Shown here: positions 1-64,000 of the stretch, one piece after another
How positions within the stretch are numbered: the stretch's first letter is position 1
Layout of the letters: the number at the start of each line of letters is the position of its first letter
Assembly (NCBI RefSeq): GCF_003334305.1
Contig: NZ_QOWS01000002.1
From: Escherichia coli
Lineage (GTDB): Bacteria > Pseudomonadota > Gammaproteobacteria > Enterobacterales > Enterobacteriaceae
Reading direction: 5' to 3' (one strand)
Length of the DNA: 64,000 nt
Position numbers and translations under genes: made by a program
The notes under the pieces: generated by a model
What the model was told of the DNA's origin: nothing
Seen by the model: only the letters and a program-made list of their open reading frames with translations
The model's database searches: none

Positions 1-51
1 TGGCAGCAATATGCCAGGCCATATCACTATTGCGGATTTGAATATGTTTCA

Positions 52-984
52 TTACAGAGTTTCCTCAAAGAACGGAGCTAATACTGAAATTGCTTCAGCC
101 ACATAGGCTTTGCCGTCATAAAGATCCATATGGTTTGCGCCTTCAACAATGTGATAGCGTTTATCCTGGCTTGATGCCCGATCGTACAGGTCGTCACTCA
201 TCCATTTGCTCCCTGCCTGGCTGCCCGCCACAATCTGCATCGGCTGAGTCAGGTACACTTCCGCCATATGGTAAGCATCATAGGTAATAATCTGGTTAAG
301 GCTGCGCAAAGTAGCGTAACCCGGTGCTGTTGGATACTGCGCGCGAGGGGTGTGGTAATACTCCCAGGCCTGACGCAGTTCTTCGTTCGGCGCATCGGAC
401 TCCTTCATTGGTGCCAGTGGCATAACGGCATATTCTCCGCTGCTAATATCGCTGGTTCGGGCGTTTGAACCCGCTTCAACGTATGGCAGGGCATCAATAG
501 ATTTCACATTGTTTTCCCAACCATTACGGAACATCGAACCAATATTGACCGCACTAACGGTACCGATGGCCTTGATGCGGCGATCCTGAATTGCAGCATT
601 GGCTGTATATCCTGCACCGGCACAAATTCCCATCGCACCAATTCGGGTATTGTCGACATAAGAAAGCGTTGTCAGGTAATCAATCACGGCACTGATGTCT
701 TCAGTACGAATGTATGGGTTTTCTAACTGACGCGGCTCGCCGCCACTTTCACCTTGATAAGATGCGTCATAAGCAATAGTGACAAATCCCTTTTCCGCCA
801 GTTTTTTGGCATAGGTTCCGGCCGTTTGTTCTTTAACGCCCCCACCTGGGTGAGATACCACAATTGCCTGATACTGACGGGTTTCATCAAATTTTGGAGG
901 GAAATAGATCACTGCAGACAAAGAGATGGTTGGATTATTGCTGTTAGTGAAGCTGACTTTATTATTCATCATTCCGTTCCTCAT
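52..984 (-). CDS. ycjY: alpha/beta hydrolase (dienelactone-hydrolase-like) YcjY
   Basis: 310-aa ORF from track; recognised as YcjY; synteny next to ycjZ/mppA. Confidence 0.75.
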   Translation of the reverse strand: MRNGMMNNKVSFTNSNNPTISLSAVIYFPPKFDETRQYQAIVVSHPGGGVKEQTAGTYAKKLAEKGFVTIAYDASYQGESGGEPRQLENPYIRTEDISAVIDYLTTLSYVDNTRIGAMGICAGAGYTANAAIQDRRIKAIGTVSAVNIGSMFRNGWENNVKSIDALPYVEAGSNARTSDISSGEYAVMPLAPMKESDAPNEELRQAWEYYHTPRAQYPTAPGYATLRSLNQIITYDAYHMAEVYLTQPMQIVAGSQAGSKWMSDDLYDRASSQDKRYHIVEGANHMDLYDGKAYVAEAISVLAPFFEETL

Positions 985-1109
985 GGAGTTGTCGGTTCGT
1001 TTTAACGGTTGGTGATATCACTATAGATATTGATCATTAAGTTGATTAGACCCAAAATCATGATTAGACCTATCATTTAAATGATTAATAGATTGCATGG
1101 AGATACTGA

Positions 1110-2009
1110 ATGAAGCGTGAAGAAATCGCTGATCTGATGGCGTTTGTCGTCGTTGCAGAGGAGCGTAGCTTCACTCGTGCAGCAGCCCGCCTGAGCATGG
1201 CGCAGTCAGCTTTAAGCCAGATAGTGCGTCGTATAGAAGAACGATTGGGATTGCGGCTTCTGACGCGAACCACGCGCAGCGTTGTTCCAACTGAAGCGGG
1301 CGAGCATCTTTTGTCTGTTCTTGGCCCTATGTTGCATGACATAGATTCAGCCCTGGCATCCCTGAGCGAGCTGCAGAACCGCCCATCCGGGACAATACGT
1401 ATTACTACTGTAGAACATGCAGCAAAAACGATATTGTTACCAGCAATGCGCACATTCCTGAAATCGCATCCTGAAATTGATATTCAGCTCACCATTGATT
1501 ATGGTTTGACCGATGTCGTTTCTGAACGTTTTGATGCAGGCGTCCGTCTGGGTGGGGAGATGGATAAAGATATGATCGCCATTCGAATCGGGCCAGATAT
1601 ACCAATGGCTATTGTTGGCTCACCGGATTATTTTTCTCGCCGAAGTGTTCCAACGTCAGTGTCACAATTAATAGATCATCAGGCAATTAATTTGTATCTT
1701 CCCACATCGGGTACAGCAAATCGCTGGAGATTAATACGCGGTGGACGTGAAGTTCGTGTTCGCATGGAAGGTCAGCTTTTACTGAATACGATAGACCTGA
1801 TCATTGATGCTGCAATTGATGGGCATGGATTGGCGTATCTACCTTATGATCAGGTTGAGCGGGCTATTAAAGAAAAAAAACTGATACGTGTTTTGGATAA
1901 ATTCACACCAGATTTACCCGGTTATCACCTGTACTATCCACACCGTCGACATGCTGGCTCGGCATTCTCATTATTTATAGATAGGCTGAAGTATAAAGGT
2001 GCTGTTTAG
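1110..2009 (+). CDS. ycjZ: LysR-family transcriptional regulator
   Basis: 299-aa ORF with N-terminal HTH and LysR substrate-binding domain; divergent from ycjY. Confidence 0.8.
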   Translation: MKREEIADLMAFVVVAEERSFTRAAARLSMAQSALSQIVRRIEERLGLRLLTRTTRSVVPTEAGEHLLSVLGPMLHDIDSALASLSELQNRPSGTIRITTVEHAAKTILLPAMRTFLKSHPEIDIQLTIDYGLTDVVSERFDAGVRLGGEMDKDMIAIRIGPDIPMAIVGSPDYFSRRSVPTSVSQLIDHQAINLYLPTSGTANRWRLIRGGREVRVRMEGQLLLNTIDLIIDAAIDGHGLAYLPYDQVERAIKEKKLIRVLDKFTPDLPGYHLYYPHRRHAGSAFSLFIDRLKYKGAV

Positions 2010-2345
2010 CACTACTTGCTGATACATTAATTTAATTTCTCTCTTAACGTATTCTCAGTTCCTTTCAACGTTTTGGTTATTTTTTATTCTTCGTACAATG
2101 GCGACAGATGCTGATTATGATACCGAAAACTGGTTTGAACGTGCGAAGCCTGAACGTAGTGTTCGGTGTTCTATGTGCTTTACCGCATTTTGGCGTCGAT
2201 TATTTACACTAAATCTGATTTAATATATTGATACATAAAACATTTTATGCTTCCTGTGTCACTTTTTTGATGGAAGTTGTTTGCATTTCTTTAAGGCGAA
2301 ACAAATAATTACGCATCAATTTTAATGTCGGTTAGAGGGAAACTT

Positions 2346-3959
2346 ATGAAGCACTCTGTTTCAGTCACGTGTTGTGCGCTGTTGGTCAGCAGCATTTCTC
2401 TTTCGTATGCTGCAGAAGTTCCGAGCGGCACAGTACTGGCAGAGAAGCAGGAGCTGGTGCGCCACATTAAAGATGAGCCTGCGTCGCTGGATCCCGCTAA
2501 AGCCGTGGGCCTGCCAGAGATTCAGGTCATTCGCGATCTGTTTGAAGGACTGGTGAATCAGAACGAGAAAGGGGAGATTGTCCCCGGCGTTGCGACTCAG
2601 TGGAAAAGTAATGACAACCGTATCTGGACTTTTACCCTGCGCGATAACGCAAAATGGGCGGATGGCACACCGGTAACGGCGCAAGATTTTGTCTACAGCT
2701 GGCAACGTCTGGTGGACCCGAAAACTCTATCGCCATTTGCATGGTTTGCCGCGCTGGCGGGAATCAACAACGCACAGGCGATTATTGATGGTAAAGCTAC
2801 GCCTGACCAGCTTGGCGTCACCGCAGTTGATGCCCATACTTTGAAAATTCAGCTTGATAAACCGTTGCCGTGGTTTGTGAATTTAACCGCTAACTTTGCC
2901 TTCTTCCCGGTGCAAAAAGCCAACGTAGAAAGCGGTAAAGAGTGGACGAAACCCGGAAATCTGATTGGCAATGGCGCTTATGTTCTTAAAGAGCGCGTAG
3001 TCAATGAAAAACTGGTCGTGGTACCGAATACCCATTATTGGGATAACGCCAAAACGGTACTGCAAAAAGTGACCTTCCTGCCAATTAATCAGGAATCCGC
3101 AGCCACTAAGCGTTACCTCGCGGGGGATATTGATATCACCGAATCCTTCCCGAAAAATATGTATCAGAAGCTGTTGAAGGATATTCCGGGGCAGGTTTAT
3201 ACGCCGCCGCAGCTCGGGACCTATTATTATGCGTTTAACACGCAAAAAGGGCCGACGGCAGATCAGCGCGTTCGTCTGGCATTAAGTATGACGATAGATC
3301 GCCGCCTGATGACCGAAAAAGTATTAGGGACGGGCGAAAAGCCAGCGTGGCATTTTACACCAGATGTTACCGCCGGATTTACGCCGGAACCTTCGCCGTT
3401 TGAACAAATGAGTCAGGAAGAACTGAATGCGCAGGCAAAAACTTTGTTGAGCGCAGCTGGTTATGGTCCGCAAAAACCGCTGAAGCTGACGCTTTTGTAT
3501 AACACTTCAGAAAACCATCAAAAAATTGCGATTGCTGTAGCATCGATGTGGAAAAAGAACCTTGGCGTAGATGTTAAATTGCAAAATCAGGAATGGAAAA
3601 CCTATATCGATAGCCGTAACACCGGCAATTTTGATGTTATCCGCGCCTCATGGGTGGGGGATTATAATGAACCCTCCACTTTCCTGACATTATTAACGTC
3701 AACGCATTCAGGAAATATTTCACGCTTTAACAATCCGGCATATGACAAAGTTCTGGCCCAGGCATCGACGGAAAATACCGTTAAAGCGCGTAATGCCGAT
3801 TACAACGCGGCAGAAAAAATCCTCATGGAGCAAGCACCGATTGCACCAATTTATCAATATACCAATGGACGATTAATCAAACCGTGGCTGAAAGGTTATC
3901 CCATTAATAACCCTGAAGATGTGGCGTACAGTCGGACTATGTATATTGTGAAGCATTGA
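2346..3959 (+). CDS. mppA: periplasmic murein tripeptide-binding protein MppA
   Basis: Track ORF 2325-3959; start trimmed to ATG at 2346 (MKHSVSV..., signal peptide); OppA-family solute-binding protein. Confidence 0.85.
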   Translation: MKHSVSVTCCALLVSSISLSYAAEVPSGTVLAEKQELVRHIKDEPASLDPAKAVGLPEIQVIRDLFEGLVNQNEKGEIVPGVATQWKSNDNRIWTFTLRDNAKWADGTPVTAQDFVYSWQRLVDPKTLSPFAWFAALAGINNAQAIIDGKATPDQLGVTAVDAHTLKIQLDKPLPWFVNLTANFAFFPVQKANVESGKEWTKPGNLIGNGAYVLKERVVNEKLVVVPNTHYWDNAKTVLQKVTFLPINQESAATKRYLAGDIDITESFPKNMYQKLLKDIPGQVYTPPQLGTYYYAFNTQKGPTADQRVRLALSMTIDRRLMTEKVLGTGEKPAWHFTPDVTAGFTPEPSPFEQMSQEELNAQAKTLLSAAGYGPQKPLKLTLLYNTSENHQKIAIAVASMWKKNLGVDVKLQNQEWKTYIDSRNTGNFDVIRASWVGDYNEPSTFLTLLTSTHSGNISRFNNPAYDKVLAQASTENTVKARNADYNAAEKILMEQAPIAPIYQYTNGRLIKPWLKGYPINNPEDVAYSRTMYIVKH

Positions 3960-4009
3960 TGTGATGGGAACTGGCGTTACCCTTGTGGATAACGCCAGTG
4001 ATGTCTGAT

Positions 4010-5041
4010 TTAGCGACCCTGTTCCGGCGGTGTAATGTTATCCATATACAGCGTCTGGCTGGGGAAGGCAAAGTCCGCGCCGTGTGACTGTACAATATCG
4101 ATAATCTTCAAATAAACGTCTTGCTGTGCAGCAAGCCATTCAGCCCATACCGTGGTTTTGGTAAAGCAATAAACCATAATATTCAATGACGAGTCGGCAA
4201 ACTGGTTGAAATAAACCAGTAAGGTTTGTCGCTGGTCGATGGCCGGGTGATTTTTCAGCATCTCACGTACGGCTTCGACAATAACGCCCACTTTTGCCGC
4301 ATCCTCATAACGTAAACCAATGGTCGTGGTAATGCGGCGGTTGGTCATTCGTCCTGGGTTTTCTACGCTGATCGACGAAAACAGCGAGTTCGGTACGTAC
4401 AATGGACGATTATCAAAGGTCGTAATTTTGGTAATTCGCCAGCCAATTTCCGCTACTGTACCTTCGATATTTCTGTCCGGTGAACGGATCCAGTCGCCAA
4501 TACTGAAAGGACGGTCGAAATAGAGCATGATCCCGGAAAAGAAATTACTCAGAATATCTTTACCGGCCATACCGACAGCCAGACCACCAATACCACCAAA
4601 GGTCAACAAGCCAGAAAGGCTCATGCCGAAATGTTCGCCATAAAGCAGAACAAGCACCACAATAATGGTGATTTTGATAATGCGCGACATAATCCGCGCA
4701 CTGGTGATATCGCGACCTTTTTTAATCTGCTGTTTTTCAAACTGATTAATCAGCAAAAATAGCTTAATCGTCAGAATAACCGCAATCAGGGACGTACAGA
4801 TAAAATCGATAACGCCTGGGGTGATAAATTTGAGTTTATAGTTTTCTATAACATAATTAATAATGCTACCAACAGCACTGATAATTATGGTGTAGATTAA
4901 AAATTGCACCGCATGGAATAAAAAACCTTTTCTTTTACGATTTCCGCGGCGAAACCAAAAGCTCATCAGAATCAATGCTGCGCAGCTACCGAAAATAATG
5001 ACCAGATTAAGCGCATTATTTGTAAACAGTTCAGCGATCAT
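4010..5041 (-). CDS. ynaI: MscS-family mechanosensitive channel YnaI
   Basis: 343-aa ORF, N-terminal TM helices plus MscS domain. Confidence 0.85.
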
Positions 5042-5284
5042 TGTTTTATCAGGCTCCTCCAGATAATTGTCGTCATGCCGGAAACCCCTGGCGGGGCTAT
5101 TTTACCGCGACAATTCATTCAGATCATCAATAGTCAGGGAAGGAAGTAGCAATATTAGCTAACTAATCAATGCGTTGATTGTAAATCCAGCTAAGAGGTG
5201 AGGTTTTCAGAGCAGACAACGGTGAAATGTCATGGTATTGTTACGTTTAGGTAACAAGAAATTTGTCTGCACAAGGATTACATC

Positions 5285-5542
5285 ATGATTATGGCGAAAC
5301 TGAAGTCAGCGAAAGGGAAGAAATTTCTCTTTGGTTTGTTGGCGGTTTTCATTATTGCGGCGTCGGTTGTGACTCGCGCGACTATCGGCGGCGTTATAGA
5401 ACAGTACAATATTCCGCTGTCTGAGTGGACGACATCAATGTATGTGATTCAGTCATCGATGATTTTTGTTTATAGCCTGGTCTTTACTGTGTTGCTGGCA
5501 ATCCCGTTGGGAATTTATTTCCTTGGCGGCGAAGAGCAGTAA
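5285..5542 (+). CDS. ynaJ: small inner-membrane protein YnaJ
   Basis: 85-aa ORF with two hydrophobic segments; synteny between ynaI and uspE. Confidence 0.7.
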   Translation: MIMAKLKSAKGKKFLFGLLAVFIIAASVVTRATIGGVIEQYNIPLSEWTTSMYVIQSSMIFVYSLVFTVLLAIPLGIYFLGGEEQ

Positions 5543-5591
5543 GTAAAAAATAGGCCCGATAACTCGGGCCTTGTCAGTTATTGAAGAGTCG

Positions 5592-6542
5592 TTAATCGTC
5601 TTCTTCGTCATCCAGTTCAACGGGTGTCTGATACTGGTCAGGTTTAATGACCAACAGATCGCAGCGAAGATGATCAATCACCTGTTCCGCCGTGTTGCCG
5701 AGGAATGCTGCTGAAATACCGGTGCGTCCTACCGTGCCCAGAACCACAATCCCCGCCTGTAAGTGCTCCGCCAAATCAGGAATCACCTCTTCTGGCAGAC
5801 CTTTTTCTACGTGCGTCATGTTTTCATTAATGCCGAATTTCTGCCGCAGAGCTTTCATTGCCAGCAAATGTTGCCCACGAATGGCATCGTTATAAACGCT
5901 CGGATCAAATTCCGGCAGTTCAATCGCGATATTAATTGGCGTTACCGGATAAGCGCCAACCAGATGAACTTCGGTATGGTTGACTTGTTCTGCCAGTTCG
6001 ATCGTCTCTTTGACCAGTTTTTCATTGAGCGCATTATGATACGGCTCTTCACTGGCGAGATTCACCGCCACCAGCGCCTTGCCTCCTTCCGGCCACGGCT
6101 GGTCTTTCACCATCCACACCGGGCTTGGGCATTTGCGTAACAGATGCCAGTCCGTTGGCGTAAAAATCACCGCTTCCAGACGGTCATGTTGGTGCGCCAT
6201 TTTTAGCACCAAATCGTGCCCGCCGCTGATCACTTCCTGAATGATGGCTTCGAAAGGACGGTTATGCCAGACCACTTTAATTTCAATGGGAACGCCAGCA
6301 TTGAGATAATATTTTGCCTGCTCGTGGATCCAGGCTGTACGCTGGCTGATGACGCCCTGACGCATAGCCGTACGTTCGTCCGGGGAGAGCAGGGTGGTCA
6401 TTTCGTATGAGAAGTCATAGATCGGCAAAAAGGCTTTAATTTTGCCACCAATCCGTTGATGTAAATAAACAGCTCGCCGCAATGCTGGTTGGTCGTCCTG
6501 GTTAGGATCGATAACAACGAGCATGTTCTGATACATAGCCAT
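5592..6542 (-). CDS. uspE: universal stress protein E (tandem Usp domains)
   Basis: Track ORF 5592-6569; start trimmed to [10 protein letters not shown] (316 aa). Confidence 0.85.
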
Positions 6543-6693
6543 ACAGGGTCTCCTTACAACAACTGTCAACGCAGTTTGTAATTAAAAGATTAACCCATAT
6601 CTGGTGAATGAAACAGTGATGAACCTTCTGCCAGATCAATAAATCAGAAAAATTTAATGATATGACAGAAGGATAGTGAGTTATGCGGAAAAA

Positions 6694-7446
6694 TCAGGCA
6701 ACATTACGCGTATGACCAGCAAGCTGGGCCAGCGCATCGTTATTTTCGATGGTGATGTATTTACCTTTGACTGCCAGCATACCGCTTTTCTGGAAGCGAC
6801 CTAGCAGACGGCTGATGGTTTCTACCGTCAGGCCCAGATAGTTACCGATATCGCCACGAGTCATCGTCAGGCGGAATTCACGAGGGGAGAAGCCGCGTTG
6901 GGCAAAACGACGGGACAGGTTGTAGATGAATGCAGCCAGACGTTCCTCGGCATTTTTCTTCGACAACAGCAGGATCATGTCCTGATCGCCTTTGATTTCA
7001 CCGCTCATCAGACGCATCATCTGCTGACGCAGATTCGGCATTTTACCGGACAAATCGTCCAGCGTTTCGAACGGGATTTCACATACCATCGAGGTTTCCA
7101 GCGCCTGAGCGAAGCTCGGGTGATGGCCGCTGCCGATGGCGTCAAATCCCACCAGGTCGCCTGCTAAATGGAAACCAGTGATTTGCTCGTCGCCTTGCTC
7201 AGTGATGGTATAACTTTTAATCGTACCGGAGCGGATGGCATAAAGCGATTTAAGTTCATCACCAGCCTTAAACAGCGTCTGGCCTTTCTGAATAGGCTTC
7301 TTCCGCTCAATGATATTATCAAGCTGATCAAGCTCATGTTCGTTGAGTGTGAACGGGATGCAAAGCTGGCTGATGCTGCAATCCTGGCAATGGATAGCAC
7401 AACCGCCAGACTGAATGCGCCGTATAATTCGCTTTTCCGGGATCAT
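6694..7446 (-). CDS. fnr: FNR, CRP-family anaerobic global regulator
   Basis: Track ORF 6694-7503; start trimmed to [10 protein letters not shown] (250 aa); Cys cluster CAIHCQDC present. Confidence 0.95.
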
Positions 7447-7465
7447 AGGTCTGCTCAAGCCGTAA

Positions 7466-7479
7466 TTGATATTTGTCAA
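7466..7479. promoter_or_regulatory. FNR-box-like inverted repeat TTGAT-N4-GTCAA just upstream of the fnr start (autoregulatory site)
   Basis: TTGATATTTGTCAA read at 7466-7479, 20 nt upstream of the fnr ATG (rc of 7444-7446). Confidence 0.55.
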
Positions 7480-7640
7480 TTTTAACATCTTTTTAGGGAG
7501 CAAGTAAGTCTAAGCAAACCTTAACAGCAGAGAATTCCGATATTAGATGTAAATATATGTCTATCTATTTGAAAACCCTTAAGTTGTTAAGGGTAACTTT
7601 ACATAAAAGTGTGAACAAGCTGGCACAAATTGTTTAATGT

Positions 7641-8156
7641 TTACAGCAAAAGATAACCTTCGTGGCGCAATAACCACTCTTTTCGCTGAACTCCGCCTGC
7701 ATATCCGGTCATGGTGCCGTTTCGGCCAATAACCCGATGGCAAGGTACGACGATGCTGATGGGATTCGATCCGTTTGCCGCACCAACGGCACGCGCCGCG
7801 CCAGGGCGGCCCAATTGTTCAGCCAGTTGGCCGTAATGCATTACCTGCCCGCAGGGGATAGTGCGTAGAGTTTTCCAGACTTCGCGCTGAAATGGCGTCC
7901 CCCCTGTGGCAGTGGGAAGCGTATCAATAATGCTAAGATTACCGGCAAAATAATCACGAAGCTTGTCGCTTAAACCGCCTGGGTTGGTGGCAGAAATGCG
8001 CTCATAGCCTTCTTTGCGATAATGGATGTCCAGCAGCTGCACCATGCGTTCGCTGTACTCTTCCCATTCAACCGCCCGCAGGCGAAATTGCTCATCGCAA
8101 ATCACCCACAGTGGACCCAGTGGCGTGGCAATTTTTTCTTCAAGTAATCTCAGCAT
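7641..8156 (-). CDS. ogt: O6-alkylguanine-DNA alkyltransferase
   Basis: 171-aa ORF with PCHRV active-site motif. Confidence 0.95.
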
Positions 8157-8166
8157 CCGTTCTCTC

Positions 8167-9693
8167 TTAAGACAAACGTGGGTAAATCCCCGGACCTATC
8201 GGCAGACCAACAAGATACCACGCCAGCAACATCAGCAGCCATACCACCAAAAAGATAAGCGGATAGGGCAAGACTAACGAATAGTAAGTACCCAGTTTTG
8301 CGTCTGGTTTGTAGCGTTGCAGGAATCCAAGAAACAGTGGAACAAAAGGAGATACCGGCGCTAAAGGCAATACGGATGAGTCGGCAATACGAAAGAGGAT
8401 TTGCGCAAATGCCGGGTGAAAGCCAAGTAGCATAAACATTGGTACGAAAATGGGGGCCAGAATCGACCAGATTGCGGAACCGCTGGCAATAAACATGCAT
8501 AAGAAAGAGGAAAGCAACGCCAGACCGACAAACGCCGGGATGCCGCTAAGCCCTGAACTTTCAAGTATATCGGTCAGCCCCACGGCGATGAATTTCCCCA
8601 TGTTGCTCCAGTTAAACATGGCGACAAACTGGGCGAGGGGAAAAACCATCACGATAAATCCCGCCATCTCTTTCATCGGTTCAATCATTAAATGCGGTAA
8701 ATCCGCCTGACGTCGAATTGTGCGGGTAGCGATGCCATAAGCCAGCGAAACCACAAAGAAAAAAAGAATGATTAGTGGCACGATACCTTTAATAAAGGGT
8801 GATGGCATCACGGTGTGATTAATCGGATCGCGCAATATCCCGTTTTCCGGGATCACCATCAGCGCGATCGCAGCAATAAAAAGTAGCGATACGACACCTG
8901 CTATGCGTAAACCAAAACGCTGACTTTCGGTCAATGTCTGCAGTTTCTCATCGCTGTTTCCCTGCCATTGACCTAACCGTGGCTCGATGATTTTGTCGGT
9001 TATCAGGCCGCCAACAATCGTCAGTACGACTACGGAGCTGGCCATAAAATACCAGTTATCAATTACACTGACGTGCATTTGCGGATTGAACGCAGCCGCC
9101 GCTTCCGTGCTGATCCCCGACAGCAACACGTCGGTTGTGACAATCAGTAAATTAGCCGTGAAGCCGCAACCTACGCCTGCAATGGCGGCCAGTAAACCTG
9201 CAACTGGATGCCTGCCCACCGCCAGAAAAATCAGCGCACCCATCGGTGGCATGATCACTAACGCCGCATCGGAAGAAATGTGGCTGAAAAAAGCAATAAA
9301 CAGCACCATATAACTGGCGTAGCGGGCATTAACATGCGATGCCATTTTAACCATTAGCGCTGGCAGTAAGCCGACGCGCTCCGCTAGGCCGGCACCTAAA
9401 ACCAGCGCCAGGATCGCTCCAAGTGGAGCAAAACCGCTAAAGTTTTTAATCACATTGGGTAAAAACCAGTGTAATCCTTCCACACTGAGCAGGTTTTTCA
9501 CCACCACCGGCGTACCATCGGTCGGGTTTTTCGCACTGACGCCAAAGGCTGACAAAATTGCCGTCGTCACCATGAGTACGATTATCAAATAGATAAAGAG
9601 CAAAAAAGGATGGGGAACCTTGTTACCAATTCTTTCGACCCAGCCATAGAGCTTCCCGGATTGGGAGGACGACGGTATGGATGACATACTCAT
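8167..9693 (-). CDS. abgT: p-aminobenzoyl-glutamate transporter AbgT
   Basis: Track ORF 8167-9699, polytopic membrane protein; start codon approximate. Confidence 0.85.
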
Positions 9694-9729
9694 GGGCATT
9701 CCTCGGTTGTTGTGTTTGCGTTGTTGTTG

Positions 9730-11175
9730 TTATTTTAAAGGTGACGGTGTCACGTTTTTCGGGATAGGGCAGTGATACGGTTGCGTGTCCGTAACTTGCT
9801 GATGCTCTTGTTGGCATTCTTGCAATAGCCCTGAATCAATGAAGAGATTGACTGTGGTTGCTGCCATAGTTTTCGCCGCCAGCAGCATTCCTTTATGAGC
9901 AATCGATGTTCGCCCCTGGCTAACCAGTTGCCACGTATGTAGCGGTGTACCGACGGCAAAACAGGGGCTGAAACACTGGGCAACAGGCAGTTTCCAACTG
10001 ACGTCGCCGACATCAGTCGATGCCGCAAGCACGTTATCGGTGGCGGCATATGGAGCGACCTCATTCGCCAGTACCGTTTCACGATGACGTAGTGCAAAAA
10101 CCTTGCCGTTTTCGCCACCGGTTGCGGCGATATTATTCAGACTGTTTTGCCGATCGTTGGGGGTGAGCGTAGCCTGAATTTGTTTCGCAAAAGCCAGTTC
10201 TTCGGAGTTCCATTCCGGGGTACCAAAATGGGATAGGGCATGGTACATGGCATTTTCTAAGGTGCGATTCGGGAGATAACTGGAACAGGCTTTGTCGAAG
10301 CGGCATTCAACCGTGGTTTCGGTCATCAATGCCGCACCTTCGGCGATTTTGGCGACCCGATCATAAATATGCTGCACGTCGGTCATTTCGGGGGCGCGGA
10401 TAAGATAAAGCACTTCTGCCTGCGCCTGGACCACGTTGGGCGAGATCCCGCCGCTATTTGTGATGGCATAGTGTACGCGCGCTTTTTCAATAATATGTTC
10501 GTTGAGGAAGTTGGTGCCAGTGGTCATCAACGTTACGGCATCAAGGGCGCTGCGTCCCAAATGAGGGGAATTCGCGGCATGTGCTGCGATCCCTTTAAAG
10601 CACCATGATGCCTGAATGTTTGCCAGCGTGCGGGTATTGAACATGCCGGCAAAGGCTTCCGGGTGCCAGGTGAGTGCCGCATCCACATCATCAAATACCC
10701 CCTCGCGGACCATGAACGTTTTACCCGAGCCGCCTTCTTCGCCAGGACAACCATAAAAGCGCACTGTGCCGCCTTGCCCATATTGTTCCAGCCATTTCTT
10801 GACGGCTATTGCAGCGGCAAAGGCGGCGGTTCCCAGCAAATTGTGTCCGCAACCGTGACCATTTTCACCGGGCGTCGCGGATGTAGGTTGCGCGCAACCA
10901 GCTTGCTGACTTAAACCTGCCAGGGCGTCATATTCTCCCAGCAGGGCGATAACCGGTTTGCCTTGACCAAACGAAGCAATAAATGCATTTGGGATATTGC
11001 CTACGTTGCGGGTAACGGTGAAGCTTGCAGATTCCAGCGCCGAAGCCAGATGCTCCGCTGACCAGAACTCTTCAAAACGTGTTTCTGGATGATCCCAGAT
11101 TTGATCGGCAATATCGGTATAACGTTGGCGATCGGCTTCAATCGCATCGTCGATAAAACGATAGATTTCCTGCAT
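9730..11175 (-). CDS. abgB: p-aminobenzoyl-glutamate hydrolase subunit B (M20 peptidase)
   Basis: 481-aa ORF; operon abgABT. Confidence 0.9.
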   Translation of the reverse strand: MQEIYRFIDDAIEADRQRYTDIADQIWDHPETRFEEFWSAEHLASALESASFTVTRNVGNIPNAFIASFGQGKPVIALLGEYDALAGLSQQAGCAQPTSATPGENGHGCGHNLLGTAAFAAAIAVKKWLEQYGQGGTVRFYGCPGEEGGSGKTFMVREGVFDDVDAALTWHPEAFAGMFNTRTLANIQASWCFKGIAAHAANSPHLGRSALDAVTLMTTGTNFLNEHIIEKARVHYAITNSGGISPNVVQAQAEVLYLIRAPEMTDVQHIYDRVAKIAEGAALMTETTVECRFDKACSSYLPNRTLENAMYHALSHFGTPEWNSEELAFAKQIQATLTPNDRQNSLNNIAATGGENGKVFALRHRETVLANEVAPYAATDNVLAASTDVGDVSWKLPVAQCFSPCFAVGTPLHTWQLVSQGRTSIAHKGMLLAAKTMAATTVNLFIDSGLLQECQQEHQQVTDTQPYHCPIPKNVTPSPLK

Positions 11176-12485
11176 CAGATACCTCGCGTCCAGGGAAAAT
11201 TGAGCGCGGTGCGCGCCAGCGTTTCGACGGCAATAGCGAGAACCTGCTCGTCAAAATCGAATTTTTCGTTGTGATGACCTGCCGCCAGCTGTGTGCCAAA
11301 CACCACGTAGGAGGCTTGCCCTTGATGTTGCTGCACGCGGGCCATCATTAATGTGGCATCTTCGGAACCCGCAGGCGCTTCAACACGTTCAATGGCCTGA
11401 TTGACCCCCGCGACCTGAGCCGCCTGACTTTGCAACCATGCGACCCATTGCGGCGAAGGAGAACTGGCGGTAGCTGCACCCATCAGACGAGTTTCAACGC
11501 CGACACCATACATGGTTGCTGCGCCCTGAATCGCTTGTTGTGCACGGTCAAAAACATATTGATTAATGACGTCGCTGGCCCCGCGTGTTTCCACTTTCAG
11601 CAACGCCGAGGCAGGAACAACGTTACGACCGCTTCCTGCCTGCATAACGCCCACGTTTACTCTGGAAGCTCCTTCGCTGTGCGGGGCGATTGCATGCAGT
11701 GCAAGAGTGGCTTGTGCTGCCGCCAACAAGGCATTGTGACCGTCTTCTGGTTTTGCGCCTGCGTGAGCGGCGGTACCGGTGAAGTGCGCGTCAAATTTGG
11801 TGGTTGCCATAAAATTATCACTGCCGCACACCACGGTGCCCGCAGGTACGCCAGTGCCAATGTGCACGGCAGTAAAATAATCAACATCATCTACGACACC
11901 TGCATCGACCATCGCCCGCGCGCCACGCGTACCTTCCTCTGCAGGCTGAAAAATCAGTTTGATGACGCCATGTAGTCCGGACTCGAATTGTTTAAGGGTA
12001 TGCGCCAGCCCAAGCCCAATGGCGGTATGTCCATCATGACCACAGGCATGCATCATTCCGGCGTTACATGACGCAAAACCGTCGCGGTAGGGGCGATGGC
12101 TGACATCCTGCTCTTCACTGAGATCCAGCGCGTCCATATCGACACGGAAAGCCATCACCGGACCGGGGCGACCGGTATCCAGGGTGGCGACGATACCAGT
12201 GAAACCACCTTCAAAAACCGCAATCCATTGTGCTAGCGCACCCTGTTGACGAGCGCGCTCGAATTCGCGTTGTAGAGTGAGTTCATCAGGTAGTCCCATC
12301 CGGCTACTTTCATTAACTACTTCGCGGCCCAGCGCCAGTGAATAGCCGAGCTGCTGCAATTCTTCCGCAACAAGGGTGGCAGTGCGGAATTCCACCCAGC
12401 CAGACTCTGCATAGTGATGAAAATCACGTCGCCAGTGCGATAATTTTGGGGCAAGCGAATTAACAAATTGATTCAAAGACTCCAT
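11175..12485 (-). CDS. abgA: p-aminobenzoyl-glutamate hydrolase subunit A (M20 peptidase)
   Basis: Track ORF 11175-12500; start trimmed to MESLNQ; stop overlaps abgB start. Confidence 0.9.
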   Translation of the reverse strand: MESLNQFVNSLAPKLSHWRRDFHHYAESGWVEFRTATLVAEELQQLGYSLALGREVVNESSRMGLPDELTLQREFERARQQGALAQWIAVFEGGFTGIVATLDTGRPGPVMAFRVDMDALDLSEEQDVSHRPYRDGFASCNAGMMHACGHDGHTAIGLGLAHTLKQFESGLHGVIKLIFQPAEEGTRGARAMVDAGVVDDVDYFTAVHIGTGVPAGTVVCGSDNFMATTKFDAHFTGTAAHAGAKPEDGHNALLAAAQATLALHAIAPHSEGASRVNVGVMQAGSGRNVVPASALLKVETRGASDVINQYVFDRAQQAIQGAATMYGVGVETRLMGAATASSPSPQWVAWLQSQAAQVAGVNQAIERVEAPAGSEDATLMMARVQQHQGQASYVVFGTQLAAGHHNEKFDFDEQVLAIAVETLARTALNFPWTRGI

Positions 12486-12544
12486 AACCTTTCCCGTCAT
12501 CAGTAAAAAGTGTGACCCGGTTCACGTAGCGATAGTTTTTACTT

Positions 12545-12557
12545 ATCACTAACTGAT
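12545..12557. promoter_or_regulatory. ATCA-N5-TGAT inverted repeat in the abgA/abgR divergent promoter region (candidate LysR-type box)
   Basis: ATCACTAACTGAT read in the 160-bp divergent intergenic region. Confidence 0.3.
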
Positions 12558-12660
12558 TTTTCACAGTTTTAACCGTTCATAAATTACCCTGACACAATCA
12601 TCTGCATTAAAGTAGATGCCAGTTTCTTTGGTCTGATAAATAACGGTTATCGGTGGCGTC

Positions 12661-13569
12661 ATGACTTTTCAGGTAAAAATTCATCAAATTCGTGCTTTTG
12701 TTGAAGTGGCTCGTCAGGGCAGCATTCGCGGAGCGAGCCGAATGTTGAATATGTCGCAACCGGCACTGAGTAAATCTATTCAGGAGCTGGAAGAAGGATT
12801 AGCGGCGCAACTCTTTTTTCGCCGTAGTAAAGGCGTGACGTTAACTGATGCCGGTGAAAGTTTTTATCAGCACGCCAGTCTTATTCTTGAAGAGCTGCGC
12901 GCAGCGCAAGAGGAAATTCGCCAACGACAAGGGCAACTGGCAGGGCAGATTAATATCGGCATGGGGGCCAGTATTTCCCGCAGTCTGATGCCAGCTGTCA
13001 TATCTCGTTTTCATCAGCAGCATCCGCAGGTAAAAGTACGCATTATGGAAGGGCAACTGGTGTCGATGATTAATGAATTGCGTCAGGGAGAATTGGATTT
13101 CACCATCAATACCTATTATCAGGGACCGTACGACCACGAATTTACTTTTGAGAAATTACTGGAAAAGCAATTCGCGATCTTTTGCCGCCCGGGACACCCC
13201 GCCATTGGTGCCCGTTCGATCAAACAGTTACTGGATTACAGCTGGACAATGCCGACGCCACACGGCAGTTACTACAAACAGTTGAGTGAATTGCTTGACG
13301 ATCAGGCGCAAACGCCACAGGTCGGTGTAGTCTGCGAGACGTTCTCAGCCTGTATCAGTCTGGTGGCAAAAAGCGATTTTCTCAGCATACTGCCTGAAGA
13401 AATGGGCTGCGATCCCTTGCACGGACAGGGGCTGGTGATGTTGCCGGTTAGCGAAATTTTACCGAAAGCGGCCTATTATTTGATTCAGCGGCGTGATAGT
13501 CGCCAGACACCACTGACCGCGTCATTAATCACGCAATTCCGGCGAGAATGCGGCTATCTGCAAAGTTAA
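12661..13569 (+). CDS. abgR: LysR-family regulator of the abg operon
   Basis: 302-aa ORF, divergent from abgA. Confidence 0.9.
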   Translation: MTFQVKIHQIRAFVEVARQGSIRGASRMLNMSQPALSKSIQELEEGLAAQLFFRRSKGVTLTDAGESFYQHASLILEELRAAQEEIRQRQGQLAGQINIGMGASISRSLMPAVISRFHQQHPQVKVRIMEGQLVSMINELRQGELDFTINTYYQGPYDHEFTFEKLLEKQFAIFCRPGHPAIGARSIKQLLDYSWTMPTPHGSYYKQLSELLDDQAQTPQVGVVCETFSACISLVAKSDFLSILPEEMGCDPLHGQGLVMLPVSEILPKAAYYLIQRRDSRQTPLTASLITQFRRECGYLQS

Positions 13570-13898
13570 AACTGCATAAAAAAATAGAGTCTGTCGACAT
13601 CCGCCAGACTCTACAGTACACACAGCAGTGCATCCGCGTCTTAAGTCCGGCATTGTCTCCTCTGCGCCGGTGACTGTGTTATAACGGTTTTAACCTTTAG
13701 TTGCCAATTTTCTTCAGTGACAGATTTCACGAAAATATAAGTTACATTATTAATATCGTGAATGAATAATCATGCATAAGCATTTTGCTTAAAATATCGG
13801 CAATATTTGGAACTTATTACTGGAATTTTGGGTAATACGTTGTTGGACCGACCCGGTCTGGTTATCATATCGCGCTCTTAATTGCGGGAGGATGTAAC

Positions 13899-14462
13899 AT
13901 GAACCTTGACGACAAATCGCTGTTTCTTGACGCCATGGAAGATGTCCAGCCGCTGAAACGTGCTACCGATGTCCACTGGCATCCAACGCGTAACCAACGT
14001 GCGCCGCAGCGTATCGACACGCTGCAGCTTGATAATTTCCTCACCACCGGATTTCTCGACATCATCCCACTAAGTCAGCCGCTGGAGTTTCGGCGGGAAG
14101 GGTTGCAACATGGGGTGCTGGATAAGCTGCGCAGTGGTAAATATCCGCAACAGGCGAGCCTGAATCTTTTGCGCCAGCCGGTGGAAGAGTGCCGCAAAAT
14201 GATGTTCAGTTTCATTCAACAAGCCATGGCTGATGGTTTGCGTAACGTGCTGATTATTCATGGCAAAGGACGGGATGATAAATCGCATGCCAATATTGTC
14301 CGCAGCTATGTGGCGCGCTGGCTGACCGAATTTGATGATGTTCAGGCATATTGCACCGCGCTACCGCATCATGGCGGCAGCGGGGCGTGTTACGTCGCAC
14401 TACGTAAAACGGCGCAGGCGAAGCAAGAAAACTGGGAGCGCCACGCTAAGCGCAGTCGTTGA
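13899..14462 (+). CDS. smrA: Smr-domain endonuclease SmrA (YdaL)
   Basis: 187-aa ORF with C-terminal Smr domain. Confidence 0.85.
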   Translation: MNLDDKSLFLDAMEDVQPLKRATDVHWHPTRNQRAPQRIDTLQLDNFLTTGFLDIIPLSQPLEFRREGLQHGVLDKLRSGKYPQQASLNLLRQPVEECRKMMFSFIQQAMADGLRNVLIIHGKGRDDKSHANIVRSYVARWLTEFDDVQAYCTALPHHGGSGACYVALRKTAQAKQENWERHAKRSR

Positions 14463-14482
14463 TCTCGAGACGCATCCGCGGC

Positions 14483-15715
14483 TTATGCCGCCAGCACGCG
14501 GTTGCGACCATCATTTTTCGCCCGATACAAAGCATCATCAACGCGTTTAAACAGTTCATCGATGCTTTCATTTCCTTCGTGATGCGCCACACCAATGCTG
14601 ACGGTAAAGCGTGGTAAGCCCGAAATACTCACTTTTGCCACGCTTACGCGGATAGTTTCAGCCAGCGAAAGCGCGGTATCCAGTGGGGTTCTTGGTAGCA
14701 ATAAGACAAACTCTTCGCCTCCCCAACGAAACACCAAATCGCCTTTGCGAGCGCAACTTTCGAGGGTGCGGGCGAGGGCGCATAACACCTCATCACCTTT
14801 AGAATGCCCATAGAGATCGTTAATGTGTTTAAAACGATCGGTGTCGATGAGCAACAAGCTGTAATCCTGAGCGATGGCGAGATGCTGCATTTGGCCTGGT
14901 TCCGTAATGTGATAAAACTGTCGCCGATTCAGTAATCCGGTCATCGCGTCATGGTGAGCAGCATGTTCCAGCTGCTCCTCCAGCCGTTTTTGCTCAGTAA
15001 TATCATGCACAATACATAACATGAGCTTGTCGCCATAAATTTCAATCGGTCCGGCATAGGTCTGCACATGACGAGTAGATCCATCCGCCAGTTTATGAAC
15101 AAAATTCAAAGGTTTATGACCGCCGGGTAAATGCGAAATTTCATGCATGATAGGCATGACGCGACGCCCGAGCATATTTATTTCCCAGGTATGTTTCTGG
15201 CACATCGTTTCATGGTTATAACCATAGAAATTGAGCGCGGCGAGGTTAGCATCGACGATTTGTCCATCTCGTGACGGGTCAATCAACAACATTGGTGCAG
15301 AGTTAGTCAGAAAAAAGCGCGCATAAAAACCTTGTTTTTTGCGCTGATAATTTGCCGAGCGACTGGCTTTTAACCCCAGCGTTGCCGGCGCTTCGATACC
15401 TTCGAAAATAATCACCGGTTCTGTTTCTGTCAGCTCTCGCAAAACAAGCCGACAGCTTAATGCTGTTTCCTCTTCTTTACGCTGAACAGTGAGGATTTCG
15501 ATAATATCGTGTTGGTTTTGCAGATCGGAGAGGTATTTCGGCAGTTCTTTTTGTGAGGAGACGGAATAGGGACCGGTTCGTAGCTGACTAAACGTGAGGT
15601 CTTGCATCAACAGTCGCGCCGCGCTATTGGCATAAATTAACTGTTCCTCAAAGGGCGAAACGATCCAGACAGGACTGGTGAGTAAGTCCAGGGTATTGAA
15701 GTTGTGCGTAATCAT
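14483..15715 (-). CDS. dgcM: diguanylate cyclase DgcM (YdaM), PAS-GGDEF
   Basis: Track ORF 14483-15775; start trimmed to MITHNF; GGEEF motif present. Confidence 0.85.
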   Translation of the reverse strand: MITHNFNTLDLLTSPVWIVSPFEEQLIYANSAARLLMQDLTFSQLRTGPYSVSSQKELPKYLSDLQNQHDIIEILTVQRKEEETALSCRLVLRELTETEPVIIFEGIEAPATLGLKASRSANYQRKKQGFYARFFLTNSAPMLLIDPSRDGQIVDANLAALNFYGYNHETMCQKHTWEINMLGRRVMPIMHEISHLPGGHKPLNFVHKLADGSTRHVQTYAGPIEIYGDKLMLCIVHDITEQKRLEEQLEHAAHHDAMTGLLNRRQFYHITEPGQMQHLAIAQDYSLLLIDTDRFKHINDLYGHSKGDEVLCALARTLESCARKGDLVFRWGGEEFVLLLPRTPLDTALSLAETIRVSVAKVSISGLPRFTVSIGVAHHEGNESIDELFKRVDDALYRAKNDGRNRVLAA

Positions 15716-15948
15716 TGAGATCCCATTATTTTTATCAATTTTTGTTGCTATCCGATCGCAAAAAAGCCACGTCATATGATCAGATAATTCTGATAATGAT
15801 AGACGCTATTTAACACTTCACACGGTTTGTATACGGAAAAGCATTTTGCTTTTTGTATTCAATTTAGACAGAATTTTATTAATCATTTCAGGGTAATGGG
15901 GTGATGAGATGTTGCGTAACAGGGCCAGAAGGCTAGACTACAAAATAA

Positions 15949-16953
<1,005 letters not shown>

Positions 16954-17142
16954 CAAAAGCAATTTTTCCGGCTGTCTGTATACAAAAACGCCGCAAAGTT
17001 TGAGCGAAGTCAATAAACTCTCTACCCATTCAGGGCAATATCTCCATTGCAGGTGAATGCAACGTCAAGCGATGGGCGTTGCGCTCCATATTGTCTTACT
17101 TCCTTTTTTGAATTACTGCATAGCATAATTGATTCGTACGAC

Positions 17143-17170
17143 GCCGACTTTGATGAGTCGGCTTTTTTTT
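17143..17170 (+). terminator. Rho-independent terminator-like hairpin plus T8 run downstream of zntB
   Basis: GCCGACT...AGTCGGC stem followed by TTTTTTTT. Confidence 0.6.
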
Positions 17171-17227
17171 GCCTGTTATTTATCAGCGTCTACCCTTTAA
17201 GAGTCCACCCAATGACCGGAGGGAAAT

Positions 17228-17401
17228 ATGACGACACTTATTTATTTGCAAATTCCTGTCCCTGAACCGATTCCTGGCGATCCTGTTCCAGTGCCCGATC
17301 CGATCCCTCGCCCGCAACCCATGCCTGACCCACCACCCGATGAAGAACCGATTAAATTGTCGCATCGTGAGCGTAGATCTGCGAGGATACGCGCCTGCTA
17401 A
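17228..17401 (+). CDS. hypothetical 57-aa proline-rich small protein (candidate upstream ORF of dbpA)
   Basis: ATG at 17228 preceded by GGAGG 7 nt upstream; codons read by hand to TAA at 17399-17401; below the size cut-off of the ORF track. Confidence 0.4.
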   Translation: MTTLIYLQIPVPEPIPGDPVPVPDPIPRPQPMPDPPPDEEPIKLSHRERRSARIRAC

Positions 17402-17430
17402 CTTTGCGTCGATGACCACGAGAATAGATT

Positions 17431-18804
17431 GTGACCGCTTTTTCTACCCTGAATGTTTTGCCTCCCGCCCAACTCACGAACCTTAATGAGTTGGGTTATT
17501 TAACCATGACGCCGGTGCAGGCCGCCGCGCTTCCGGCGATCCTTGCCGGAAAAGATGTTCGCGTGCAGGCGAAAACCGGCAGCGGCAAAACGGCGGCTTT
17601 TGGCCTCGGCTTGTTACAGCAAATTGATGCGTCGCTATTTCAAACCCAGGCTTTAGTGCTGTGTCCTACGCGTGAACTGGCGGATCAGGTGGCAGGTGAA
17701 TTGCGTCGGCTGGCGCGTTTTCTGCCAAATACCAAAATTTTGACGTTGTGCGGTGGTCAACCGTTCGGTATGCAGCGTGATTCGTTGCAACATGCGCCGC
17801 ATATTATCGTGGCAACGCCGGGTCGTTTGCTGGATCACTTGCAAAAAGGCACGGTATCACTGGATGCGCTGAATACTTTGGTGATGGATGAGGCCGACCG
17901 CATGCTGGATATGGGATTTAGCGATGCCATTGATGATGTCATCCGTTTTGCGCCTGCATCTCGACAGACGCTTCTGTTTTCGGCAACCTGGCCGGAAGCC
18001 ATCGCCGCAATCAGCGGACGAGTGCAACGCGATCCTTTGGCGATTGAAATTGACTCAACAGATGCTTTGCCACCCATTGAACAACAATTTTATGAGACAT
18101 CCAGCAAAGGCAAAATTCCTCTGTTGCAACGGTTATTAAGCTTGCATCAGCCATCCTCTTGCGTGGTGTTTTGCAATACCAAAAAAGATTGCCAGGCTGT
18201 CTGCGACGCGCTGAATGAAGTAGGGCAAAGTGCATTGTCGTTACACGGCGATCTGGAGCAACGCGATCGCGATCAGACTCTGGTACGTTTTGCTAACGGT
18301 AGCGCCCGTGTACTGGTTGCTACTGATGTTGCTGCGCGTGGTCTGGATATTAAATCGCTTGAGCTGGTGGTGAACTTTGAGCTGGCGTGGGACCCTGAAG
18401 TTCATGTACATCGCATCGGTCGTACAGCTCGTGCAGGAAATAGCGGTCTGGCGATCAGTTTCTGTGCTCCGGAAGAAGCACAGCGGGCCAATATCATTTC
18501 TGACATGTTGCAGATAAAACTTAACTGGCAAACGCCGCCAGCTAATAGTTCCATTTTGCCGCTGGAAGCAGAAATGGCAACGTTGTGTATCGATGGCGGG
18601 AAAAAAGCCAAAATGCGCCCGGGTGATGTATTAGGTGCGCTGACAGGAGACATCGGGCTTGATGGCGTAGATATTGGCAAAATCGCCGTGCATCCGGCGC
18701 ATGTCTATGTCGCGGTCCGTCAGGCTGTTGCTCATAAAGCATGGAAACAGTTACAGGGCGGGAAGATTAAAGGAAAAACGTGCCGGGTGCGGTTATTAAA
18801 ATAA
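17431..18804 (+). CDS. dbpA: ATP-dependent 23S rRNA-specific DEAD-box helicase DbpA
   Basis: 457-aa ORF, GTG start, DEAD motif (VMDEADRM) present. Confidence 0.95.
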   Translation: MTAFSTLNVLPPAQLTNLNELGYLTMTPVQAAALPAILAGKDVRVQAKTGSGKTAAFGLGLLQQIDASLFQTQALVLCPTRELADQVAGELRRLARFLPNTKILTLCGGQPFGMQRDSLQHAPHIIVATPGRLLDHLQKGTVSLDALNTLVMDEADRMLDMGFSDAIDDVIRFAPASRQTLLFSATWPEAIAAISGRVQRDPLAIEIDSTDALPPIEQQFYETSSKGKIPLLQRLLSLHQPSSCVVFCNTKKDCQAVCDALNEVGQSALSLHGDLEQRDRDQTLVRFANGSARVLVATDVAARGLDIKSLELVVNFELAWDPEVHVHRIGRTARAGNSGLAISFCAPEEAQRANIISDMLQIKLNWQTPPANSSILPLEAEMATLCIDGGKKAKMRPGDVLGALTGDIGLDGVDIGKIAVHPAHVYVAVRQAVAHKAWKQLQGGKIKGKTCRVRLLK

Positions 18805-18852
18805 TGAAATGTTGAATTGCCGGGTGCAAGAGTAAACATCTTATGCGGGATT

Positions 18853-18925
18853 GCCGGATGCGACGCTGGCCGCGTCTTATGCGGCCTCCATAAGAGTAGC
18901 CCGATACGCTTGCGCATCGGGCGCT
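18853..18925. repeat. REP-like (repetitive extragenic palindromic) elements between convergent dbpA and ttcA
   Basis: GCCGGATGCGACGCTGGCCGCGTCTTATGCGGCC matches the REP consensus as recalled; second GC-rich palindrome follows. Confidence 0.6.
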
Positions 18926-18932
18926 ATCCTGG

Positions 18933-19868
18933 TTATTTCACTTCAACCACATTCAGCCGTAACTCATCCAACTGATTTTCATCTTCTTCTGGCTGCCAGC
19001 CCGCCGGTTGTAGTGGGATCTCTTCGCGATCAAACGCCAGATCACCCCCGTTAACCACTTCAGAACCGTGGGTAATGCCTTTGAAATCGAACAGGTTGGT
19101 ATCGCACAGATGCGACGGCACCACATTCTGCATCGCGCTGAACATCGTCTCGATACGCCCTGGATAACGTTTATCCCAGTCACGCAACATGTCAGCAATC
19201 ACCTGACGTTGCAGGTTAGGCTGTGAACCGCACAGGTTGCACGGAATAATCGGGAACGCTTTTGCATCGGCAAATCGCTGAATATCTTTCTCGCGGCAGT
19301 AGGCCAGCGGACGAATAACGATATGTTTGCCATCATCGCTCATCAGTTTCGGAGGCATACCTTTCATCTTGCCGCCGTAGAACATATTTAAGAACAACGT
19401 TTGCAGGATATCGTCACGATGGTGACCCAACGCGATCTTCGTCGCCCCCAGTTCCGTTGCGGTACGATAAAGGATACCGCGACGAAGGCGAGAACACAGT
19501 GAGCAAGTGGTTTTGCCCTCTGGAATCTTCTCTTTCACGATACCGTAAGTATTCTCTTCAACAATCTTGTACTCAACGCCCAGCTTTTCAAGATACTCGG
19601 GCAGAACGTGTTCCGGGAAGCCCGGTTGCTTTTGATCGAGGTTAACAGCCACCAGCGAAAAATTGATTGGCGCGCTTTGCTGCAAATTGCGCAGAATCTC
19701 CAGCATGGTATAGCTGTCTTTACCCCCGGAGAGGCAAACCATGATGCGATCGCCTTCTTCAATCATATTGAAGTCAGCAATGGCTTCGCCCACGTTACGA
19801 CGCAGACGTTTTTGTAATTTGTTCAGGTTGTATTGTTCTTTCTTACTAATTTCTTGATTTTGCGACAT
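18933..19868 (-). CDS. ttcA: tRNA 2-thiocytidine biosynthesis protein TtcA
   Basis: 311-aa ORF with PP-loop SGGKDS and CxxC pairs. Confidence 0.9.
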
Positions 19869-20009
19869 TTAAAAGCGACTCAATTCGTTATATGGCATCA
19901 GAAGAGTATGCGTCATGCCGGAACGCCCAGCATAAGAAATCTGATATAAAAACTGTGGCGTGTATGGTACGGATTAGAGGGGAAAATGTCAGCACATTTG
20001 CGAAATGAA

Positions 20010-20037
20010 TCAAAAAGCCCGCAGCAATGTGCGGGCG
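20010..20037 (-). terminator. Rho-independent terminator of uspF
   Basis: GCCCGC...GCGGGC hairpin; T-run on the minus strand (A5 on plus at 20012-20016). Confidence 0.6.
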
Positions 20038-20043
20038 TTAGTG

Positions 20044-20559
<516 letters not shown>

Positions 20560-20583
20560 TTAGATCAAAGGAGGAAGAATAAG

Positions 20584-20611
20584 CAGAAAAAGCCCGCCAT
20601 AACAGCGGGCA
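20584..20611 (-). terminator. Rho-independent terminator of ompN
   Basis: GCCCGC-CATAACAG-CGGGC hairpin with T-run on the minus strand. Confidence 0.6.
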
Positions 20612-20618
20612 GGAGGAT

Positions 20619-21752
20619 TTAGAACTGATAAACCAGACCTAAAGCGACAATATCATCGGTAGAGATGCCATTGGCAGCGTAGAAACTGTCATCTTCATCC
20701 AACAGGTTGATTTTATAGTCAACATAAGTGGACATGTTTTTATTGAAATAGTAAGTCGCGCCAACATCGGCGTATTTAACCAGATCTTTATCATCAACAC
20801 CTGCCGGGTTGTCTGCACCACCGGCAGCGTGCAGGTCACGGCCTTTAGACATCAGGAAAGAGACTGCCGGACGCAGACCAAAATCAAACTGGTACTGTGC
20901 AGTGACTTCAAAGTTCTGGGTTTTGTTTGCAACAGCATAATCGCTGTCGCCAAACGGGGTCATATTACGCGTTTCTGAATACATGGTTGCCAGGTAAATA
21001 TTGTTAGCATCGTATTTTAGCCCAGCAGTCCACGCGTCTGCTTTATCACCACCCGCCGCAGTATGGTTAACCTGATCATTGGTGCGGTCAGAAGAGGTGT
21101 ATGCCGCACCAGCGCTAAAGCCCATGCCTAAATCATATGTTGTGGAAAGACCCCAGCCGTCACCGTTTTCATGGCGAACATCACGTCCGTTGTTGGTGCC
21201 TTCCTGACCATTACTGGCACCTTCGTTGTTACCTTGATACTGCACCGCGAAGTTCAGACCATTTACCAGACCGAAGAAATCAGTATTACGATAAGTCGCG
21301 ACGCCATTGGCTCGACCAGTCATAAAGTTGTCTGCATTGGTATAAGAGTCACCGCCAAATTCAGGCAGCATATCGGTCCAGCCTTCGATGTCGTACATTA
21401 CGCCATAATTACGTCCGTAATCGAAAGAACCGTAATCTGCAAATTTCAGCCCGGCAAATGCCAGACGGGTCCATGACTGGTTTTTTGAAGATTCAGTGTT
21501 GTTTGCCTGAATATTGTATTCCCATTGACCGTAGCCAGTGAGTTGATCGTTAATTTGGGTTTCGCCTTTAAAACCCAGACGCGCATAGCTCTGATCGCCA
21601 TCTTTCGCTGAATTATCAGAAAAATAATGCAGGCCATCAACTTTGCCATACAGATCTAATTTGTTGCCGTCTTTATTATAAACTTCGGCTGCATGTGCAG
21701 CACCTGCGGCGAGCAGGGCAGGAATTAAAAGTGCCAGTACTTTGCTTTTCAT
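20619..21752 (-). CDS. ompN: outer membrane porin OmpN (OmpC/F family)
   Basis: 377-aa ORF, signal peptide, C-terminal aromatic residue (ends LVYQF). Confidence 0.9.
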
Positions 21753-21979
21753 TGAATAAATCCTTTAGTTATTTTATTTGCCTTTTATCCCCATTCCGGG
21801 GAGTGAAAACATCCTAAAGGAGAAGTTCAGTTAGCCGATAAATATCATTTGTTACGCCTTAAGTAAAACCTTAATCAAATAATTCCTCTGAAATGATAAT
21901 AAGTCTGGTGAATGTATCGAAGATAATACATACAAAATAAAAATTATACTTTTAATTTTCTATACGTTATTCTGCGCGG

Positions 21980-22089
21980 GTTATATGCCTTTATTGTCAC
22001 AGATTTTATTTTCTGTTGGGCCATTGCATTGCCACTGATTTTCCAACATATAAAAAGACAAGCCCGAACAGTCGTCCGGGCTTTTTTTT
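21980..22089 (+). ncRNA. micC: MicC small RNA (Hfq-dependent regulator of ompC)
   Basis: GTTATATGCCTTTATTGTCACAG...GCCCGAACAGTCGTCCGGGC plus T9 matches MicC as I recall it; located between ompN and ydbK. Confidence 0.85.
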
Positions 22090-22118
22090 TAGAATTGGAT
22101 AATCCTTATCCAGAGCAT

Positions 22119-25100
22119 TTAATCGGTGTTGCTTTTTTCCGCTTTTCCGGCCATTTGTGCCAGGAAGTCATAGCGTTTTTGCAAATCAGCTGCAGCATCT
22201 TTCCATAACTGTTCTGCCACTTCTGGCTGCTGCGAATTCAGCCGACGGAAACGTTGCTCGTGAAGTAACGTTTCTTCCAGTGCTACTGACGGCGGGCGTG
22301 AATCCAGCGCCAGCGGCAGTTTGCCTTCATCGGCACGACGCGGATCGAAGCGATATAGCGGCCAGAAGCCGGTAGCTGTGAGTTGGCGCATCTGGTCGTG
22401 GCTGAGTGCCAGATCGTAACCATGCTCTTCACATGGGCTATAAGCGATGATCAGCGATGGCCCCGGATACGCTTCCGCTTCCTGAATCGCTTTCACCGTC
22501 TGGTTGAGCTGCGCGCCGAGAGAAATCTGCGCCACATAAACATGACCGTACATCATCATACTGACGCCAAGATCTTTACGCGCTTTACGTTTGCCGTGCT
22601 CGCCAAATTTAGTTACTGCACCCAGCGGTGTCGCTTTCGACGCCTGACCACCGGTGTTGGAATAGCATTGCGTATCCAGCACCAGAATGTTGACGTTTTC
22701 CGTCAAACTCAATACATGATCCAGACCGCCAAAGCCGATATCGTAAGCCCAGCCGTCGCCACCAATCAGCCAGATTGATTTTTCCACCAGTGCATCTGCG
22801 TCACGCAGCAGTTCATGTGCTTCGGCAACATCGTTGAGTTGCTGGCGTAAAGCTGCGACCTGTTCTCGACGAACCTCTGGCGTAGCGTCTGATTTCAACG
22901 CTGTCAGTAATTCCGCCGGGATTTTATCGGCAAATTGATCCAGCAGACGCAGCACGCGGACACGGTGTTGATCGACCGTCAGGCGGAAACCAAGGCCAAA
23001 TTCGGCATTATCTTCAAACAGAGAGTTCGCCCATGCCGGCCCACGACCGTTGGCATCGGTGGTATACGGTGTAGAGGGCAGGTTACCGCCATAAATTGAA
23101 GAACAGCCGGTGGCGTTAGCGATCAACATCCGGTCGCCATAGAGCTGAGTCAGCAATTTAATATACGGCGTCTCGCCACAACCGGAGCAAGCACCTGAAT
23201 ATTCAAACAGCGGTGTAATCAGCTGCGATGTACGAATATCAATACGTTCCAGTTTGCTACGGTCGATTTCTGGCAGGTTGAGGAAGAAATCGTAATTGAT
23301 TTTCTCTTCTTCGACATGTTCCAGGCGCGACATCATATTGATGGCTTTAATCTCTGGATTCTGACGGTCTTTCGCCGGGCAAACTTCGACGCACAGGTTA
23401 CAACCGGTGCAATCTTCCGGAGCCACCTGCAAGACATATTTCTGCCCGCGCATATCACGCGATTTCACATCCAGCGAATGCAGGCTGGCAGGGGCGTTTT
23501 CCATCGCTTCAGGCGGCACCACTTTTGCGCGAATAGCTGAGTGTGGGCAAGCGGCAACGCAGTGGTTACATTGGGTACAGAGTTCCTCTTTCCAGATGGG
23601 GATCTCTTCGGCGATATTGCGTTTTTCCCAGCGAGTGGTGCCCATCGGCCAGGTGCCGTCTGGCGGCAGCGCCGAAACGGGGAGGGCATCACCAAGCCCT
23701 GCGAGCATCGCTGCGGTTACGGTTTTCACGAAATCAGGGGCGGCATCGGAAACCACTGGCGGTCGATTGGCGCTGTGCGGATTTACCGGTTGCAACGGAA
23801 CTTCTTCTACGGATTCACGCGCCAGCGCCAGAGCCTGCCAGTTGCGTTCCACCAGATCCTGGCCTTTGCTACTGTAACTTTTGGCAATCGCACCCTGCAA
23901 TTCTGCGAGGGCGCTATCGCCAGGCAGAATTTGCGTCAGATGGAAAAAAGCCATCTGCATGACGGTATTAATACGGGCCGCCAGGCCACATTCGCGGGCG
24001 ATTTTCGCCGCGTTAATCACATAGAAGCGCGCTTTTTTCTGATTTAGCACGGCCTGAACTTCCTGCGGCAAGCGCGACCACACTTCATCTGCGCTGTACG
24101 GCGTGTTGAGCAGGAAAATGCCGCCAGGTTTTAAACGCTCAGCCATCTGATATTTATCGATAAACTGCAACTGGTGGCAGCCAACAAAATCAGCCTGGGA
24201 AATGAGATAAGCGGAACGAATCGGCTGTTCGCTCACGCGAAGGTGAGAAACCGTCAGGCCGCCCGCCTTTTTGGAGTCGTAAACAAAATAGCCCTGTGCG
24301 TACCACGGCGTGGAATTACCGATAATCTTGATATTGTTTTTGGTCGCGGAAACGCTGCCATCACTACCAAGGCCATAAAACAAGGCTTCCAGTTTCGCCG
24401 AGTTTGGCAGGGTGTTTTCCGGCAACGGCAGTGACAGATTGGTCACATCATCGTAAATACCAACCGTAAAGCGCGCTTTCGGTTTAGCCGCGTTGAGCTC
24501 GGCAAATACCGCCAGTACACAGTCCGGGCCAAATTCTTTGGATGAAAGACCATAGCGCCCACCAATGACACGGGGCAGAGTTTCGCGCTCGCCATTATTA
24601 AAGGCTTCTGCCAGTGCGGTCATTACATCCAGATAGAGCGGTTCTGCCTGGGCACCGGGTTCTTTGGTTCTGTCCAGTACCGCCACGCTGCGTACGGATC
24701 CCGGCAGAGCTTGCAGCAAGTGTTTGGCGGAGAAGGGACGGTACAGGCGAACTTTCAGCACGCCAACTTTTTCGCCACGGGTTAGCAATTCATCAACCAC
24801 TTCTTCACAGGTGCCAATGGCAGAGCCCATCAGGATAATCACCCGTTCCGCTTGCGGATGCCCGTAATATTCAAACGGCTGATACTGACGACCTGTCGCG
24901 GCAGAGAAATCATTCATCGCCTGTTCAACATGGTCATAGACCGCGTCGTACCATGGGTTGGTGGCTTCGCGAGACTGGAAATAAGTGTCAGGATTGGCGG
25001 ACGTACCGCGGATCACCGGATGTTCCGGGTTGAGCGCCCGGGCGCGATGAGCATCAATTTCGGCCTGCGGCATGAGATCAAGAATAGTGTCATCGGCCAG

Positions 25101-25643
25101 CGGGACAATTTTATTGATTTCGTGGGACGTGCGGAAACCATCAAAGAAATGAATAAATGGCACGCGGCTCTTCAGCGTTGCGATGTGCGAAATGAGAGCA
25201 AAATCTTGCGCTTCCTGGACGTTAGCCGCACACAACATCGCGCAACCCGTCTGGCGCACCGCCATAACGTCGGAATGATCGCCAAAAATAGAAAGTGCAT
25301 GTGTGGCAACGGTACGTGCCGCTACATGCAGGACAAATGGCGTCAGTTCGCCTGCCAGTTTGTACAGCGTCGGGATCATCAGCAGCAAACCCTGCGATGA
25401 CGTAAACGATGTTGAAAGGGCACCCGTCTGCAAAGCGCCATGCACGGTAGCGATAGCACCCGCTTCCGACTGCATTTCAACTACGCGTGGTGTGTCTCCC
25501 CAAACGTTCTTTAAGCCGTTTCCGGCCCAGGCATCAGCCTGTTCTGCCATCGTGGAACTGGGGGTAATAGGGTAGATGGCGATAACTTCACTGGTGCGAA
25601 ATGCGACCGAAGCAACCGCGCCATTACCGTCAATAGTAATCAT
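22119..25643 (-). CDS. ydbK: pyruvate:flavodoxin/ferredoxin oxidoreductase
   Basis: 1174-aa ORF with two 4Fe-4S ferredoxin CxxCxxCxxxCP motifs and TPP-binding region. Confidence 0.9.
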   Translation of the reverse strand: MITIDGNGAVASVAFRTSEVIAIYPITPSSTMAEQADAWAGNGLKNVWGDTPRVVEMQSEAGAIATVHGALQTGALSTSFTSSQGLLLMIPTLYKLAGELTPFVLHVAARTVATHALSIFGDHSDVMAVRQTGCAMLCAANVQEAQDFALISHIATLKSRVPFIHFFDGFRTSHEINKIVPLADDTILDLMPQAEIDAHRARALNPEHPVIRGTSANPDTYFQSREATNPWYDAVYDHVEQAMNDFSAATGRQYQPFEYYGHPQAERVIILMGSAIGTCEEVVDELLTRGEKVGVLKVRLYRPFSAKHLLQALPGSVRSVAVLDRTKEPGAQAEPLYLDVMTALAEAFNNGERETLPRVIGGRYGLSSKEFGPDCVLAVFAELNAAKPKARFTVGIYDDVTNLSLPLPENTLPNSAKLEALFYGLGSDGSVSATKNNIKIIGNSTPWYAQGYFVYDSKKAGGLTVSHLRVSEQPIRSAYLISQADFVGCHQLQFIDKYQMAERLKPGGIFLLNTPYSADEVWSRLPQEVQAVLNQKKARFYVINAAKIARECGLAARINTVMQMAFFHLTQILPGDSALAELQGAIAKSYSSKGQDLVERNWQALALARESVEEVPLQPVNPHSANRPPVVSDAAPDFVKTVTAAMLAGLGDALPVSALPPDGTWPMGTTRWEKRNIAEEIPIWKEELCTQCNHCVAACPHSAIRAKVVPPEAMENAPASLHSLDVKSRDMRGQKYVLQVAPEDCTGCNLCVEVCPAKDRQNPEIKAINMMSRLEHVEEEKINYDFFLNLPEIDRSKLERIDIRTSQLITPLFEYSGACSGCGETPYIKLLTQLYGDRMLIANATGCSSIYGGNLPSTPYTTDANGRGPAWANSLFEDNAEFGLGFRLTVDQHRVRVLRLLDQFADKIPAELLTALKSDATPEVRREQVAALRQQLNDVAEAHELLRDADALVEKSIWLIGGDGWAYDIGFGGLDHVLSLTENVNILVLDTQCYSNTGGQASKATPLGAVTKFGEHGKRKARKDLGVSMMMYGHVYVAQISLGAQLNQTVKAIQEAEAYPGPSLIIAYSPCEEHGYDLALSHDQMRQLTATGFWPLYRFDPRRADEGKLPLALDSRPPSVALEETLLHEQRFRRLNSQQPEVAEQLWKDAAADLQKRYDFLAQMAGKAEKSNTD

Positions 25644-25916
25644 ATGACACCCTTACATTGCGCAAATGAGGGGCGCACGAAATTGCTGCGCGCCCAGTAG
25701 TAATCTTTCAATTTTAGCAAATGGCTTTCTTCTGCATTTTCGCTTTTGTGTCCCCCACATCAGCGTAATGAATGTTTTGATCAAACAGAGGGCAAAAAAA
25801 TAGCCATAAAAAAGTAAAAATGCGGGGCAACGCGCAGGACAGCTCTCGACGCCGCCCTCTGTGCTGCCTATTATTTATGGCGGTGTCGTTTGGCTTGAAG
25901 ATCAGAGGAAGAAAAG

Positions 25917-26183
25917 ATGCGAGCAGCGTTTTGGGTAGGGTGTGCCGCTTTATTGTTGTCGGCGTGTAGTAGTGAGCCTGTTCAGCAGGCGACTGCGGCG
26001 CACGTAGCGCCAGGTTTAAAAGCGTCGATGTCCAGTAGTGGAGAAGCAAATTGTGCAATGATCGGCGGTTCGCTTTCTGTTGCCCGTCAACTGGATGGTA
26101 CGGCGATTGGGATGTGTGCATTACCCAACGGCAAACGCTGTAGTGAACAGTCACTTGCCGCCGGGAGCTGTGGCAGCTATTAA
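25917..26183 (+). CDS. ydbJ: DUF333 lipoprotein YdbJ
   Basis: 88-aa ORF with lipobox (LLSAC). Confidence 0.7.
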   Translation: MRAAFWVGCAALLLSACSSEPVQQATAAHVAPGLKASMSSSGEANCAMIGGSLSVARQLDGTAIGMCALPNGKRCSEQSLAAGSCGSY

Positions 26184-26602
26184 TTCATTAAATCCGCCAG
26201 CTTATAAGTTAATGTCTGTTTCGCGGTCGCCAGCGTTAACTGGTTCGCGGTCAGATCCACTTGTGCACCTTCTTTCAGCATTTCGCTAATGGTGTTATCG
26301 AGTTCATTAAGCTGCGGGTTAGCGCACATCATACGGGTCATTGCCAGCCCTTTGGCTGTCAGTTCACCATTAGACAGTTTGCCTTCACCGCTAAAGCGGT
26401 TACACATGCTGCCGGAAATCATCATTTTTTCACCAAAGCTGATTTCTGGCGGATTTTTATCGCTGGTCACGGGCTTACCGTTTACGCTTTCCAGCACAAA
26501 GCGATGATGCTGTAACTGTTCTGGCGTTACAGCAATTTTGTCACTACTTACACATCCCGCCATCAGCAGGCTTAGCGCAACAAGCGCGGCTACTTTCTTC
26601 AT
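26180..26602 (-). CDS. hslJ: heat-inducible lipoprotein HslJ
   Basis: Track ORF 26180-26614; start trimmed to MKKVAALVALSLLMAGC; convergent 4-bp overlap with ydbJ. Confidence 0.85.
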   Translation of the reverse strand: MKKVAALVALSLLMAGCVSSDKIAVTPEQLQHHRFVLESVNGKPVTSDKNPPEISFGEKMMISGSMCNRFSGEGKLSNGELTAKGLAMTRMMCANPQLNELDNTISEMLKEGAQVDLTANQLTLATAKQTLTYKLADLMN

Positions 26603-26682
26603 TGTGGTTCTCAATTACAGTTTCTGACTCAGGGCTATTTTAAGAATAGAGGATGAAAGGTCTTTGGGGATTATCTGAATAA

Positions 26683-26705
26683 GCTCCCCTGGAATGCAGG
26701 GGAGC
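26683..26705 (-). terminator. stem-loop downstream of ldhA (weak terminator candidate)
   Basis: GCTCCCCTG-GAATG-CAGGGGAGC hairpin; flanking U-run is poor. Confidence 0.35.
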
Positions 26706-26712
26706 GGCAAGA

Positions 26713-27702
26713 TTAAACCAGTTCGTTCGGGCAGGTTTCGCCTTTTTCCAGATTGCTTAAGTTTTGCAGCGTAGTCTGAGAAATACTGGTCAGAGCTTCT
26801 GCTGTCAGGAATGCCTGATGCCCGGTAAACAGCACGTTGTGGCAGGCAGACAGGCGACGGAATACGTCATCCTGAATTACGTCGTTGGATTTATCTTCAA
26901 AGAACAGATCGCGTTCGTTCTCATATACGTCCATACCCAACGAACCAATTTTCTGATTTTTCAGCGCTTCAATTGCCGCCTGAGAATCAATCAATGCACC
27001 GCGACTGGTATTGACGATCATCACGCCATTTTTCATCTGATCGAAGGCGGCTTCGTTCAACAGATGGTAGTTTTCCGGTGTCAGCGGGCAGTGCAGAGAG
27101 ATAACGTCTGATTCAGAGAACAGGGTTGGCAGATCGACATACTCCACACCGAGTTCCAGCGCCGCCGCACTTGGATACGGATCGAACGCCAGCAGACGCA
27201 TACCAAAACCTTTCAGAATGCGCAGCATCGCCACACCGATTTTACCGGTACCGATAACGCCTGCCGTTTTGCCATACATAGTAAAGCCGGTCAGACCTTC
27301 CAGAGAGAAGTTAGCGTCACGGGTACGCTGATACGCGCGGTGAATACGGCGGTTCAGCGTCATCATCATACCGATGGCGTGTTCAGCAACGGCCTCTGGA
27401 TCATAGGCTGGAACACGGACTACTTTCAGCCCCAGTTCTTTTGCCGCGTCAAGGTCGACGTTATTGAAACCGGCACAGCGCAGGGCGATATATTTAACGC
27501 CGTGCTTTTTCAGCTCTTCCAGCACCGGGCGGCTGCCGTCATCGTTTACGAAAATACATACCGCTTCGCAGCCATTGGCAGTTTTAGCGGTTTTTTCCGT
27601 CAGCAGAAAGTCAAAAAATTCCAGCTCAAAGCCAAAGGACTCGTTCACCTGTTGCAGGTACTTCTTGTCGTACTGTTTTGTGCTATAAACGGCGAGTTTC
27701 AT
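26713..27702 (-). CDS. ldhA: fermentative D-lactate dehydrogenase
   Basis: 329-aa ORF, 2-hydroxyacid dehydrogenase with GxGxxG NAD site. Confidence 0.95.
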   Translation of the reverse strand: MKLAVYSTKQYDKKYLQQVNESFGFELEFFDFLLTEKTAKTANGCEAVCIFVNDDGSRPVLEELKKHGVKYIALRCAGFNNVDLDAAKELGLKVVRVPAYDPEAVAEHAIGMMMTLNRRIHRAYQRTRDANFSLEGLTGFTMYGKTAGVIGTGKIGVAMLRILKGFGMRLLAFDPYPSAAALELGVEYVDLPTLFSESDVISLHCPLTPENYHLLNEAAFDQMKNGVMIVNTSRGALIDSQAAIEALKNQKIGSLGMDVYENERDLFFEDKSNDVIQDDVFRRLSACHNVLFTGHQAFLTAEALTSISQTTLQNLSNLEKGETCPNELV

Positions 27703-27909
27703 AAGACTTTCTCCAGTGATGTTGAATCACATTTAAGCTACTAAAAATATTTTACAAAATTTCAAATATAATTGAAAGCTATGGCGATATTGAAAAATTC
27801 ATCAACAACTATGCTTAGTGTAGGCGCAACCTTCAACTGAACGGTTAAACATGCCACAATACCCGTATTGAATGCTTAATTTTTCGCTAAATCAGGATAT
27901 TAACTACCC

Positions 27910-30549
27910 ATGCTGGGTAAATATAAAGCCGTTCTCGCGCTGTTATTACTGATTATTCTTGTGCCGTTGACGCTGCTGATGACGCTCGGGCTGTGGGTTC
28001 CCACGCTGGCGGGCATCTGGCTACCGCTCGGGACACGTATTGCATTAGATGAAAGCCCACGCATTACGCGTAAAGGTTTAATCATTCCCGATCTCCGTTA
28101 TCTGGTGGGAGATTGTCAGCTTGCGCATATCACCAACGCCAGCCTTTCACATCCCAGCCGCTGGTTATTGAACGTCGGCATGGTAGAACTTGATTCTGCT
28201 TGTCTGGCGAAATTGCCGCAGACGGAGCAATCGCCAGCTGCTCCAAAAACCCTCGCGCAGTGGCAGTCCATGCTGCCTAACACCTGGATCAATATCGATA
28301 AACTGATTTTTTCTCCCTGGCAGGAATGGCAGGGAAAACTCTCTCTCGCATTAACCTCTGATATCCAGCAACTGCGTTATCAGGGCGAAAAAGTTAAATT
28401 TCAAGGCCAGCTGAAAGGGCAACAACTTACAGTCAGCGAACTGGATGTCGTCGCGTTTGAAAATCAGCCGCCGGTTAAACTGGTGGGGGAATTTACTATG
28501 CCGCTCGTGCCGGATGGACTTCCTGTAAGTGGGCATGCTACTGCGACGTTAAACTTGCCGCAGGAACCGTCACTGGTGGATGCAGAGCTGGACTGGCAGG
28601 AAAATAGCGGGCAATTGATTGTGCTGGCACGGGATAACGGCGATCCGTTGCTCGATTTGCCGTGGCAAATTACTCGTCAACAATTGACCGTAAGCGATGG
28701 TCGCTGGAGCTGGCCGTATGCAGGTTTTCCTTTGAGTGGCCGACTGGGTGTCAAAGTCGACAACTGGCAGGCAGGGCTCGAGAACGCTCTGGTCAGCGGG
28801 CGACTGAGTGTGCTGACCCAGGGGCAAGCGGGTAAAGGCAACGCGGTGCTTAATTTTGGTCCAGGAAAATTAAGCATGGAAAAAAGTCAGATGCCACTGC
28901 AACTGACCGGTGAAGCGAAACAGGCGGACCTCATTTTATATGCCCGCTTACCCGCGCAGCTAAGTGGAAGTCTGACTGACCCAACGCTGGCCTTTGAGCC
29001 CGGCGCGTTATTACGTTCGAAGGGAAGAGTCATCGATTCGCTGGACATCGATGAAATCCGCTGGCCTTTAGCGGGTGTAAAAGTCACCCAACGTGGTGTT
29101 GACGGACGTTTGCAGGCCATTTTGCAGGCGCATGAAAATGAACTGGGCGATTTCGTGCTGCATATGGATGGGCTGGCGAATGATTTTCTCCCTGACGCTG
29201 GCCGCTGGCAGTGGCGCTACTGGGGAAAAGGCAGTTTTACACCGATGAATGCCACCTGGGATGTTGCAGGAAAAGGTGAGTGGCATGACAGCACGATTAC
29301 GCTGACCGATCTCTCCACCGGTTTCGACCAGTTACAATACGGTACGATGACGGTAGAAAAGCCGCGATTAATTCTCGACAAGCCCGTCGTCTGGGTACGT
29401 GACGCACAGCATCCCTCCTTCAGCGGCGCGCTGTCACTGGACGCCGGGCAAACGCTGTTCACTGGCGGCAGTGTGTTACCGCCATCAACCTTAAAATTTA
29501 GCGTCGATGGGCGCGATCCGACGTATTTCCTCTTTAAAGGCGATTTACATGCTGGTGAGATTGGCCCGGTTCGGGTAAATGGTCGCTGGGACGGTATTCG
29601 TCTGCGCGGTAACGCCTGGTGGCCAAAACAATCACTGACTGTATTCCAGCCGCTGGTGCCACCCGACTGGAAGATGAACTTACGCGATGGTGAACTGTAT
29701 GCTCAGGTTGCATTTTCTGCTGCGCCTGAACAAGGATTCCGCGCGGGAGGACACGGCGTGTTGAAAGGCGGTAGTGCCTGGATGCCAGATAATCAGGTTA
29801 ACGGTGTCGATTTTGTCCTGCCTTTCCGTTTTGCCGATGGAGCCTGGCATCTGGGGACTCGCGGCCCCGTTACGTTGCGAATTGCCGAAGTGATTAATCT
29901 GGTGACAGCGAAAAATATTACGGCTGATTTGCAAGGGCGTTATCCGTGGACTGAAGAAGAACCCTTGCTGTTGACTGATGTTAGCGTCGATGTGTTAGGC
30001 GGTAACGTACTGATGAAACAATTACGTATGCCGCAACATGACCCGGCGCTGTTGCGGCTGAATAATCTCTCATCCAGCGAACTGGTTAGCGCCGTCAATC
30101 CGAAACAATTCGCCATGTCCGGGGCATTTAGTGGTGCATTGCCGTTATGGCTAAACAACGAAAAATGGATAGTGAAAGATGGTTGGCTGGCAAATAGCGG
30201 GCCAATGACCTTGCGGCTGGATAAAGACACCGCAGATGCGGTGGTGAAAGACAATATGACTGCGGGTTCAGCAATTAACTGGTTGCGCTATATGGAAATT
30301 AGCCGGTCATCGACAAAAATTAACTTAGATAATCTCGGTTTATTAACCATGCAGGCCAACATTACAGGTACCAGTCGCGTTGATGGTAAAAGCGGTACGG
30401 TAAACCTTAATTACTATCATGAAGAGAATATTTTTACGCTGTGGCGCAGTTTACGCTTTGGCGATAATCTCCAGGCATGGTTGGAGCAGAACGCACGTCT
30501 GCCGGGAAATGACTGTCCGCAAGGAAAAGAGTGTGAGGAAAAACAATGA
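27910..30549 (+). CDS. ydbH: AsmA-family envelope protein YdbH
   Basis: 879-aa ORF, N-terminal TM anchor, beta-rich periplasmic body. Confidence 0.9.
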   Translation: MLGKYKAVLALLLLIILVPLTLLMTLGLWVPTLAGIWLPLGTRIALDESPRITRKGLIIPDLRYLVGDCQLAHITNASLSHPSRWLLNVGMVELDSACLAKLPQTEQSPAAPKTLAQWQSMLPNTWINIDKLIFSPWQEWQGKLSLALTSDIQQLRYQGEKVKFQGQLKGQQLTVSELDVVAFENQPPVKLVGEFTMPLVPDGLPVSGHATATLNLPQEPSLVDAELDWQENSGQLIVLARDNGDPLLDLPWQITRQQLTVSDGRWSWPYAGFPLSGRLGVKVDNWQAGLENALVSGRLSVLTQGQAGKGNAVLNFGPGKLSMEKSQMPLQLTGEAKQADLILYARLPAQLSGSLTDPTLAFEPGALLRSKGRVIDSLDIDEIRWPLAGVKVTQRGVDGRLQAILQAHENELGDFVLHMDGLANDFLPDAGRWQWRYWGKGSFTPMNATWDVAGKGEWHDSTITLTDLSTGFDQLQYGTMTVEKPRLILDKPVVWVRDAQHPSFSGALSLDAGQTLFTGGSVLPPSTLKFSVDGRDPTYFLFKGDLHAGEIGPVRVNGRWDGIRLRGNAWWPKQSLTVFQPLVPPDWKMNLRDGELYAQVAFSAAPEQGFRAGGHGVLKGGSAWMPDNQVNGVDFVLPFRFADGAWHLGTRGPVTLRIAEVINLVTAKNITADLQGRYPWTEEEPLLLTDVSVDVLGGNVLMKQLRMPQHDPALLRLNNLSSSELVSAVNPKQFAMSGAFSGALPLWLNNEKWIVKDGWLANSGPMTLRLDKDTADAVVKDNMTAGSAINWLRYMEISRSSTKINLDNLGLLTMQANITGTSRVDGKSGTVNLNYYHEENIFTLWRSLRFGDNLQAWLEQNARLPGNDCPQGKECEEKQ

Positions 30550-30731
30550 AAATTTTACTGGCTGCGTTGACGTCATCTTTTATGCTGGCTGCCTGTACGC
30601 CGCGTATTGAAGTCGCTGCGCCCAAGGAACCGATCACTATCAATATGAACGTTAAAATTGAGCATGAGATCATCATCAAGGCAGACAAAGATGTCGAAGA
30701 GCTGCTTGAAACTCGTAGCGATCTTTTCTGA
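30546..30731 (+). CDS. ynbE: small lipoprotein YnbE
   Basis: 61-aa ORF with lipobox (MLAAC); start overlaps ydbH stop by 4 nt. Confidence 0.8.
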   Translation: MKILLAALTSSFMLAACTPRIEVAAPKEPITINMNVKIEHEIIIKADKDVEELLETRSDLF

Positions 30732-30738
30732 GGCGATG

Positions 30739-31065
30739 ATGAAGAAAACATTACTTCTTTGTGCGTTTCTTGTTGGGCTGGTAAGCAGCAATGTAATGGC
30801 ATTGACTCTGGATGAAGCCAGAACTCAGGGGCGGGTAGGTGAAACATTTTATGGTTATCTGGTTGCGCTGAAAACGGATGCTGAAACAGAGAAATTAGTA
30901 ACCGACATTAATGCCGAACGTAAAGCGAGTTACCAACAACTGGCAAAGCAAAATAATGTGTCTGTAGATGATATCGCGAAACTCGCCGGGCAAAAGCTCG
31001 TAGCTCGGGCCAAACCGGGGGAATATGTACAAGGGATAAACGGTAAATGGGTGCGAAAATTTTAA
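30739..31065 (+). CDS. ydbL: periplasmic DUF1318 protein YdbL
   Basis: Track ORF 30658-31065; start trimmed to the ATG pair at 30736/30739 just after the ynbE stop; signal peptide. Confidence 0.75.
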   Translation: MKKTLLLCAFLVGLVSSNVMALTLDEARTQGRVGETFYGYLVALKTDAETEKLVTDINAERKASYQQLAKQNNVSVDDIAKLAGQKLVARAKPGEYVQGINGKWVRKF

Positions 31066-31236
31066 TAGCAAAACCGCAATATCGGGATAACGCTACAGGA
31101 GAAAGCGATTGATCTATTTTCCTGAAACAAGGTGAATATTCAAAAACTCCTGTCAAATTGCCTTTCGCCCTGAAAAATGCATAGTCAAATATCTGTTTTA
31201 ACTAATTGGCGTTGCAGTACACACAACGCCAATTAG

Positions 31237-32142
31237 TTAGCGGAATTTACGTCGATACTCGCCTGGCGTCATCCCAAAGCGTTGCTTAAATACCGTTGAA
31301 AAATGACTCTGGTCAGAAAATCCCCAATGAAAGCCGATGCCTGCCAGTTTTTCATCATCTGCGGCATGGCGAATCGCATCTGCACAAAAATCGAGACGAC
31401 GGTTACGAATATATTGCGCGACTACCAAACCTTTATCGGCAAACATTCGGTACAAACTACGTACTGACATACCTGTCTCTCCGGCTATCCACTCCGGGCG
31501 TAATATCTCTTCGCGAATATTATCGTCTATCAACGTAACCACTTTTTGAAACTGACGTTCACGACGAGGTTGAACAGATTCCCGCTGATGAAGTACCGGG
31601 CGCAGCAGACACACCATCGCCTGTAGCGCAGCTTCACTTTCTGTTTCAGAAAGTGCCGGATTATTCATGCTCTCCTGTAACAGGCGATGACTGAGTTGCA
31701 CCATGGGTAAGTCAGCGTCCAGTCTTTCTGCGCAGACAGGTTTTTGATGGGGAAAATATTGTTCCAGCAGAGTGCGTGGCAAAAGTAATGAAATCTGTTT
31801 AGAAGACTCCTGCCAGTAAAGCGAACAGGGGCGTGAGGCATCGAGTAACGTAATATCGCCAGCGCCAATCTGCACCTGACGCTCATCCTGCTCCATTATT
31901 GCCTGACCACTAAGCTGAAAAACGGTGTAAAACCAGGCATCGTCGCTGCCTTTTACCTCCTGCCAGGTGCGGGATAAATTCACCCCGCTGGTTGTCACGG
32001 TACTCAGCTTTAGTCCTTTGGCAAAATGCGTGTCCAGTACACCCGTGTAACGCTCAGTCAGCAGGCGTCCGGTAAAATTTCCGCATACCTGATTGATTTG
32101 GGAAAGCCATTGCTGAAACTCATTATCCATTGCGGGGTTCAT
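31237..32142 (-). CDS. feaR: AraC-family activator of feaB/tynA
   Basis: 301-aa ORF with C-terminal AraC HTH. Confidence 0.9.
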   Translation of the reverse strand: MNPAMDNEFQQWLSQINQVCGNFTGRLLTERYTGVLDTHFAKGLKLSTVTTSGVNLSRTWQEVKGSDDAWFYTVFQLSGQAIMEQDERQVQIGAGDITLLDASRPCSLYWQESSKQISLLLPRTLLEQYFPHQKPVCAERLDADLPMVQLSHRLLQESMNNPALSETESEAALQAMVCLLRPVLHQRESVQPRRERQFQKVVTLIDDNIREEILRPEWIAGETGMSVRSLYRMFADKGLVVAQYIRNRRLDFCADAIRHAADDEKLAGIGFHWGFSDQSHFSTVFKQRFGMTPGEYRRKFR

Positions 32143-32377
32143 GGCACGTTTTCGCTCTGTGAAATGTATTTTTATTGTTGCATTTGTGTTGCAATAAACG
32201 AAGCTAATGAGCCTGACTATAGGAAATAAGTCTTGTCAGGCATAGAGACATAAGCGGTTATTGTCACGATTTGCGGAGCTTGTCACAGCTGACAAAGCGA
32301 ATGTCACAGCGAAAAAAGTGACTTTTCTTGTCGCTGCGTACACTGAAATCACACTGGGTAAATAATAAGGAAAAGTG

Positions 32378-33877
32378 ATGACAGAGCCGCATGTAGCAGT
32401 ATTAAGCCAGGTCCAACAGTTTCTCGATCGTCAACACGGTCTTTATATTGATGGTCGTCCTGGCCCCGCACAAAGTGAAAAACGGTTGGCGATCTTTGAT
32501 CCGGCCACCGGGCAAGAAATTGCGTCTACTGCTGATGCCAACGAAGCGGATGTAGATAACGCAGTCATGTCTGCCTGGCGGGCCTTTGTCTCGCGTCGCT
32601 GGGCCGGGCGATTACCCGCAGAGCGTGAACGTATTCTGCTACGTTTTGCCGATCTGGTGGAACAGCACAGTGAGGAGCTGGCGCAACTGGAAACCCTGGA
32701 GCAAGGCAAGTCAATTGCCATTTCCCGTGCTTTTGAAGTGGGCTGTACGCTGAACTGGATGCGTTATACCGCCGGGTTAACGACCAAAATCGCGGGTAAA
32801 ACGCTGGACTTGTCGATTCTCTTACCCCAGGGGGCGCGTTATCAGGCCTGGACGCGTAAAGAGCCGGTTGGCGTAGTGGCGGGAATTGTGCCATGGAACT
32901 TTCCGTTGATGATTGGTATGTGGAAGGTGATGCCAGCACTGGCAGCAGGCTGTTCAATCGTGATTAAGCCTTCGGAAACCACGCCACTGACGATGTTGCG
33001 CGTGGCGGAACTGGCCAGCGAGGCTGGTATCCCTGATGGCGTTTTTAATGTCGTCACCGGGTCAGGTGCTGTATGCGGCGCGGCCCTGACGTCACATCCT
33101 CATGTTGCGAAAATCAGTTTTACCGGTTCAACCGCGACGGGAAAAGGTATTGCCAGAACTGCTGCTGATCACTTAACGCGTGTAACGCTGGAACTGGGCG
33201 GTAAAAACCCGGCAATTGTATTAAAAGATGCTGATCCGCAATGGGTTATTGAAGGCTTGATGACCGGAAGCTTCCTGAATCAAGGGCAAGTATGCGCCGC
33301 CAGTTCGCGAATTTATATTGAAGCGCCGTTGTTTGACACGCTGGTTAGTGGATTTGAGCAGGCGGTAAAATCGTTGCAAGTGGGACCGGGGATGTCACCT
33401 GTTGCACAGATTAACCCTTTGGTTTCTCGTGCGCACTGCGACAAAGTGTGTTCATTCCTCGACGATGCGCAGGCACAGCAAGCAGAGCTGATTCGCGGGT
33501 CGAATGGACCAGCCGGAGAGGGGTATTATGTTGCGCCAACGCTGGTGGTAAATCCCGATGCTAAATTGCGCTTAACTCGTGAAGAGGTGTTTGGTCCGGT
33601 GGTAAACCTGGTGCGAGTAGCGGATGGAGAAGAGGCGTTACAACTGGCAAACGACACGGAATATGGCTTAACTGCCAGTGTCTGGACGCAAAATCTCTCC
33701 CAGGCTCTGGAATATAGCGATCGCTTACAGGCAGGGACGGTGTGGGTAAACAGCCATACCTTAATTGACGCTAACTTACCGTTTGGTGGGATGAAGCAGT
33801 CAGGAACGGGCCGTGATTTTGGCCCCGACTGGCTGGACGGTTGGTGTGAAACTAAGTCGGTGTGTGTACGGTATTAA
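32378..33877 (+). CDS. feaB: phenylacetaldehyde dehydrogenase
   Basis: Track ORF 32375-33877; start at MTEPHVAVL; aldehyde dehydrogenase motifs. Confidence 0.9.
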
Positions 33878-33893
33878 TCTGGTTCGCTCATAA

Positions 33894-33924
33894 GTAAAAA
33901 ACGGCACCTGGTGCCGTTTTTTTG
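33894..33924. terminator. bidirectional Rho-independent terminator between convergent feaB and tynA
   Basis: A5-ACGGCACC/GGTGCCGT-T7. Confidence 0.7.
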
Positions 33925-33934
33925 TCTGAAACAA

Positions 33935-36208
33935 TCACTTATCTTTCTTCAGCGCCCCTAGCGTTGGCGTTTCGTCAAAGAAGTTCCATGGTTTAAGCAG
34001 AGTATGTACCCATTCGGTCGGCATAATCGGCCACTCTTCGGCGCGGGCCACATGTGTGGTGCCGGTGGTCATCCAGACAACGGCGTCGGTGTTGTCCAGC
34101 GACTCGTTATCTTTACTGTATTGTCCAAGACCGGTGTCATGAGTAGAACGGTTCGGATATTTGCCTTCCGGGAAACGCTCGCCAGGATGATAACGCGTTA
34201 CCCAAAGCTGCTTGTCCATAAAGCTTAAACGATGATAGATCCACTCGTCCGGCGCGAACTGGGCACCTTTTGCTACCGGGTGAGTACCACCTGCATAAGG
34301 AATAATTTGATAGGAAACTGGATTGCCCATGCGGTTCTCTTTGTTCGGGTTACTCAACAGACGAATCGTGCCCGGATCAAACTTCTGCGCGGCATCCTGT
34401 TCATTGCCGATGTTGTACTGATTAACTTGCATGGTACTGGTGCGTGGGCCACCGGCAGTATTCGGTTTTACCACTGGGTCCATCGCCACCAGGCTGTTAT
34501 TCTCGCCATCTACATCCAGATCGAGGCGGAAATTATAAATATGTTGGTGTGTAGTACCCACGATATTGTGATCGATAAGCGTGCCGTAGCGCGTGTCATC
34601 TTTCGCCGTCTCATCGTGCATGGTTTTCGCTTTAACACCTTTCACCGCTTCGATGCCCGTAGCACCGGCATCAATGCCAATAGTGCCGTTTTCATGGAAG
34701 ATCCAGTCAAAAATGTAGTCATAGTTACCCACTGTACTGATCCAGCGCACCACTAACTCCCGGCGTTCGGTACTGACGTTGGGCTGGCCCATTTCCTGAT
34801 GCTTATACTCCGGCCCGGCATAACGTTCAAATACCGCGATAGCGCGAGGGATCTCCATCGGCACGCCAGTGTAGTCGGCGATGGTTTCATTAAGGAGCAC
34901 TGCGTTAGACGGGGCATCTTTACCACGAGCAATTGGTGAGGTTAGCGTGCCCATACCGTAGTCACCAGAGTCCAGATACGCTTTAAAGTACCAGCCAATA
35001 TCAGGATCACCGTAAGGCACAATCATGCCGCCGAGAGAACCTTCGTACATGACTTTGCGTTTGGTGCCATTGTCGTTATAAGTCACGGTGGAGATCATCG
35101 GCCCGACGCGAGAGTTCATGCTGAGGTGAAAATCCCAGTTCCGCCAGTGAATCATATCGCCAGTAATGGTGTAATTTTTACCTTCAGGCTCAATGATTTG
35201 CATAGGCTTAACTGCCGGAGCAACGCGGTCACGGCTATCAAATGGGCGTGCGGTCATTGGCACCGGAACTACCGGACCTTCTTCAATCTTAACGATTTTT
35301 TTCTGTTCTAAATCAACGACCGCCACCAGGTTTTCGATGGGATGTGCCCAGTAGTTGCCATCACCGACATCAAGATAGCTGATGACTTTGAGCAACCGGG
35401 CATCTTGTTTCAGGCCATCTTTACCATCGAAATAACCTACGGTCAGCGGCGTGGTAATCACTTTTTTCGCATCAGTAATACCGCGTTTCTTCACGGCAGC
35501 GGCAAATTCTTCACTGTTGTTAATAATGTTCTGCACACTGGCGAAATCATCCAGCAACACCATACCGTGGGCGTCTTTAATGGGTTGCCAGGAGAGCAGT
35601 TTGTTGTTTTGCAGATCCACCACCGCTTCGATGATATGTTTGCCGTCGAGCATAATGACGTCGGCTTTGCGCGGCTGGTCAACCGGTTTGTTTTCCAGCG
35701 CAAACGCCCAGACAGCTTCTTTATCTGGCGGTAGCAGGGAGATCTCAGTAAAACGGGTATTGGGTTTGAAGTCCGCGGAAGCTTTAACAATTTCAACGGC
35801 CTGTTTAATTTCGTCCGCAGTTAGCGCATTAAGTGGGTGAGGGCGCTTTTCTACCTGAAAGGTTTGATCCAGACCGGACTGGAAAACATCGTTAATAAAG
35901 GTGTCAGAAACCCAGGCCTTATTGTCTTTCATCACTACCGGCACTTGCAGTGCCAGAGGTTGACCATTAACAATTGCTGTTTGCGCACCAGGCTTCACTT
36001 TCACGTACGCGCCATCTTTAATCAGGGTAAAGATCTGGGCGTAGTCGTCCCACTGCACATCGGCACCAAATTCTTTAAGCGTTTCATCCATTGGCACCAT
36101 ATGCGCTTCACCACCGTGGGCAAATACCGGCGCTTGCCAGGCGAAACTTAAGGCGACTGCCAACGCCAGGGTTGTTTTACGGGCAGAATACAGAGAGGGG
36201 CTTCCCAT
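33935..36208 (-). CDS. tynA: periplasmic copper/topaquinone amine oxidase
   Basis: Track ORF 33935-36244; start trimmed to MGSPSLYSARKT (757 aa). Confidence 0.9.
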   Translation of the reverse strand: MGSPSLYSARKTTLALAVALSFAWQAPVFAHGGEAHMVPMDETLKEFGADVQWDDYAQIFTLIKDGAYVKVKPGAQTAIVNGQPLALQVPVVMKDNKAWVSDTFINDVFQSGLDQTFQVEKRPHPLNALTADEIKQAVEIVKASADFKPNTRFTEISLLPPDKEAVWAFALENKPVDQPRKADVIMLDGKHIIEAVVDLQNNKLLSWQPIKDAHGMVLLDDFASVQNIINNSEEFAAAVKKRGITDAKKVITTPLTVGYFDGKDGLKQDARLLKVISYLDVGDGNYWAHPIENLVAVVDLEQKKIVKIEEGPVVPVPMTARPFDSRDRVAPAVKPMQIIEPEGKNYTITGDMIHWRNWDFHLSMNSRVGPMISTVTYNDNGTKRKVMYEGSLGGMIVPYGDPDIGWYFKAYLDSGDYGMGTLTSPIARGKDAPSNAVLLNETIADYTGVPMEIPRAIAVFERYAGPEYKHQEMGQPNVSTERRELVVRWISTVGNYDYIFDWIFHENGTIGIDAGATGIEAVKGVKAKTMHDETAKDDTRYGTLIDHNIVGTTHQHIYNFRLDLDVDGENNSLVAMDPVVKPNTAGGPRTSTMQVNQYNIGNEQDAAQKFDPGTIRLLSNPNKENRMGNPVSYQIIPYAGGTHPVAKGAQFAPDEWIYHRLSFMDKQLWVTRYHPGERFPEGKYPNRSTHDTGLGQYSKDNESLDNTDAVVWMTTGTTHVARAEEWPIMPTEWVHTLLKPWNFFDETPTLGALKKDK

Positions 36209-36455
36209 TATTAACCTCGTCAGATGTTGTGTTCTTGTTAGCAACCGCGCTCTGTGGGCGGTTTAGTCAGGTTCACATTATCAGTACTGATGCAAAGGGG
36301 ATTGCCTGCACCTGCCAGGTTGTTTGGCAGGTGTGCCAGCTTTTCATACAGTGGGTGCCCTGAAAATAGATGTACACATCATGCATAATGTGACAACGTC
36401 ACAAAACTTAGTGAAATAAAAGGGCAACTATTGGCCGTTGCCCTTCATTCACCGA

Positions 36456-38099
36456 TTAATCGACAAAATCACCGTGCTGCCTGGCCACCAGCGTCAGAAT
36501 TGAATACAGCGCCACCGGGGTTTGATGCTGATTGAATACCTCTACCGCCCATTCCACCACACCTGTTGGTTTTTCTTCTGCGCTACGCTGTTTTTTCAGC
36601 GTCTTGCGCTTACAGGTGAGACGCACCTGGATGGTATCGCCTGGCTTTACGGGTTCGATAAAGCGCAAGTTTTCCAGCCCATAATTAGCAATGACCGGAC
36701 CGACACCGGCATCGACAAACAGACCCGCAGCCGCAGAAAGCACAAAATACCCATGCACCACACGCTCACCGAAAATAGATTCGGCAGCAGCAATCTTATC
36801 CATATGCGCATAGAAATGATCGCCGCTGAGGCAAGCAAAGTTAACAATATCGGCCTCTGTCATTGTGCGGCGGGGAGTCAGCAGGCTGTCGCCTGGTTGT
36901 AGCTCCTCAAAATATTTGCGGAACGGATGAATACGATCTTCTTCGACTTTCGCACCACGCACCCACTGTTTACTGATAGCTGCAAGCATCGTCGGACTAC
37001 CCTGAACAGCGGTTCGCTGCATGTAATGTTTCACCGCTCGTAAACCACCTAATTCTTCACCGCCTCCTGCGCGACCAGGCCCACCATGTAACAGTTGTGG
37101 CAGTGGGGAGCCATGCCCGGTGGATTCTTTTGCCGATTCCTCATTGAGGATCTGAATTCGCCCATGCGTACGTGCCGCGTCGGTAATAAACTGACGCGCA
37201 ATTTGCGGATCAGCCGTCACCAGCGTTCCCGCAAGGCTACCGCCGCCTGCACAAGCCAGTTGCAGAGCATGTCGCTGGTTTTGTGCTGGCATCAGCGTTG
37301 CGACAGGGCCAAAGGCTTCTGTTGCATGTACCGCCGGTGTTTCATCCGGCTGCGGACAGTACAATAAGGTTGGCGGGAAGAAGGCACCCGCAGCAGATAA
37401 ATCCGCCTGACCACCGAGGCGAATCTCGCATCCTGCAGCCAGCAATATGTTCACTTTTTCCTGCACATCGGCACGCTGCTCAGCATTTACCAGTGCGCCC
37501 ATTTTCACGCCTTCCTGAGCAGGATCACCGACCACGACTTTCTGTAATCGCGCAACCAGAGCATCACTGACAGCATTAACCAATGCCTGCGGCACAATAA
37601 TCCGCCGGATTGCCGTACATTTTTGCCCGGCTTTTGTGGTCATCTCACGCACAACTTCACGAATAAACAGCGCAAACTCCGGTTGATCCGGGGTGACATC
37701 TTCGCCCAGTACGCAGCAGTTCAGGGAATCAGCTTCCATAGTGAAGGGGATAGATTTGGCGACGATATTTGGCTGAACTCGCAGCATCTGTCCGGTCGCC
37801 GCTGACCCCGTGAAAGTCACCACATCCTGGCTGTCCAGATGATCCAAAAGGTCGCCCGCACTACCGCAGATCAGACTAATTGCGCCTTCGGGAACAAGAC
37901 CACTATCGACAATTGATTTCACCATCGCCTGAGTCAGTTGGGCCGTCGCGGTAGCTGGTTTGATGATGGCTGGCATTCCGCCCAGCCACGTTGGTGCCAG
38001 CTTTTCCAGCATTCCCCAGCAGGGGAAGTTAAAGGCGTTAATATGCACTGCCACGCCTGACTTTGAGGTCAGTACATGGCGCGCGGCAAATCCACCTTC
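36456..38099 (-). pseudogene. paaZ: paaZ, 5'-truncated (about 130 N-terminal codons missing)
   Basis: PaaZ-like frame continues upstream of the track GTG start (...[23 protein letters not shown]) and ends at an in-frame stop (rc TGA at 38100-38102) created at the junction; at most 548 codons versus about 681 recalled for intact PaaZ. Confidence 0.8.
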
Positions 38100-38100
38100 T

Positions 38101-39051
38101 CATTTGACCTTAAAAGCCAGTCTTGATGGTGAAGAATTACGCCGTTGTTACTCCATTTGCCGCAGCTACCTGCCTGGCGAAATTAGTGTGGCGGTGAAAG
38201 CCATTGAAGGCGGACGTTTCTCCCGCTATGCCCGCGAACACATCCGCCAGGGTATGACGCTGGAGGTCATGGTGCCGCAGGGGCATTTCGGCTATCAGCC
38301 ACAGGCCGAACGCCAGGGCCGCTATCTGGCTATTGCAGCAGGATCAGGTATTACGCCAATGCTGGCGATTATCGCCACCACTTTACAAACCGAGCCTGAA
38401 AGTCAGTTCACCCTGATCTACGGTAACCGTACCAGCCAGAGCATGATGTTTCGCCAGGCACTGGCAGACCTGAAAGACAAATATCCTCAGCGTTTACAGT
38501 TGTTGTGCATTTTCAGTCAGGAAACCCTCGACAGCGATCTGCTTCACGGGCGTATTGACGGTGAAAAATTACAGTCACTTGGGGCCTCGCTCATTAATTT
38601 TCGTCTTTATGATGAGGCATTTATTTGTGGTCCGGCGGCGATGATGGATGAGACGGAAGCCGCCTTAAAAGCACTGGGAATGCCAGATAAAACCATTCAT
38701 CTGGAGCGGTTTAATACGCCTGGCACGCGCGTCAAACGTAGCGTTAACGTGCAAAGTGACGGACAAAAAGTGACTGTACGTCAGGATGGGCGGGATCGGG
38801 AAATCGTGCTTAATGCCGACGATGAAAGCATTCTCGATGCGGCATTGCGCCAGGGGGCTGATCTGCCCTATGCCTGCAAAGGCGGCGTCTGTGCGACCTG
38901 CAAATGCAAAGTGCTGCGTGGCAAAGTGGCGATGGAAACCAATTACAGTCTGGAACCGGATGAACTGGCCGCAGGTTATGTGTTGAGTTGCCAGGCACTG
39001 CCGCTGACCAGCGATGTGGTGGTTGACTTTGACGCGAAGGGGATGGCATGA
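38101..39051 (+). pseudogene. paaE: paaE, 5'-truncated (about 40 N-terminal codons missing), fused in frame to antisense paaZ sequence
   Basis: PaaE-like sequence starts abruptly at HLTLKASLDGEELRRCYSICRS... at 38101; C-terminal 2Fe-2S motif (CKGGVCATCKC) intact. Confidence 0.8.
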
Positions 39052-39815
39052 GCGAACTGATCGTCAGCCGTCAGCAACAAGTATTGTTGCTGACCCTTAA
39101 CCGTCCCGCCGCACGTAATGCGCTAAATAATGCCCTTCTGACGCAACTGGTAAATGAACTGGAAGCTGCGGCTACCGATAGCAGCATTTCGGTCTGTGTG
39201 ATTACCGGTAATGCACGCTTTTTTGCCGCTGGGGCCGATCTCAACGAAATGGCAGAAAAAGATCTCGCGGCCACCTTAAACGATACACGTCCGCAGCTAT
39301 GGGCGCGATTGCAGGCCTTTAATAAACCACTTATCGCAGCCGTCAATGGTTACGCGCTTGGGGCGGGTTGCGAACTGGCATTGTTGTGCGATGTGGTGGT
39401 TGCCGGAGAGAACGCGCGTTTTGGGTTGCCGGAAATCACTCTCGGCATCATGCCAGGCGCAGGAGGAACGCAACGTTTAATCCGTAGTGTCGGTAAATCG
39501 TTAGCCAGCAAAATGGTGCTGAGCGGAGAAAGTATCACCGCTCAGCAAGCACAGCAGGCCGGGCTGGTTAGCGACGTCTTCCCCAGCGATTTAACCCTCG
39601 AATACGCCTTACAGCTGGCATCGAAAATGGCACGTCACTCGCCGCTGGCCTTACAAGCGGCAAAGCAAGCGCTGCGCCAGTCGCAGGAAGTGGCTTTGCA
39701 AGCCGGACTTGCCCAGGAGCGACAGTTATTCACCTTGCTGGCGGCAACAGAAGATCGTCATGAAGGCATCTCCGCTTTCTTACAAAAACGCACGCCCGAC
39801 TTTAAAGGACGCTAA
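39048..39815 (+). CDS. paaF: 2,3-dehydroadipyl-CoA hydratase (enoyl-CoA hydratase)
   Basis: 255-aa crotonase-fold ORF in paa synteny. Confidence 0.9.
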   Translation: MSELIVSRQQQVLLLTLNRPAARNALNNALLTQLVNELEAAATDSSISVCVITGNARFFAAGADLNEMAEKDLAATLNDTRPQLWARLQAFNKPLIAAVNGYALGAGCELALLCDVVVAGENARFGLPEITLGIMPGAGGTQRLIRSVGKSLASKMVLSGESITAQQAQQAGLVSDVFPSDLTLEYALQLASKMARHSPLALQAAKQALRQSQEVALQAGLAQERQLFTLLAATEDRHEGISAFLQKRTPDFKGR

Positions 39816-40603
39816 TGATGGAATTCATCCTCAGTCATGTAGAAAAGGGCGTGATGACACTAACGCTCAACCGCCCGGAACGCCTGAACAGTTTTAATGA
39901 TGAGATGCACGCACAACTGGCAGAGTGCCTGAAACAGGTCGAGCGCGACGACACTATCCGTTGCCTGTTACTTACAGGTGCCGGGCGCGGATTTTGTGCT
40001 GGTCAGGATCTTAACGATCGTAACGTTGATCCCACAGGCCCCGCACCGGATTTAGGGATGTCAGTTGAACGTTTCTATAACCCACTGGTACGTCGCCTGG
40101 CAAAACTGCCAAAACCGGTGATCTGTGCAGTCAATGGCGTGGCGGCAGGGGCAGGCGCAACACTGGCACTGGGGTGCGACATCGTTATTGCTGCCCGTTC
40201 AGCAAAATTCGTCATGGCGTTTAGTAAGTTAGGCTTAATACCCGATTGCGGTGGAACCTGGTTACTGCCACGCGTTGCTGGGCGAGCGCGCGCCATGGGG
40301 CTGGCACTGCTGGGGAATCAACTGAGTGCTGAACAGGCGCACGAATGGGGGATGATCTGGCAGGTTGTTGATGATGAAACGCTGGCAGATACCGCGCAAC
40401 AGCTGGCACGGCATCTGGCGACACAACCGACATTTGGTCTTGGACTTATCAAGCAAGCGATAAATAGCGCTGAAACCAATACGCTCGATACGCAACTGGA
40501 TCTGGAACGTGACTATCAGCGACTTGCCGGACGGAGCGCAGATTATCGTGAAGGTGTCAGTGCGTTCCTGGCTAAACGCTCACCGCAGTTCACGGGGAAA
40601 TAG
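39815..40603 (+). CDS. paaG: 1,2-epoxyphenylacetyl-CoA isomerase (crotonase family)
   Basis: 262-aa ORF, start overlaps paaF stop. Confidence 0.9.
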   Translation: MMEFILSHVEKGVMTLTLNRPERLNSFNDEMHAQLAECLKQVERDDTIRCLLLTGAGRGFCAGQDLNDRNVDPTGPAPDLGMSVERFYNPLVRRLAKLPKPVICAVNGVAAGAGATLALGCDIVIAARSAKFVMAFSKLGLIPDCGGTWLLPRVAGRARAMGLALLGNQLSAEQAHEWGMIWQVVDDETLADTAQQLARHLATQPTFGLGLIKQAINSAETNTLDTQLDLERDYQRLAGRSADYREGVSAFLAKRSPQFTGK

Positions 40604-40604
40604 C

Positions 40605-42032
40605 ATGATGATAAATGTGCAAACTGTGGCAGTGATTGGGAGCGGCACCATGGGGGCAGGCATTGCTGAAGTTGCCGCCAGTCATGGACATCAGGTTTTA
40701 CTGTATGACATTTCTGCTGAAGCGCTGACCCGCGCAATCGACGGGATACACGCGCGGCTAAATTCACGCGTGACGCGGGGAAAACTGACCGCTGAAACCT
40801 GTGAACGCACATTGAAACGCCTGATCCCGGTGACCGATATTCACGCGCTGGCAGCAGCGAATCTGGTTATTGAAGCGGCGTCTGAACGTCTGGAAGTTAA
40901 AAAAGCGCTCTTTGCACAACTGGCGGAAGTTTGCCCGCCACAAACGCTATTGACCACTAACACTTCGTCAATCTCTATAACCGCGATTGCTGCGGAGGTA
41001 AAAAATCCTGAACGTGTTGCGGGGCTGCATTTTTTTAACCCGGCACCGGTGATGAAGTTGGTGGAGGTGGTCAGTGGGCTGGCAACGGCAGCGGAAGTTG
41101 TCGAGCAGTTGTGTGAACTGACATTGAGTTGGGGTAAGCAGCCAGTGCGCTGTCATTCGACCCCCGGATTTATCGTTAACCGTGTTGCGCGTCCTTATTA
41201 TTCCGAGGCCTGGCGGGCACTGGAAGAGCAGGTTGCTGCACCAGAAGTGATTGACGCTGCACTTCGCGATGGCGCTGGTTTCCCGATGGGGCCGCTGGAA
41301 TTAACCGATCTGATTGGTCAGGACGTCAATTTTGCTGTCACCTGTTCGGTGTTTAACGCTTTCTGGCAGGAGCGTCGTTTTTTACCTTCGCTGGTGCAAC
41401 AGGAACTGGTGATTGGTGGACGGTTGGGCAAGAAAAGTGGGCTGGGCGTGTACGACTGGCGCGCGGAACGTGAGGCAGTTGTTGGCCTGGAAGCGGTAAG
41501 CGACAGTTTTAGCCCAATGAAAGTAGAAAAGAAAAGTGACGGTGTCACGGAAATTGACGATGTTTTATTGATTGAGACACAAGGCGAGACGGCACAGGCG
41601 CTGGCAACACGACTGGCGCGCCCGGTGGTAGTTATCGACAAAATGGCGGGCAAGGTGGTGACCATTGCTGCGGCAGCGGTGAACCCGGACTCAGCGACCC
41701 ACAAGGCCATTTATTACCTGCAACAGCAGGGCAAAACAGTGCTGCAAATTGCAGATTACCCAGGAATGCTGATTTGGCGAACGGTAGCAATGATCATCAA
41801 TGAAGCCCTTGATGCGCTGCAAAAAGGCGTGGCCTCTGAACAGGATATCGATACCGCCATGCGTCTTGGGGTGAATTATCCATATGGCCCGCTTGCCTGG
41901 GGAGCGCAACTTGGCTGGCAGCGAATATTAAGGCTCCTGGAAAATCTACAACATCACTATGGCGAAGAACGCTATCGCCCATGTTCATTGCTGCGCCAAC
42001 GGGCGCTTCTGGAGAGCGGTTATGAGTCATAA
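40605..42032 (+). CDS. paaH: 3-hydroxyadipyl-CoA dehydrogenase
   Basis: Track ORF 40509-42032; start trimmed to MMINVQTVAVIGSGTMG. Confidence 0.9.
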   Translation: MMINVQTVAVIGSGTMGAGIAEVAASHGHQVLLYDISAEALTRAIDGIHARLNSRVTRGKLTAETCERTLKRLIPVTDIHALAAANLVIEAASERLEVKKALFAQLAEVCPPQTLLTTNTSSISITAIAAEVKNPERVAGLHFFNPAPVMKLVEVVSGLATAAEVVEQLCELTLSWGKQPVRCHSTPGFIVNRVARPYYSEAWRALEEQVAAPEVIDAALRDGAGFPMGPLELTDLIGQDVNFAVTCSVFNAFWQERRFLPSLVQQELVIGGRLGKKSGLGVYDWRAEREAVVGLEAVSDSFSPMKVEKKSDGVTEIDDVLLIETQGETAQALATRLARPVVVIDKMAGKVVTIAAAAVNPDSATHKAIYYLQQQGKTVLQIADYPGMLIWRTVAMIINEALDALQKGVASEQDIDTAMRLGVNYPYGPLAWGAQLGWQRILRLLENLQHHYGEERYRPCSLLRQRALLESGYES

Positions 42033-42444
42033 GGCCTGGCAAAATGCCCATGCAATGTATGAGAACGATGCCTGCGCGAAAGCGCTTGGCATCGACATTA
42101 TCTCAATGGATGAAGGCTTTGCTGTAGTGACCATGACCGTCACTGTACAAATGCTTAATGGTCATCAAAGTTGCCACGGCGGGCAGCTATTTTCACTGGC
42201 TGATACTGCCTTTGCCTACGCCTGCAATAGCCAGGGGTTGGCAGCTGTCGCTTCTGCCTGCACGATTGATTTTTTACGTCCAGGCTTTGCCGGAGACACC
42301 TTAACTGCGACTGCGCAGGTTCGTCATCAGGGCAAGCAAACCGGTGTTTACGACATCGAAATTGTTAACCAACAACAAAAAACGGTTGCGCTGTTTCGCG
42401 GTAAATCTCACCGCATCGGCGGCACCATTATAGGAGAAGCCTGA
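42022..42444 (+). CDS. paaI: hot-dog-fold phenylacetyl-CoA thioesterase
   Basis: Track ORF 41959-42444; start trimmed to MSHKAWQ (140 aa). Confidence 0.85.
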   Translation: MSHKAWQNAHAMYENDACAKALGIDIISMDEGFAVVTMTVTVQMLNGHQSCHGGQLFSLADTAFAYACNSQGLAAVASACTIDFLRPGFAGDTLTATAQVRHQGKQTGVYDIEIVNQQQKTVALFRGKSHRIGGTIIGEA

Positions 42445-43649
42445 TGCGTGAAGCCTTTATTTGTGACGGAATTCGTACGCCAATTGGTCGCTACGGCGGG
42501 GCATTATCAGGTGTTCGGGCTGATGATCTGGCTGCTATCCCTTTGCGGGAACTGCTGGTGCGAAACCCGCGTCTCGATGCGGAGTGTATCGATGATGTGA
42601 TCCTCGGCTGTGCTAATCAGGCGGGAGAAGATAACCGTAACGTAGCCCGGATGGCGACTTTACTGGCGGGGCTGCCGCAGAGTGTTTCCGGCACAACCAT
42701 TAACCGCTTGTGTGGTTCCGGGCTGGACGCACTGGGGTTCGCCGCACGGGCGATTAAAGCGGGCGATGGCGATTTGCTGATCGCTGGTGGCGTGGAGTCA
42801 ATGTCTCGGGCACCGTTTGTTATGGGCAAGGCAACCAGTGCATTTTCTCGTCAGGCTGAGATGTTTGATACCACTATTGGCTGGCGATTTGTGAACCCGC
42901 TCATGGCTCAACAATTTGGAACTGACAGCATGCCGGAAACGGCAGAGAATGTAGCTGAACTGTTAAAAATCTCGCGAGAAGATCAAGATAGTTTTGCGCT
43001 ACGCAGTCAGCAACGTACGGCAAAAGCGCAATCCTCAGGCATTCTGGCTGAGGAGATTGTTCCGGTTGTGTTGAAAAACAAGAAAGGCGTTGTAACAGAA
43101 ATACAACATGATGAGCATCTGCGCCCGGAAACGACGCTGGAACAGTTACGTGGGTTAAAAGCACCGTTTCGTGCCAATGGGGTGATTACCGCAGGCAATG
43201 CCTCCGGGGTGAATGACGGAGCCGCTGCGTTGATTATTGCCAGTGAACAGATGGCAGCAGCGCAAGGACTGACGCCGCGGGCGCGTATCGTAGCCATGGC
43301 AACCGCCGGGGTGGAACCGCGTCTGATGGGGCTTGGTCCGGTGCCTGCAACTCGCCGGGTGCTGGAACGCGCGGGGCTGAGTATTCACGATATGGACGTG
43401 ATTGAATTGAACGAAGCGTTCGCGGCCCAGGCGTTGGGTGTACTACGCGAATTGGGGCTGCCTGATGATGCCCCACATGTTAACCCCAACGGAGGCGCTA
43501 TCGCCTTAGGCCATCCGTTGGGAATGAGTGGTGCCCGCCTGGCACTGGCTGCCAGCCATGAGCTGCATCGGCGTAACGGTCGTTACGCATTATGCACCAT
43601 GTGCATCGGTGTCGGTCAGGGCATCGCCATGATTCTGGAGCGTGTTTGA
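42444..43649 (+). CDS. paaJ: 3-oxoadipyl-CoA / 3-oxo-5,6-dehydrosuberyl-CoA thiolase
   Basis: 401-aa thiolase ORF. Confidence 0.9.
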
Positions 43650-43675
43650 GCATATCAACCTGCGAGTACCCTACA

Positions 43676-44989
43676 ATGATAACCAATACAAAGCTTGACC
43701 CGATTGAAACCGCGTCTGTTGATGAGTTACAGGCGTTGCAAACACAGCGTCTGAAATGGACGCTCAAACACGCGTATGAAAATGTCCCGATGTATCGGCG
43801 CAAATTCGACGCAGCAGGCGTACATCCTGATGATTTCAGGGAACTTTCAGACCTGCGTAAATTTCCCTGTACCACCAAACAGGATCTGCGCGACAACTAT
43901 CCCTTTGACACCTTTGCCGTGCCGATGGAACAAGTGGTGCGCATTCATGCTTCTTCGGGAACCACAGGTAAACCGACAGTTGTCGGTTATACGCAAAACG
44001 ATATTGATAACTGGGCCAATATTGTAGCGCGTTCTTTGCGTGCGGCAGGGGGCTCGCCCAAAGACAAAATTCATGTTGCCTATGGTTACGGCCTGTTTAC
44101 TGGTGGGCTGGGCGCGCACTATGGTGCCGAACGTCTGGGCGCTACGGTGATCCCGATGTCTGGCGGGCAGACGGAAAAACAAGCGCAACTGATCCGCGAT
44201 TTTCAACCAGATATGATCATGGTTACGCCATCTTATTGCCTTAACCTGATTGAAGAGCTGGAGCGGCAGTTGGGCGGTGATGCCAGCGGTTGCTCGCTGC
44301 GGGTTGGCGTGTTTGGTGCTGAGCCGTGGACACAGGCCATGCGTAAAGAGATTGAACGGCGTCTGGGGATCACCGCACTGGATATTTATGGCCTGTCAGA
44401 AGTGATGGGGCCGGGGGTGGCGATGGAGTGTCTGGAAACTACCGACGGTCCAACTATTTGGGAAGATCATTTCTATCCTGAAATTGTTAATCCTCATGAC
44501 GGCACACCGCTTGCCGATGGTGAACATGGCGAACTGTTATTCACCACGCTGACCAAAGAAGCATTGCCGGTCATTCGTTACCGCACGCGTGATTTAACCC
44601 GACTGTTACCAGGAACGGCGCGGACTATGCGCCGCATGGATCGCATCAGCGGACGCAGCGATGACATGTTGATTATTCGCGGTGTAAATGTCTTTCCGTC
44701 ACAACTGGAAGAAGAGATTGTCAAATTCGAACATTTATCGCCGCATTACCAACTGGAGGTGAACCGCCGGGGGCATCTTGATTCACTTTCTGTGAAAGTG
44801 GAGTTGAAAGAAAGTAGCCTGACATTGACGCATGAGCAGCGTTGCCAGGTATGCCACCAGCTGCGCCATCGGATTAAGTCGATGGTGGGGATCTCTACCG
44901 ATGTGATGATCGTTAACTGTGGCAGTATCCCGCGTTCAGAAGGCAAGGCGTGTCGGGTGTTTGATCTGCGCAATATTGTTGGTGCCTGA
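43676..44989 (+). CDS. paaK: phenylacetate-CoA ligase
   Basis: Track ORF 43592-44989; start trimmed to MITNTKLDP (437 aa). Confidence 0.9.
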   Translation: MITNTKLDPIETASVDELQALQTQRLKWTLKHAYENVPMYRRKFDAAGVHPDDFRELSDLRKFPCTTKQDLRDNYPFDTFAVPMEQVVRIHASSGTTGKPTVVGYTQNDIDNWANIVARSLRAAGGSPKDKIHVAYGYGLFTGGLGAHYGAERLGATVIPMSGGQTEKQAQLIRDFQPDMIMVTPSYCLNLIEELERQLGGDASGCSLRVGVFGAEPWTQAMRKEIERRLGITALDIYGLSEVMGPGVAMECLETTDGPTIWEDHFYPEIVNPHDGTPLADGEHGELLFTTLTKEALPVIRYRTRDLTRLLPGTARTMRRMDRISGRSDDMLIIRGVNVFPSQLEEEIVKFEHLSPHYQLEVNRRGHLDSLSVKVELKESSLTLTHEQRCQVCHQLRHRIKSMVGISTDVMIVNCGSIPRSEGKACRVFDLRNIVGA

Positions 44990-45050
44990 CGTGTCGTCTG
45001 GCCCTGGTGAGGTAAAGCGTCAGGGCCAGAAGTCGATACGACCTGTGCTA

Positions 45051-45089
45051 TGATTCATAAATCACAACAATAACAACAGACTGAATCGA
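45051..45089. promoter_or_regulatory. PaaX-operator-like inverted repeat TGATTC-N27-GAATCG abutting the paaX start
   Basis: TGATTC at 45051-45056 and GAATCG at 45084-45089, spacing counted as 27 nt; compare the described PaaX operator TGATTC-N27-GAATCA. Confidence 0.5.
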
Positions 45090-46040
45090 ATGAGTAAACT
45101 TGATACTTTTATCCAACATGCTGTAAACGCTGTTCCGGTCAGTGGCACATCTTTGATCTCCTCTCTGTATGGTGATTCGCTTTCCCATCGTGGTGGTGAA
45201 ATCTGGCTTGGTAGTCTGGCTGCTTTGCTGGAAGGGCTGGGATTTGGTGAGCGTTTCGTGCGCACTGCTTTGTTTCGTCTTAATAAAGAAGGCTGGCTGG
45301 ATGTTTCCCGCATCGGGCGACGCAGTTTCTATAGCCTCAGTGATAAAGGCTTGCGCCTGACGCGACGGGCAGAAAGTAAAATTTATCGCGCAGAGCAACC
45401 TGCATGGGATGGTAAATGGCTCCTGTTGCTCTCGGAAGGTTTAGATAAAGCGACGCTGGCTGATGTCAAAAAGCAGTTGATCTGGCAAGGTTTTGGCGCA
45501 CTGGCACCCAGCCTGATGGCATCGCCGTCGCAAAAACTGGCGGATGTACAGACACTTTTGCATGAAGCGGGGGTGGCGGATAACGTGATTTGTTTTGAAG
45601 CGCAAATACCACTGGCGCTTTCTCGCGCAGCACTGCGTGCCAGAGTAGAAGAGTGCTGGCATTTAACTGAACAAAATGCCATGTACGAAACCTTTATTCA
45701 GTCATTCCGCCCGCTGGTGCCGCTGTTAAAAGAGACGGCAGACGAGTTAACCCCGGAGCGTGCATTTCATATTCAGCTTTTACTGAGCCATTTTTATCGC
45801 CGTGTCGTCCTTAAAGACCCATTGTTGCCGGAGGAGTTGCTTCCGGCTCACTGGGCAGGGCATACGGCGCGTCAGCTGTGTATCAACATTTATCAGCGCG
45901 TAGCGCCTGCTGCTTTAGCGTTCGTTAGTGAAAAAGGTGAAACCTCAGTCGGTGAACTGCCTGCGCCGGGAAGCCTGTATTTTCAACGTTTTGGCGGCTT
46001 GAATATTGAACAGGAGGCGTTATGCCAATTTACCAGATAG
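45090..46040 (+). CDS. paaX: PaaX repressor of the phenylacetate catabolic genes
   Basis: 316-aa ORF in paa synteny. Confidence 0.9.
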
Positions 46041-46612
46041 ATGGTCTGACTCCGGTTGTGCCAGAAGAGAGCTTTGTCCATCCGACAGCGGTATTGATCG
46101 GCGATGTTATTCTCGGCAAGGGCGTTTACGTTGGGCCTAATGCCAGCCTGCGTGGCGATTTTGGTCGTATCGTGGTGAAAGATGGCGCGAACATTCAGGA
46201 TAATTGCGTTATGCACGGTTTTCCCGAGCAGGATACTGTCGTGGAAGAAGATGGGCATATTGGTCATAGCGCTATCCTTCACGGCTGCATTATCCGCCGC
46301 AATGCATTAGTGGGAATGAACGCGGTAGTGATGGACGGTGCGGTGATTGGCGAGAACAGCATTGTTGGCGCATCCGCATTTGTGAAAGCCAAAGCAGAAA
46401 TGCCTGCTAATTACCTGATTGTCGGCAGCCCGGCCAAAGCGATTCGTGAACTTAGTGAGCAGGAGTTGGCATGGAAAAAGCAGGGTACGCATGAGTACCA
46501 GGTGCTGGTGACACGCTGTAAGCTGACGTTGCATCAAGTCGAACCATTGCGGGAAGTTGAACCTGGCAGGCAGCGCCTGGTATTTGATGAGAATCTGCGA
46601 CCGAAACAGTAA
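46022..46612 (+). CDS. paaY: PaaY hexapeptide-repeat thioesterase
   Basis: 196-aa ORF overlapping the paaX stop. Confidence 0.9.
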
Positions 46613-46655
46613 CGTCCAGATACTGAACATTCTAATTTTTAGCATGTGATACCTA

Positions 46656-46688
46656 AACCGCAACGCTGATACAGGTTGCGGTTTTTTA
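46656..46688 (+). terminator. Rho-independent terminator of paaXY
   Basis: AACCGCAAC-loop-GTTGCGGTT followed by TTTTT. Confidence 0.7.
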
Positions 46689-46841
46689 TTGCCGGATGCG
46701 GTACTTGTCGCGTTTTGTTTTGTGTTTTTCAGGACAATAGAGCAACTCATCCAGTAATCTTGTTTACGCCCTCGCATTATTTATCTCTTTTCGTTTCTAT
46801 ACTGATTTTTCTTAATCCGTTTTATTACAGGGCAGGGTGCG

Positions 46842-47702
46842 ATGAGCAGCAATACATTTACTCTCGGTACAAAATCCGTTAACCGTCTTGGTTATGGCGC
46901 GATGCAACTGGCAGGTCCTGGGGTTTTTGGCCCCCCAAGAGATCGCCACGTCGCTATAACCGTGCTGCGCGAGGCGCTGGCATTGGGCGTCAATCACATT
47001 GATACCAGCGACTTTTATGGTCCGCACGTCACCAATCAGATTATCCGCGAAGCGCTTTATCCTTACTCTGACGACCTGACAATTGTCACTAAAATTGGTG
47101 CGCGGCGTGGAGAGGACGCTTCCTGGTTGCCCGCCTTTTCTCCGGCAGAGTTGCAAAAAGCGGTGCACGATAATCTACGTAATCTCGGCCTGGACGTACT
47201 GGATGTGGTTAACCTGCGCGTTATTATGGGGGATGGTCATGGCCCAGCGGAAGGATCGATTGAGGCCAGCCTGACCGTGCTGGCAGAGATGCAACAACAA
47301 GGCTTGGTAAAACATATTGGCCTGAGCAACGTCACACCGACGCAGGTTGCAGAGGCGCGCAAGATTGCCGAAATTGTCTGTGTGCAAAACGAATACAACA
47401 TCGCGCACCGTGCTGATGATGCAATGATTGATGCTTTGGCCCACGATGGCATTGCCTACGTGCCGTTCTTCCCGCTCGGGGGCTTTACACCGCTGCAATC
47501 CTCTACGCTGTCGGATGTTGCTGCGAGCCTGGGTGCAACACCCATGCAGGTGGCGCTGGCGTGGCTGTTACAACGTTCACCGAATATTTTGCTGATCCCA
47601 GGGACGTCTTCTGTTGCGCATTTACGGGAGAATATGGCTGCTGAAAAATTGCATCTTTCTGAGGAAGTGTTGTCTACGTTGGATGGTATTTCGCGAGAAT
47701 AA
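46842..47702 (+). CDS. ydbC: aldo-keto reductase family oxidoreductase
   Basis: 286-aa ORF. Confidence 0.85.
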   Translation: MSSNTFTLGTKSVNRLGYGAMQLAGPGVFGPPRDRHVAITVLREALALGVNHIDTSDFYGPHVTNQIIREALYPYSDDLTIVTKIGARRGEDASWLPAFSPAELQKAVHDNLRNLGLDVLDVVNLRVIMGDGHGPAEGSIEASLTVLAEMQQQGLVKHIGLSNVTPTQVAEARKIAEIVCVQNEYNIAHRADDAMIDALAHDGIAYVPFFPLGGFTPLQSSTLSDVAASLGATPMQVALAWLLQRSPNILLIPGTSSVAHLRENMAAEKLHLSEEVLSTLDGISRE

Positions 47703-47765
47703 CGAATATACAAAAGGGAAAGATGCATTTCCCTTTTGTTTCTTTTTTAATGGCATGGAGTGCAT

Positions 47766-50072
47766 ATGTTTAAGGCCAGGATTTGCGGCTGGATAGGTTT
47801 ACTTCCCCTGTTTATGCTGAGTCTTCCAGTACAGGCGGAACTTCGATGTGTTGCAAATACAGTTGATATTGAACCATTTTTTTCTGCGGCTACCGCTGAA
47901 GATAAACAACAAGTTGAACAAGCTATCAACAGTAGCGTGAATCTTGTCCCCTTCGGTTTATCTGCATCGGACTGGAAAGTGCATCGTGGCGATTTAGTGG
48001 TAGAAGGTAATATAGAGAGTAATCAAAAACTGATTGTTCTTGGTAATTTGACAGTCAAAGGTAATATTTCCACTTTCTCTCTTTCTAATCCATGGGTTAT
48101 TCTCGGTAACGTGACGGCAACGAATATAGTTACGGATTCACCACTGTTAATTACCGGTTCGATAAATGCAAGTGGACTGGTATTTATCGACTCATATTAC
48201 GATAATCCGTCTACGATTAAGGGGAGTATTAATGCGCGTGGGATATTTATCAATGACATAATTGCACCTGTTGTTGCGTCTTCGACAAATAGTGAATTCA
48301 TGGTCCGTGCGAGTGACAAAAATGACACTGAAAATGTCAAAAAAGCGCTGATGATAATAAATCCTGATGCATATTATTGGGGTCTAATAAATGATGAAGA
48401 TGCTCTGAAAGAAATTTTTAAGCGAAGCAATATTCGCATGGCAGGGAATGTCTGTAATCAGATGAAAAAAGAAGCGCTGTTTCGCCCTAAGCCTTCTCCT
48501 GAGTTAGTGCAGGAATTGCAAATGCTGGATGAAGGCAACGTTGCTGCATTTGAAGGACGAGATATTGCGACATTTGATCTTGCCATAATCCGAACTCTCC
48601 CAAGGCTTAAAGGAATTTCAGCTAACCTACGCAAACAACTTATTAATAGCAATGATGAACAAACGATTGAAAGTATGGCGAGATATATGCCTGACAATGA
48701 GATTCTGGAGTTGACCGATCAGCAATTGGGTTACCAGCCTGTTGTTCTGTGGTTGCTCGACCGTGAACCGCTCTCTGTCGAAATAATGACGCGAATGAGT
48801 CGTCTACCTGATGGTGTCGGTCCGTTGAATCTTGCGCTACGTGAAAATCTCCCTCTGGATATCGTAATGACTCTGGCGAAAAGAGATTGGGATATGATCA
48901 TTCAGGAGCTTTATAAAGATGCGTGGTTATTGCCTGAATCCATTATTGATGGCTATATCCGCAGTGATGATTCCTCTATTCGTCAGGTCGGTGCTGGAGG
49001 ACAACTCACCTACAATCAGGCAATGCAGTTGGCGAACGATTCATCAAACAATGTTGTCACAAGCTTAGCGTTCAAGCTGGCAGAGATGAAACACCATGGT
49101 CAATTATTGCGGATGACGCCACAAGAGAGTGACAAAGTTGCAGCCTATTTATACCAAAAATTCGAGAATGACGATGATCTAATACGTGTGTTATTTTTAG
49201 CATTGCCAGATAACTTACAGTTTAATTTTGTTAAAAGGATGGAGAAAAAATCCCCTGCCTACTTTTGCTGTCGGGATATGCAGGTAATTCACTCTGACGC
49301 TGCTCTACAACGGTTATTGACACGTTTCAACGATCCTGAGGGGTGGAGTAATCTGGCGAAAAATCAGTATCTGAGCACGTCGATGAAACAAAAAATTTGG
49401 CAACGTGCTTTATCGCATCGGAAAAATAATCCGAAAGCAGATTCAGCTGCGTATGAAACCAGCGCTGATATGATTTTGTCTGAGCTTATCAGCCACGGTG
49501 AAGTTGATGATCAGATGCTATTAAATGCCACAGCCCTGATACGTTTGGAAGACTGGGACTTTTTAGAGAGTGCATTAGTTAGTTGGGATAATTTACCCGC
49601 TGTTGTCCTCAAGGAATTACAGCAAAATACGCCACGCAATGATATTTGGGCGAAGTTTTTTCTGAGGCAGGAAAACAGCTCCCGTGCGCAGGTTGATGAA
49701 GCATTACGCGTCTATTATGCACTCGACCCCGATGCGTTAGCACAACTGGATGTACTGGCAAAACAACCGGATCGTATATGGTGGAGTACACTGGCGAAAA
49801 GCAATCTCACATTTTTCAAGTTCGGCGCACTTAACAACCGCCACACACCGCCTGCAGTACTGGCGGCAGAAATTGATCCCGAGTGGTGGATTGTGGCGAT
49901 GAATAATCCCCGTTTTCCAGTTGATGTATTAAAGGCGAGGCTGAAACGTGATCCTTTGCTGGCGTTAGAGCTTGTTAACCCTGAACTGGATTTAGTCCGC
50001 CAGCTGGCGCTTAACGGTAAGACGCGCGCAATACGGGAACAAGCGATGAGAAAACTTGATGAGTTGTATTGA
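47766..50072 (+). CDS. ydbD: uncharacterised secreted protein YdbD
   Basis: Track ORF 47760-50072; start at MFKARICGWIG; N-terminal signal peptide. Confidence 0.8.
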   Translation: MFKARICGWIGLLPLFMLSLPVQAELRCVANTVDIEPFFSAATAEDKQQVEQAINSSVNLVPFGLSASDWKVHRGDLVVEGNIESNQKLIVLGNLTVKGNISTFSLSNPWVILGNVTATNIVTDSPLLITGSINASGLVFIDSYYDNPSTIKGSINARGIFINDIIAPVVASSTNSEFMVRASDKNDTENVKKALMIINPDAYYWGLINDEDALKEIFKRSNIRMAGNVCNQMKKEALFRPKPSPELVQELQMLDEGNVAAFEGRDIATFDLAIIRTLPRLKGISANLRKQLINSNDEQTIESMARYMPDNEILELTDQQLGYQPVVLWLLDREPLSVEIMTRMSRLPDGVGPLNLALRENLPLDIVMTLAKRDWDMIIQELYKDAWLLPESIIDGYIRSDDSSIRQVGAGGQLTYNQAMQLANDSSNNVVTSLAFKLAEMKHHGQLLRMTPQESDKVAAYLYQKFENDDDLIRVLFLALPDNLQFNFVKRMEKKSPAYFCCRDMQVIHSDAALQRLLTRFNDPEGWSNLAKNQYLSTSMKQKIWQRALSHRKNNPKADSAAYETSADMILSELISHGEVDDQMLLNATALIRLEDWDFLESALVSWDNLPAVVLKELQQNTPRNDIWAKFFLRQENSSRAQVDEALRVYYALDPDALAQLDVLAKQPDRIWWSTLAKSNLTFFKFGALNNRHTPPAVLAAEIDPEWWIVAMNNPRFPVDVLKARLKRDPLLALELVNPELDLVRQLALNGKTRAIREQAMRKLDELY

Positions 50073-50242
50073 TCCACAACGTAATATTTCTTAACCCTTT
50101 GATTAATTGGGGATAATTATTCCTGACAGTGAGTCCCCAATACCTTGATATATTCTGAATTTTTAATGAAGCGGCGTGTTGCGATATCTCCGTCAGGGGA
50201 ATTGATGCACCATAGCGCAAACCGAATTATCAAGGATTGATA

Positions 50243-50848
50243 ATGACGCTCTACCAGATAAAACCGCTCTTTCAGTCGCTGTTAAGGCCGACGATGTTTT
50301 GGCTTTATAAGCACCACGTTACAGCGAATCACATCACTCTTACGGCACTGGCGCTTTCTCTTTTTACCGGATTGCTGTTGGTGTTGGTGGCACAACCCAT
50401 CCTCTTTTTGCTATTGCCCATCGTGCTTTTTATCCGTATGGCGCTCAATGCGCTGGATGGCATGTTGGCGCGTGAGTGCAATCAGCAAACACGTCTGGGG
50501 GCGATTTTGAATGAAACTGGCGATGTTATTTCCGATATTGCGCTCTATTTACCGTTTTTATTTTTACCGGAAAGTAACGCATCACTCGTAATACTCATGT
50601 TATTTTGCACCATATTGACTGAGTTTTGTGGTTTACTCGCGCAGACAATTAACGGTATTCGCAGTTATGCCGGTCCATTTGGCAAAAGCGATCGCGCGTT
50701 AATATTTGGTCTGTGGGGTCTGGCCGTTGCCATTTATCCACAGTGGATGCAGTGGAATAATCTTTTATGGAGCATTGCTTCAATTCTGCTTCTCTGGACT
50801 GCGATTAATCGTTGTCGGAGTGTGCTTCTTATGAGCGCTGAAAGATAA
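50243..50848 (+). CDS. ynbA: CDP-alcohol phosphatidyltransferase-family membrane protein
   Basis: Track ORF 50237-50848; multiple TM segments; start approximate. Confidence 0.8.
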   Translation: MTLYQIKPLFQSLLRPTMFWLYKHHVTANHITLTALALSLFTGLLLVLVAQPILFLLLPIVLFIRMALNALDGMLARECNQQTRLGAILNETGDVISDIALYLPFLFLPESNASLVILMLFCTILTEFCGLLAQTINGIRSYAGPFGKSDRALIFGLWGLAVAIYPQWMQWNNLLWSIASILLLWTAINRCRSVLLMSAER

Positions 50849-51744
50849 TGCTGGAAAAATCTCTGGCAACACTTTTCGCGTTGTTAATTTTAGCAACGCT
50901 GATAAACCATTTTCTGCTATGGCGGTTACCGGAGAGAAAAGAGGATGAAGTTACATTACGTATTCGTACCTGGTGGGGCATCGTCATTTGTTTTTCACTG
51001 GTGATTTCAGGTCCACGCTGGATGACGTTGACGTTTTTTGCGCTGATAAGTTTTCTGGCATTGAAAGAATATTGTACGCTTATATCTGTACATTTTCCGC
51101 GGTGGTTATATTGGGTTATTCCTCTTAACTATTTGTTTATCGGTTTTAATTGCTTTGAGCTGTATCTATTATTTATACCTTTGGCTGGGTTTCTAATATT
51201 AGCCACCGGGCAAGTTTTTATGGGGGACCCCTCCGGTTTTCTGCATACCGTGAGCGCCATTTTTTGGGGCTGGATAATGACCGTTTTCGCCTTGAGTCAT
51301 GCCGCCTGGTTATTAATGTTGCCAACCACAAATATCCAGGGCGGGGCGTTACTGGTGTTATTTCTTTTGGCATTAACCGAGTCAAACGATATTGCACAGT
51401 ATTTATGGGGGAAATCCTGCGGCAGAAGAAAAGTGGTCCCCAAAGTCAGCCCGGGAAAAACGCTGGAAGGTCTGGTGGGGGGCGTAATCACCACCATGAT
51501 TGCGTCACTGATTATTGGACCGTTGCTGACACCGCTAAATACATTACAGGCATTATTAGCGGGTTTGTTAATTGGTATTAGTGGTTTTTGCGGCGATGTC
51601 GTGATGTCAGCCATCAAACGAGATATTGGTGTTAAAGATAGTGGGAAACTATTACCAGGACATGGCGGACTCCTTGACAGGATTGACTCATTAATTTTCA
51701 CCGCTCCGGTATTTTTTTATTTTATTCGCTACTGCTGTTACTGA
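50848..51744 (+). CDS. ynbB: CDP-diglyceride synthetase (CdsA)-like membrane protein
   Basis: 298-aa polytopic ORF; start overlaps ynbA stop (ATGA). Confidence 0.8.
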   Translation: MLEKSLATLFALLILATLINHFLLWRLPERKEDEVTLRIRTWWGIVICFSLVISGPRWMTLTFFALISFLALKEYCTLISVHFPRWLYWVIPLNYLFIGFNCFELYLLFIPLAGFLILATGQVFMGDPSGFLHTVSAIFWGWIMTVFALSHAAWLLMLPTTNIQGGALLVLFLLALTESNDIAQYLWGKSCGRRKVVPKVSPGKTLEGLVGGVITTMIASLIIGPLLTPLNTLQALLAGLLIGISGFCGDVVMSAIKRDIGVKDSGKLLPGHGGLLDRIDSLIFTAPVFFYFIRYCCY

Positions 51745-51759
51745 AGGAAAATAGAGAAA

Positions 51760-54823
<3,064 letters not shown>

Positions 54824-54873
54824 GTGGATTGAGATGTGGACTGAACTACAGTCCACATCAAGATCGTGTCCGG

Positions 54874-55488
<615 letters not shown>

Positions 55489-55679
55489 TTATAGATGTTT
55501 GAATGGGCGATGCCCCGTTGCTTGCTGACACTTTATTCACAATCCTGCCACAGAGATAGCGCAATAAATCGAAGCCTATGTTCGAATTTATTGAACAACG
55601 CATAGAAAGCCGCGATGTGGTACTCTATATCTATCATTTAAAAGAAAATTAATCAGGCAGACTACTGCCCACTAACGTT

Positions 55680-58600
55680 ATGACAGAACAACAAAAATTG
55701 ACCTTTACGGCCTTGCAGCAGCGGCTGGATTCGCTGATGCTGCGCGACAGACTGCGTTTTTCTCGGCGTCTGCACGGTGTTAAGAAGGTTAAAAATCCTG
55801 ATGCACAACAGGCCATTTTCCAGGAGATGGCGAAAGAGATTGACCAGGCGGCAGGGAAAGTCCTGCTGCGTGAAGCGGCACGACCGGAAATTACTTATCC
55901 TGACAATTTACCTGTTAGTCAGAAAAAACAGGACATTCTCGAAGCGATTCGTGATCACCAGGTGGTGATCGTCGCCGGGGAAACGGGTTCTGGTAAAACG
56001 ACTCAGTTACCGAAAATCTGTATGGAGCTGGGGCGCGGGATTAAAGGGCTGATCGGCCATACCCAGCCGCGTCGCCTGGCGGCAAGAACGGTGGCGAACC
56101 GTATTGCGGAAGAGCTGAAAACGGAGCCGGGCGGTTGCATCGGTTACAAAGTGCGTTTCAGCGATCACGTTAGTGATAACACGATGGTCAAGCTGATGAC
56201 CGACGGTATCCTGCTGGCGGAGATCCAGCAAGACCGCCTGCTGATGCAGTACGACACCATCATTATTGACGAAGCACACGAACGCAGCCTGAATATCGAT
56301 TTTCTGCTCGGCTATTTGAAAGAGTTGCTGCCGCGGCGTCCTGACCTAAAAATCATTATCACTTCCGCGACTATCGACCCGGAACGCTTTTCGCGCCACT
56401 TTAATAATGCGCCGATTATCGAAGTCTCCGGTCGGACCTATCCGGTGGAAGTGCGCTATCGACCGATTGTTGAAGAAGCCGACGACACCGAGCGCGATCA
56501 GTTGCAGGCGATTTTTGACGCCGTAGACGAACTGAGTCAGGAAAGCCCTGGCGACATTCTGATCTTTATGAGTGGTGAGCGGGAAATTCGCGATACCGCC
56601 GATGCGCTGAACAAGCTAAATCTGCGTCATACCGAAATCTTGCCGCTTTATGCGCGGCTTTCGAACAGCGAACAGAACCGCGTGTTCCAGTCGCACAGCG
56701 GACGGCGCATTGTGCTGGCGACCAACGTCGCGGAAACCTCGCTGACCGTACCGGGGATTAAATACGTTATCGACCCCGGTACAGCACGTATCAGCCGCTA
56801 CAGCTATCGCACCAAAGTGCAGCGTTTGCCGATTGAACCCATTTCGCAGGCGTCTGCCAATCAGCGTAAAGGCCGCTGTGGGCGTGTGTCCGAAGGGATC
56901 TGTATTCGTCTCTATTCCGAAGACGATTTCCTTTCGCGCCCGGAGTTTACCGATCCGGAGATTCTGCGTACCAACCTGGCCTCGGTTATTTTGCAGATGA
57001 CCGCGCTGGGGCTGGGCGATATCGCTGCGTTCCCGTTTGTCGAAGCACCGGATAAACGCAATATCCAGGATGGCGTGCGTCTGCTCGAAGAACTGGGCGC
57101 GATCACCACGGATGAACAGGCCAGCGCCTATAAACTGACGCCGCTCGGTCGCCAGCTCTCGCAGTTGCCTGTCGACCCACGTCTGGCGCGTATGGTGCTG
57201 GAAGCGCAGAAACATGGCTGCGTGCGTGAGGCGATGATTATCACGTCCGCGCTCTCCATTCAGGACCCGCGTGAGCGGCCGATGGACAAACAGCAGGCAT
57301 CGGACGAAAAACATCGTCGCTTCCACGACAAAGAATCCGACTTCCTCGCGTTTGTAAATCTGTGGAATTATCTTGGCGAGCAGCAAAAGGCGCTTTCTTC
57401 CAACGCCTTCCGTCGCCTGTGTCGTACCGATTACCTCAACTATCTGCGCGTGCGCGAATGGCAGGATATCTACACCCAGTTGCGTCAGGTGGTGAAAGAA
57501 CTTGGCATTCCGGTTAACAGCGAACCGGCGGAGTATCGCGAAATTCACATTGCGTTGCTGACGGGTTTACTTTCCCATATCGGCATGAAAGATGCCGATA
57601 AACAAGAATATACCGGCGCACGTAACGCGCGTTTCTCCATCTTCCCCGGTTCTGGTTTATTCAAAAAACCGCCGAAATGGGTAATGGTGGCGGAACTGGT
57701 AGAAACCAGCCGCCTGTGGGGGCGCATTGCTGCGCGTATCGACCCGGAATGGGTGGAGCCTGTCGCTCAGCATTTGATTAAACGTACCTACAGCGAACCG
57801 CACTGGGAACGGGCGCAGGGCGCGGTGATGGCAACGGAAAAAGTCACTGTTTATGGTTTGCCGATTGTTGCCGCGCGCAAGGTCAACTACAGCCAGATCG
57901 ATCCGGCGTTATGTCGTGAACTCTTTATTCGCCATGCGCTGGTGGAAGGTGACTGGCAGACGCGTCACGCATTCTTCCGTGAAAACCTGAAACTGCGGGC
58001 CGAAGTGGAAGAGCTGGAACACAAATCACGTCGCCGCGATATTCTGGTTGATGACGAAACGTTGTTTGAGTTCTACGACCAGCGCATCAGCCACGATGTG
58101 ATCTCTGCGCGCCACTTCGATAGCTGGTGGAAAAAAGTCAGCCGCGAAACGCCTGATTTGCTCAACTTTGAAAAAAGCATGTTGATCAAAGAGGGCGCAG
58201 AAAAAATCAGCAAGCTGGATTACCCGAACTTCTGGCATCAGGGCAATCTCAAGCTGCGTTTGAGCTATCAGTTTGAGCCCGGCGCGGATGCTGACGGTGT
58301 GACCGTACATATTCCGCTGCCGTTACTTAACCAGGTTGAGGAAAGCGGGTTTGAATGGCAGATCCCCGGTCTGCGCCGCGAACTGGTGATTGCTCTGATT
58401 AAATCGTTGCCGAAACCGGTACGCCGTAATTTTGTACCCGCGCCAAACTATGCCGAAGCGTTTTTAGGCCGCGTCAAACCGCTGGAGTTACCGTTGCTCG
58501 ACAGCCTTGAGCGCGAGTTACGGCGGATGACCGGCGTTACCGTTGACCGCGAAGACTGGCACTGGGATCAGGTGCCCGATCACCTGAAAATCACCTTCCG

Positions 58601-59582
58601 CGTGGTGGACGACAAAAATAAGAAGCTAAAAGAAGGGCGCTCATTACAGGATCTGAAAGATGCGCTGAAAGGCAAAGTGCAGGAAACGCTGTCCGCGGTG
58701 GCGGATGACGGTATCGAGCAGAGCGGCTTACATATCTGGAGTTTTGGTCAGCTGCCGGAAAGCTACGAACAGAAGCGTGGCAACTACAAAGTGAAGGCGT
58801 GGCCGGCGCTGGTGGATGAGCGCGACAGTGTGGCGATCAAACTGTTTGATAACCCGCTGGAGCAAAAGCAGGCAATGTGGAACGGTCTTCGCCGTCTACT
58901 GCTGCTGAATATTCCATCGCCAATCAAATATTTACATGAAAAGTTACCGAACAAAGCCAAGCTGGGACTGTACTTTAACCCGTATGGCAAAGTGCTGGAG
59001 CTGATCGACGACTGTATCTCCTGCGGTGTGGATAAATTGATCGACGCCAATGGTGGCCCTGTCTGGACGGAAGAAGGCTTTGCTGCGCTGCATGAAAAAG
59101 TGCGTGCCGAACTGAACGACACGGTGGTGGATATTGCGAAGCAGGTCGAGCAAATCCTTACGGCAGTGTTCAATATCAACAAACGTCTGAAAGGGCGGGT
59201 GGATATGACCATGGCGCTGGGGCTTTCTGACATTAAAGCGCAGATGGGCGGGTTGGTATATCGCGGTTTTGTCACTGGTAACGGCTTCAAACGGCTGGGC
59301 GACACGCTGCGATATTTGCAGGCGATTGAAAAACGGCTGGAAAAACTGGCGGTTGATCCACATCGCGACCGTGCGCAGATGCTGAAAGTCGAAAACGTCC
59401 AGCAGGCGTGGCAGCAATGGATCAACAAACTGCCGCCCGCACGTCGTGAGGATGAAGACGTGAAAGAGATCCGTTGGATGATAGAAGAGTTGCGCGTTAG
59501 TTACTTCGCTCAACAACTTGGTACGCCTTATCCTATTTCGGATAAGCGTATTTTGCAGGCGATGGAGCAGATTAGCGGTTAA
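55680..59582 (+). CDS. hrpA: DEAH-box ATP-dependent RNA helicase HrpA
   Basis: 1300-aa ORF with GETGSGKTTQ Walker A and DEAH motifs. Confidence 0.95.
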   Translation: MTEQQKLTFTALQQRLDSLMLRDRLRFSRRLHGVKKVKNPDAQQAIFQEMAKEIDQAAGKVLLREAARPEITYPDNLPVSQKKQDILEAIRDHQVVIVAGETGSGKTTQLPKICMELGRGIKGLIGHTQPRRLAARTVANRIAEELKTEPGGCIGYKVRFSDHVSDNTMVKLMTDGILLAEIQQDRLLMQYDTIIIDEAHERSLNIDFLLGYLKELLPRRPDLKIIITSATIDPERFSRHFNNAPIIEVSGRTYPVEVRYRPIVEEADDTERDQLQAIFDAVDELSQESPGDILIFMSGEREIRDTADALNKLNLRHTEILPLYARLSNSEQNRVFQSHSGRRIVLATNVAETSLTVPGIKYVIDPGTARISRYSYRTKVQRLPIEPISQASANQRKGRCGRVSEGICIRLYSEDDFLSRPEFTDPEILRTNLASVILQMTALGLGDIAAFPFVEAPDKRNIQDGVRLLEELGAITTDEQASAYKLTPLGRQLSQLPVDPRLARMVLEAQKHGCVREAMIITSALSIQDPRERPMDKQQASDEKHRRFHDKESDFLAFVNLWNYLGEQQKALSSNAFRRLCRTDYLNYLRVREWQDIYTQLRQVVKELGIPVNSEPAEYREIHIALLTGLLSHIGMKDADKQEYTGARNARFSIFPGSGLFKKPPKWVMVAELVETSRLWGRIAARIDPEWVEPVAQHLIKRTYSEPHWERAQGAVMATEKVTVYGLPIVAARKVNYSQIDPALCRELFIRHALVEGDWQTRHAFFRENLKLRAEVEELEHKSRRRDILVDDETLFEFYDQRISHDVISARHFDSWWKKVSRETPDLLNFEKSMLIKEGAEKISKLDYPNFWHQGNLKLRLSYQFEPGADADGVTVHIPLPLLNQVEESGFEWQIPGLRRELVIALIKSLPKPVRRNFVPAPNYAEAFLGRVKPLELPLLDSLERELRRMTGVTVDREDWHWDQVPDHLKITFRVVDDKNKKLKEGRSLQDLKDALKGKVQETLSAVADDGIEQSGLHIWSFGQLPESYEQKRGNYKVKAWPALVDERDSVAIKLFDNPLEQKQAMWNGLRRLLLLNIPSPIKYLHEKLPNKAKLGLYFNPYGKVLELIDDCISCGVDKLIDANGGPVWTEEGFAALHEKVRAELNDTVVDIAKQVEQILTAVFNINKRLKGRVDMTMALGLSDIKAQMGGLVYRGFVTGNGFKRLGDTLRYLQAIEKRLEKLAVDPHRDRAQMLKVENVQQAWQQWINKLPPARREDEDVKEIRWMIEELRVSYFAQQLGTPYPISDKRILQAMEQISG

Positions 59583-59608
59583 CACTGCTATTTGCCTGAT
59601 AAAGAAAA

Positions 59609-59640
59609 AACCCGGTAAGCATTTAGCGCCGGGTTTTTTA
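59609..59640 (+). terminator. Rho-independent terminator of hrpA
   Basis: ACCCGG-loop-CCGGGT followed by TTTTTT. Confidence 0.7.
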
Positions 59641-59853
59641 TTAATTCTAAAACGGTAAGGGTAAAAATTCAGGAATTCAGAAAAATACAATTCTCTGCTG
59701 CAAGATGAATAATGTTTATCTACAGCATTTCCTTAAAAGATATGTCAGGATTGCGGAGTGGCGGTTAAGGAAATACGACTTCCTCCTTTCAGAGTGCTCC
59801 GCTTCTCACTATTATCTCACGCAGTATTCTTAAGGGAACGATAAGGAGGAACC

Positions 59854-60654
59854 ATGAACATTACCCCGTTTCCGACGCTTTCGCCGGCAACTATAGATGC
59901 CATAAATGTTATCGGACAGTGGCTGGCGCAGGATGATTTCTCCGGTGAGGTGCCGTATCAGGCCGATTGCGTGATCCTTGCAGGCAATGCGGTTATGCCG
60001 ACTATCGACGCGGCATGTAAGATTGCTCGCGATCAGCAAATTCCTTTACTGATTAGTGGTGGTATCGGTCACTCGACAACTTTTTTGTATAGCGCCATCG
60101 CACAGCATCCGCACTACAACACTATCCGCACCACTGGCAGAGCAGAAGCGACCATCCTGGCGGATATCGCTCATCAGTTCTGGCACATTCCGCATGAAAA
60201 AATCTGGATTGAAGACCAGTCAACAAACTGCGGTGAAAACGCACGCTTTAGCATCGCGCTATTGAATCAGGCCGTAGAACGAGTTCATACGGCTATCGTT
60301 GTTCAGGACCCCACCATGCAGCGGCGCACGATGGCGACGTTCCGCCGTATGACTGGGGACAATCCCGATGCACCACGCTGGTTAAGTTATCCCGGATTCG
60401 TTCCTCAGTTAGGAAATAACGCAGACAGTGTAATCTTTATTAATCAGTTACAAGGATTATGGCCAGTTGAGCGTTATCTCTCACTACTCACTGGCGAGCT
60501 GCCGCGTTTACGCGATGATAGCGATGGCTACGGTCCCCGCGGGCGAGATTTTATCGTTCACGTTGATTTTCCGGCAGAAGTCATCCATGCATGGCAAACG
60601 CTGAAACATGATGCGGTGCTCATCGAGGCGATGGAAAGTCGCTCGTTACGTTAA
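59854..60654 (+). CDS. ydcF: DUF218-domain protein YdcF
   Basis: 266-aa ORF. Confidence 0.85.
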
Positions 60655-60850
60655 AAATTGCCCGTTTGTGAACCACTTGTTTGCAAACGGGCATGACTCC
60701 TGACTTTTATTTCTGCCTTTTATTCCTTTTACACTTGTTTTTATGAAGCCCTTCACAGAATTGTCCTTTCACGATGCCGTCTCTCTGATGATTGATGTTA
60801 ATTAACAATGCATTCACCGAAAACAAACATATAAATCACAGGAGTCGCCC

Positions 60851-62290
60851 ATGTCAGTACCCGTTCAACATCCTATGTATATCGATGGACAGTTTGTTAC
60901 CTGGCGTGGAGACGCATGGATTGATGTGGTAAACCCTGCTACAGAGGCTGTCATTTCCCGCATACCCGATGGTCAGGCCGAGGATGCCCGTAAGGCAATC
61001 GATGCAGCAGAACGTGCACAACCAGAATGGGAAGCGTTGCCTGCTATTGAACGCGCCAGTTGGTTGCGCAAAATCTCCGCCGGGATCCGCGAACGCGCCA
61101 GTGAAATCAGTGCGCTGATTGTTGAAGAAGGGGGCAAGATCCAGCAGCTGGCTGAAGTCGAAGTGGCTTTTACTGCCGACTATATCGATTACATGGCGGA
61201 GTGGGCACGGCGTTACGAGGGCGAGATTATTCAAAGCGATCGTCCAGGAGAAAATATTCTTTTGTTTAAACGTGCGCTTGGTGTGACTACCGGCATTCTG
61301 CCGTGGAACTTCCCGTTCTTCCTCATTGCCCGCAAAATGGCTCCCGCTCTTTTGACCGGTAATACCATCGTCATTAAACCTAGTGAATTTACGCCAAACA
61401 ATGCGATTGCATTCGCCAAAATCGTCGATGAAATAGGCCTTCCGCGCGGCGTGTTTAACCTTGTACTGGGGCGTGGTGAAACCGTTGGGCAAGAACTGGC
61501 GGGTAACCCAAAGGTCGCAATGGTCAGTATGACAGGCAGCGTCTCTGCAGGTGAGAAGATCATGGCGACTGCGGCGAAAAACATCACCAAAGTGTGTCTG
61601 GAATTGGGGGGTAAAGCACCAGCTATCGTAATGGACGATGCCGATCTTGAACTGGCAGTCAAAGCCATCGTTGATTCACGCGTCATTAATAGTGGGCAAG
61701 TGTGTAACTGTGCAGAACGTGTTTATGTACAGAAAGGCATTTATGATCAGTTCGTCAATCGGCTGGGTGAAGCGATGCAGGCGGTTCAATTTGGTAACCC
61801 CGCTGAACGCAACGACATTGCGATGGGGCCGTTGATTAACGCCGCGGCGCTGGAAAGGGTTGAGCAAAAAGTGGCGCGCGCAGTAGAAGAAGGGGCGAGA
61901 GTGGCGTTGGGTGGCAAAGCGGTAGAGGGGAAAGGATATTATTATCCGCCGACATTGCTGCTGGATGTTCGCCAGGAAATGTCGATTATGCATGAGGAAA
62001 CCTTTGGCCCGGTTCTGCCGGTGGTCGCATTTGACACGCTGGAAGATGCTATCTCAATGGCTAATGACAGTGATTACGGCCTGACCTCATCAATCTATAC
62101 CCAAAATCTGAACGTCGCGATGAAAGCCATTAAAGGGCTGAAGTTTGGTGAAACTTACATCAACCGTGAAAACTTCGAAGCTATGCAAGGCTTCCACGCC
62201 GGATGGCGTAAATCCGGTATTGGCGGCGCAGATGGTAAACATGGCCTGCATGAATATCTGCAGACCCAGGTGGTTTATTTACAGTCGTAA
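60851..62290 (+). CDS. aldA: lactaldehyde/glycolaldehyde dehydrogenase
   Basis: 479-aa aldehyde dehydrogenase ORF. Confidence 0.95.
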   Translation: MSVPVQHPMYIDGQFVTWRGDAWIDVVNPATEAVISRIPDGQAEDARKAIDAAERAQPEWEALPAIERASWLRKISAGIRERASEISALIVEEGGKIQQLAEVEVAFTADYIDYMAEWARRYEGEIIQSDRPGENILLFKRALGVTTGILPWNFPFFLIARKMAPALLTGNTIVIKPSEFTPNNAIAFAKIVDEIGLPRGVFNLVLGRGETVGQELAGNPKVAMVSMTGSVSAGEKIMATAAKNITKVCLELGGKAPAIVMDDADLELAVKAIVDSRVINSGQVCNCAERVYVQKGIYDQFVNRLGEAMQAVQFGNPAERNDIAMGPLINAAALERVEQKVARAVEEGARVALGGKAVEGKGYYYPPTLLLDVRQEMSIMHEETFGPVLPVVAFDTLEDAISMANDSDYGLTSSIYTQNLNVAMKAIKGLKFGETYINRENFEAMQGFHAGWRKSGIGGADGKHGLHEYLQTQVVYLQS

Positions 62291-62300
62291 TGAGTAAAAG

Positions 62301-62324
62301 AGGCGGAGGTTTTTTCCTCCGCCT
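62301..62324. terminator. bidirectional Rho-independent terminator between convergent aldA and gapC
   Basis: AGGCGGAGG-TTTTTT-CCTCCGCCT. Confidence 0.75.
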
Positions 62325-62331
62325 GTGCGCG

Positions 62332-63333
62332 TCAGAGTTTAGCGAATTTTTCGAGGGTGCGAATAAGCTGCGTGACGAAGCCATATTCGTTATCGTACCA
62401 GGCGACCGTTTTCACCAGTTGTAAATCGCCCACGGCGGTAATTTCCGTTTGCGTGGCATCAAACACCGAACCGAAATGGCTGCCAATGATATCGGAAGAG
62501 ACTATTTCTTCATCGGTATAACCAAATGACTCGTTATTGGTGGTTGCTTGTTTAAGTGCGTTATTCACCTCTTCGGCAGTCACTTTTTTTCCGAGAATGG
62601 ACACCAGCTCAGTGACCGAACCTGTTTTCACCGGCACGCGTTGCGCATGACCTTTCAGTTTGCCGCTCAGTTCCGGGATCACCAGACCAATGGCTTTTGC
62701 CGCCCCCGTAGTGTGGGGAATGATATTTTCTGCCGCTGCGCGTGAAGCACGTAAATCTTTACCACGTGGGCCATCCACCAGTGACTGGGTGCCAGTATAG
62801 GCATGAATGGTCGTCATCGTGCCGACTTCTATCCCGAAACTGTCATGCAAGGCTTTGGCCATCGGCGCAAGACAGTTAGTGGTGCATGACGCCACGGAAA
62901 CAATGGTGTCGTTGCCATCCAGAGTGTCGTCATTGACGTTATAAACGATAGTTTTCATTTCACCGGCAGGGGCGGAAATCAACACCTTCTTCGCACCAGC
63001 ATCAAGATGCGCCTGCGATTTCTCGGCGGAGGTATAAAAGCCAGTACATTCGACAATGATTTCTGCACCTTTCGCTTTCCACGGAATATTTTTAGCCTCT
63101 TTTTCGGCGTAAACCGCGATACTTTTCCCATCAACGATAAGTGAATCTTCCGTAAAATCAACGCTCCAGGGGAATGGTCCGTAGTTTGAATCATGTTTCA
63201 GCAGGTAGGCGAGAATTTTTGGGGAAGTGAGATCATTAATAGCGACAACGTCTATGTTGCTTTTGACTTCAAGTAATCGACGCAACACCAGTCGACCGAT
63301 ACGACCAAAACCGTTAATACCAACTTTACTCAT
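62332..63333 (-). CDS. gapC: glyceraldehyde-3-phosphate dehydrogenase (GapC-type), intact
   Basis: Uninterrupted 333-aa ORF with NAD-binding GFGRIGR and catalytic SCTTNC motifs. Confidence 0.85.
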
Positions 63334-63521
63334 GGTTTTCTCCTGTCAGGAACATTCGGATGAAAATTGATCCTTTCCAGGCTTAGACCAGGATTGTGGG
63401 ATGGGCAATCTCCATTCTTACAGTGAAACGTAACGTACTGAAAACGGGTGAACAATATTTAATGAAATTTTGAGAAAAGCCCGTTATGTTAACGGAAAAT
63501 TATGTTAAAGCAGGAAATGTT

Positions 63522-64000
63522 ATGGAAAATAAATACTCAAGGTTACAAATCAGCATTCACTGGCTGGTCTTTTTGCTGGTTATCGCAGCGTATTGCGCAA
63601 TGGAGTTTCGTGGTTTCTTCCCACGTAGCGATCGGCCACTCATCAACATGGTTCATGTTTCCTGTGGTATCTCAATTCTCGTGCTGATGGTGGTTCGTCT
63701 TTTGTTAAGACTGAAATACCCAACCCCGCCGATTATACCTAAGCCAAAACCGATGATGACGGGACTGGCGCATTTGGGACATTTGGTGATTTATCTCCTG
63801 TTTATTGCGCTGCCAGTGATTGGTTTGGTGATGATGTATAACCGGGGCAACCCGTGGTTTGCGTTTGGTTTGACGATGCCTTACGCTTCAGAGGCCAATT
63901 TCGAACGGGTTGATAGCTTAAAGTCGTGGCATGAGACGCTGGCGAATCTGGGATATTTTGTCATCGGGTTGCACGCTGCGGCTGCACTGGCACACCACTA
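63522..64000 (+). CDS. cybB: cytochrome b561 (5' partial, runs off the window)
   Basis: ATG at 63522 (MENKYSRLQISIHWLVFLL...); hydrophobic helices with conserved His; no stop before the window end, so absent from the ORF track. Confidence 0.8.
   Translation, partial: MENKYSRLQISIHWLVFLLVIAAYCAMEFRGFFPRSDRPLINMVHVSCGISILVLMVVRLLLRLKYPTPPIIPKPKPMMTGLAHLGHLVIYLLFIALPVIGLVMMYNRGNPWFAFGLTMPYASEANFERVDSLKSWHETLANLGYFVIGLHAAAALAHH

Follow-up and report, generated by a model that had tools for sequence, protein, structure and literature searches.

In Escherichia coli K-12 BW25113, eleven IS5 copies have been inventoried, one of which occupies the intergenic region between ynaI and ynaJ, and the insertion sites are CTAA or CTAG (PMC11677980). 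In the MG1655 genome (NC_000913.3), the copy at this place is annotated as 'insertion sequence:IS5F' at 1396044-1397238, together with insH4 (b1331), between ynaI (b1330) and ynaJ (b1332). A strain in which the ynaI/ynaJ copy is deleted has also been constructed (PMC11677980). In some stocks of W3110 and MG1655, ynaJ, uspE and fnr have been deleted through recombination between this ynaI-adjacent IS5 and a second IS5 located left of ogt (PMC2072959). With regard to expression, the ynaI mRNA is abundant, and a strong RpoS requirement was found only for mscS and ybiO (Edwards et al. 2012, PMC3508906).

The stretch of DNA analysed here, which is 64,000 bases long and is called the window below, carries the unoccupied allele of this locus. 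In comparison with IS5F of MG1655, the locus and its flanks are identical to the base, and the CTAA of the window is the target that IS5F has duplicated; the window itself is devoid of the inverted repeats, of the transposase and of the duplication. Such an IS5 target site without an element is ordinary for the chromosome of a wild E. coli, and it is already known. Its importance is small, the ynaI/ynaJ IS5 being an annotated K-12 feature whose absence is normal elsewhere in E. coli. The features of the window are collected in Table 1.

Table 1. Features of the window and collinear blocks shared with MG1655
Feature	Position in window	Strand	Description or MG1655 counterpart
mppA	2325-3959	+	
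ynaI CDS	4010-5041	-	intact, 343 aa; low-conductance MscS-family mechanosensitive channel
ynaI/ynaJ divergent intergenic spacer	5042-5284	none	243 bp, uninterrupted
SNP	5153		T in window; C in MG1655 and five other strains
8-bp palindrome TTAGCTAA	5155-5162		contains the target CTAA
Unoccupied IS5 target CTAA	5159-5162	none	single copy; K-12 counterpart CTAA-IS5F-CTAA
Second CTAA	5163-5166		directly after the palindrome
6-bp inverted repeat AATCAA N4 TTGATT	5165-5180		
ynaJ CDS	5285-5542	+	intact, 85 aa; DUF2534 small membrane protein
Unoccupied Rac attachment site	19819-19861		3' end of ttcA; 43 bp identical to MG1655 attR; 23-kb prophage absent
12 bp GTCCAGATACTG	46614-46625		replaces MG1655 1465063-1474003 (ynbG and ydbA with IS2D, IS30C; 8,941 bp)
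gapC	62332-63333	-	intact, 333 aa
Block 1	1-5162		1390882-1396043
Block 2	5159-19861		1397239-1411941
Block 3	19819-38100		1434959-1453241
Block 4	38101-46613		1456550-1465062
Block 5	46626-64000		1474004-1491380

The ynaI/ynaJ spacer compared with MG1655

Over all its 64,000 bases, the window is 100% identical to the chromosome of E. coli A7, a strain from orangutan faeces (NZ_CP028767.1:2238024-2302023). The coordinates of ynaI match those of the A7 annotation, and its ORF aligns with b1330 of MG1655. The initial annotation had placed about 244 bp between the divergent ynaI and ynaJ starts, had noticed the lack of a transposase ORF, and had stated that an IS5 stands between these two genes in K-12 MG1655. 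The short gap is real and was counted at 243 bp, the ORFs of 20 aa or more that reach into it are frame noise of 21-53 aa with no transposase among them, and the IS5 of MG1655 is confirmed by the RefSeq annotation. The spacer is not equally short in the latter strain: it measures 1442 bp, which corresponds to 243 + 1195 + 4.

The alignment of the window by megablast to the interval 1390000-1499000 of MG1655 resulted in five collinear blocks, the first two of which share four bases, the CTAA at 5159-5162, and leave out the 1195-bp IS5F of MG1655 (1396044-1397238) and nothing else. The MG1655 junctions read TTAG-CTAA-(GGAAGGTGCGAACAAG ... CTTATTCGCACCTTCC)-CTAA-CTAATC, and the window reads TTAG-CTAA-CTAATC, so that the expected target-site duplication is found in MG1655 as a 4-bp CTAA on both sides of IS5F. 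Because these four bases are duplicated at the MG1655 junctions, the target is the CTAA at 5159-5162 and not the adjoining CTAA at 5163-5166. In total, three CTAA are counted in K-12, the two that flank IS5F and a native second copy, and the window has the native CTAACTAA only. The terminal repeats of IS5F in MG1655 agree between the two ends at 15 of 16 positions. Once the IS5 and one CTAA are subtracted, the MG1655 spacer is 243 bp long and shows one mismatch to that of the window, at 5153, where the T of the window is the minority allele among the strains compared.

At the exact position of the insertion, the window thus presents a YTAR tetranucleotide, and its flanks adjoin without a gap and are homologous to those of the occupied allele on either side. 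None of the attributes of an occupied site was found in it: BLASTN searches with IS5F and IS5Y revealed no 1195-bp element with terminal inverted repeats of about 16 bp (GGAAGGTGCGAAYAAG), no ORF touching the spacer exceeds 53 aa, compared with the 326 aa of the DDE transposase (ins5A/insH), and no flanking 4-bp target-site duplication (YTAR, typically CTAA or CTAG) is present besides the native CTAACTAA. Furthermore, BLASTN of IS5F, IS5Y, IS2D, IS30C and an IS1 against the whole 64-kb window returned zero matches, and the A7 annotation contains no transposase across the 64 kb.

The target occupies the middle of the spacer, at a distance of 117 bp from the start codon of ynaI and of 122 bp from that of ynaJ, and it falls in the most AT-rich stretch. 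The GC content of the spacer is 41.6%, versus 49.8% for the window. Five YTAR sites are present in the spacer. The CTAACTAA was also considered as the footprint of an older IS5 excision, and this idea was rejected: the sequence is tandem in all six compared strains, including K-12, where it stands beside the new duplication.

Empty and occupied alleles across E. coli

With the spacer at its centre, a query of 843 bp found matches in 5423 of the 5426 complete E. coli genomes searched. The locus is uninterrupted, with one place covering at least 80% of the query, in 5056 of these 5423 genomes (about 93%), among them BL21, O157:H7 and Nissle 1917 (B2); the other 367 do not have it in one piece. 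The spacer has the same length of 243 bp, with 1-4 SNPs, in Nissle 1917, GPEC1337 and O157:H7 (Z1768), as well as in MG1655 and EC21Z-048 when the IS5 is removed from both. The occupied allele was searched with a 240-bp query spanning the MG1655 left junction, at least 80% of which was covered in 353 genomes; all 60 matches listed are K-12 laboratory strains, for example MG1655, C600, DH5alpha, J53 and DH1, or resemble K-12 in size and coordinates. The carriers were also ranked by means of two chimeric queries, which combined an IS5 end with the flank of the window or with that of Nissle and which detected 355 carriers each. Flanks closer to the window than those of K-12 were found in only two of the 355 junction carriers, and flanks closer to Nissle in none of the 355. 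On the basis of the top-ranked matches listed and of these two flank-ranking tests, almost all carriers of the forward IS5 junction, which number about 353-355 genomes, are K-12 derivatives.

Since the site is empty in 5056 of 5423 genomes and the junction is mostly that of K-12, the empty site is the species-typical state and would be the ancestral one, and the IS5 would be a derived K-12 trait. The empty spacer being the species norm, it tells more about K-12 than about the window strain, and its earlier presentation as the lack of an IS5 copy is K-12-centric.

The CTAA that received IS5F is also occupied in two other genomes. In EC21Z-048 (human, Zhejiang; 4.81 Mb; NZ_CP101269.1), an IS5 is inserted at the same CTAA (extracted-locus 6301-7495), with the orientation and the CTAA duplication seen in K-12 and with 5 substitutions relative to IS5F. 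From -217 on the side of ynaI and from +225 on that of ynaJ, the flanks of this copy resemble those of the window and not those of K-12, in an ungapped comparison of which only the IS-proximal portions were used, the remainder being swamped by a 1-bp indel in ynaI. The C at -10 of EC21Z-048 was examined as a sign of import from K-12 and was discarded as such, C being the common allele and the T of the window the unusual one. In the case of Eco_23-3571 (African green monkey; NZ_CM176496.1), the same CTAA is occupied by a 1196-bp ISKpn26 (extracted-locus 2801-3996), which is 91% identical to IS5F, is inserted in reverse and stands between two copies of CTAA. The latter insertion is unambiguously independent of the K-12 event.

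The genome of BHUCD02 (NZ_CM183444.1) was evaluated as a further independent insertion and was excluded from the count, its assembly looking reference-guided. The chromosome of this 'stool isolate' measures 4,641,766 bp, with genes shifted by just +59 relative to the coordinates of MG1655; it displays 53 SNPs in 6.4 kb versus MG1655, with non-K-12 SNPs in the flanks, yet its IS5 is identical to IS5F and was probably carried over from the reference. Another disruption of the locus was observed in NZ_OZ039848.1, where an IS1 is located inside the 5' part of the ynaI CDS (extracted-locus 381-1142).

Three events at one of the five YTAR sites correspond to p ~0.04 under uniform choice, in a sample that is small and unsystematic. 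Could the CTAA at 5159-5162, which is part of the palindrome TTAGCTAA and lies where the divergent promoter region of ynaI/ynaJ has its AT-rich centre, be a preferred target of IS5-family elements? We regard this proposal as possible and rather doubtful. If it were true, a local DNA structure or a bound protein would steer insertion to this place, and the insertions might then be selected through their effect on the expression of ynaI or ynaJ. The recurrent IS5 regulatory targets described in K-12 with Bgl+, swarming and propanediol-growth assays (PMC11677980) also combine an AT-rich intergenic regulatory spacer with a CTAA target; in contrast with them, the recurrence at ynaI/ynaJ amounts to three events among about 5,400 genomes and is known from sequence alone. 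The repeated use of one CTAA by IS5-family elements is suggestive, and it is the sole mildly new point of this analysis.

History and function of the spacer

The window very probably holds the native, never-interrupted ynaI/ynaJ spacer, IS5F having been inserted in the lineage that led to K-12. The triggering event would be the transposition, in that lineage, of an IS5 copy (IS5F, insH4) into the CTAA equivalent to 5159-5162 of the window, which would have duplicated the 4 bp and moved ynaI and ynaJ 1.2 kb further apart. The window strain, E. coli A7, would never have received IS5F. As to the direction of the change, we infer a gain in K-12 and not a loss in the window strain.

The empty site might instead be secondary, an ancestral IS5 having been lost by precise excision through recombination between the two 4-bp CTAA copies; the product would be indistinguishable from a never-occupied site, and the site has been struck repeatedly within E. 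coli. Such a loss is nevertheless highly improbable when confronted with a spacer of identical length, 243 bp, in 93% of the genomes and in all major lineages, with occupied sites limited to K-12 and two or three single genomes, and with the A7 chromosome, which is nearly free of IS5, IS1, IS2 and IS30 copies. In addition, IS5 is reported as moving mainly by copy and paste (PMC11677980). That a real IS5 was present here and was collapsed out by the assembler is scarcely credible. Repeats are indeed a known source of assembly errors, and BHUCD02 looks reference-guided, although in the opposite sense; however, the collapse of a repeat does not generate a perfect empty site with exactly one copy of the target-site duplication, the A7 genome is complete and closed, and the same sequence recurs in over 5000 genomes that were assembled independently, two of them with 100% identity over 843 bp.

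The spacer could also conceal some other element with a function, for instance a riboswitch or a gene for a small RNA or small protein, and this element, instead of the missing IS5, would be its real feature. A GC-rich hairpin followed by a T-run on the + strand (5076-5102) and several short inverted repeats point in this direction, but we consider this explanation very unlikely. The Rfam scan of 4000-7000 at E<=1 detected nothing in the spacer and, elsewhere, only two sub-threshold chance matches; the spacer ORFs are 21-31 aa long, with the exception of two that run out of frame into ynaJ; and chance alone should produce palindromes as short as 6-7 bp in AT-rich DNA. Terminator-like matches number 2, against a shuffle expectation of 0.8 +/- 0.9, and since this count is near the expectation the 5076-5102 hairpin is probably due to chance. 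When read on the - strand, it lies within the presumed 5' leader of ynaI. A second GC-rich hairpin, AGGCCCGAGTTATCGGGCCT, is found at 5552-5571 between the convergent ynaJ and uspE, with A/T runs on both sides, and it corresponds to the convergent terminator region of ynaJ/uspE that is mentioned in the literature on bidirectional termination.

The spacer must carry the promoters of both ynaI and ynaJ. A consensus sigma-70 scan of 4900-5700 gave no promoter-like match, so that these promoters are unplaceable from the sequence, and the literature searched provided no mapped promoter for either gene. Work on ynaI and ynaJ in K-12 deals with a shared control region that is split by a 1.2-kb IS5, and this element may modify the expression of ynaI or ynaJ. 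The same copy exposes the neighbouring fnr to deletion in some K-12 stocks (PMC2072959). The window also holds uspE, fnr and ogt beside ynaI/ynaJ; in contrast with K-12, it is without that IS5 and so without this route to the loss of fnr, a liability from which the window strain is free. A deletion was also observed in CY34 (NZ_CM181225.1), a genome whose label gives human urine and Taiwan as its origin and which shares 100% identity with MG1655 over 5.8 kb, IS5F included. In this genome, 13.75 kb are deleted (MG1655 1397381-1411132), from within ynaJ to within ttcA, and the genes lost include uspE, fnr, ogt and the abg genes. CY34 is probably a K-12 derivative.

Chromosomal background of the strain

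The window and MG1655 are about 99% identical, with about 1% SNP divergence, and are collinear except for four stretches of K-12 that are missing from the window: IS5F, the Rac prophage, a 3.3-kb paaZ-paaE segment and all of ydbA with its IS2 and IS30. From the short spacer, the missing Rac and ydbA-associated IS elements and the intact gapC, the initial annotation had deduced a non-K-12 background that is poor in IS elements over this region. This deduction is borne out by the SNP divergence, by the identity to A7 and by the K-12 markers, since IS5F, Rac, ydbA::IS2D/IS30C and the gapC pseudogene are all four absent or different in the window, in which no IS match was obtained. The absence of Rac is attested by an intact 43-bp attB in ttcA, and gapC is a 333-aa ORF, as opposed to a pseudogene in MG1655. 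Only the statement on ydbA has to be modified: IS2D and IS30C are absent, as claimed, because the entire ydbA is absent, and not because an uninterrupted ydbA is present. Combined with the lack of Rac and of ydbA and with the intact gapC, the empty spacer can serve as a lineage marker of a wild-type non-K-12 chromosome, that of strain A7.

With a composite IS5/IS1/IS2/IS30 probe, the A7 chromosome gives only 2 matches, compared with about 17 places in the median genome. Of 5411 genomes, 2489 (about 46%) have a Rac site without interruption. The paaY-pdxI junction is contiguous in 2027 of 5203 genomes; its sequence is variable, and many of the matches reach just 80-95% identity.

The paa gap is located at 38100/38101 of the window, where 3308 bp of MG1655 (1453242-1456549) are missing with a clean junction and no microhomology, thereby removing the 5' part of paaZ, the whole of paaABCD and the beginning of paaE. 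As a consequence of this deletion, judged from the gene content, the phenylacetate pathway is probably inactive in the window strain. This very junction occurs in a single genome of the 5426 complete ones, that of strain A7, and a different, smaller gap in the same paa interval is present in some other genomes.

Follow-up and report, generated by a model that had tools for sequence, protein, structure and literature searches.

Comparative sequence analysis of the proline-rich small-protein gene ynaL and its junction with dbpA in Escherichia coli and related bacteria

MgtP, the EF-P-sensitive leader ORF of Salmonella mgtCBR, has consecutive Pro codons within an ORF that precedes the regulated gene, and the same is true of ynaL, which lies upstream of dbpA and is the subject of the present study. 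MgtL, mgtA's leader peptide, is likewise encoded by a short ORF upstream of a gene on the same strand and, like YnaL, has an acidic stretch broken up by prolines ahead of a basic tail. DE/P-rich, proline-intermitted acidic sequences, such as EPDP in MgtL and DPDPEPE in YagN, abort translation, and it is in this way that MgtL regulates; the intrinsic destabilisation of the ribosome is strongest in the first ~10 residues and becomes suppressed once 20-30 residues fill the tunnel. However, MgtL has only 17 aa with the motif at residues 2-5, whereas in the 57 aa of YnaL the motif sits further along, and the two share no sequence homology. In addition, the leader of mgtA folds into defined alternative stem-loops and carries a Rho terminator, features that were not found at ynaL, and YnaL orthologues, unlike MgtL, occur without any downstream gene. 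A further likeness is to arrest peptides (TnaC, SpeFL and SecM with its 'GIRAGP'), as the ~40 conserved residues of YnaL amount to roughly one exit-tunnel length and its C-terminus is basic (...RIRAC-stop). The proline-rich spacer of TonB (PF16031, NF008084) shares the alternating X-Pro acidic/basic composition and gives weak low-complexity HMM matches, but YnaL scores 20.8 bits against a cut-off of 315 bits and has neither a TonB domain nor a membrane anchor; a search of NCBIfam with YnaL returned only low-complexity TonB-like noise. The nearest counterpart of all is YnaL of K-12 (PF23677, WP_001296046.1), which has the same 57-aa sequence and the same position between fnrS and dbpA, with no difference. 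VanOrsdel et al. (2018, PMC6001520) listed this identical 57-aa product as 'ynaL, fnrS / dbpA', found among the unannotated positives of a tetracycline ribosome-profiling screen and immunoblot-positive when tagged with SPA on the chromosome.

The window, i.e. the whole 64,000-nt stretch of DNA that was analysed, comes from a non-K-12 E. coli whose ynaL locus is 99.2% identical to that of MG1655 over 501 nt. The coding part of the locus is made up as follows.

17218 to 17223, plus strand: Shine-Dalgarno sequence GGAGGG of ynaL, 4 nt before the ATG
17228 to 17401, plus strand: ynaL, 57 codons with an ATG start, encoding the proline-rich small protein YnaL (stop codon TAA at 17399-17401)
17402 to 17430, plus strand: ynaL-dbpA spacer of 29 nt, variable in sequence and conserved in length
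17431 to 18804, plus strand: dbpA, 457-codon ORF with a GTG start, encoding the 23S rRNA-dependent DEAD-box helicase

The 57-codon ORF is the small-protein gene ynaL, which is real, translated and conserved. It is already known: it was detected in 2018 (VanOrsdel et al.) and has carried its name and annotation ever since. A preliminary description of this DNA, made from the letters alone, had proposed a genuine small protein beginning with the ATG at 17228 behind GGAGG, and this proved correct: the ORF listing gives 17228..17401 on the plus strand, 57 aa, with exactly the peptide quoted there, ynaL is annotated in RefSeq, the identical product has been detected (PMC6001520), and the K-12 strain MG1655 carries the ynaL CDS (WP_001296046.1). 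The PPP run it pointed out is present as well, at residues 35-37 (17330-17338) within DPPPD. Two of its figures needed adjustment, since YnaL is proline-rich at 16 of 57 residues (28%), slightly below the one-third that had been given, and the stop codon just before the dbpA GTG is separated from it by 29 nt and not 30. YnaL matches Pfam family PF23677 over its full length (E 2.2e-40, 136.8 bits, residues 1-57 of 57), a family carried by all YnaL homologues. A 501-nt query around the ORF found matches in 5393 of 5426 complete E. coli genomes, with at least 80% coverage in 5391, and in every full-coverage match among the matches listed ynaL is annotated between zntB and dbpA, with the wording 'ynaL: (proline-rich small) protein YnaL'. 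No function, partner or phenotype of YnaL was found in the searchable literature. That the ORF is a chance reading frame in a leader or intergenic region, without coding function, has next to no chance of being right: databases do hold rare E. coli alleles with a frameshift in the CCACCACCC run or with stop loss, but these and the in-frame repeat indels number a handful against thousands of intact copies, and the idea is already refuted by coding selection (dN/dS 0.1), the conserved Shine-Dalgarno sequence and ATG, the presence and annotation of the ORF in about 99% of complete E. coli genomes, the detected protein and the existence of a Pfam family.

The coding selection was seen in a genome scan that gave 33 loci (Escherichia, Salmonella, Citrobacter, Enterobacter, Klebsiella, Lelliottia, Pseudocitrobacter, Silvania and others), in nearly all of whose ynaL orthologues the GGAGG and the ATG are kept. 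The YnaL chain divides into a variable N-terminal segment, a repeat core and a C-terminal tail, of which the first two are given here.

17228 to 17278, plus strand: N-terminal segment, codons 1-17, hypervariable between genera
17279 to 17347, plus strand: acidic X-Pro repeat core, codons 18-40, DPVPVPDPIPRPQPMPDPPPDEE, conserved, C-rich and G-poor

Of the 40 codons from 18 to 57, 30 vary at the third position and 13-14 at positions 1 and 2, and the median dN/dS between the window and 31 orthologues of other species or genera is 0.10, while both shifted frames of the same alignment give dN/dS values above 2. As such, the ORF is kept across genera with the amino acids of its core under strong purifying selection (dN/dS ~0.1), which is the outcome that the preliminary description had wished to see checked. 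Within this, the first ~15 residues differ freely among genera (within-genus pN/pS 0.15-0.44), and in codons 18-40 the amino acids are kept although all 21 degenerate codons are synonymously variable. The AF2 model shows YnaL as an extended chain without secondary structure, with a pTM of 0.23 and a pLDDT of ~90 for residues 21-40, so that in this prediction YnaL looks like a polyproline-II-like rod with flexible ends and not like a folded domain. The core is also conspicuous in its nucleotides, with a GC skew down to -0.43 across the X-Pro tract and ~47% C against 19% G in the ynaL RNA from 17240 to 17360. The possibility that a second ORF lies in a different frame or antisense to ynaL was considered and rejected: the +1 and antisense frames are open, as is expected from CCN-rich sequence, but their start codons are not conserved, and their frame relation to dbpA changes among loci with gaps of 27, 28 or 29 nt.

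Orthologues that are located away from dbpA are informative about what is being selected. In Phytobacter, Mixta, Scandinavium and Enterobacter sp. BIGb0383 the gene order is zntB-FnrS-ynaL-hairpin-ttcA, with ttcA on the minus strand and convergent, and there is no dbpA at the locus; in Erwinia the order is ynaL-terminator-ttcA-dbpA, and dbpA has a promoter-like -10 of its own. These orthologues keep the core DPVPxPDPIPxPQPxPDPP with a mean pN/pS of 0.20, at a pS near saturation, and they end differently, often with ...DPPPH(M/R)-stop. Judged by this pattern of substitutions, selection acts on the amino acids of the X-Pro core whether or not dbpA lies downstream, and since this core is selected in Erwiniaceae and several Enterobacteriaceae in which a terminator follows and no dbpA is next to it, comparison indicates that ynaL is not merely a dbpA leader.

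On its upstream side ynaL adjoins the small RNA FnrS in every lineage examined, and YnaL-family genes lie downstream of FnrS inside the interval between zntB and dbpA or ttcA. The features of this region are the following.

17000 to 17013, plus strand: FNR box TTGAGCGAAGTCAA of the fnrS promoter, conserved across genera
17049 to 17166, plus strand: FnrS small RNA including its intrinsic terminator (Rfam RF01796, full model)
17143 to 17162, plus strand: stem of the FnrS terminator from the terminator scan, with a T-run to 17170
17169 to 17196, plus strand: putative sigma-70 promoter of ynaL(-dbpA), suggested by sequence conservation

FnrS scores 135.1 bits with RF01796 against a gathering score of 60, and it is nearly invariant in 16 genera or species. 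The terminator hairpin that had been noticed at 17143-17170 was recovered by the terminator scan and is the 3' end of FnrS, the terminator helix of RF01796 aligning to 17143-17162; the candidate sRNA that had been mentioned as lying between ydaN and dbpA is FnrS itself (Rfam match 17049-17166). The FNR box at 17000-17013 is identical to an FNR ChIP target that was listed under 'dbpA' (Grainger 2007). Directly behind the terminator there is a promoter-like motif, with a -35 TTGCCT at 17169-17174 that overlaps the FnrS T-run, a 16-nt spacer and a -10 TACCCT at 17191-17196. The -10 hexamer TACCCT is weak and the motif falls below the threshold of a consensus scan; from Escherichia to Erwinia, most of the lineages examined have the pattern TTGCCN-16/17-TAnnnT behind or overlapping the FnrS terminator, the exceptions being Mixta, in which the spacing misfits, and Scandinavium, in which the motif has diverged. 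This conserved motif agrees with the suggestion in the preliminary description that the ORF might start a new transcript. A fusion of the zntB-dbpA intergenic region to lacZ, in the paper that also gives the FNR target of Grainger, had low activity and marginal FNR dependence, and a promoter-like motif of ynaL's own would agree with such a low, FNR-independent activity of the cloned region. Pairing of FnrS with the initiation regions of ynaL or dbpA was rejected as being no better than with shuffles.

At its 3' end ynaL behaves differently from its core, as two stretches are frozen at the level of the nucleotides.

17348 to 17366, plus strand: frozen block 1, CCGATTAAATTGTCGCATC, codons 41-46 (CCG ATT AAA TTG TCG CAT)
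17375 to 17395, plus strand: frozen block 2, AGATCTGCGAGGATACGCGCC, codons 50-56, the element of the ynaL-dbpA junction

Across 32 sequences, synonymous change in block 1 is absent or confined to a single sequence, and codons 50-57 (AGA TCT GCG AGG ATA CGC GCC TGC) are essentially invariant. All 21 of 21 codons in 18-40 are synonymously variable, whereas only 5 of the 17 in 41-57 are (Fisher p = 2e-6), and the within-genus pS, which is 0.21-0.47 in the proline core, drops 5-10 fold to 0-0.08 in the tail; the baseline in the first 200 dbpA codons is 3.4% frozen, never two adjacent. Synonymous-site constraint, which the preliminary description had named as worth looking for, is thus found at codons 41-46 and 50-57 and is absent from codons 18-40. 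Block 2 contains the codons AGA, AGG and ATA, an SD-like GAGG and a GATC; AGA, AGG and AUA are the three rarest codons of E. coli. Both blocks are absent from orthologues without an adjacent dbpA. A profile search of 1.84 billion proteins yielded only 32 representative YnaL clusters, some of them shorter or differently ending, and in Kosakonia and one further genome an in-frame stop at codon 47 leaves the dbpA start 62 nt beyond, while AGATCTGAGAGGATACGCGCCTGCTRA persists in the now untranslated spacer. A metagenome scan for the 21-nt block AGATCTGNGAGGATACGCGCC gave at least 120 matches; among the matches listed, 119 of 120 are the ynaL-dbpA junction, and the other is a chance match in unrelated GC-rich sequence. 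Among 142 usable loci, the ORF stops just after block 2 in 98 and runs on in 23 (Klebsiella types), and 20 have an in-frame stop before block 2, at two different codons and in two lineages, in both of which block 2 is unchanged where the stop makes it non-coding. In the main alignment and in the Kosakonia type, block 2 varies at the N of GCGA/GAGA and at no other base, save for one G-to-C in K. michiganensis/K. grimontii and changes seen in single sequences. Given that it stays intact after two independent truncations and that the listed matches are specific to the junction, block 2 is, on this comparative evidence, a nucleotide-level element of the ynaL-dbpA junction that is conserved whether it is translated or not. 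It follows from the same alignments that the basic '...RSARIRAC' tail of E. coli YnaL is probably conserved only as a by-product of the block 2 nucleotides. Herein lies the difference from arrest peptides such as TnaC and SpeFL, whose C-terminal motif is conserved for its amino acids: in YnaL, 20 of 142 loci are truncated and the synonymous sites of the tail are frozen. Nonsense mutations have removed this tail in two lineages that still keep its nucleotides, which speaks against an arrest motif at the C-terminus.

What the two blocks do was approached through several candidates, none of which held. DbpA binds hairpin 92 of 23S rRNA, and the 23S fragment 2454-2606 activates it; local alignments of blocks 1 and 2 with the whole 23S and 16S rRNA on both strands and with the 23S fragment 2454-2606 were no better than those of dinucleotide shuffles, so that rRNA mimicry or complementarity was rejected. 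A conserved RNA structure was also rejected, as RNAalifold shows no covariation; about 14 of the 22 species give a predicted hairpin with a GNRA cap, at z-scores from -2 to +2, and pair counts within the blocks are uninformative, their columns being invariant. There is no internal sigma-70 promoter by scan or by eye, and a regulon motif is contradicted by the metagenome matches, 119 of the 120 listed being this same junction. Block 2 can be drawn as a 4-bp stem with a GNRA-type loop (AUCU-GNRA-GGAU) or as a G-AGGAUA-C loop that resembles a CsrA site, and both are possibilities without support.

The novelty of these results is comparative, namely that the proline core is selected irrespective of dbpA and that the tail of the gene overlaps a junction-specific, ultraconserved non-coding element. 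They allow a reading in which YnaL would act in trans and have no part in dbpA regulation, the adjacency of the two genes being synteny and blocks 1 and 2 being an element of the dbpA leader that ynaL happens to overlap. We regard this as somewhat unlikely. The stand-alone, terminator-flanked orthologues under purifying selection are supportive of it, as are the accumulation of the SPA-tagged protein and the two lineages in which the C-terminal tail is dispensable as protein while its nucleotides are kept; however, AF2 gives no fold (pTM 0.23), no domain or partner is known, and most dbpA-adjacent ORFs run through the element and stop at a fixed distance from the GUG, which would be unexpected if translation of the element were irrelevant.

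The junction itself is notably uniform. In the 33 loci of the genome scan ynaL is directly upstream of dbpA in 33 of 33, dbpA begins with GTG in all 33 (in Kosakonia with TTG), and the gap between the genes is 27-29 nt in most genera. The scan of the window called neither a terminator nor a promoter between ynaL and dbpA. The initiation region of dbpA is weak, with a Shine-Dalgarno sequence of the GAGA type and, in predicted folds, mostly base pairing at the start codon. A small hairpin is predicted here:

17417 to 17433, plus strand: predicted hairpin CACGA/UUGUG over GAGA and the dbpA GUG, found in most species, weak evidence

This hairpin has 4-5 bp with 97% of cells paired, and only one-sided changes occur in it. 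Same strand, short gap, nothing called in between and a weak dbpA initiation region are the anatomy of a coupled gene pair, which makes it reasonable to think that ynaL translation affects dbpA, and coupling of dbpA to ynaL translation is plausible on these grounds. We hold with moderate confidence that ynaL is an independently transcribed small-protein gene which, in Escherichia and its relatives, doubles as the translated leader of dbpA, an account that rests on comparison of sequences. Here, ynaL would be transcribed from a weak sigma-70 promoter of its own, directly after and overlapping the FnrS terminator, and its product would be an unstructured, acidic, extended X-Pro peptide, with selection acting to keep that peptide sequence. 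In Escherichia, Salmonella, Citrobacter, Enterobacter and Klebsiella, ynaL would be the first cistron of a ynaL-dbpA transcript, since there is no terminator downstream of it; ribosomes that finish ynaL would pass over the conserved RNA/DNA element and come to their stop codon ~29 nt short of a GUG with a poor Shine-Dalgarno sequence and a small hairpin, and dbpA output would probably be set in part by the frequency and smoothness of ynaL translation. The promoter, the co-transcription, the coupling and any trans role of the peptide are steps that we infer. Several observations speak against this account. In the truncated lineages the 62 nt between the stop and dbpA are more than simple termination-reinitiation can span, and this layout has nonetheless been kept; in K. 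michiganensis and K. grimontii the ynaL stop is lost and the ORF overlaps dbpA by 50 nt; the -10 hexamer of the putative promoter is weak; and no covarying RNA structure explains blocks 1 and 2. If the element and ynaL translation do control dbpA, the locus would be a rare case of a regulated bacterial ribosome-assembly helicase.

The preliminary description had offered, as its other option, a regulatory upstream ORF that couples dbpA to elongation capacity, and had called the PPP run an EF-P-dependent stalling context. One half of that proposal gains from the same strand, the lack of a terminator, the fixed gap, the weak non-ATG start and the 3' nucleotide element, and it loses from the peptide being kept without dbpA; the other half, a coupling that depends on EF-P through PPP, fares badly, as the PPP is not universally conserved and a dedicated EF-P sensor is therefore unlikely. 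D-P-P-P-D combines the strongest known EF-P-dependent contexts, and ynaL has the run of at least three Pro codons (codons 35-37) that is typical of mgtP. In its strict form, with ynaL being essentially a regulatory uORF whose PPP/DPPPD makes dbpA dependent on EF-P or elongation in the manner of mgtP for Salmonella mgtCBR, we consider the proposal quite unlikely. The operon-like junction with its weak GUG start is in line with it, and a proteomics paper gives higher levels in exponential phase for DbpA, EF-P and ArgRS alike, a relation that is correlative only. However, E. albertii, three Citrobacter, C. amalonaticus, Mixta, Phytobacter and Scandinavium have PSP, PPQ, PPF or PPL in place of PPP, so that, in contrast to MgtP, the poly-Pro run is not conserved among orthologues; 93 nt separate its codons from the dbpA start downstream; and orthologues with no gene after them keep the same core. 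No attenuator structure is evident either; no alternative RNA structure joining the PPP to the dbpA start was found, and the predictions gave no significant or covarying structure, just the 4-5 bp hairpin over that start. Nothing was found in the literature on regulation of dbpA by EF-P.

The acidic character of the core invites comparison with MgtL. According to such a reading, YnaL would be a sensor of ribosome stability, its acidic/Pro chain destabilising ribosomes under low Mg2+ or with defective 50S and thereby altering the expression of a 50S-assembly helicase, possibly via Rho. D, E or P make up 6 of 10 residues at 10-19 and 9 of 9 at 33-41, the translation-aborting sequences of MgtL and YagN are of this kind, and the C-rich ynaL RNA (17240-17360) is rut-like. 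Nevertheless, we judge it very unlikely: the densest DE/P cluster lies at residues 33-41, where filling of the tunnel normally suppresses the effect, and the stand-alone orthologues regulate nothing downstream. The main text and the supplementary text files of Adams 2021 give no Rho-dependent 3' end at the ynaL locus.

Returning to the account of a small-protein gene that doubles as a translated leader, we speculate, as an unlikely extension of it, that ynaL is deliberately hard to translate, with its X-Pro repeats, DPPPD, acidic run, AGA/AGG/AUA codons and, in most genera, the weak stop context UGA-C, and that together with the 21-nt RNA element this would make the yield of DbpA report on, or feed back to, translation capacity; AGAUCU-GNRA-GGAUACGCGCC would then be a new, junction-specific cis-regulatory RNA motif.

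The 3' end of the small-protein gene ynaL carries two runs of codons frozen at synonymous sites, and a promoter-like motif lies between the sRNA FnrS and the gene:

17169-17196, TTGCCT-16-TACCCT, resembling a promoter and conserved across most of the lineages analysed
17348-17366, first synonymously frozen codon run, ynaL 3' end
17375-17395, second synonymously frozen codon run, ynaL 3' end

The second frozen run (17375-17395) is intact even in lineages in which an earlier in-frame stop renders it non-coding. The truncated Kosakonia-type ynaL, in which this run is retained in the untranslated spacer before dbpA, was also found, instead of the Salmonella type, at 2501-2650 of locus L040, from an assembly labelled Salmonella enterica (GCA_050507695.1), where it encodes a YnaL of 49 aa and has GAG as the A52E-equivalent codon. 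This may reflect either a mislabelled record or a transferred ynaL locus. In two Klebsiella loci (L030 and L031, K. michiganensis and K. grimontii; about 2594-2731), an AGG of the second run reads ACG and the ynaL stop codon is lost, the reading frame extending 50 nt into dbpA in a different frame. Within E. coli, a few protein entries representing alleles of 17228-17401 (P0106, P0110, P0007, P0002 and P0003) have a frameshift in the CCACCACCC proline run or a stop loss, with products of 68-85 aa that continue into the +1 frame; sequencing errors are one possible source of these alleles, genuine slippage at the poly-C tract another.

The -35 element of the putative ynaL promoter shares positions with the T-run of the FnrS terminator, and hence FnrS transcription could occlude or feed this promoter. 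Both FnrS and ynaL are still present in the zntB-ttcA interval of four loci (L036, L041, L045 and L046, from Phytobacter, Mixta, Enterobacter sp. BIGb0383 and Scandinavium) despite the absence of dbpA from that interval.

Two further features flank this region in the window:

15909-15956 (+), 15-codon frame directly 5' of zntB, its product named 'protein YnaN' in the RefSeq K-12 annotation
18849-18885 (+), REP-like GC-rich hairpin separating dbpA from the convergent ttcA

YnaN may serve zntB, the gene for a zinc transporter, as a leader peptide, and the hairpin matches naRNA4 weakly, at 21.6 bits, below the gathering score.

Follow-up and report, generated by a model that had tools for sequence, protein, structure and literature searches.

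The interval 21980-22090 on the + strand of the window, by which we mean the whole 64,000-nucleotide stretch of Escherichia coli contig NZ_QOWS01000002.1 that was analysed, is almost certainly micC, the gene for the Hfq-dependent trans-acting antisense regulator MicC of about 110 nt. The analysis established directly which gene this is, how it is structured and conserved, the synteny around it and its complementarity to ompC. This is an already known and well-studied E. coli gene, and its presence here brings no new biology. The preliminary description of this DNA had regarded MicC as expected in E. coli and useful mainly as an anchor for the annotation, which agrees with our finding that the region is present in 5413 of 5426 complete E. 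coli genomes. As an anchor, the gene places the window in the ttcA-uspF-ompN-micC-ydbK region of E. coli. The strain carries the usual MicC regulator of the OmpC porin, a regulator that bears on outer-membrane permeability and beta-lactam responses. Coordinates of the features are collected in Table 1.

Table 1. Features of the micC locus, in window coordinates
Feature	Position	Strand	Basis or detail
micC (MicC small RNA, ~109-111 nt)	21980-22090	+	RF00121, 125 bits; 111/111 identity to K-12 b4427
5' target-pairing region	21980-22001	+	bases 1-16 (21980-21995) complement the ompC leader; published duplex 22 nt
Middle stem-loop	22014-22048	+	TGTTGG (22014-22019) pairs with CCAACA (22043-22048), variable loop; Rfam consensus structure
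Intrinsic terminator	22057-22090	+	core hairpin 22060-22083, then nine T (22082-22090)
Probable -10 hexamer TATTCT	21968-21973	+	7 nt upstream of 21980; read from sequence
Conserved upstream box ATACAAAATAAAAATTATAC	21930-21949	+	-50 to -31; near-invariant across six genera
ompN (quiescent porin), divergent from micC	20619-21752	-	377-aa ORF; NCBIfam OmpC-subfamily porin, 594 bits
ydbK/nifJ (pyruvate:flavodoxin (ferredoxin) oxidoreductase), convergent with micC	22119-25643	-	1174-aa ORF; TIGR02176, 1631 bits

Gene identity and chromosomal setting

When window positions 20000-24000 were compared with Rfam 15 by cmscan, the MicC family (RF00121) gave a full-length match at 21977-22097 on the + strand, spanning model positions 1-123 of 123 with 125 bits against a gathering score of 90 (E = 1.4e-20), and a separate scan of the whole window at gathering thresholds recovered the match too. 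The preliminary description had placed a MicC small RNA at 21980-22089 and had named a MicC 5' seed and an intrinsic terminator there. The covariance model, 35 bits above its threshold, bears this out, and both elements are present. The start proposed there, 21980, is exactly that of K-12 b4427, and the end is one base shorter, within the run of nine T. Transcripts that end inside a U-tract normally have ragged ends; the length given for MicC in the literature is 109 nt.

The micC gene of K-12 MG1655 (b4427, NC_000913 1437121-1437231) maps to 21980-22090 of the window and is identical over its whole length, reading GTTATATGCCTTTATTGTCACAG...GACAAGCCCGAACAGTCGTCCGGGCTTTTTTTTT. For the transcription start, the G of GUUAUAUG, we follow the K-12 annotation. 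Over 231 aligned bases there is a single mismatch between the window and K-12, a T for G at 21959 (-21 from the start), so that the two differ in the promoter spacer and not in the gene itself. The K-12 gene (IS063, b4427, RF00121) thus shares with ours its sequence, neighbours, orientations, seed, middle hairpin and terminator. A search for the 20-base seed pattern gave a single occurrence in the window, against none in 100 shuffles.

The neighbours are likewise those of K-12, in which micC lies between ompN (b1377) and ydbK (b1378), both on the opposite strand. That micC is divergent from ompN and convergent with ydbK, as had been proposed, was confirmed by the ORFs, the protein families and the K-12 and RefSeq annotation, and the names ompN and ydbK/nifJ agree with RefSeq genomes as well as with K-12. 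The surroundings differ in one respect. In K-12, the 23-kb cryptic prophage Rac (1411899-1434958) is inserted at the ttcA end, about 0.8 kb beyond ompN, whereas in the window the uspF ORF comes no more than about 200 nt after ttcA (18933-19868, - strand, 311 aa), with ompN next to it (18933-20620 in all), a spacing that, by coordinate arithmetic against K-12, indicates that Rac is absent from this site. Two more small RNAs were found above their Rfam gathering scores, FnrS (RF01796) at 17049-17166 on the + strand with 135 bits and McaS/IsrA (RF00115) at 13576-13671 on the - strand with 117.6 bits; their spacing agrees with K-12.

Spread within E. coli and among Enterobacteriaceae

A 121-base micC query matched in the 5413 complete E. 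coli genomes mentioned above and found no match in the other 13 of the 5426. Identity was at least 99% in 3582 genomes, 95-99% in 1325 and 80-90% in 502. Five of the micC-region matches come from records labelled as plasmids, and a few genomes have two copies. The 502 genomes at 80-90% form a distinct group with a divergent allele, of which the one example examined, L048:401-516 from the RefSeq strain ampC_0069 (NZ_CP046396), has a 6-nt deletion and several substitutions, mostly in the middle loop, and its promoter spacer is changed. No change affects its seed, middle stem or terminator, and it reaches 105.7 bits on RF00121; another divergent E. coli allele, that of the GTDB representative E69, reaches 116.3 bits.

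For homologues outside E. coli, species-representative genomes were scanned once with the pattern GTTANATGCCTTTATTNTCA, which returned 45 loci. Thirty-four of them are enterobacterial (Escherichia, Citrobacter, Salmonella, Klebsiella, Pseudocitrobacter, Superficieibacter and some MAGs), and in every one of these the same terminator follows 100-114 nt after the pattern's first base. Because this pattern was used for retrieval, the lack of variation in bases 1-20 among them is partly built in. Where the flank is sufficient, ydbK is found on the opposite strand at a distance of 18-37 nt downstream, and an OmpN-type porin lies 220-295 nt upstream, also on the opposite strand, in all but two Salmonella loci. 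These two (L025 and L043, subsp. arizonae / diarizonae) keep ydbK/nifJ downstream, and no ompN-type porin was found in the upstream sequence searched at the two loci (about 4.3 kb and 3.1 kb). The 11 non-enterobacterial loci (Bacteroidota, archaea, Lactobacillaceae and others) lack the terminator and were dismissed as chance matches; three of them were scanned against Rfam and gave no match.

Nine enterobacterial loci were scanned with RF00121, and six reached its threshold, namely the two divergent E. coli alleles just mentioned, Salmonella with 124.9 bits, two from Citrobacter with 120.7 and 104.2, and Klebsiella with 98.8. The shorter versions of Superficieibacter, Pseudocitrobacter and UBA5654 stay below 90 bits, yet seed, terminator and synteny are all retained in them. 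These micC-like genes of 100-103 nt, at L004:6025-6124, L010:8530-8631 and L015:3516-3618 (Superficieibacter, Pseudocitrobacter and an Enterobacteriaceae MAG), differ in the middle section. The curated RF00121 model would miss such genes in annotation. Salmonella enterica MicC shares with the gene in the window the 5' seed, the terminator and the convergent ydbK/nifJ. It differs in that our locus has an ompN homologue upstream, which the two Salmonella loci lack, and in that the Salmonella RNA additionally targets the ompD coding sequence and hilD (bioRxiv 10.1101/2021.08.03.454913).

RNA fold and terminator

In an alignment of 35 sequences, the structure of two helices was paired in 94.8% of cells, and this value fell to 31-57% when the 3' partners were slid by 1-3 columns. 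The terminator helix was paired in 98.8% of cells across the homologues, with C-G/U-A compensation at its top pair, where four sequences have U-A instead of C-G. The middle helix was paired in 86% of cells over 34 distinct homologues, a percentage lowered because MAFFT places the helix one column off in three rows from Citrobacter; C-G/U-A swaps occur at its closing pair, with U-A in six sequences. As read from this alignment, both helices carry compensatory C-G/U-A changes. RNAalifold, unaided, recovers the terminator only, and the middle helix required a count against the named structure. The fold of the single sequence is moderately better than that of shuffles (z = -2.2). Its minimum free energy structure pairs the seed with 22048-22054, which we rejected as a functional structure because other genera do not conserve it.

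This pattern of conservation also bears on whether the stretch codes for a small protein, instead of or besides the RNA regulator. Mechanically called ORFs of 26-59 aa do overlap micC on both strands. However, most of them begin with TTG, the middle region tolerates indels of lengths other than multiples of three between homologues, conservation tracks the RNA helices and the seed rather than a reading frame, and the K-12 annotation has no such small protein, so that the probability of a coding stretch is practically negligible.

The terminator hairpin of micC is present both in the single-sequence fold and in the Rfam structure line. Its core is AAGCCCGAAC AGTC GTCCGGGCTT, with an A.C mismatch at 22067/22076. 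In a consensus terminator scan this hairpin is called on the - strand only, because 22067 A faces 22076 C on the MicC strand, while the opposite strand has a G.U pair at that position. Among the 35 aligned homologues the position is A-U in 33, and C occurs only in the window and in Escherichia sp. MOD1-EC7003; the C is found also in K-12 and in the divergent E. coli allele.

On the - strand the hairpin begins 35 nt past the ydbK stop codon, and all genera examined retain a spacing of about 30 nt. This conserved spacing suggests that the hairpin probably also terminates the convergent ydbK, and the simplest reading is a bidirectional terminator common to both genes. The same position would suit the view that the region is a mere 3' untranslated region of ydbK with its terminator on the - strand and that the likeness to MicC is incidental, the more so as the scan calls the hairpin on that strand. 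The only other Rfam matches in the area, sub-threshold ones to the Thr leader and the Leu leader, which we rejected as candidates, align to the terminator hairpin alone, and such weak matches indicate that the hairpin by itself draws generic terminator matches. Nevertheless, the RF00121 match runs through the full 123 positions of the model, 80 nt of it lying upstream of the hairpin, and a bare ydbK terminator leaves unexplained both the identity to K-12 micC and the 16-nt complement of ompC. Moreover, a shared terminator is compatible with MicC and hence is no alternative to it. We therefore regard a ydbK untranslated region as an extremely unlikely explanation and keep to the micC gene.

Probable promoter region and complementarity to ompC

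The probable -10 region of micC, GTTATTCT, is invariant in four Escherichia sequences, and its TAT is invariant across all genera compared. The -35 element is poor (TATACT at 21945-21950, 3/6), and this explains why an automatic sigma-70 consensus scan found no + strand promoter for micC. The silence of the promoter and terminator scans on the + strand was dismissed as evidence against micC, since the weak -35 element and the A.C mismatch account for both.

Further upstream, the box at -50 to -31 is near-invariant in six enterobacterial genera, Salmonella included, whereas the spacer from -30 to -15 varies freely. A preprint called this box "strikingly conserved" and stated that it matches neither the SlyA nor the OmpR consensus (bioRxiv 10.1101/2021.08.03.454913). 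It is presumed to be a regulator or promoter element. The complementary strand of the box reads GTATAAT, a perfect TATAAT on the - strand, so it may double as a -10 element of ompN. Such a role would leave the conservation of the box in Salmonella unexplained because ompN is missing there. Since the box is kept in Salmonella without ompN and fits neither known consensus, it could be the site of a further direct regulator. It is conceivable, though we consider it rather doubtful, that such a direct regulator of micC binds there and that the U-to-C change of E. coli, giving A.C on the MicC strand and G.U on the ydbK strand, tunes termination or Hfq loading separately for each strand.

With regard to the target, bases 1-16 of MicC show perfect Watson-Crick complementarity to the K-12 ompC leader from -30 to -15, and 16 nt is the longest perfect run. 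The K-12 leader was used in this comparison because the strain's own ompC lies outside the window. The paired segment of the leader, AAUAAAGGCAUAUAAC, lies directly 5' of the GAGGG Shine-Dalgarno sequence. RNAduplex gave -26.5 kcal/mol for the first 30 nt of MicC against the K-12 leader, compared with a mean of -13.3 (sd 2.6) kcal/mol for shuffled sequences, and none of 2000 shuffles was as good. No other site complementary to the seed was found within the window.

Citing Chen et al., 2004 and Zhang et al., 2003, PMC5745476 describes MicC as an Hfq-binding RNA that base-pairs with the leader of ompC and inhibits 30S binding; the duplex described there after Chen et al., 2004 is of 22 bp and blocks 30S binding. 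From the literature on the identical K-12 gene, we infer that micC is likewise expressed in this strain and that its RNA depends on Hfq and represses ompC. In this scheme, micC would be transcribed from its own weak promoter in the divergent spacer between ompN and micC, and the transcript would end at the intrinsic terminator, which very probably serves the convergent ydbK too. The single-stranded 5' end of MicC would then pair with the leader of the ompC mRNA, immediately before its Shine-Dalgarno sequence, and this pairing would block binding of the 30S ribosome, resulting in less synthesis of the OmpC porin.

As for the control of micC itself, the K-12 gene is reported to be repressed by H-NS and OmpR and induced by beta-lactams, and silencing by H-NS is strong in laboratory strains (PMC5745476). 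In Salmonella, SlyA activates micC (bioRxiv 10.1101/2021.08.03.454913). In ExPEC, a preprint reported that MicC affects fitness in several host niches, partly in an OmpC-independent manner (bioRxiv 10.64898/2026.07.27.741068).

The silencing by H-NS, the one base of the promoter spacer that differs from K-12 and the location of the strain's own ompC outside the window together leave room for an intact micC that is silent or functionless in this strain, owing either to the T for G at -21 (21959) or to a diverged ompC leader. On the other hand, a region of 501 bases that includes 21959 is 100% identical in many natural isolates, such as E24377A, which makes a silent copy unlikely, and the changed base lies in the freely varying spacer. 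Moreover, clinical isolates with unchanged promoters have widely differing levels of micC, so the sequence is not limiting for its expression. We consider a silent or functionless copy very unlikely and prefer a working micC.

Finally, the arrangement resembles that of MicF (RF00033) at the ompC locus, which is likewise a small RNA divergent from a porin gene. On the other hand, the sequence of MicF is unrelated to that of MicC, its target is ompF and its regulators are OmpR, SoxS and MarA. MicF and MicC reportedly show mostly opposite expression (PMC5745476).

Follow-up and report, generated by a model that had tools for sequence, protein, structure and literature searches.

Gene junctions and conservation of the ydbH-ynbE-ydbL envelope operon of Escherichia coli, and a probable accessory role of YdbL

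The genes ydbH, ynbE and ydbL of Escherichia coli are packed so closely that the first two overlap and the third begins within a few bases of the second, which raises the question of whether this packing specifies a complex of fixed composition. The route by which phospholipids reach the Gram-negative outer membrane was long an open question, and the locus is biologically important because YdbH–YnbE is one of three redundant bridges thought to carry them. We analysed a window of 64,000 nucleotides (the whole stretch of DNA, to which all positions refer; features lie on the plus strand unless otherwise stated) and conclude that the locus is the known ydbH-ynbE-ydbL operon, which very probably encodes a YdbH–YnbE bridge and YdbL as its modulator under coupled translation. 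This system has already been dissected from genetics to crystal structure, and its re-detection adds nothing new; all that was proposed in a preliminary description of this DNA, including co-folding and the tamB/yhdP synthetic phenotypes, is already published. That description recognised the genes and their junctions correctly from the sequence but took the coupling to prove a complex of three subunits in fixed proportion. The small additions made here are comparative, and concern the patchy occurrence of ydbL against the constancy of ynbE, the start of ydbL and a membrane gene of Pasteurellaceae-type loci.

The window belongs to the E. coli chromosome and has 100% identity to strain A7, in whose RefSeq annotation ydbH, ynbE and ydbL are named. 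The region shares 98.2% nucleotide identity with K-12, is carried by 5410 of 5426 complete E. coli genomes and, as in K-12, places the operon between ldhA and feaR. Comparison of the proteins with those of K-12 revealed 10 residue differences in YdbH, two in YnbE (both in the signal peptide) and one in YdbL (T55 for A55). The ldhA gene starts at 27702 on the minus strand and is divergent from ydbH; the 207-nt AT-rich spacer between them (27703..27909) is the presumed site of the operon promoter. A sigma-70 consensus scan found no site in this spacer, a scan for promoter and terminator consensus sequences gave nothing above shuffle expectation in the region, and Rfam returned no RNA element within the operon. 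Elsewhere in the window, the Rfam matches were to the known sRNAs FnrS, MicC and McaS only. Between ydbL and the convergent feaR lies a perfect 16-bp inverted repeat (31199..31239, assigned to no strand), with arms at 31199-31214 and 31224-31239 that are 100% complementary, the right arm overlapping the feaR stop codon. Its predicted RNA fold reaches -26.7 kcal/mol (z = -6.4) when read from the plus strand, against -24.4 kcal/mol (z = -5.6) from the minus strand, and the repeat may form a shared transcript end; because it has no U-tract, a terminator role can only be suggested.

Database matches bore out the gene identities that had been proposed. YdbH (27910..30549, 879 aa) is an AsmA-like protein, presumably of the repeating beta-groove type, with an inner-membrane anchor; it scored 1396.5 bits against the NCBIfam equivalog NF007971 (cut-off 824, residues 1-878) and matched Pfam PF11739 over residues 14-862 (E = 2.4e-289). 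Of all 19-residue windows, only those beginning at residues 6-10 are strongly hydrophobic (Kyte–Doolittle means 2.7-2.95), and from this simple hydropathy scan, which is not a topology predictor, we place a putative N-terminal transmembrane anchor at about residues 7-28 (27928..27993). The published topology has an N-terminal inner-membrane helix (PMC11126948). When modelled, the last 210 residues formed long beta-strands and few helices (pLDDT mostly 80-93), and a sequence search for a solved homologue of YdbH found none. The association of AsmA-like proteins with lipid transport made in the preliminary description is correct, and work on the K-12 protein in 2021 (Ruiz) established that YdbH shares a redundant function with TamB and YhdP, with which it is also synthetically lethal (PMC8593681).

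The ynbE gene (30546..30731) encodes the 61-aa precursor of an outer-membrane lipoprotein and is matched at residues 26-59 by the whole 34-position model of Pfam PF13617, 'YnbE-like lipoprotein' (E = 3.7e-16); neither YnbE nor YdbL is represented by an NCBIfam model, and only noise was obtained there even at E = 10. The lipoprotein assignment made earlier is upheld by a lipobox, L14-A15-A16-C17 (30585..30596; a regular-expression match at residue 14, L-V-G-C in K-12), the Cys of which is invariant in 23 aligned YnbE sequences. Under the Lol sorting rule the +2 residue sets the destination of a lipoprotein; in YnbE this residue is Thr, and the protein should therefore be sorted to the outer membrane. 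Mature YnbE is near-invariant across genera, and in a divergent E. coli allele third codon positions take 30 of the 37 ynbE substitutions.

The segment I30-I38 of YnbE (30633..30659) is the probable augmenting strand, pairing with the last strand of YdbH. Residues I32, N33 and V36, together with H40 and I42 just past the strand, are invariant in all 23 sequences, distant loci included; in the same alignment the strand residues are invariant and the C-terminal helix is variable. Modelled alone, YnbE had no strand and only the C-terminal helix, and fused to the YdbH C-terminus it was predicted to form a strand at I30-K37, with pLDDT < 50. In the fused-chain co-fold, the YdbH C-terminus and YdbL were predicted with confidence and YnbE with low confidence, and a putative docking of YnbE on YdbH is read from the DSSP strand assignment. 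Cross-linking and proline-disruption data for this strand have been published, as have YnbE-FLAG immunoblots and deletion phenotypes (PMC11126948). The C-terminal helix and tail, K45-F61 (30678..30728), probably bind YdbL: a helix was predicted at residues 48-58 in YnbE alone and 48-56 in the fusion, and an E39-F61 peptide binds YdbL by NMR and native MS, as shown for the K-12 proteins (bioRxiv 10.64898/2026.03.16.712125).

The product of ydbL (30739..31065, 108 aa) is a DUF1318 protein and chaperone-like modulator of YnbE, matching Pfam PF07027 (E = 3.3e-31) and PDB 28oj, 'Probable chaperone-like protein YdbL' (E = 3.1e-52, residues 22-108). Its hydrophobic N-terminus ends in NVMA, followed by LTLDEA, which suggests a signal peptide of residues 1-21 (30739..30801) cleaved after V-M-A, and residue 22 is the first of the crystallised chain; from these two observations YdbL is predicted to be periplasmic, in agreement with the preliminary description. 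The crystal structure and the interface with the YnbE C-terminal helix were reported in 2026 (De'Ath et al.; bioRxiv 10.64898/2026.03.16.712125). Among the matches listed in a homologue search with YdbL, all were close relatives with at least 70% identity. Database entries of 172 aa resembling a YnbE+YdbL fusion come from single assemblies and are probable assembly or gene-calling errors; since ynbE and ydbL are read in different frames, only a frameshift could join them.

Conservation of the gene junctions was examined in two samples. A genome scan with an alignment of 14 closer YdbH sequences returned 80 loci, all from Enterobacteriaceae, and a wider sample was drawn from the contigs of 11 distant YdbH representatives (12 loci, 26-49% identity) found in a 50%-cluster search. 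The ynbE starts in other loci, where signal peptides vary in length, were mapped by lipobox anchoring. At the first junction of the window, the open reading frames and their overlap are as previously described: ydbH ends in AAA CAA TGA, the ynbE start codon occupies 30546-30548 and the two genes share a 4-nt ATGA (30546..30549). A Shine–Dalgarno (SD) sequence for ynbE, GAGGA (30535..30539), lies within the last ydbH codons, with an anti-SD duplex of -6.2 kcal/mol and a spacer of 5-6 nt; the presence of this SD inside ydbH has also been remarked on (PMC11126948), and nearly all of 78 related loci have GAGGA or AAGGA in this position. The K-12 operon has the same ATGA overlap, with SD motifs at the same places. 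Across 78 Enterobacteriaceae loci the ydbH-ynbE distance was -4 in 58, -1 in 16, -19 in three and +2 in one, the three scored as -19 having an upstream in-frame ATG and an internal ATG that gives -4. Several other gene pairs in the window overlap as well. The claim of translational coupling holds at this junction: it is stated for the ATGA of ydbH-ynbE in PMC11126948, and termination–reinitiation was shown experimentally on K-12 in 2023 with glpD/gusA reporters (PMC10666635).

At the second junction, the ynbE stop codon TGA (30729-30731) is followed by GGCG and two successive ATG codons. The first, at 30736, lies 4 nt past the stop, its first base being the fifth, which is the 5-nt distance given in the preliminary description; the second, at 30739, lies 7 nt past it. 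The stop codon overlaps a putative SD (GAGG) for ydbL in the sequence TGAGG (30729..30733; anti-SD duplex -5.6 kcal/mol), and 'TTCTGAGG' is found at this junction in most of 74 related loci. RefSeq starts ydbL at 30736 in the identical strain A7 (109 aa) and the K-12 annotation uses the second ATG, as does the residue numbering of the literature, in which R28 fits only the 108-aa form. We consider 30739 the more likely start because of the SD spacing (GAGG is 2 nt from the first ATG and 5 nt from the second) and because 51 of 74 other Enterobacteriaceae loci keep an ATG 7 nt past the ynbE stop, the triplet at the position of the first often not being ATG. The mature YdbL is identical whichever codon is used. 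For this junction we infer coupling from the geometry and from what is remarked in PMC11126948.

These overlaps might instead reflect generic compaction of an operon on a shared transcript, with no specific role in protein ratios. A -4 overlap is among the commonest operon junctions, -4 and -1 being the commonest between same-strand genes in bacteria, and a stop-codon shift that left a 2-nt gap lowered reinitiation by only 5-70%, with differences between gene pairs (PMC10666635). Overlaps of a few bases recur between other adjacent open reading frames of the window, and the ydbH-ynbE distance varies in distant relatives (0, -8, -13, +111 and +1251 nt). However, a -4 or -1 overlap is maintained in 77 of 78 Enterobacteriaceae loci despite YdbH identity down to 62%, both the SD inside ydbH and the TGAGG of the second junction are conserved, a 38-nt gap cuts ydbH-ynbE reinitiation by 80-90% or abolishes it (PMC10666635), and the literature demonstrates that the system is sensitive to the YdbL:YnbE ratio. 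We regard compaction devoid of such a role as unlikely.

A further alternative is that the three proteins form an obligate machine of fixed 1:1:1 composition, for which coupling exists to supply equimolar subunits. In AlphaFold-Multimer and MultiFold2 models of this composition the C-terminus of YdbH carries YnbE as well as YdbL (PMC11126948; bioRxiv 10.64898/2026.03.16.712125), YdbH levels drop when YdbL is lost, the products of overlapping gene pairs are often subunits of a single complex (PMC10666635), and ydbL is kept beside ynbE in 74 of 79 assessable Enterobacteriaceae loci. Against such a machine, growth of the tamB yhdP mutant does not need YdbL, YdbL at native levels is below detection and its overproduction is lethal in this mutant (PMC11126948), and in vitro YdbL escapes degradation by DegP only when bound to YnbE (bioRxiv 10.64898/2026.03.16.712125). 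Because YnbE multimerises, as shown on the K-12 protein (PMC11126948), we leave the YdbH–YnbE stoichiometry unfixed, and the literature fixes none for the bridge. Gene content also argues against three equal subunits: ydbL is not adjacent to ynbE in five of the 79 assessable loci, representing five Enterobacteriaceae species, and is absent at every locus of the 11 distant representatives, and work on PA5307/PA5306 of Pseudomonas aeruginosa mentions no YdbL (PMC12447247). By comparison, ynbE lies directly downstream of ydbH in all 80 Enterobacteriaceae loci and is present for 10 of the 11 distant representatives, displaced by 1.25 kb in one case and 111 nt from ydbH in another. A 1:1:1 machine appears highly improbable in the light of these data, and the 'stoichiometric three-part complex' of the preliminary description is not established and is partly contradicted, in that YdbH and YnbE are an obligate pair, whereas YdbL can be dispensed with and acts as a helper, not as a third subunit on a par with them. 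Our comparative data, with ydbL patchy and ynbE nearly constant, fit an accessory role for YdbL.

A tentative extension of this result is that YdbL may be an add-on confined to the Enterobacteriaceae which co-evolved with the RSDLF tail of YnbE and is not a core part of the machine; we hold this as a possibility, and a somewhat doubtful one. The RSDLF end is kept in loci with ydbL and altered in four loci without it, which correspond to no more than one or two independent events because the four sequences look like one lineage. A stricter rule, that loss of ydbL always accompanies loss of this motif, was rejected on finding no ydbL near the YnbE of locus L039, ending in RSDLL, or that of locus L086, ending in RSDLL plus an extension. 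If YdbL is an add-on, junction coupling in E. coli would hold YdbL below YnbE and would not serve to build a 1:1:1 complex. Pasteurellaceae-type loci have a different coupled third gene immediately upstream of ydbH, which encodes a polytopic membrane protein of family HI_1241; this protein could be an inner-membrane partner, e.g. for lipid loading.

That ynbE and ydbL are chance or untranslated open reading frames, for which we found nothing beyond their small size and the absence of an NCBIfam model, is hardly conceivable given the Pfam matches, third-position bias, near-invariant mature YnbE, solved YdbL structure and published immunoblots, cross-links and deletion phenotypes, and both are genuine genes.

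In the favoured explanation, that of a YdbH–YnbE bridge with YdbL as modulator and coupled translation, the N-terminal helix of YdbH would anchor the protein in the inner membrane and its beta-groove, with a hydrophobic interior, would span the periplasm towards lipidated YnbE seated in the outer membrane, where the YnbE strand would extend the last strand of YdbH. An intermembrane bridge of this kind was shown for the K-12 proteins in 2024 by AlphaFold-Multimer, genetics and cross-linking (Kumar, Davis & Ruiz); YdbH modelled with one YnbE is ~180 A long against a periplasm of roughly 250 A (PMC11126948). Phospholipids are thought to move along the bridge, redundantly with TamB–TamA and YhdP, and we infer lipid transport through YdbH–YnbE. 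YnbE would tend to self-polymerise via the same strand that docks on YdbH; periplasmic YdbL, by binding the YnbE C-terminal helix, would curb runaway multimerisation, and YnbE would therefore stay free to dock. The ATGA overlap and the TGAGG-N4-ATG junction would couple translation of the three genes by termination–reinitiation, and YnbE and YdbL levels would thereby follow those of YdbH.

Several known systems resemble this arrangement. TamB–TamA and YhdP are described, together with YdbH, as inner-membrane-anchored repeating beta-groove proteins and are redundant with it for an essential outer-membrane lipid function (PMC8593681, PMC11126948). Like YdbH, TamB needs an outer-membrane partner, in its case an Omp85 beta-barrel, whereas YhdP appears to need none; YdbH is shorter, its own 45-residue lipoprotein adding one strand, and has a dedicated periplasmic modulator (PMC11126948). 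In P. aeruginosa the ydbH and ynbE genes (PA5307 and PA5306) are adjacent and YdbH requires YnbE when TamB and YhdP are missing, although this YdbH is very divergent, being reported as 24% identical across a sixth of the protein (PMC12447247). The Lpt bridge (LptC–LptA–LptD) is likewise transenvelope, with beta-strands joined edge to edge and a hydrophobic groove that shields acyl chains (PMC11126948), but it belongs to the beta-jellyroll family, is ATP-driven and moves lipopolysaccharide in one direction, and the likeness is one of analogy only. Finally, the restraint of YnbE by YdbL has been likened to that of CsgA by CsgC in the curli system, where a small periplasmic protein similarly restrains premature amyloid-like polymerisation of its partner (PMC11126948).

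Strain A7 (NZ_CP028767.1) matches the region at 27700-31300 with 100% identity and K-12 MG1655 with 98.2%. Among 5426 complete E. coli genomes, 5418 contain it, and 5410 over at least 80% of its length. In the RefSeq gene order, the minus-strand genes hslJ and ldhA precede ydbH (27910-30549, 879 aa), ynbE (30546-30731, 61 aa) and ydbL (within an ORF ending at 31065), all three in the ORF list on the plus strand, and feaR (minus strand) and feaB follow. Family matches and RefSeq annotation agree with the gene identities assigned in the preliminary description, and sequence comparison argues firmly that ynbE and ydbL are real genes rather than chance ORFs. YnbE matches PF13617, the YnbE-like lipoprotein family (E = 3.7e-16), and carries the lipobox L-A-A-C17 expected from its earlier designation as a lipoprotein; YdbL matches PF07027 (DUF1318; E = 3.3e-31) and the solved structure named "Probable chaperone-like protein YdbL" (E = 3.1e-52). 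The divergent ynbE of E. coli strain THO-010 differs at 37 of 186 nt, 30 of them third codon positions, and the eight amino-acid changes include six in the signal peptide and none in residues 17-51. Mature YnbE (CTPRIEVAAPKEPITINMNVKIEHEI-IK-DKDVE-LLK-RSDLF) is near-invariant across 78 Enterobacteriaceae loci, while YdbH identity drops to 62%.

A perfect 16-bp inverted repeat (31199-31239) lies between ydbL and the convergent feaR, its right arm overlapping the feaR stop codon. As RNA it folds at -26.7 kcal/mol (z = -6.4); because this hairpin has no U-tract, it does not qualify as a textbook intrinsic terminator. Elsewhere in the window there are three full-length small RNAs above Rfam gathering scores, McaS (13576-13671, minus strand), FnrS (17049-17166, plus strand) and MicC (21977-22097, plus strand), which are unrelated to this operon.

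The junctions bear out the tight gene spacing described earlier. An ATGA at 30546-30549 contains both the ydbH stop and the ynbE start codon, and a GAGGA sits 6 nt 5' of the ynbE ATG within the final ydbH codons. Translational coupling had been proposed for this arrangement, and the native ydbH-ynbE junction was indeed among the three E. coli cases in which termination-reinitiation was tested and proved strongly distance-dependent (Huber et al. 2023, PMC10666635). After the ynbE stop (TGA, 30729-30731) come GGCG and two consecutive ATG triplets (30736-30741), leaving the ydbL start ambiguous. RefSeq uses the first (30736) in strain A7, giving 109 aa, and the second (30739) in K-12, giving 108 aa; the previously reported start 5 nt after the ynbE stop corresponds to the former. 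The published numbering of YdbL residues is compatible with the 108-aa form only. We favour 30739, on the grounds of Shine-Dalgarno spacing and conservation in other genera. The spacer between the GAGG that overlaps the ynbE stop and the start codon is 5 nt for 30739 and just 2 nt for 30736. Of 74 loci in other genera, 51 have the K-12-type ATG, 7 nt past the ynbE stop, and at the position matching 30736 these loci often carry a triplet other than ATG (e.g. GGTGACGATG). The choice leaves mature YdbL unaffected because the signal peptide is removed: the chain in PDB entry 28oj begins at residue 22, as befits the periplasmic protein already recognized from the sequence.

Co-conservation with ydbH had been set beforehand as the test of the three-gene unit, and ynbE and ydbL gave different answers. 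Scanning a single genome for each species yielded 80 ydbH loci, all from Enterobacteriaceae, and ynbE lies directly 3' of ydbH in every one; among the 78 with a placeable start, the ydbH-ynbE spacing is -4 in 58, -1 in 16, -19 in three (each with an internal ATG at -4) and +2 in one. Seventy-four of the 80 carry ydbL, and one further locus is truncated at its end. In the remaining five species it is absent directly after ynbE, with nothing similar within 6 kb: Enterobacter sp. ENT03, Phytobacter massiliensis, two uncultured Enterobacteriaceae and Pseudescherichia vulneris (L039, L048, L049, L068 and L070). At four of these loci YnbE ends in ...LLEQQEIKARE, ...LLERQNH, ...LLNERK or ...LLKEQK, not ...LLKxRSDLF, and has thus lost the YdbL-binding tail; at L039 it still ends in ...RSDLL. 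The four tail-less loci look like one lineage, and hence few independent events.

Beyond this family, an exhaustive representative search supplied 11 full-length YdbH representatives of 26-49% identity, whose contigs provided 12 loci (L085-L096). Ten of the 11 representatives have an accompanying PF13617 gene, and no ynbE was detectable at L089. Most of these ynbE genes overlap ydbH by 4 nt; in one case the gap is 111 nt and in one ynbE is shifted by 1.25 kb. At L096 an opposite-strand Rnf-Nqr family gene is inserted between the two. A DUF1318 gene was neither called nor HMM-detectable within any of the 12 distant loci. Within the loci compared, ynbE is thus very strongly co-conserved with ydbH, whereas ydbL accompanies it only in part of the Enterobacteriaceae.

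Several variant loci were encountered. Pasteurellaceae-type loci (L090, 2177-3001; L091, L092, L094 and L095) encode, immediately upstream of ydbH, a polytopic membrane protein of 267-274 aa belonging to Pfam PF27206 (HI_1241), without an NCBIfam match, whose gene overlaps the ydbH start by 1 nt or lies 12-13 nt away; it is a possible inner-membrane partner of YdbH specific to that lineage. In E. coli THO-010 (L003), the last ~150 codons of ydbH together with the ynbE and ydbL genes (about 30100-31065 of the window) form a divergent haplotype with 54-92% identity per 100 nt versus ~99% upstream; homology stops at the ydbL stop, and an autotransporter gene takes the place of feaR. Many database YdbL proteins from E. 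coli and E. albertii have 107 aa and ~75% identity, so two allele classes circulate. In E. coli SCPM-O-B-7615 (L004, 4211-5688), IS1A truncates ydbH after ~240 codons and the remaining operon is missing, consistent with dispensability of ydbH while TamB and YhdP are present. A few database proteins from metagenomes and assemblies (P0274-P0277, 155-173 aa) match both PF13617 and PF07027, as though YnbE and YdbL were fused; since ynbE and ydbL are in different frames here, frameshifts or gene-calling errors are the probable source.

Residues C17, I32, N33, V36, H40 and I42 of YnbE are invariant across all lineages aligned, and conservation of the C-terminal helix and tail is confined to loci with ydbL. 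Co-folding of the three proteins had been suggested as a check and was carried out at 1:1:1 with AlphaFold-Multimer in published work (Kumar, Davis and Ruiz 2024, PMC11126948). Our own model, built from a paired alignment of 21 loci, fused the last 210 residues of YdbH, mature YnbE and mature YdbL through linkers; the YdbH (pLDDT mostly 80-93) and YdbL (86-94) parts were confident, and the YnbE part, at pLDDT <50, formed a strand at exactly I30-K37 and a helix at 48-56. Mature YnbE modelled alone had no strand, only a helix at 48-58. The two models reproduce the monomer-versus-complex difference seen in the published work, but are weak evidence, as the prediction output gives no contacts.

The literature had already covered everything in the preliminary description, including both proposed checks. 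The link to lipid transport is correct; tamB, yhdP and ydbH deletions are synthetically lethal (Ruiz et al. 2021, PMC8593681), and without TamB and YhdP ynbE is essential and ydbL is not (PMC11126948). The same study explicitly names the ATGA overlap, the intragenic Shine-Dalgarno sequence and ynbE-ydbL coupling, cross-linked YnbE in vivo to the YdbH C-terminus, assigned YnbE multimerization to the I30-I38 strand, and showed that YdbL loss increases YnbE multimers and lowers YdbH, and that YdbL excess kills a tamB yhdP mutant. More recently, the YdbL structure was solved at 2.1 A, NMR and native MS mapped its binding to the C-terminal helix of YnbE (peptide E39-F61), YdbL was undetectable at native levels, and DegP in vitro degraded free YdbL and spared YnbE-bound YdbL (De'Ath et al. 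2026, bioRxiv 10.64898/2026.03.16.712125). A stoichiometric three-part complex, as had been concluded from the tight coupling, exceeds this evidence, since YdbL is dispensable, scarce and phylogenetically patchy. The functional unit is YdbH with YnbE, and YdbL is a dispensable modulator kept scarce, to whose ratio to YnbE the cell is sensitive. The junctions are best read as a device that would make synthesis of YnbE and YdbL depend on synthesis of YdbH, which, with coupling presumed at the second junction, is consistent with the published ratio sensitivity. The locus is biologically important, yet ordinary as a scan result. A similar two-gene arrangement is known from P. aeruginosa, where PA5307 and PA5306 form an adjacent pair that behaves like ydbH-ynbE (PMC12447247).

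Follow-up and report, generated by a model that had tools for sequence, protein, structure and literature searches.

The 363-codon open reading frame (ORF) at positions 37960–39051 (+ strand) of the 64,000-nt stretch of Escherichia coli DNA analyzed here (the window) is very probably no more than what one very recent illegitimate deletion of 3,308 bp left behind, a pseudogene remnant without function in strain A7 and its clone. It is an ordinary deletion scar of little biological weight. The preliminary description had likewise taken the ORF for an artefact of a deletion and not for a real gene, and comparison with related genomes bears this out: the locus differs from that of an intact relative in lacking a single uninterrupted stretch of 3,308 bp.

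The window carries the usual E. coli gene content of this region (ycjY…fnr…ldhA…feaRB-tynA-paa…hrpA…gap) and corresponds to positions 2238024–2302023 of the complete genome of E. coli A7 (orangutan faeces, USA; NZ_CP028767.1), to which the 9.2-kb locus under study (33500–42700) is identical. Between pgrR and mppA, the automated annotation (PGAP) marks a further pseudogene, a 93-bp internal fragment of a queH-like (epoxyqueuosine reductase) gene at 2107–2199.

BLAST of window positions 36001–40000 against the intact paa locus of IAI1 yields two abutting pieces: 36001–38100 match locus positions 5502–7601 (tynA–paaZ), and 38101–40000 match 10910–12809 (paaE–paaF). The deletion junction therefore lies at 38100|38101, and against both IAI1 and A28 it is blunt, with 0 bp of microhomology, no filler, and 3,308 bp missing. 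The missing block comprises paaZ nt 1–401, the 284-bp paaZ–paaA intergenic region with the divergent Pz/Pa promoters and their operators, all of paaA, paaB, paaC, and paaD, and paaE nt 1–120 (codons 1–40). A search of 40 bp around each breakpoint for microhomology and for direct or inverted repeats found none beyond chance 6-mers. Because the junction is blunt, without shared bases, filler, or repeats, it points to an illegitimate, homology-independent event.

Five complete genomes (A28, TUM1887, strain 41, TUM12355, and NCTC9088) match the 11.1 kb flanking the junction (query, window 33900–45000) at 100.0% in two pieces, the matches spanning 14,409 bp, or 11,101 + 3,308. In A28 (echidna, Australia) the flanks are base-for-base identical over 4,201 bp to the left and 6,900 bp to the right, with exactly 3,308 bp between them that are absent from the window; a comparison of 17.7 kb of flanks shows three SNPs between A7 and A28. 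Downstream, paaF–K, paaX, and paaY are annotated as intact, and several of their protein accessions are common to A28. With an intact locus and near-identical flanks in A28, and with the downstream paa genes still whole, the deletion is, to judge from these comparisons, very recent. The three SNPs lie at 32820 (feaB), 45787 (paaX), and 48030 (ydbD), and two of them change an amino acid, FeaB P148L and PaaX I233S, in genes that both belong to the phenylethylamine/phenylacetate route. These could reflect relaxed selection after loss of the pathway, or coincidence, there being only three SNPs in all.

The ORF itself was correctly delimited in the preliminary description as a frame of 363 aa in which 47 antisense-paaZ codons are fused in frame to PaaE, as the ORF listing and BLAST against IAI1 and A28 confirm. 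It ends at a TGA (39049–39051) and opens with a cluster of three possible start codons, TTG at 37960 and ATG at 37963 and 37966. Its first 141 nt (37960–38100, + strand; 38101 minus 37960) lie opposite paaZ nt 542–402, in IAI1 paaZ coordinates, and form a non-homologous N-terminal extension in frame with paaE codon 41 (HLTLKAS…), whose first base is the right breakpoint; this breakpoint thus falls on a codon boundary. The remainder (38101–39051, + strand) is paaE codons 41–356 plus the stop codon, and the 316 C-terminal residues (48–363) are identical to A28 PaaE 41–356. The nearest upstream in-frame stop is a TGA at 37930, leaving 56 codons open before the junction. When all in-frame left breakpoints within antisense paaZ were enumerated, 12% left 47 codons or more between a start and the junction, and 54% supplied some in-frame start codon. 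The extension is no longer than chance allows, and the existence of a 363-codon ORF follows from the chance placing of the two breakpoints. Exact 363-, 362-, and 361-aa versions of the protein are absent from the protein collection searched, where the PGAP model of 336 aa is the only form.

On the other side of the junction, paaZ survives as a remnant lacking nt 1–401, its first 134 codons (36456–38100, − strand; flagged by PGAP as a pseudogene at 36456–38099). Its longest start-to-stop ORF (36456–38054, − strand) begins at an internal GTG and encodes 532 aa, with an aldehyde dehydrogenase domain that is largely kept but lacks its N-terminus and a complete C-terminal hydratase domain; the Pz promoter is lost. 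A reciprocal minus-strand chimera, running from paaZ into antisense paaE, was considered and rejected, as the paaZ frame meets a TGA immediately past the junction.

Intact E. coli PaaE is the reductase subunit of 1,2-phenylacetyl-CoA epoxidase (TIGR02160), in which an FAD/NAD(P)H reductase is followed, at the C-terminus, by a fused 2Fe-2S ferredoxin domain of the plant type. The preliminary description had noted that the PaaE part of the ORF carries the C-terminal ferredoxin cysteine cluster; the ferredoxin end is indeed present, but the retained part is wider, amounting to 89% of the protein. By Pfam, both NAD_binding_1 (residues 125–232 of the chimera, E 1.4e-15) and Fer2 (274–348, E 1e-19) are complete and identical in sequence to intact PaaE, and the RxYS flavin, GxGxxP, and Cys4 motifs are all kept. 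What differs is the N-terminus: residues 1–40, which hold FAD_binding_6 positions 1–33 of 99, are replaced by 47 unrelated residues, so that the domain (PF00970) is incomplete and is matched over model positions 34–99 of 99 at 30.5 bits, versus 2–99 at 46.9 bits in the intact protein. Against TIGR02160 the chimera scores 527.3 bits over profile positions 35–352 of 352, above the curated NCBIfam cut-off of 420.8, versus 591.9 bits over 1–352 for the intact A28 protein. The FAD-binding domain of the ferredoxin-NADP reductase superfamily is a six-stranded beta-barrel; with its first third swapped for unrelated sequence, both flavin binding and folding should be impaired. A single-sequence AlphaFold2 model of the chimeric protein, made with no alignment, has a mean pLDDT of 36 and a pTM of 0.31, too low to be informative. 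A sequence search of the PDB found no solved PaaE, the nearest entries being distant FNR-family reductases (5ogx, 7c3a, 1krh, 2pia). The sole known role of PaaE is to donate electrons to PaaABC (PMC9493321), and these oxygenase partners are absent from A7, since paaABCD lies inside the deletion.

Transcription of the catabolic paa genes of E. coli starts from Pz and Pa, a divergent pair in the paaZ–paaA intergenic region and the only promoters described for them (PMC9493321), and a K-12 RNA-seq compendium assembles paaA–paaY as one unit. In A7 the native Pa promoter, ribosome-binding site, and start codon of paaE are deleted, and upstream of the chimeric ORF the + strand holds only antisense paaZ and antisense tynA. 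Crude consensus scans for promoters on the + strand at 36250–38110 found two sites at a 9/12 threshold, versus 2.5–4.4 expected from shuffled sequences, both at 36324–36389, 1.57 kb upstream of the ORF; a relaxed scan of the same interval found six weak sites, versus 8.1 ± 3.8 expected, the nearest some 590 nt upstream of the start. Predicted pairing with the anti-Shine-Dalgarno (SD) sequence is −3.0 kcal/mol for the starts at 37960, 37963, and 37966, close to the median of −2.2 for all start triplets in the window; native paa genes range from −4.3 to −9.3. Among the entries covered from the Tjaden K-12 compendium table of unannotated transcripts, which is truncated, none has coordinates within 1,443,046–1,453,643; this speaks neither for nor against antisense transcription there.

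The nearest + strand gene from which transcription might reach the junction is feaB. Between it and the convergent tynA lies a clear bidirectional intrinsic terminator (33896–33923; A6-CGGCACCTGGTGCCG-T7, with a 6–7 bp GC stem), recognized from the sequence and by RNAfold (−18.2 kcal/mol for 33870–33945), which would block read-through from feaB. It was missed by an automated terminator scan. Within the native part of paaE there is also a GGAGG (38262–38266), 2 nt before an ATG at 38269 and 5 nt before a GTG at 38272, with a pairing energy of −10.0 kcal/mol for the GTG. It is found in intact alleles as well, and was not made by the deletion. Given any mRNA, initiation at this GTG could in principle yield a shorter product made up of the NAD-binding and Fer2 domains alone. 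At its 3′ end the chimeric ORF overlaps the start of an intact paaF (39048–39815, + strand) by ATGA, the native arrangement for translational coupling.

The suggestion in the preliminary description that a stable, shortened reductase or ferredoxin might still be made from the ORF thus finds no backing in the sequence: promoter, ribosome-binding site, and start codon are deleted, promoter-like sites upstream do not exceed chance, SD pairing is weak, the FAD-binding domain has lost one third, and PaaABC is no longer there as partner. From these features it is inferred that the scar is probably neither transcribed nor translated, and that any product would probably be unstable.

The junction is rare. 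Its flanks are found in 3,157 of 5,426 complete E. coli genomes, and the junction in only one of these, A7, which is also the sole complete genome to match the full 1.2 kb around the ORF at 100%. Of the deleted block, 80% or more is present in 3,118 genomes, so that some 39 of the 3,157 paa-positive genomes carry less than 80% of the 3.3-kb segment and have some other lesion there. One of the sporadic losses in this cluster is closely similar: in E. coli HS-01 (NZ_CP172817.1) a 5′-truncated paaZ is joined to a 5′-truncated paaE, with loss of paaABCD and the Pz/Pa region. Its breakpoints are independent of those in A7, however, running from the window equivalent of 37883 to 38424 with a 5-bp filler, TTGGA (HS-01 locus 4383–4389), and its paaE remnant is flagged by PGAP as a pseudogene, whereas that of A7 is long enough to escape the flag. 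In A65EC (NZ_CP182331.1), another sporadic deletion in the paa cluster has apparently joined paaZ to paaH. A separate NCBI assembly, GCA_012531235.1 (contig DABAWS010000004.1, 192 kb), has the identical junction, with no mismatches to the window over 13 kb. It is one of four assemblies that carry the exact 336-aa PGAP protein, each on one contig, under the NCBI accessions HAH2841094.1, HAH8986097.1, RCQ13258.1, and UMT20676.1; these could be separate isolates or one strain re-sequenced.

That protein, WP_097343874.1, is what RefSeq annotates as “paaE” at 38041–39051 (+ strand), modelled from an ATA codon (38041–38043). It carries no pseudogene flag, while the neighboring paaZ remnant is correctly flagged; it escapes because 89% of the length is kept and the family HMM score is over the cut-off. 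The missing flag and the score above the cut-off favor taking the RefSeq model at face value, as a bona fide, slightly shorter paaE starting at ATA, but this reading is hardly credible. Translation in E. coli starts only very poorly at ATA; residues 1–20 of the model are read from antisense paaZ and have no homology to PaaE, and the TIGR02160 match begins at profile position 35; and the native start, ribosome-binding site, promoter, and partner genes are deleted. The annotation is an artefact.

The other alternatives concern whether the junction is real and whether anything is made from it. That it is an assembly error, the paa cluster being in fact intact, might be supposed from its occurrence in one complete genome only. 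This is very improbable: the breakpoints share no sequence and there are no repeats on which an assembly could collapse, the 336-aa protein stands under four accessions on as many contigs, and an assembly artefact was rejected outright on finding the same junction in a second assembly, GCA_012531235.1. The second alternative is expression. The whole chimera, or a part of it begun at an internal start, could conceivably be transcribed from a cryptic antisense promoter and translated, with coupling to paaF, into a soluble protein of the flavin/2Fe-2S or ferredoxin-like type that retains some diaphorase or electron-carrier activity. The intact NAD_binding_1 and Fer2 domains and the retained motifs, the preserved ATGA overlap, the internal GGAGG ahead of GTG 38272, and the persistence of the allele in four assemblies would all fit. 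On the other hand, promoter-like sites are no more frequent than expected by chance and the starts pair with the anti-SD sequence no better than background, unrelated sequence takes the place of the opening third of the FAD-binding domain and the PaaABC acceptor is gone, and the new N-terminus is limited to one clone; with no mismatches over 13 kb within that clone, persistence of the allele is uninformative as to selection. On balance an expressed protein of this kind is improbable. Somewhat less credence still is due to a version in which low-level antisense or read-through transcription across the scar gives either a partnerless NAD(P)H/2Fe-2S protein or, by way of ATGA coupling, constitutive production of the β-oxidation-like PaaF–K enzymes free of PaaX control. 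An expressed chimera would count as a small instance of a fusion protein born by rearrangement. Functional ORFs of that class are known (the cytoplasmic male sterility, or CMS, ORFs of plant mitochondria; gene birth from antisense sequence), and they resemble the present case in that a new N-terminal segment from a non-coding frame is fused to part of a gene; the A7 chimera differs in having, as far as its sequence tells, no signs of expression, conservation, or selection, being confined to one clone without divergence.

Some observations do weigh against the interpretation as a pseudogene remnant. The antisense transcription that goes on at a low level throughout the E. coli genome could extend over the junction, and if an mRNA exists, the internal GGAGG could start a shorter product. 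As many as 316 of 356 PaaE residues are kept, with all cofactor motifs and a TIGR02160 score of 527 bits, and in related proteins the NAD-binding and Fer2 domains can fold autonomously. The pseudogene interpretation nevertheless remains by far the best account. One blunt, homology-free deletion removed the 5′ end of paaZ, the Pz/Pa region, paaABCD, and codons 1–40 of paaE; its right breakpoint fell on a paaE codon boundary, and its left in an open antisense-paaZ frame provided with TTG-ATG-ATG, both by chance. The resulting ORF is left with neither promoter nor recognizable ribosome-binding site, and with neither a complete flavin-binding domain nor an oxygenase partner. The most likely outcome is no meaningful expression and no function, with the whole paa catabolic pathway of the strain dead. 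In practical terms, RefSeq catalogues the scar product as an apparently intact PaaE, and since it is so listed, surveys of pathway presence that count PaaE hits would over-call it. For the organism, the A7 deletion adds a commensal clone to the E. coli lineages in which phenylacetate catabolism has been sporadically lost.

Follow-up and report, generated by a model that had tools for sequence, protein, structure and literature searches.

The Px promoter-operator of paaXY beside a recently truncated paa cluster in Escherichia coli strain A7

The inverted repeat that abuts the start of paaX in the window analysed here, a stretch of 64,000 nucleotides of Escherichia coli DNA to which all coordinates refer, is the already described Px promoter-operator of the E. 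coli paaXY operon. Very probably, Px is repressed here by PaaX as known for this promoter, and has been kept because the deletion that took away Pa and Pz, its partner promoters, is confined to a single isolate and too recent for decay to have set in. According to the review PMC9493321, paaY is co-transcribed with paaX as the paaXY operon from a promoter of its own, Px, which PaaX represses by sterically blocking RNA polymerase (Fernandez et al. 2014). The review also reports PaaX binding at Px in vitro and its release by phenylacetyl-CoA, gives the E. coli PaaX box as TGATTC(N27)GAATCA (Kim et al. 2004), and places pac in E. coli W under PaaX control as well (Galan 2004, Kim 2004).

This region of the window is the E. 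coli feaR-feaB-tynA/paa locus, of which 19.3 kb (28400-47700) match the E. coli isolate A7, obtained from orangutan faeces (NZ_CP028767.1), with 100% identity. Alignment with K-12 shows that 3308 bp of the K-12 order (1894-5201 of our K-12 locus, L002) are missing at window position 38100|38101, in agreement with the preliminary description of this DNA, which had Pa and Pz deleted. As a result, paaZ has lost about 134 N-terminal codons and paaE its first 40 codons, and the Pz/Pa intergenic region and paaA-paaD are gone. The junction carries no microhomology, and a promoter scan of 37300-38400 around it returned 0 sites. The features of the locus are compiled in Table 1.

Table 1. Coordinates of features at the truncated paa cluster and at Px, with the basis of each assignment
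Feature	Position	Strand	Basis
paaZ remnant, 5'-truncated pseudogene without Pz	36456..38100	-	A7 RefSeq 'incomplete; missing N-terminus'; K-12 BLAST ends at L002 1893
Deletion junction, 3308 bp of K-12 order absent	38100..38101	.	K-12 alignment; junction 56-mer
paaE remnant without first 40 codons, no recognisable promoter	38101..39051	+	K-12 BLAST, RefSeq, promoter scan
paaFGHIJK, intact ORFs, Pa lost	39048..44989	+	ORFs, RefSeq; identical to A28/TUM1887
paaK	43676-44989	+	A7 RefSeq annotation
GC-rich hairpin without T-run	44990..45040	+	Inverted-repeat search, folding energy
Putative extended -10 of Px, TGcTATGAT	45046..45054	+	Conservation of the TGCTATGAT columns, at least 95% across 57 distinct upstream regions
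Left PaaX half-site TGATTC (cross-species TGATTCA), overlapping the putative -10	45051..45056	+	Published box, K-12 Pa/Pz boxes, conservation
Right PaaX half-site GAATCG (cross-species TGAATCA)	45083..45088	+	K-12 alignment, conservation
paaX, 316 aa	45090..46040	+	ORF, RefSeq, Pfam PaaX/PaaX_M/PaaX_C
paaY, overlapping the paaX 3' end	46022..46612	+	ORF, RefSeq

A 56-mer spanning the junction matched a single genome among 5426 complete E. coli genomes, that of strain A7; six genomes with at least 80% coverage were thereby ruled out as carriers of the deletion. In the nearest relatives, A28 (echidna) and TUM1887, paaZ-paaABCDE is intact. From paaE to pdxI (8.9 kb), A7 and A28 differ by a single mismatch, and over 42.6 kb by 8 SNPs, with 5 SNPs plus the deletion falling on the A7 branch when polarised with TUM1887. 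The uniqueness of the junction and the small number of SNPs relative to the closest relatives thus place the deletion in the very recent past and in a single isolate. As there has been no time for decay, the intact state of paaF-K, paaX, paaY and Px is the neutral expectation, and retention of these elements is uninformative on selection. To call PaaX and PaaY orphaned, as was done previously, is therefore a fair description of the present state, Pa and Pz being gone, whereas the accompanying suggestion that they may retain another role finds no support, given a junction confined to one genome, intact relatives and few SNPs. In the same stretch of DNA, pdxI directly follows paaY, with 46613-46841 between them, an arrangement common to A28 and TUM1887; the autotransporter pseudogene ydbA, which together with the IS2 and IS30 copies inserted in it takes up about 8.9 kb in K-12 (L002 13715-22655), is absent.

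Across E. coli, 3166 genomes have the Px region and 3132 the Pa/Pz region, so that Px without Pa/Pz occurs in about 34 of the 3166 paa-positive genomes, or roughly 1%. At least one of these, strain SW071610, apparently carries a different deletion, in which tynA is joined to a paaE remnant; partial paa deletions thus recur sporadically.

The protein encoded by paaX has the three-domain architecture of the GntR-like PaaX repressor family (PF07848, residues 19-87; PF20803, 104-172; PF08223, 190-280) and is closely identical to E. coli PaaX, matching PDB 8A39 over residues 1-316 (E = 2.6e-204). Its sequence carries an I233S substitution in the PaaX_C domain (ATC to AGC in codon 45786-45788, SNP at 45787), which is the sole difference of A7 from A28 and TUM1887 over the 8.9 kb from paaE to pdxI. 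Of the 5426 E. coli genomes, A7 alone carries the allele; at residue 233, 52 of 53 other species have Ile. A second A7-private substitution, P148L, affects the phenylacetaldehyde dehydrogenase FeaB (CCC to CTC in codon 32819-32821, SNP at 32820).

It is conceivable that the phenylethylamine/phenylacetate route is being actively inactivated in A7, the deletion, PaaX I233S and FeaB P148L being connected as adaptive or compensatory changes; a starvation-type PaaX defect, for instance, could have come first, after which the derepressed epoxidase genes were lost. Such a history would account for three A7-private lesions in one pathway and for the fact that no amino-acid changes other than I233S and P148L arose on the A7 branch over 42.6 kb, and it has a precedent in long-term starvation experiments, which repeatedly selected paaX loss-of-function mutations (PMC7858067; bioRxiv 10.1101/2023.10.04.560893). 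However, about 36% of the DNA compared belongs to genes of the pathway, so that both non-synonymous SNPs would fall there by chance with p ~0.13; the clustering of A7-private changes in the pathway is therefore not significant. We consider active inactivation quite unlikely, while a selective history of some kind may, given the starvation-selected paaX alleles, lie behind the A7 paaX/paa lesions.

Selection could alternatively have kept PaaX, PaaY and the Px operator for PaaX targets outside the paa cluster, in which case the cassette would not be orphaned. A screen of transcription factors detected binding of PaaX to the rsd promoter (PMC6134199), deletion of paaX raised motility and its overexpression was reported to increase the mutation rate (bioRxiv 10.1101/2023.10.04.560893), and the regulation of pac in E. 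coli W, as given in PMC9493321 (Galan 2004, Kim 2004), provides a target of this kind. Yet retention is expected without selection for a private deletion on a branch of 5 SNPs per 42.6 kb, the private I233S change at a near-invariant Ile does not suggest purifying selection, and only the small minority of paa-positive genomes noted above have Px without Pa/Pz. Nor does the window offer further targets: a relaxed PaaX-box scan (at most one mismatch, N26-28) gave 3 matches against 0.43 expected, but the two beyond Px (9800, 52800) both lie within coding ORFs and were dismissed as PaaX targets. Retention for other targets is thus very unlikely. More generally, it is unlikely that paaXY in A7 is anything but a passive remnant, be it through a paa-independent PaaX role (rsd, motility, mutation rate) or because the lesions record selection against phenylethylamine/phenylacetate catabolism in a host-associated lineage.

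The reading of the site as the PaaX-autorepressed Px operator is carried by its sequence, its position and its conservation. Compared with the published half-sites TGATTC and GAATCA, the left half-site at 45051 matches in 6 of 6 positions and the right one at 45083 in 5 of 6, and one base separates the latter from the paaX ATG at 45090. The two inverted 6-bp half-sites are separated by 26 nt (45057-45082), close to the roughly 27 bp of a PaaX box and a single base short of the N27 that was published. The longest inverted repeat at Px without a mismatch is GATTCA/TGAATC, with 24 nt between its arms. In the K-12 sequence, we read the Pa box as TGATTC-N27-GAATCG and the Pz box as TGTTTC-N28-GAATCA, so that N26 at Px adjoins the known range. 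Measured from centre to centre, the half-sites are 31 bp apart at Px, or about three helical turns; the corresponding distances at Pa and Pz are 32 and 33 bp. The 100-nt paaK-paaX intergenic region as a whole differs from K-12 at only 4 positions. Within the window, the motif count by itself is not above chance: TGATTC-N24-30-GAATC has 1 match against 0.36 expected, and at least one match was obtained in 24 of 100 shuffles.

In contrast, the cross-species footprint provides what we regard as the strongest evidence for an operator. We aligned the upstream regions of paaX loci from Enterobacteriaceae, taking one genome per species, and found exact TGATTC-N26/27-GAATC directly before the paaX ATG in 55 loci, with N26 in 52 of them. 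Among 57 distinct upstream sequences from about 25 genera, conservation reaches at least 95% in the columns of TGCTATGATTC(A) and TGAATC(A), and with them in the blocks TGCTATGATTCA and TGAATCA, whereas spacer and further upstream sequence are variable; the resulting consensus is a perfect 7-bp inverted repeat, TGATTCA-N24-TGAATCA. As the right block sits at the translation start, its conservation could in part stem from that position. That the inverted repeat is coincidental, its left block conserved only as the Px -10 and its right block only as the paaX translation-initiation region, would accord with the unremarkable motif count and with the overlap of each block with an element of other function. 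It is, however, extremely improbable, since about 50 species have the two blocks as a perfect inverted repeat of 7 bp (TGATTCA/TGAATCA) with the distance between them fixed, the blocks match the independently defined PaaX box of Pa/Pz, and PaaX repression at Px has been published (PMC9493321).

The published box and Px autorepression, the K-12 Pa/Pz boxes and the conservation of the half-sites across species together support the earlier identification of the site as the PaaX autoregulatory operator. Of the TGATTC-N27-GAATCG motif proposed to abut the paaX start, the half-sites and the position hold and the spacing needs correction to N26. The preliminary description had named a spacing that is off on alignment as grounds for rejecting the operator, and a comparison with characterised PaaX sites as one way to check it; the spacing is indeed off by one base, yet N26 is the conserved spacing at Px and lies next to those of Pa and Pz in K-12, and the difference does not refute the operator.

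Some paaX loci depart from this pattern. Cedecea, Buttiauxella and relatives (L055-L061, L065, L066, L071, L073, L081) keep TGCTATGTTTT upstream of paaX, which resembles a promoter -10, and both PaaX half-sites are missing, suggesting that PaaX autoregulation may be absent in this group. The paaX leader (45057-45089) lacks a recognisable Shine-Dalgarno sequence ahead of the ATG both in E. coli and in other genera, and has a conserved CA-rich ACAACAG block (columns at least 80%) instead. Most other genera have an in-frame ATG 9 nt upstream of the paaX ATG, inside the right half-site.

The right half-site is polymorphic within E. coli at base 45086: A7 has T, giving GAATCG, whereas K-12 has G, giving GAAGCG. 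Searches with allele-specific 55-mers whose 28-mer seeds all spanned the SNP typed 3164 of the 3166 genomes carrying the region and found T in 1502 and G in 1662. Since other genera carry T at the matching position, the window keeps the ancestral, more consensus-like half-site, and the G of K-12 is, judged by this comparison, derived and predicted to make a weaker half-site. With about half of E. coli, including K-12, carrying GAAGCG, the exact right half-site is not essential; the roughly even split between GAATCG and GAAGCG could set different levels of autorepression.

The left half-site overlaps a conserved TGcTATGAT element, a candidate for the extended -10 of Px. As a generic -35/-10 scan calls no canonical promoter at Px, we infer this assignment from conservation. 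The -35 position of Px falls in the hairpin that follows paaK, and the sequence there is not conserved. This hairpin begins just after the paaK stop codon (44987-44989); the GC-rich inverted repeat described earlier at 44998-45029 is real, with perfect core arms of 10 nt at 44997-45006 and 45021-45030, and pairing extends to about 20 pairs over 44990-45040 (-30.7 kcal/mol, z = -4.1). We considered an intrinsic (Rho-independent) terminator, and rejected this for E. coli because the strong stem is not followed by a T-run; the generic terminator scan likewise found 0 terminator-like sites at the hairpin. It is probably a 3'-end or insulator hairpin of the paaA-K transcript. Most Enterobacteriaceae paaK-paaX intergenic regions that we examined have a strong, non-homologous hairpin at the same position, followed in several of them by T-runs. 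In many Enterobacter, Lelliottia and Pseudocitrobacter loci (among L006-L080), the hairpin position is taken by one to several CCCTCTCCC...GGGAGAGGG palindromic repeats, and the 354-nt intergenic region of one locus (L029) appears to hold several tandem copies. An Rfam scan of 44800-45300 detected no known RNA family over the hairpin or the leader; a below-threshold match to HSR-omega_2 (E = 0.1) in this interval was discarded as spurious.

Taken as the PaaX-autorepressed Px, the site would operate as follows. Px would be an extended -10 promoter that has no conserved -35, as the paaK hairpin occupies that position. PaaX would bind two inverted half-sites, TGATTC(A) and (T)GAATCG, the left one overlapping the -10 and the right one covering the leader up to the start codon, so that bound PaaX would exclude RNA polymerase, until released from Px by phenylacetyl-CoA as in the published mechanism; as far as can be read from the footprint, such a layout agrees with the competition of PaaX and RNA polymerase that has been published. 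In A7, the very recent private 3.3-kb deletion has taken out Pz, Pa and paaABCD and left the remaining cluster unchanged. With Pa gone and no replacement promoter detected, paaE'-K should be silent, and with paaK devoid of a promoter, little of the inducer phenylacetyl-CoA is to be expected. PaaX would then stay on Px and hold paaXY at an autorepressed basal level, assuming that PaaX I233S is active; were it inactive, Px would be constitutively open. We infer that paaXY in A7 is now probably locked in low, autorepressed expression.

In itself the finding matters little, the Px operator being published and its orphaned layout a very recent accident in one isolate. As by-products, however, the comparison yields a definition of the Px operator, TGATTCA-N24-TGAATCA joined to a putative extended -10 and spaced one base more tightly than the Pa box, and A7 together with the intact A28 constitutes a natural near-isogenic pair for studying PaaX/PaaY function without the catabolic promoters.

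The deletion resembles other recent partial deletions of dispensable catabolic clusters in single E. coli isolates, being confined to one isolate, lacking microhomology and leaving the surviving genes still identical to those of close relatives; nothing sets it apart, and it is by chance that the regulator sits at the end of the cluster that was spared. With the E. coli paaXY Px, as presented in PMC9493321, the site shares the locus, the gene order paaK-hairpin-Px-paaX-paaY and the left half-site. It differs from Px of K-12 in its right half-site, GAATCG in place of GAAGCG, and in the deletion of the partner promoters Pa and Pz. A wider PaaX motif, WWTRTGATTCGYGWT, was reportedly described by Ferrandez in 2000. 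Like the PaaX boxes of Pa, Pz and pac, Px has 6-bp inverted half-sites about three helical turns apart, and where those boxes overlap core promoter elements, the left half-site of Px would do so at its candidate -10; unlike in those boxes, the flanks of its left half-site follow the putative extended -10 (GCTA-TGATTC-ATA) and not the wider WWTRTGATTCGYGWT motif, and its spacer is N26, compared to N27 at Pa and N28 at Pz of K-12.

Follow-up and report, generated by a model that had tools for sequence, protein, structure and literature searches.

The window, i.e., the whole stretch of 64,000 nucleotides of Escherichia coli DNA analysed here, carries paaY and pdxI as immediate neighbours on the plus strand. 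paaY (46022-46612) is an intact listed ORF of 196 amino acids that ends in the stop codon TAA at 46610-46612; its product reaches 375 bits against the NCBIfam profile TIGR02287 (the PaaY equivalog; cutoff 319.6), and PGAP gives the name paaY to the identical sequence in other genomes. pdxI, previously named ydbC (46842-47702), is likewise an intact listed ORF, of 286 amino acids, encoding an aldo-keto reductase annotated as pyridoxine 4-dehydrogenase; it scores 557 bits against the subfamily profile NF007695 of NCBIfam (cutoff 280), and pdxI is its RefSeq/PGAP name on identical sequence. The spacer between them (46613-46841) measures exactly 229 bp, in line with the figure of about 230 bp given in an earlier, sequence-only reading of this DNA. 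That reading also stated that the spacer holds neither an autotransporter-like nor a transposase ORF, and on this point the ORF list, tblastn, and blastn agree. The ORF list shows neither kind of ORF in 46613-46841; two intact YdbA proteins gave no tblastn match at E ≤ 1e-3 against the whole 64-kb window, which by this search does not encode a BigA/YdbA autotransporter gene with passenger repeats and a C-terminal beta-barrel; and blastn of the K-12 IS2/IS30 segment and both ydbA halves against the window gave no match either. Rfam models gave no match to the spacer at E ≤ 1, and the idea of a functional RNA was dropped.

The K-12 locus is organised differently. In strain AB1157 the order is paaY, a 21-amino-acid ORF (which we take to be ynbG), ydbA' (2.5 kb, pseudogene), IS2, IS30, 'ydbA (3.5 kb, pseudogene), and pdxI. 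This annotation bears out the statement of the earlier reading that in K-12 the interval is occupied by a ydbA pseudogene split by IS2 and IS30, and paaY and pdxI are not adjacent there, since the ydbA halves and both IS elements lie between them. The window shares with K-12 the flanking genes and their order, and the segment from the ydbA stop to the pdxI start is colinear in the two, with a few bases different. YdbA is non-functional in both; however, K-12 ydbA was inactivated via IS insertion and ca. 6 kb of its coding sequence was kept, whereas the window keeps only ca. 18 nt, and the 330-bp paaY-ydbA intergenic region, the hairpin that belongs to paaY itself, and the 21-amino-acid ORF are gone. 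In K-12 coordinates the segment missing from the window amounts to 8,922 nt, of which ca. 2.6 kb is IS2 plus IS30.

Other E. coli lineages carry ydbA directly upstream of pdxI. ST131 strain EC958 has only a 3' fragment of paaY, followed by an intact ydbA of 2,838 amino acids; the O157-like RM19259 lacks the paa cluster and has ydbA split in two; avian strain DG351-2 also lacks the paa cluster and has an intact ydbA of 1,949 amino acids. The YdbA of DG351-2 aligns with the BigA autotransporter adhesin family (NCBIfam NF033178) through its C-terminal end, but its score of 2,063 bits lies below the cutoff of 3,400 bits for BigA proper, and YdbA is therefore a relative of BigA and not BigA itself. 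Nothing of a BigA-family protein is encoded in the window.

The paaY-pdxI junction at base level

The spacer was aligned with the two K-12 junctions and with ST131 EC958, O157-like RM19259, and avian DG351-2. On the left, homology with K-12 extends through paaY and one base further: the C at 46613 has its K-12 counterpart in the first base 3' of the paaY stop, and homology of the left flank stops there. The same is seen in paaY-pdxI genomes generally, where matches to a probe for the K-12 left junction stop at query position 160, one base 3' of the paaY stop. Then follows a short filler, CGTCC (46613-46617, assigned to neither strand), which is identical in the two junction haplotypes described below and is counted here as 4-5 nt (GTCC or CGTCC). 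On the right, the window is colinear from 46626 to the pdxI start with the last ydbA codons and everything up to pdxI in ydbA-bearing genomes, and in every one of the ydbA-bearing genomes listed homology with the window breaks at that one base, 46626.

Between the filler and the former 3' untranslated region lies an 18-nt remnant of ydbA, from the 3' end of its ORF (46618-46635, plus strand), identified by base-level alignments and reading AGATACTGAACATTCTAA. It corresponds to ydbA TGATGCTG(AACTTCAAGAA)AACGTTCTAA, of which the 11 nt in parentheses are absent, and it carries three substitutions. The whole junction of the window thus reads TAA, CGTCC, AGATACTGAACATTCTAA, and TTTTTAGCATGTGA in succession. 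All ydbA alleles examined end in GTGATGCTGAACTTCAAGAAAACGTTCTAA and continue past the stop with TTTTTAGC, which holds in four E. coli lineages (in a longer view, GGCGTGATGCTGAACTTCAAGAAAACGTTCTAA followed by TTTTTAGCATGTGA), and the ydbA ends of Pseudocitrobacter and of a divergent Escherichia are nearly identical to those of E. coli, with one or two bases different. At the same boundary the window has AGATACTGAACATTCTAA followed by TTTTTAGC. Because the alleles share this end and the window is colinear with it, the former ydbA stop codon can be placed at 46633-46635. The empty site thus retains internal sequence of the missing gene, i.e., its stop codon within a stretch of ca. 18 nt.

A second haplotype, exemplified by strains 500111 and RCAD0514, reads TAA, CGTCC, and TGATGCTGGACGTTCTAA. 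This type II junction is closer to ydbA: 8 of 8 bases match, then comes the 11-nt gap with AAC repeats flanking it, and then 9 of 10 bases match. The two haplotypes differ at 4 of 17 remnant positions, while the adjacent spacer differs far less; such a concentration of the divergence in the remnant would fit relaxed constraint on it.

A match this short could be due to chance. When the 23-nt junction was aligned freely and locally with the last 300 nt of ydbA and with the whole 8.9-kb K-12 segment, shuffled sequences reached the observed score in 315 of 5,000 cases for the window haplotype (p ~0.06) and in 83 of 5,000 for the other (p ~0.017), and chance matches to the 23-nt junction of equal or better score occur elsewhere in the K-12 segment. 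This test was only weakly significant and was replaced as evidence by an anchored positional one, which is the proper test because homology of the spacer crosses the ydbA stop codon unbroken. With random 23-mers the probability of at least 9 of 10 anchored matches is 1e-5 to 4e-5, that of the full type I (window) pattern is 2.5e-6 to 5e-6, and the type II pattern was not encountered in 400,000 random 23-mers. The short match is weak by itself, and the case therefore rests on its position and contiguity.

Distribution of the junction and gene order in outgroups

Of 5,426 complete E. coli genomes, 2,042 (~38%) contain the full length of a 121-bp probe spanning the junction, with an identity of at least 95.6% in every match listed, and a query from paaY to pdxI was covered for at least 80% in 2,035 of the same 5,426. 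The absence of ydbA from this position is, therefore, an ordinary difference between strains. About three-quarters of the scars appear to be of the window type and about one-quarter of the other, an estimate derived from identity bins and not a count. The left junction of paaY, or a fragment of it, with ydbA was found in 1,932 genomes, ydbA-type sequence to the left of the equivalent of 46626 in ca. 3,160, and, by megablast, a K-12-like barrel end in at least 2,531. Expectations based on K-12 (ydbA, the 21-amino-acid ORF, IS2, and IS30) are thus wrong for more than one-third of E. coli genomes, and strain typing could use the two haplotypes of the junction as simple markers of lineage. The O26 and O111 strains presumably belong to phylogroup B1. 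In strain HB-Coli0 a core of 1.7 kb is identical to the window and the flanks differ at 101 of 13,681 positions.

Outside E. coli, the position is occupied in outgroups among the matches listed, a handful that did not include E. fergusonii and E. marmotae. Pseudocitrobacter faecalis has the order paaX-paaY-ydbA homologue-pdxI-azoR, and a divergent Escherichia genome has ydbA-pdxI-azoR. E. albertii, the closest named outgroup, has neither paa nor ydbA, and its ydbL adjoins pdxI. The ydbL-pdxI spacer of this species (5298-5522 in the numbering of its own locus) aligns over its full length with the ydbA-pdxI spacer, and a degenerate version of the last ca. 21 nt of ydbA, matching at ca. 14 of 22 positions, directly follows the ydbL stop. 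This scar has the same shape as that of E. coli, the stop of an upstream gene fused to the end of ydbA and a diverged spacer, and its right end falls within ca. 10 nt of the E. coli one; the left partner, however, is ydbL and not paaY, and the event also removed or predated the paa cluster. E. albertii appears, therefore, to represent a second, independent loss of ydbA, for which the remnant match is suggestive.

Several other polymorphisms surround the locus. Relative to near-identical genomes such as NCTC9088, the window has a 3,308-bp deletion at 38100/38101 (context 36456-39051), which takes the 5' part of paaZ, the divergent paaZ-paaA promoter region, paaA, paaB, paaC, paaD, and the first ca. 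120 nt of paaE. Its junction joins CACCTTCT to CATTTGAC with no obvious microhomology. Judged from these gene losses, phenylacetate catabolism should be non-functional in this strain in its ring-epoxidase half, with paaFGHIJK-paaXY kept. Strain A7, from an orangutan (NZ_CP028767.1), carries the same deletion and is 100% identical to the window over 38000-58000. On the other side of the spacer, a ydbD-ynbABCD block (47760 to about 54800) lies between pdxI and azoR in the window. It is absent in ST131 EC958, the divergent Escherichia, Pseudocitrobacter, Kluyvera, and Enterobacter, where pdxI and azoR are directly convergent; at least one of the block genes, ydbD, is present in E. albertii. The block seems to be an insertion that some Escherichia have and others lack. 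The fea-paa cluster, too, is present in some strains and absent from others, and a GAAACA repeat stands at its edges (window 31063-31130): the edge downstream of ydbL ends in CCTGAAACA, and that at the paaY end in CCGAAACAGTAA (K-12 locus 5050-5080). In strain A13, which lacks the cluster, the junction (locus 2438-2510) reads GAAACA followed by TTTTGCTC and joins the K-12 sequence ca. 19 nt past the paaY stop, i.e., within ca. 17 nt of the left breakpoint of the ydbA deletion.

Origin of the empty site

The paaY-pdxI spacer is very probably the scar of one old deletion of ydbA, a gene for an autotransporter adhesin of the BigA family. This interpretation builds on direct observations of colinearity, of the remnant, of a junction common to many genomes, and of gene order in outgroups. 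The deletion would have taken the paaY-ydbA intergenic region and the ydbA ORF save its last ca. 29 nt, and with them the terminator-like hairpin of paaY, the 21-amino-acid ORF annotated in K-12, the ydbA promoter region, and nearly the whole ydbA ORF. In K-12 coordinates this would represent ca. 6.3 kb of non-IS DNA, or roughly 6-9 kb depending on the ydbA allele. The breakpoints lie one base 3' of the paaY stop and ca. 29 nt 5' of the ydbA stop, with the 4-5-nt filler between them. A second deletion, of 11 nt between AAC repeats, cut the remnant further, and the window haplotype later gained three more substitutions in it, which fits a sequence free of selection. The shared left breakpoint, filler, and 11-nt gap of the two haplotypes argue for one ancestral event. 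The present strain may have inherited the allele vertically or acquired it through homologous recombination with a lineage without ydbA, and the cell would simply be without the YdbA surface protein.

Three mechanistic details were considered for the junction and rejected. GATG occurs on both sides of the main junction in K-12, but the observed TAAC-GTCC-TGATG does not match the product that microhomology at this motif predicts. The K-12 intergenic region does contain GTCC, 18 nt further in, but four matching bases are no evidence that the filler was derived from it. Deletion mediated by an IS element was set aside, as the window holds no IS2/IS30 DNA, the spacer no transposase ORF, and the junction no target-site duplication.

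The sequence-only reading had left it undecided whether ydbA was never present in this lineage or was cleanly lost from it. The remnant, together with the ydbA-pdxI order in diverse E. coli and in outgroups, which have ydbA at this very position, argues for loss, and the first branch does not stand. That ydbA-derived sequence might persist in the spacer had been named in that reading as evidence against it; such sequence was indeed found on aligning, and it disposes of the 'never had' branch only. As for 'cleanly', this is nearly right for the left break, one base past the paaY stop, but not for the filler of 4-5 nt and the secondary gap of 11 nt.

It is very improbable that the empty site is ancestral and that other lineages acquired ydbA by insertion between paaY and pdxI. 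The patchy carriage of ydbA in what is a known zone of heterogeneity (Goldstone et al. 2016; PMC4951805) and the presence in E. albertii of pdxI without ydbA would agree with it. However, the empty site holds the ydbA stop and last codons, which encode the conserved C-terminus of the BigA-family barrel, so that an inserted gene would need to borrow its own C-terminus from its target. Intact YdbA aligns with the BigA profile to its last position (1874 of 1875); the surviving codons are therefore part of the gene and not of a target site. In addition, ydbA adjoins pdxI in E. coli strains of several divergent backgrounds as well as in a second genus, with the same order paaXY-ydbA-pdxI, and we regard the idea of an ancestral empty site as close to refuted. 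Alternatively, ydbA may have been replaced, in that entry of the fea-paa cluster with its right end at the 3' end of ydbA displaced the gene in one step. The left breakpoint 1 nt past the paaY stop does lie near the edge of the fea-paa polymorphism of strain A13, ca. 19 nt past the same stop (ca. 17 nt apart), and the GTCC filler could have come from a donor. Yet colinearity of the window with K-12 extends over ydbL, paaY, and all that lies between them, and TAACGTCC was not seen behind paaY in any donor; Pseudocitrobacter has a different sequence there. A 3' fragment of paaY precedes ydbA in ST131 and paaY precedes it in Pseudocitrobacter; this arrangement is therefore old, and one deletion from it requires fewer steps. 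Replacement thus seems improbable. An assembly artefact or a recent deletion private to this strain, e.g., IS-mediated, could have been suspected since ydbA is long and internally repetitive and can collapse in draft assemblies, and since the two IS elements inside K-12 ydbA could drive deletions. The occurrence of the identical junction in 2,042 complete genomes refutes this, no IS sequence or target-site duplication is present, and the scar is old enough to have split into two haplotypes, which leaves this explanation with practically no probability.

Terminators, pdxI, and the loss of ydbA

The deletion of ydbA would also have changed what follows paaY. The segment 46636-46690 (plus strand) is the former 3' untranslated region of ydbA, colinear with the sequence after the ydbA stop in K-12, EC958, RM19259, and DG351-2, and contains a hairpin resembling an intrinsic terminator. 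Its arms lie at 46655-46664 and 46675-46684 and its T-run at 46682-46690, reading TTTTTTATT; a G+C-rich stem-loop directly before a T run, as expected of an intrinsic terminator, is thus present at 46655-46690. For the 61 nt from 46640 to 46700, which include this hairpin, the folding energy is -23.1 kcal/mol (z = -3.6). A consensus scan did not have this hairpin in its list, for which we assume that the loop, being above the limit of the scan, is the reason. In K-12 a different hairpin lies close to paaY (-17.5 kcal/mol, z = -4.9), and this one is missing from the window. The spacer hairpin had earlier been taken as the terminator of paaY, a mis-assignment, as in every ydbA-bearing genome examined it comes after the ydbA stop codon. 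By position, the ydbA hairpin is now the first terminator-like structure 3' of paaY, and paaXY transcripts would now stop at the former ydbA terminator. In annotating lineages with the scar, the terminator behind paaY should thus be read as borrowed from ydbA.

The region upstream of pdxI (46691-46841, plus strand) can be aligned position by position with the spacer that separates ydbA from pdxI in genomes that have ydbA, and the deletion left it unaltered; pdxI would, therefore, keep its own upstream region and regulation. A consensus scan of 46691-46841 for sigma-70-like promoter sites found none. At 46690-46701 there is a REP-like half-site, TGCCGGATGCGG, which is all that the E. coli ydbA-pdxI spacer retains; at the equivalent position, the spacers of the divergent Escherichia and of Pseudocitrobacter have two complete REP-like palindromes in inverted arrangement.

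Goldstone et al. (2016; PMC4951805) described the paa/ydbA locus as a region of genomic heterogeneity: ydbA is full-length in about 42% of phylogroup A, some isolates have lost paaZABCDE, and parts of the paa cluster are likewise carried variably. The deletion at 38100/38101 resembles those paaZABCDE-type deletions. Since variable ydbA is already reported there, the absence of ydbA represents a common and recognised polymorphism. The part of that paper drawn on here treats the gene at the level of presence or absence, without a base-level junction, a remnant, or an argument on polarity; the base-level scar and the reassignment of the terminator are small refinements of this known polymorphism. 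Beyond annotation, where the paaY-pdxI spacer of these lineages is to be read as a deletion scar, their significance is slight. They do provide another case of the repeated loss of a large autotransporter adhesin, next to erosion of the phenylacetate pathway in the same strain.

A broader and rather doubtful proposal is that loss of ydbA has been selected for recurrently across Escherichia. Separate inactivations comprise the IS insertions in K-12, the split ORF in the O157-like strain, and the deletion scar in ca. 38% of E. coli, and the deletions in E. albertii and E. coli both appear to end within ca. 20-30 nt of the ydbA stop with the downstream segment kept. If the proposal is true, expression of so large an adhesin on the cell surface may be selected against, for instance if it serves as an antigen or as a phage receptor, and selection may also keep the terminator, which shields pdxI from transcription entering from upstream. 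The left breakpoint near the fea-paa edge could mark a fragile or recombinogenic spot.
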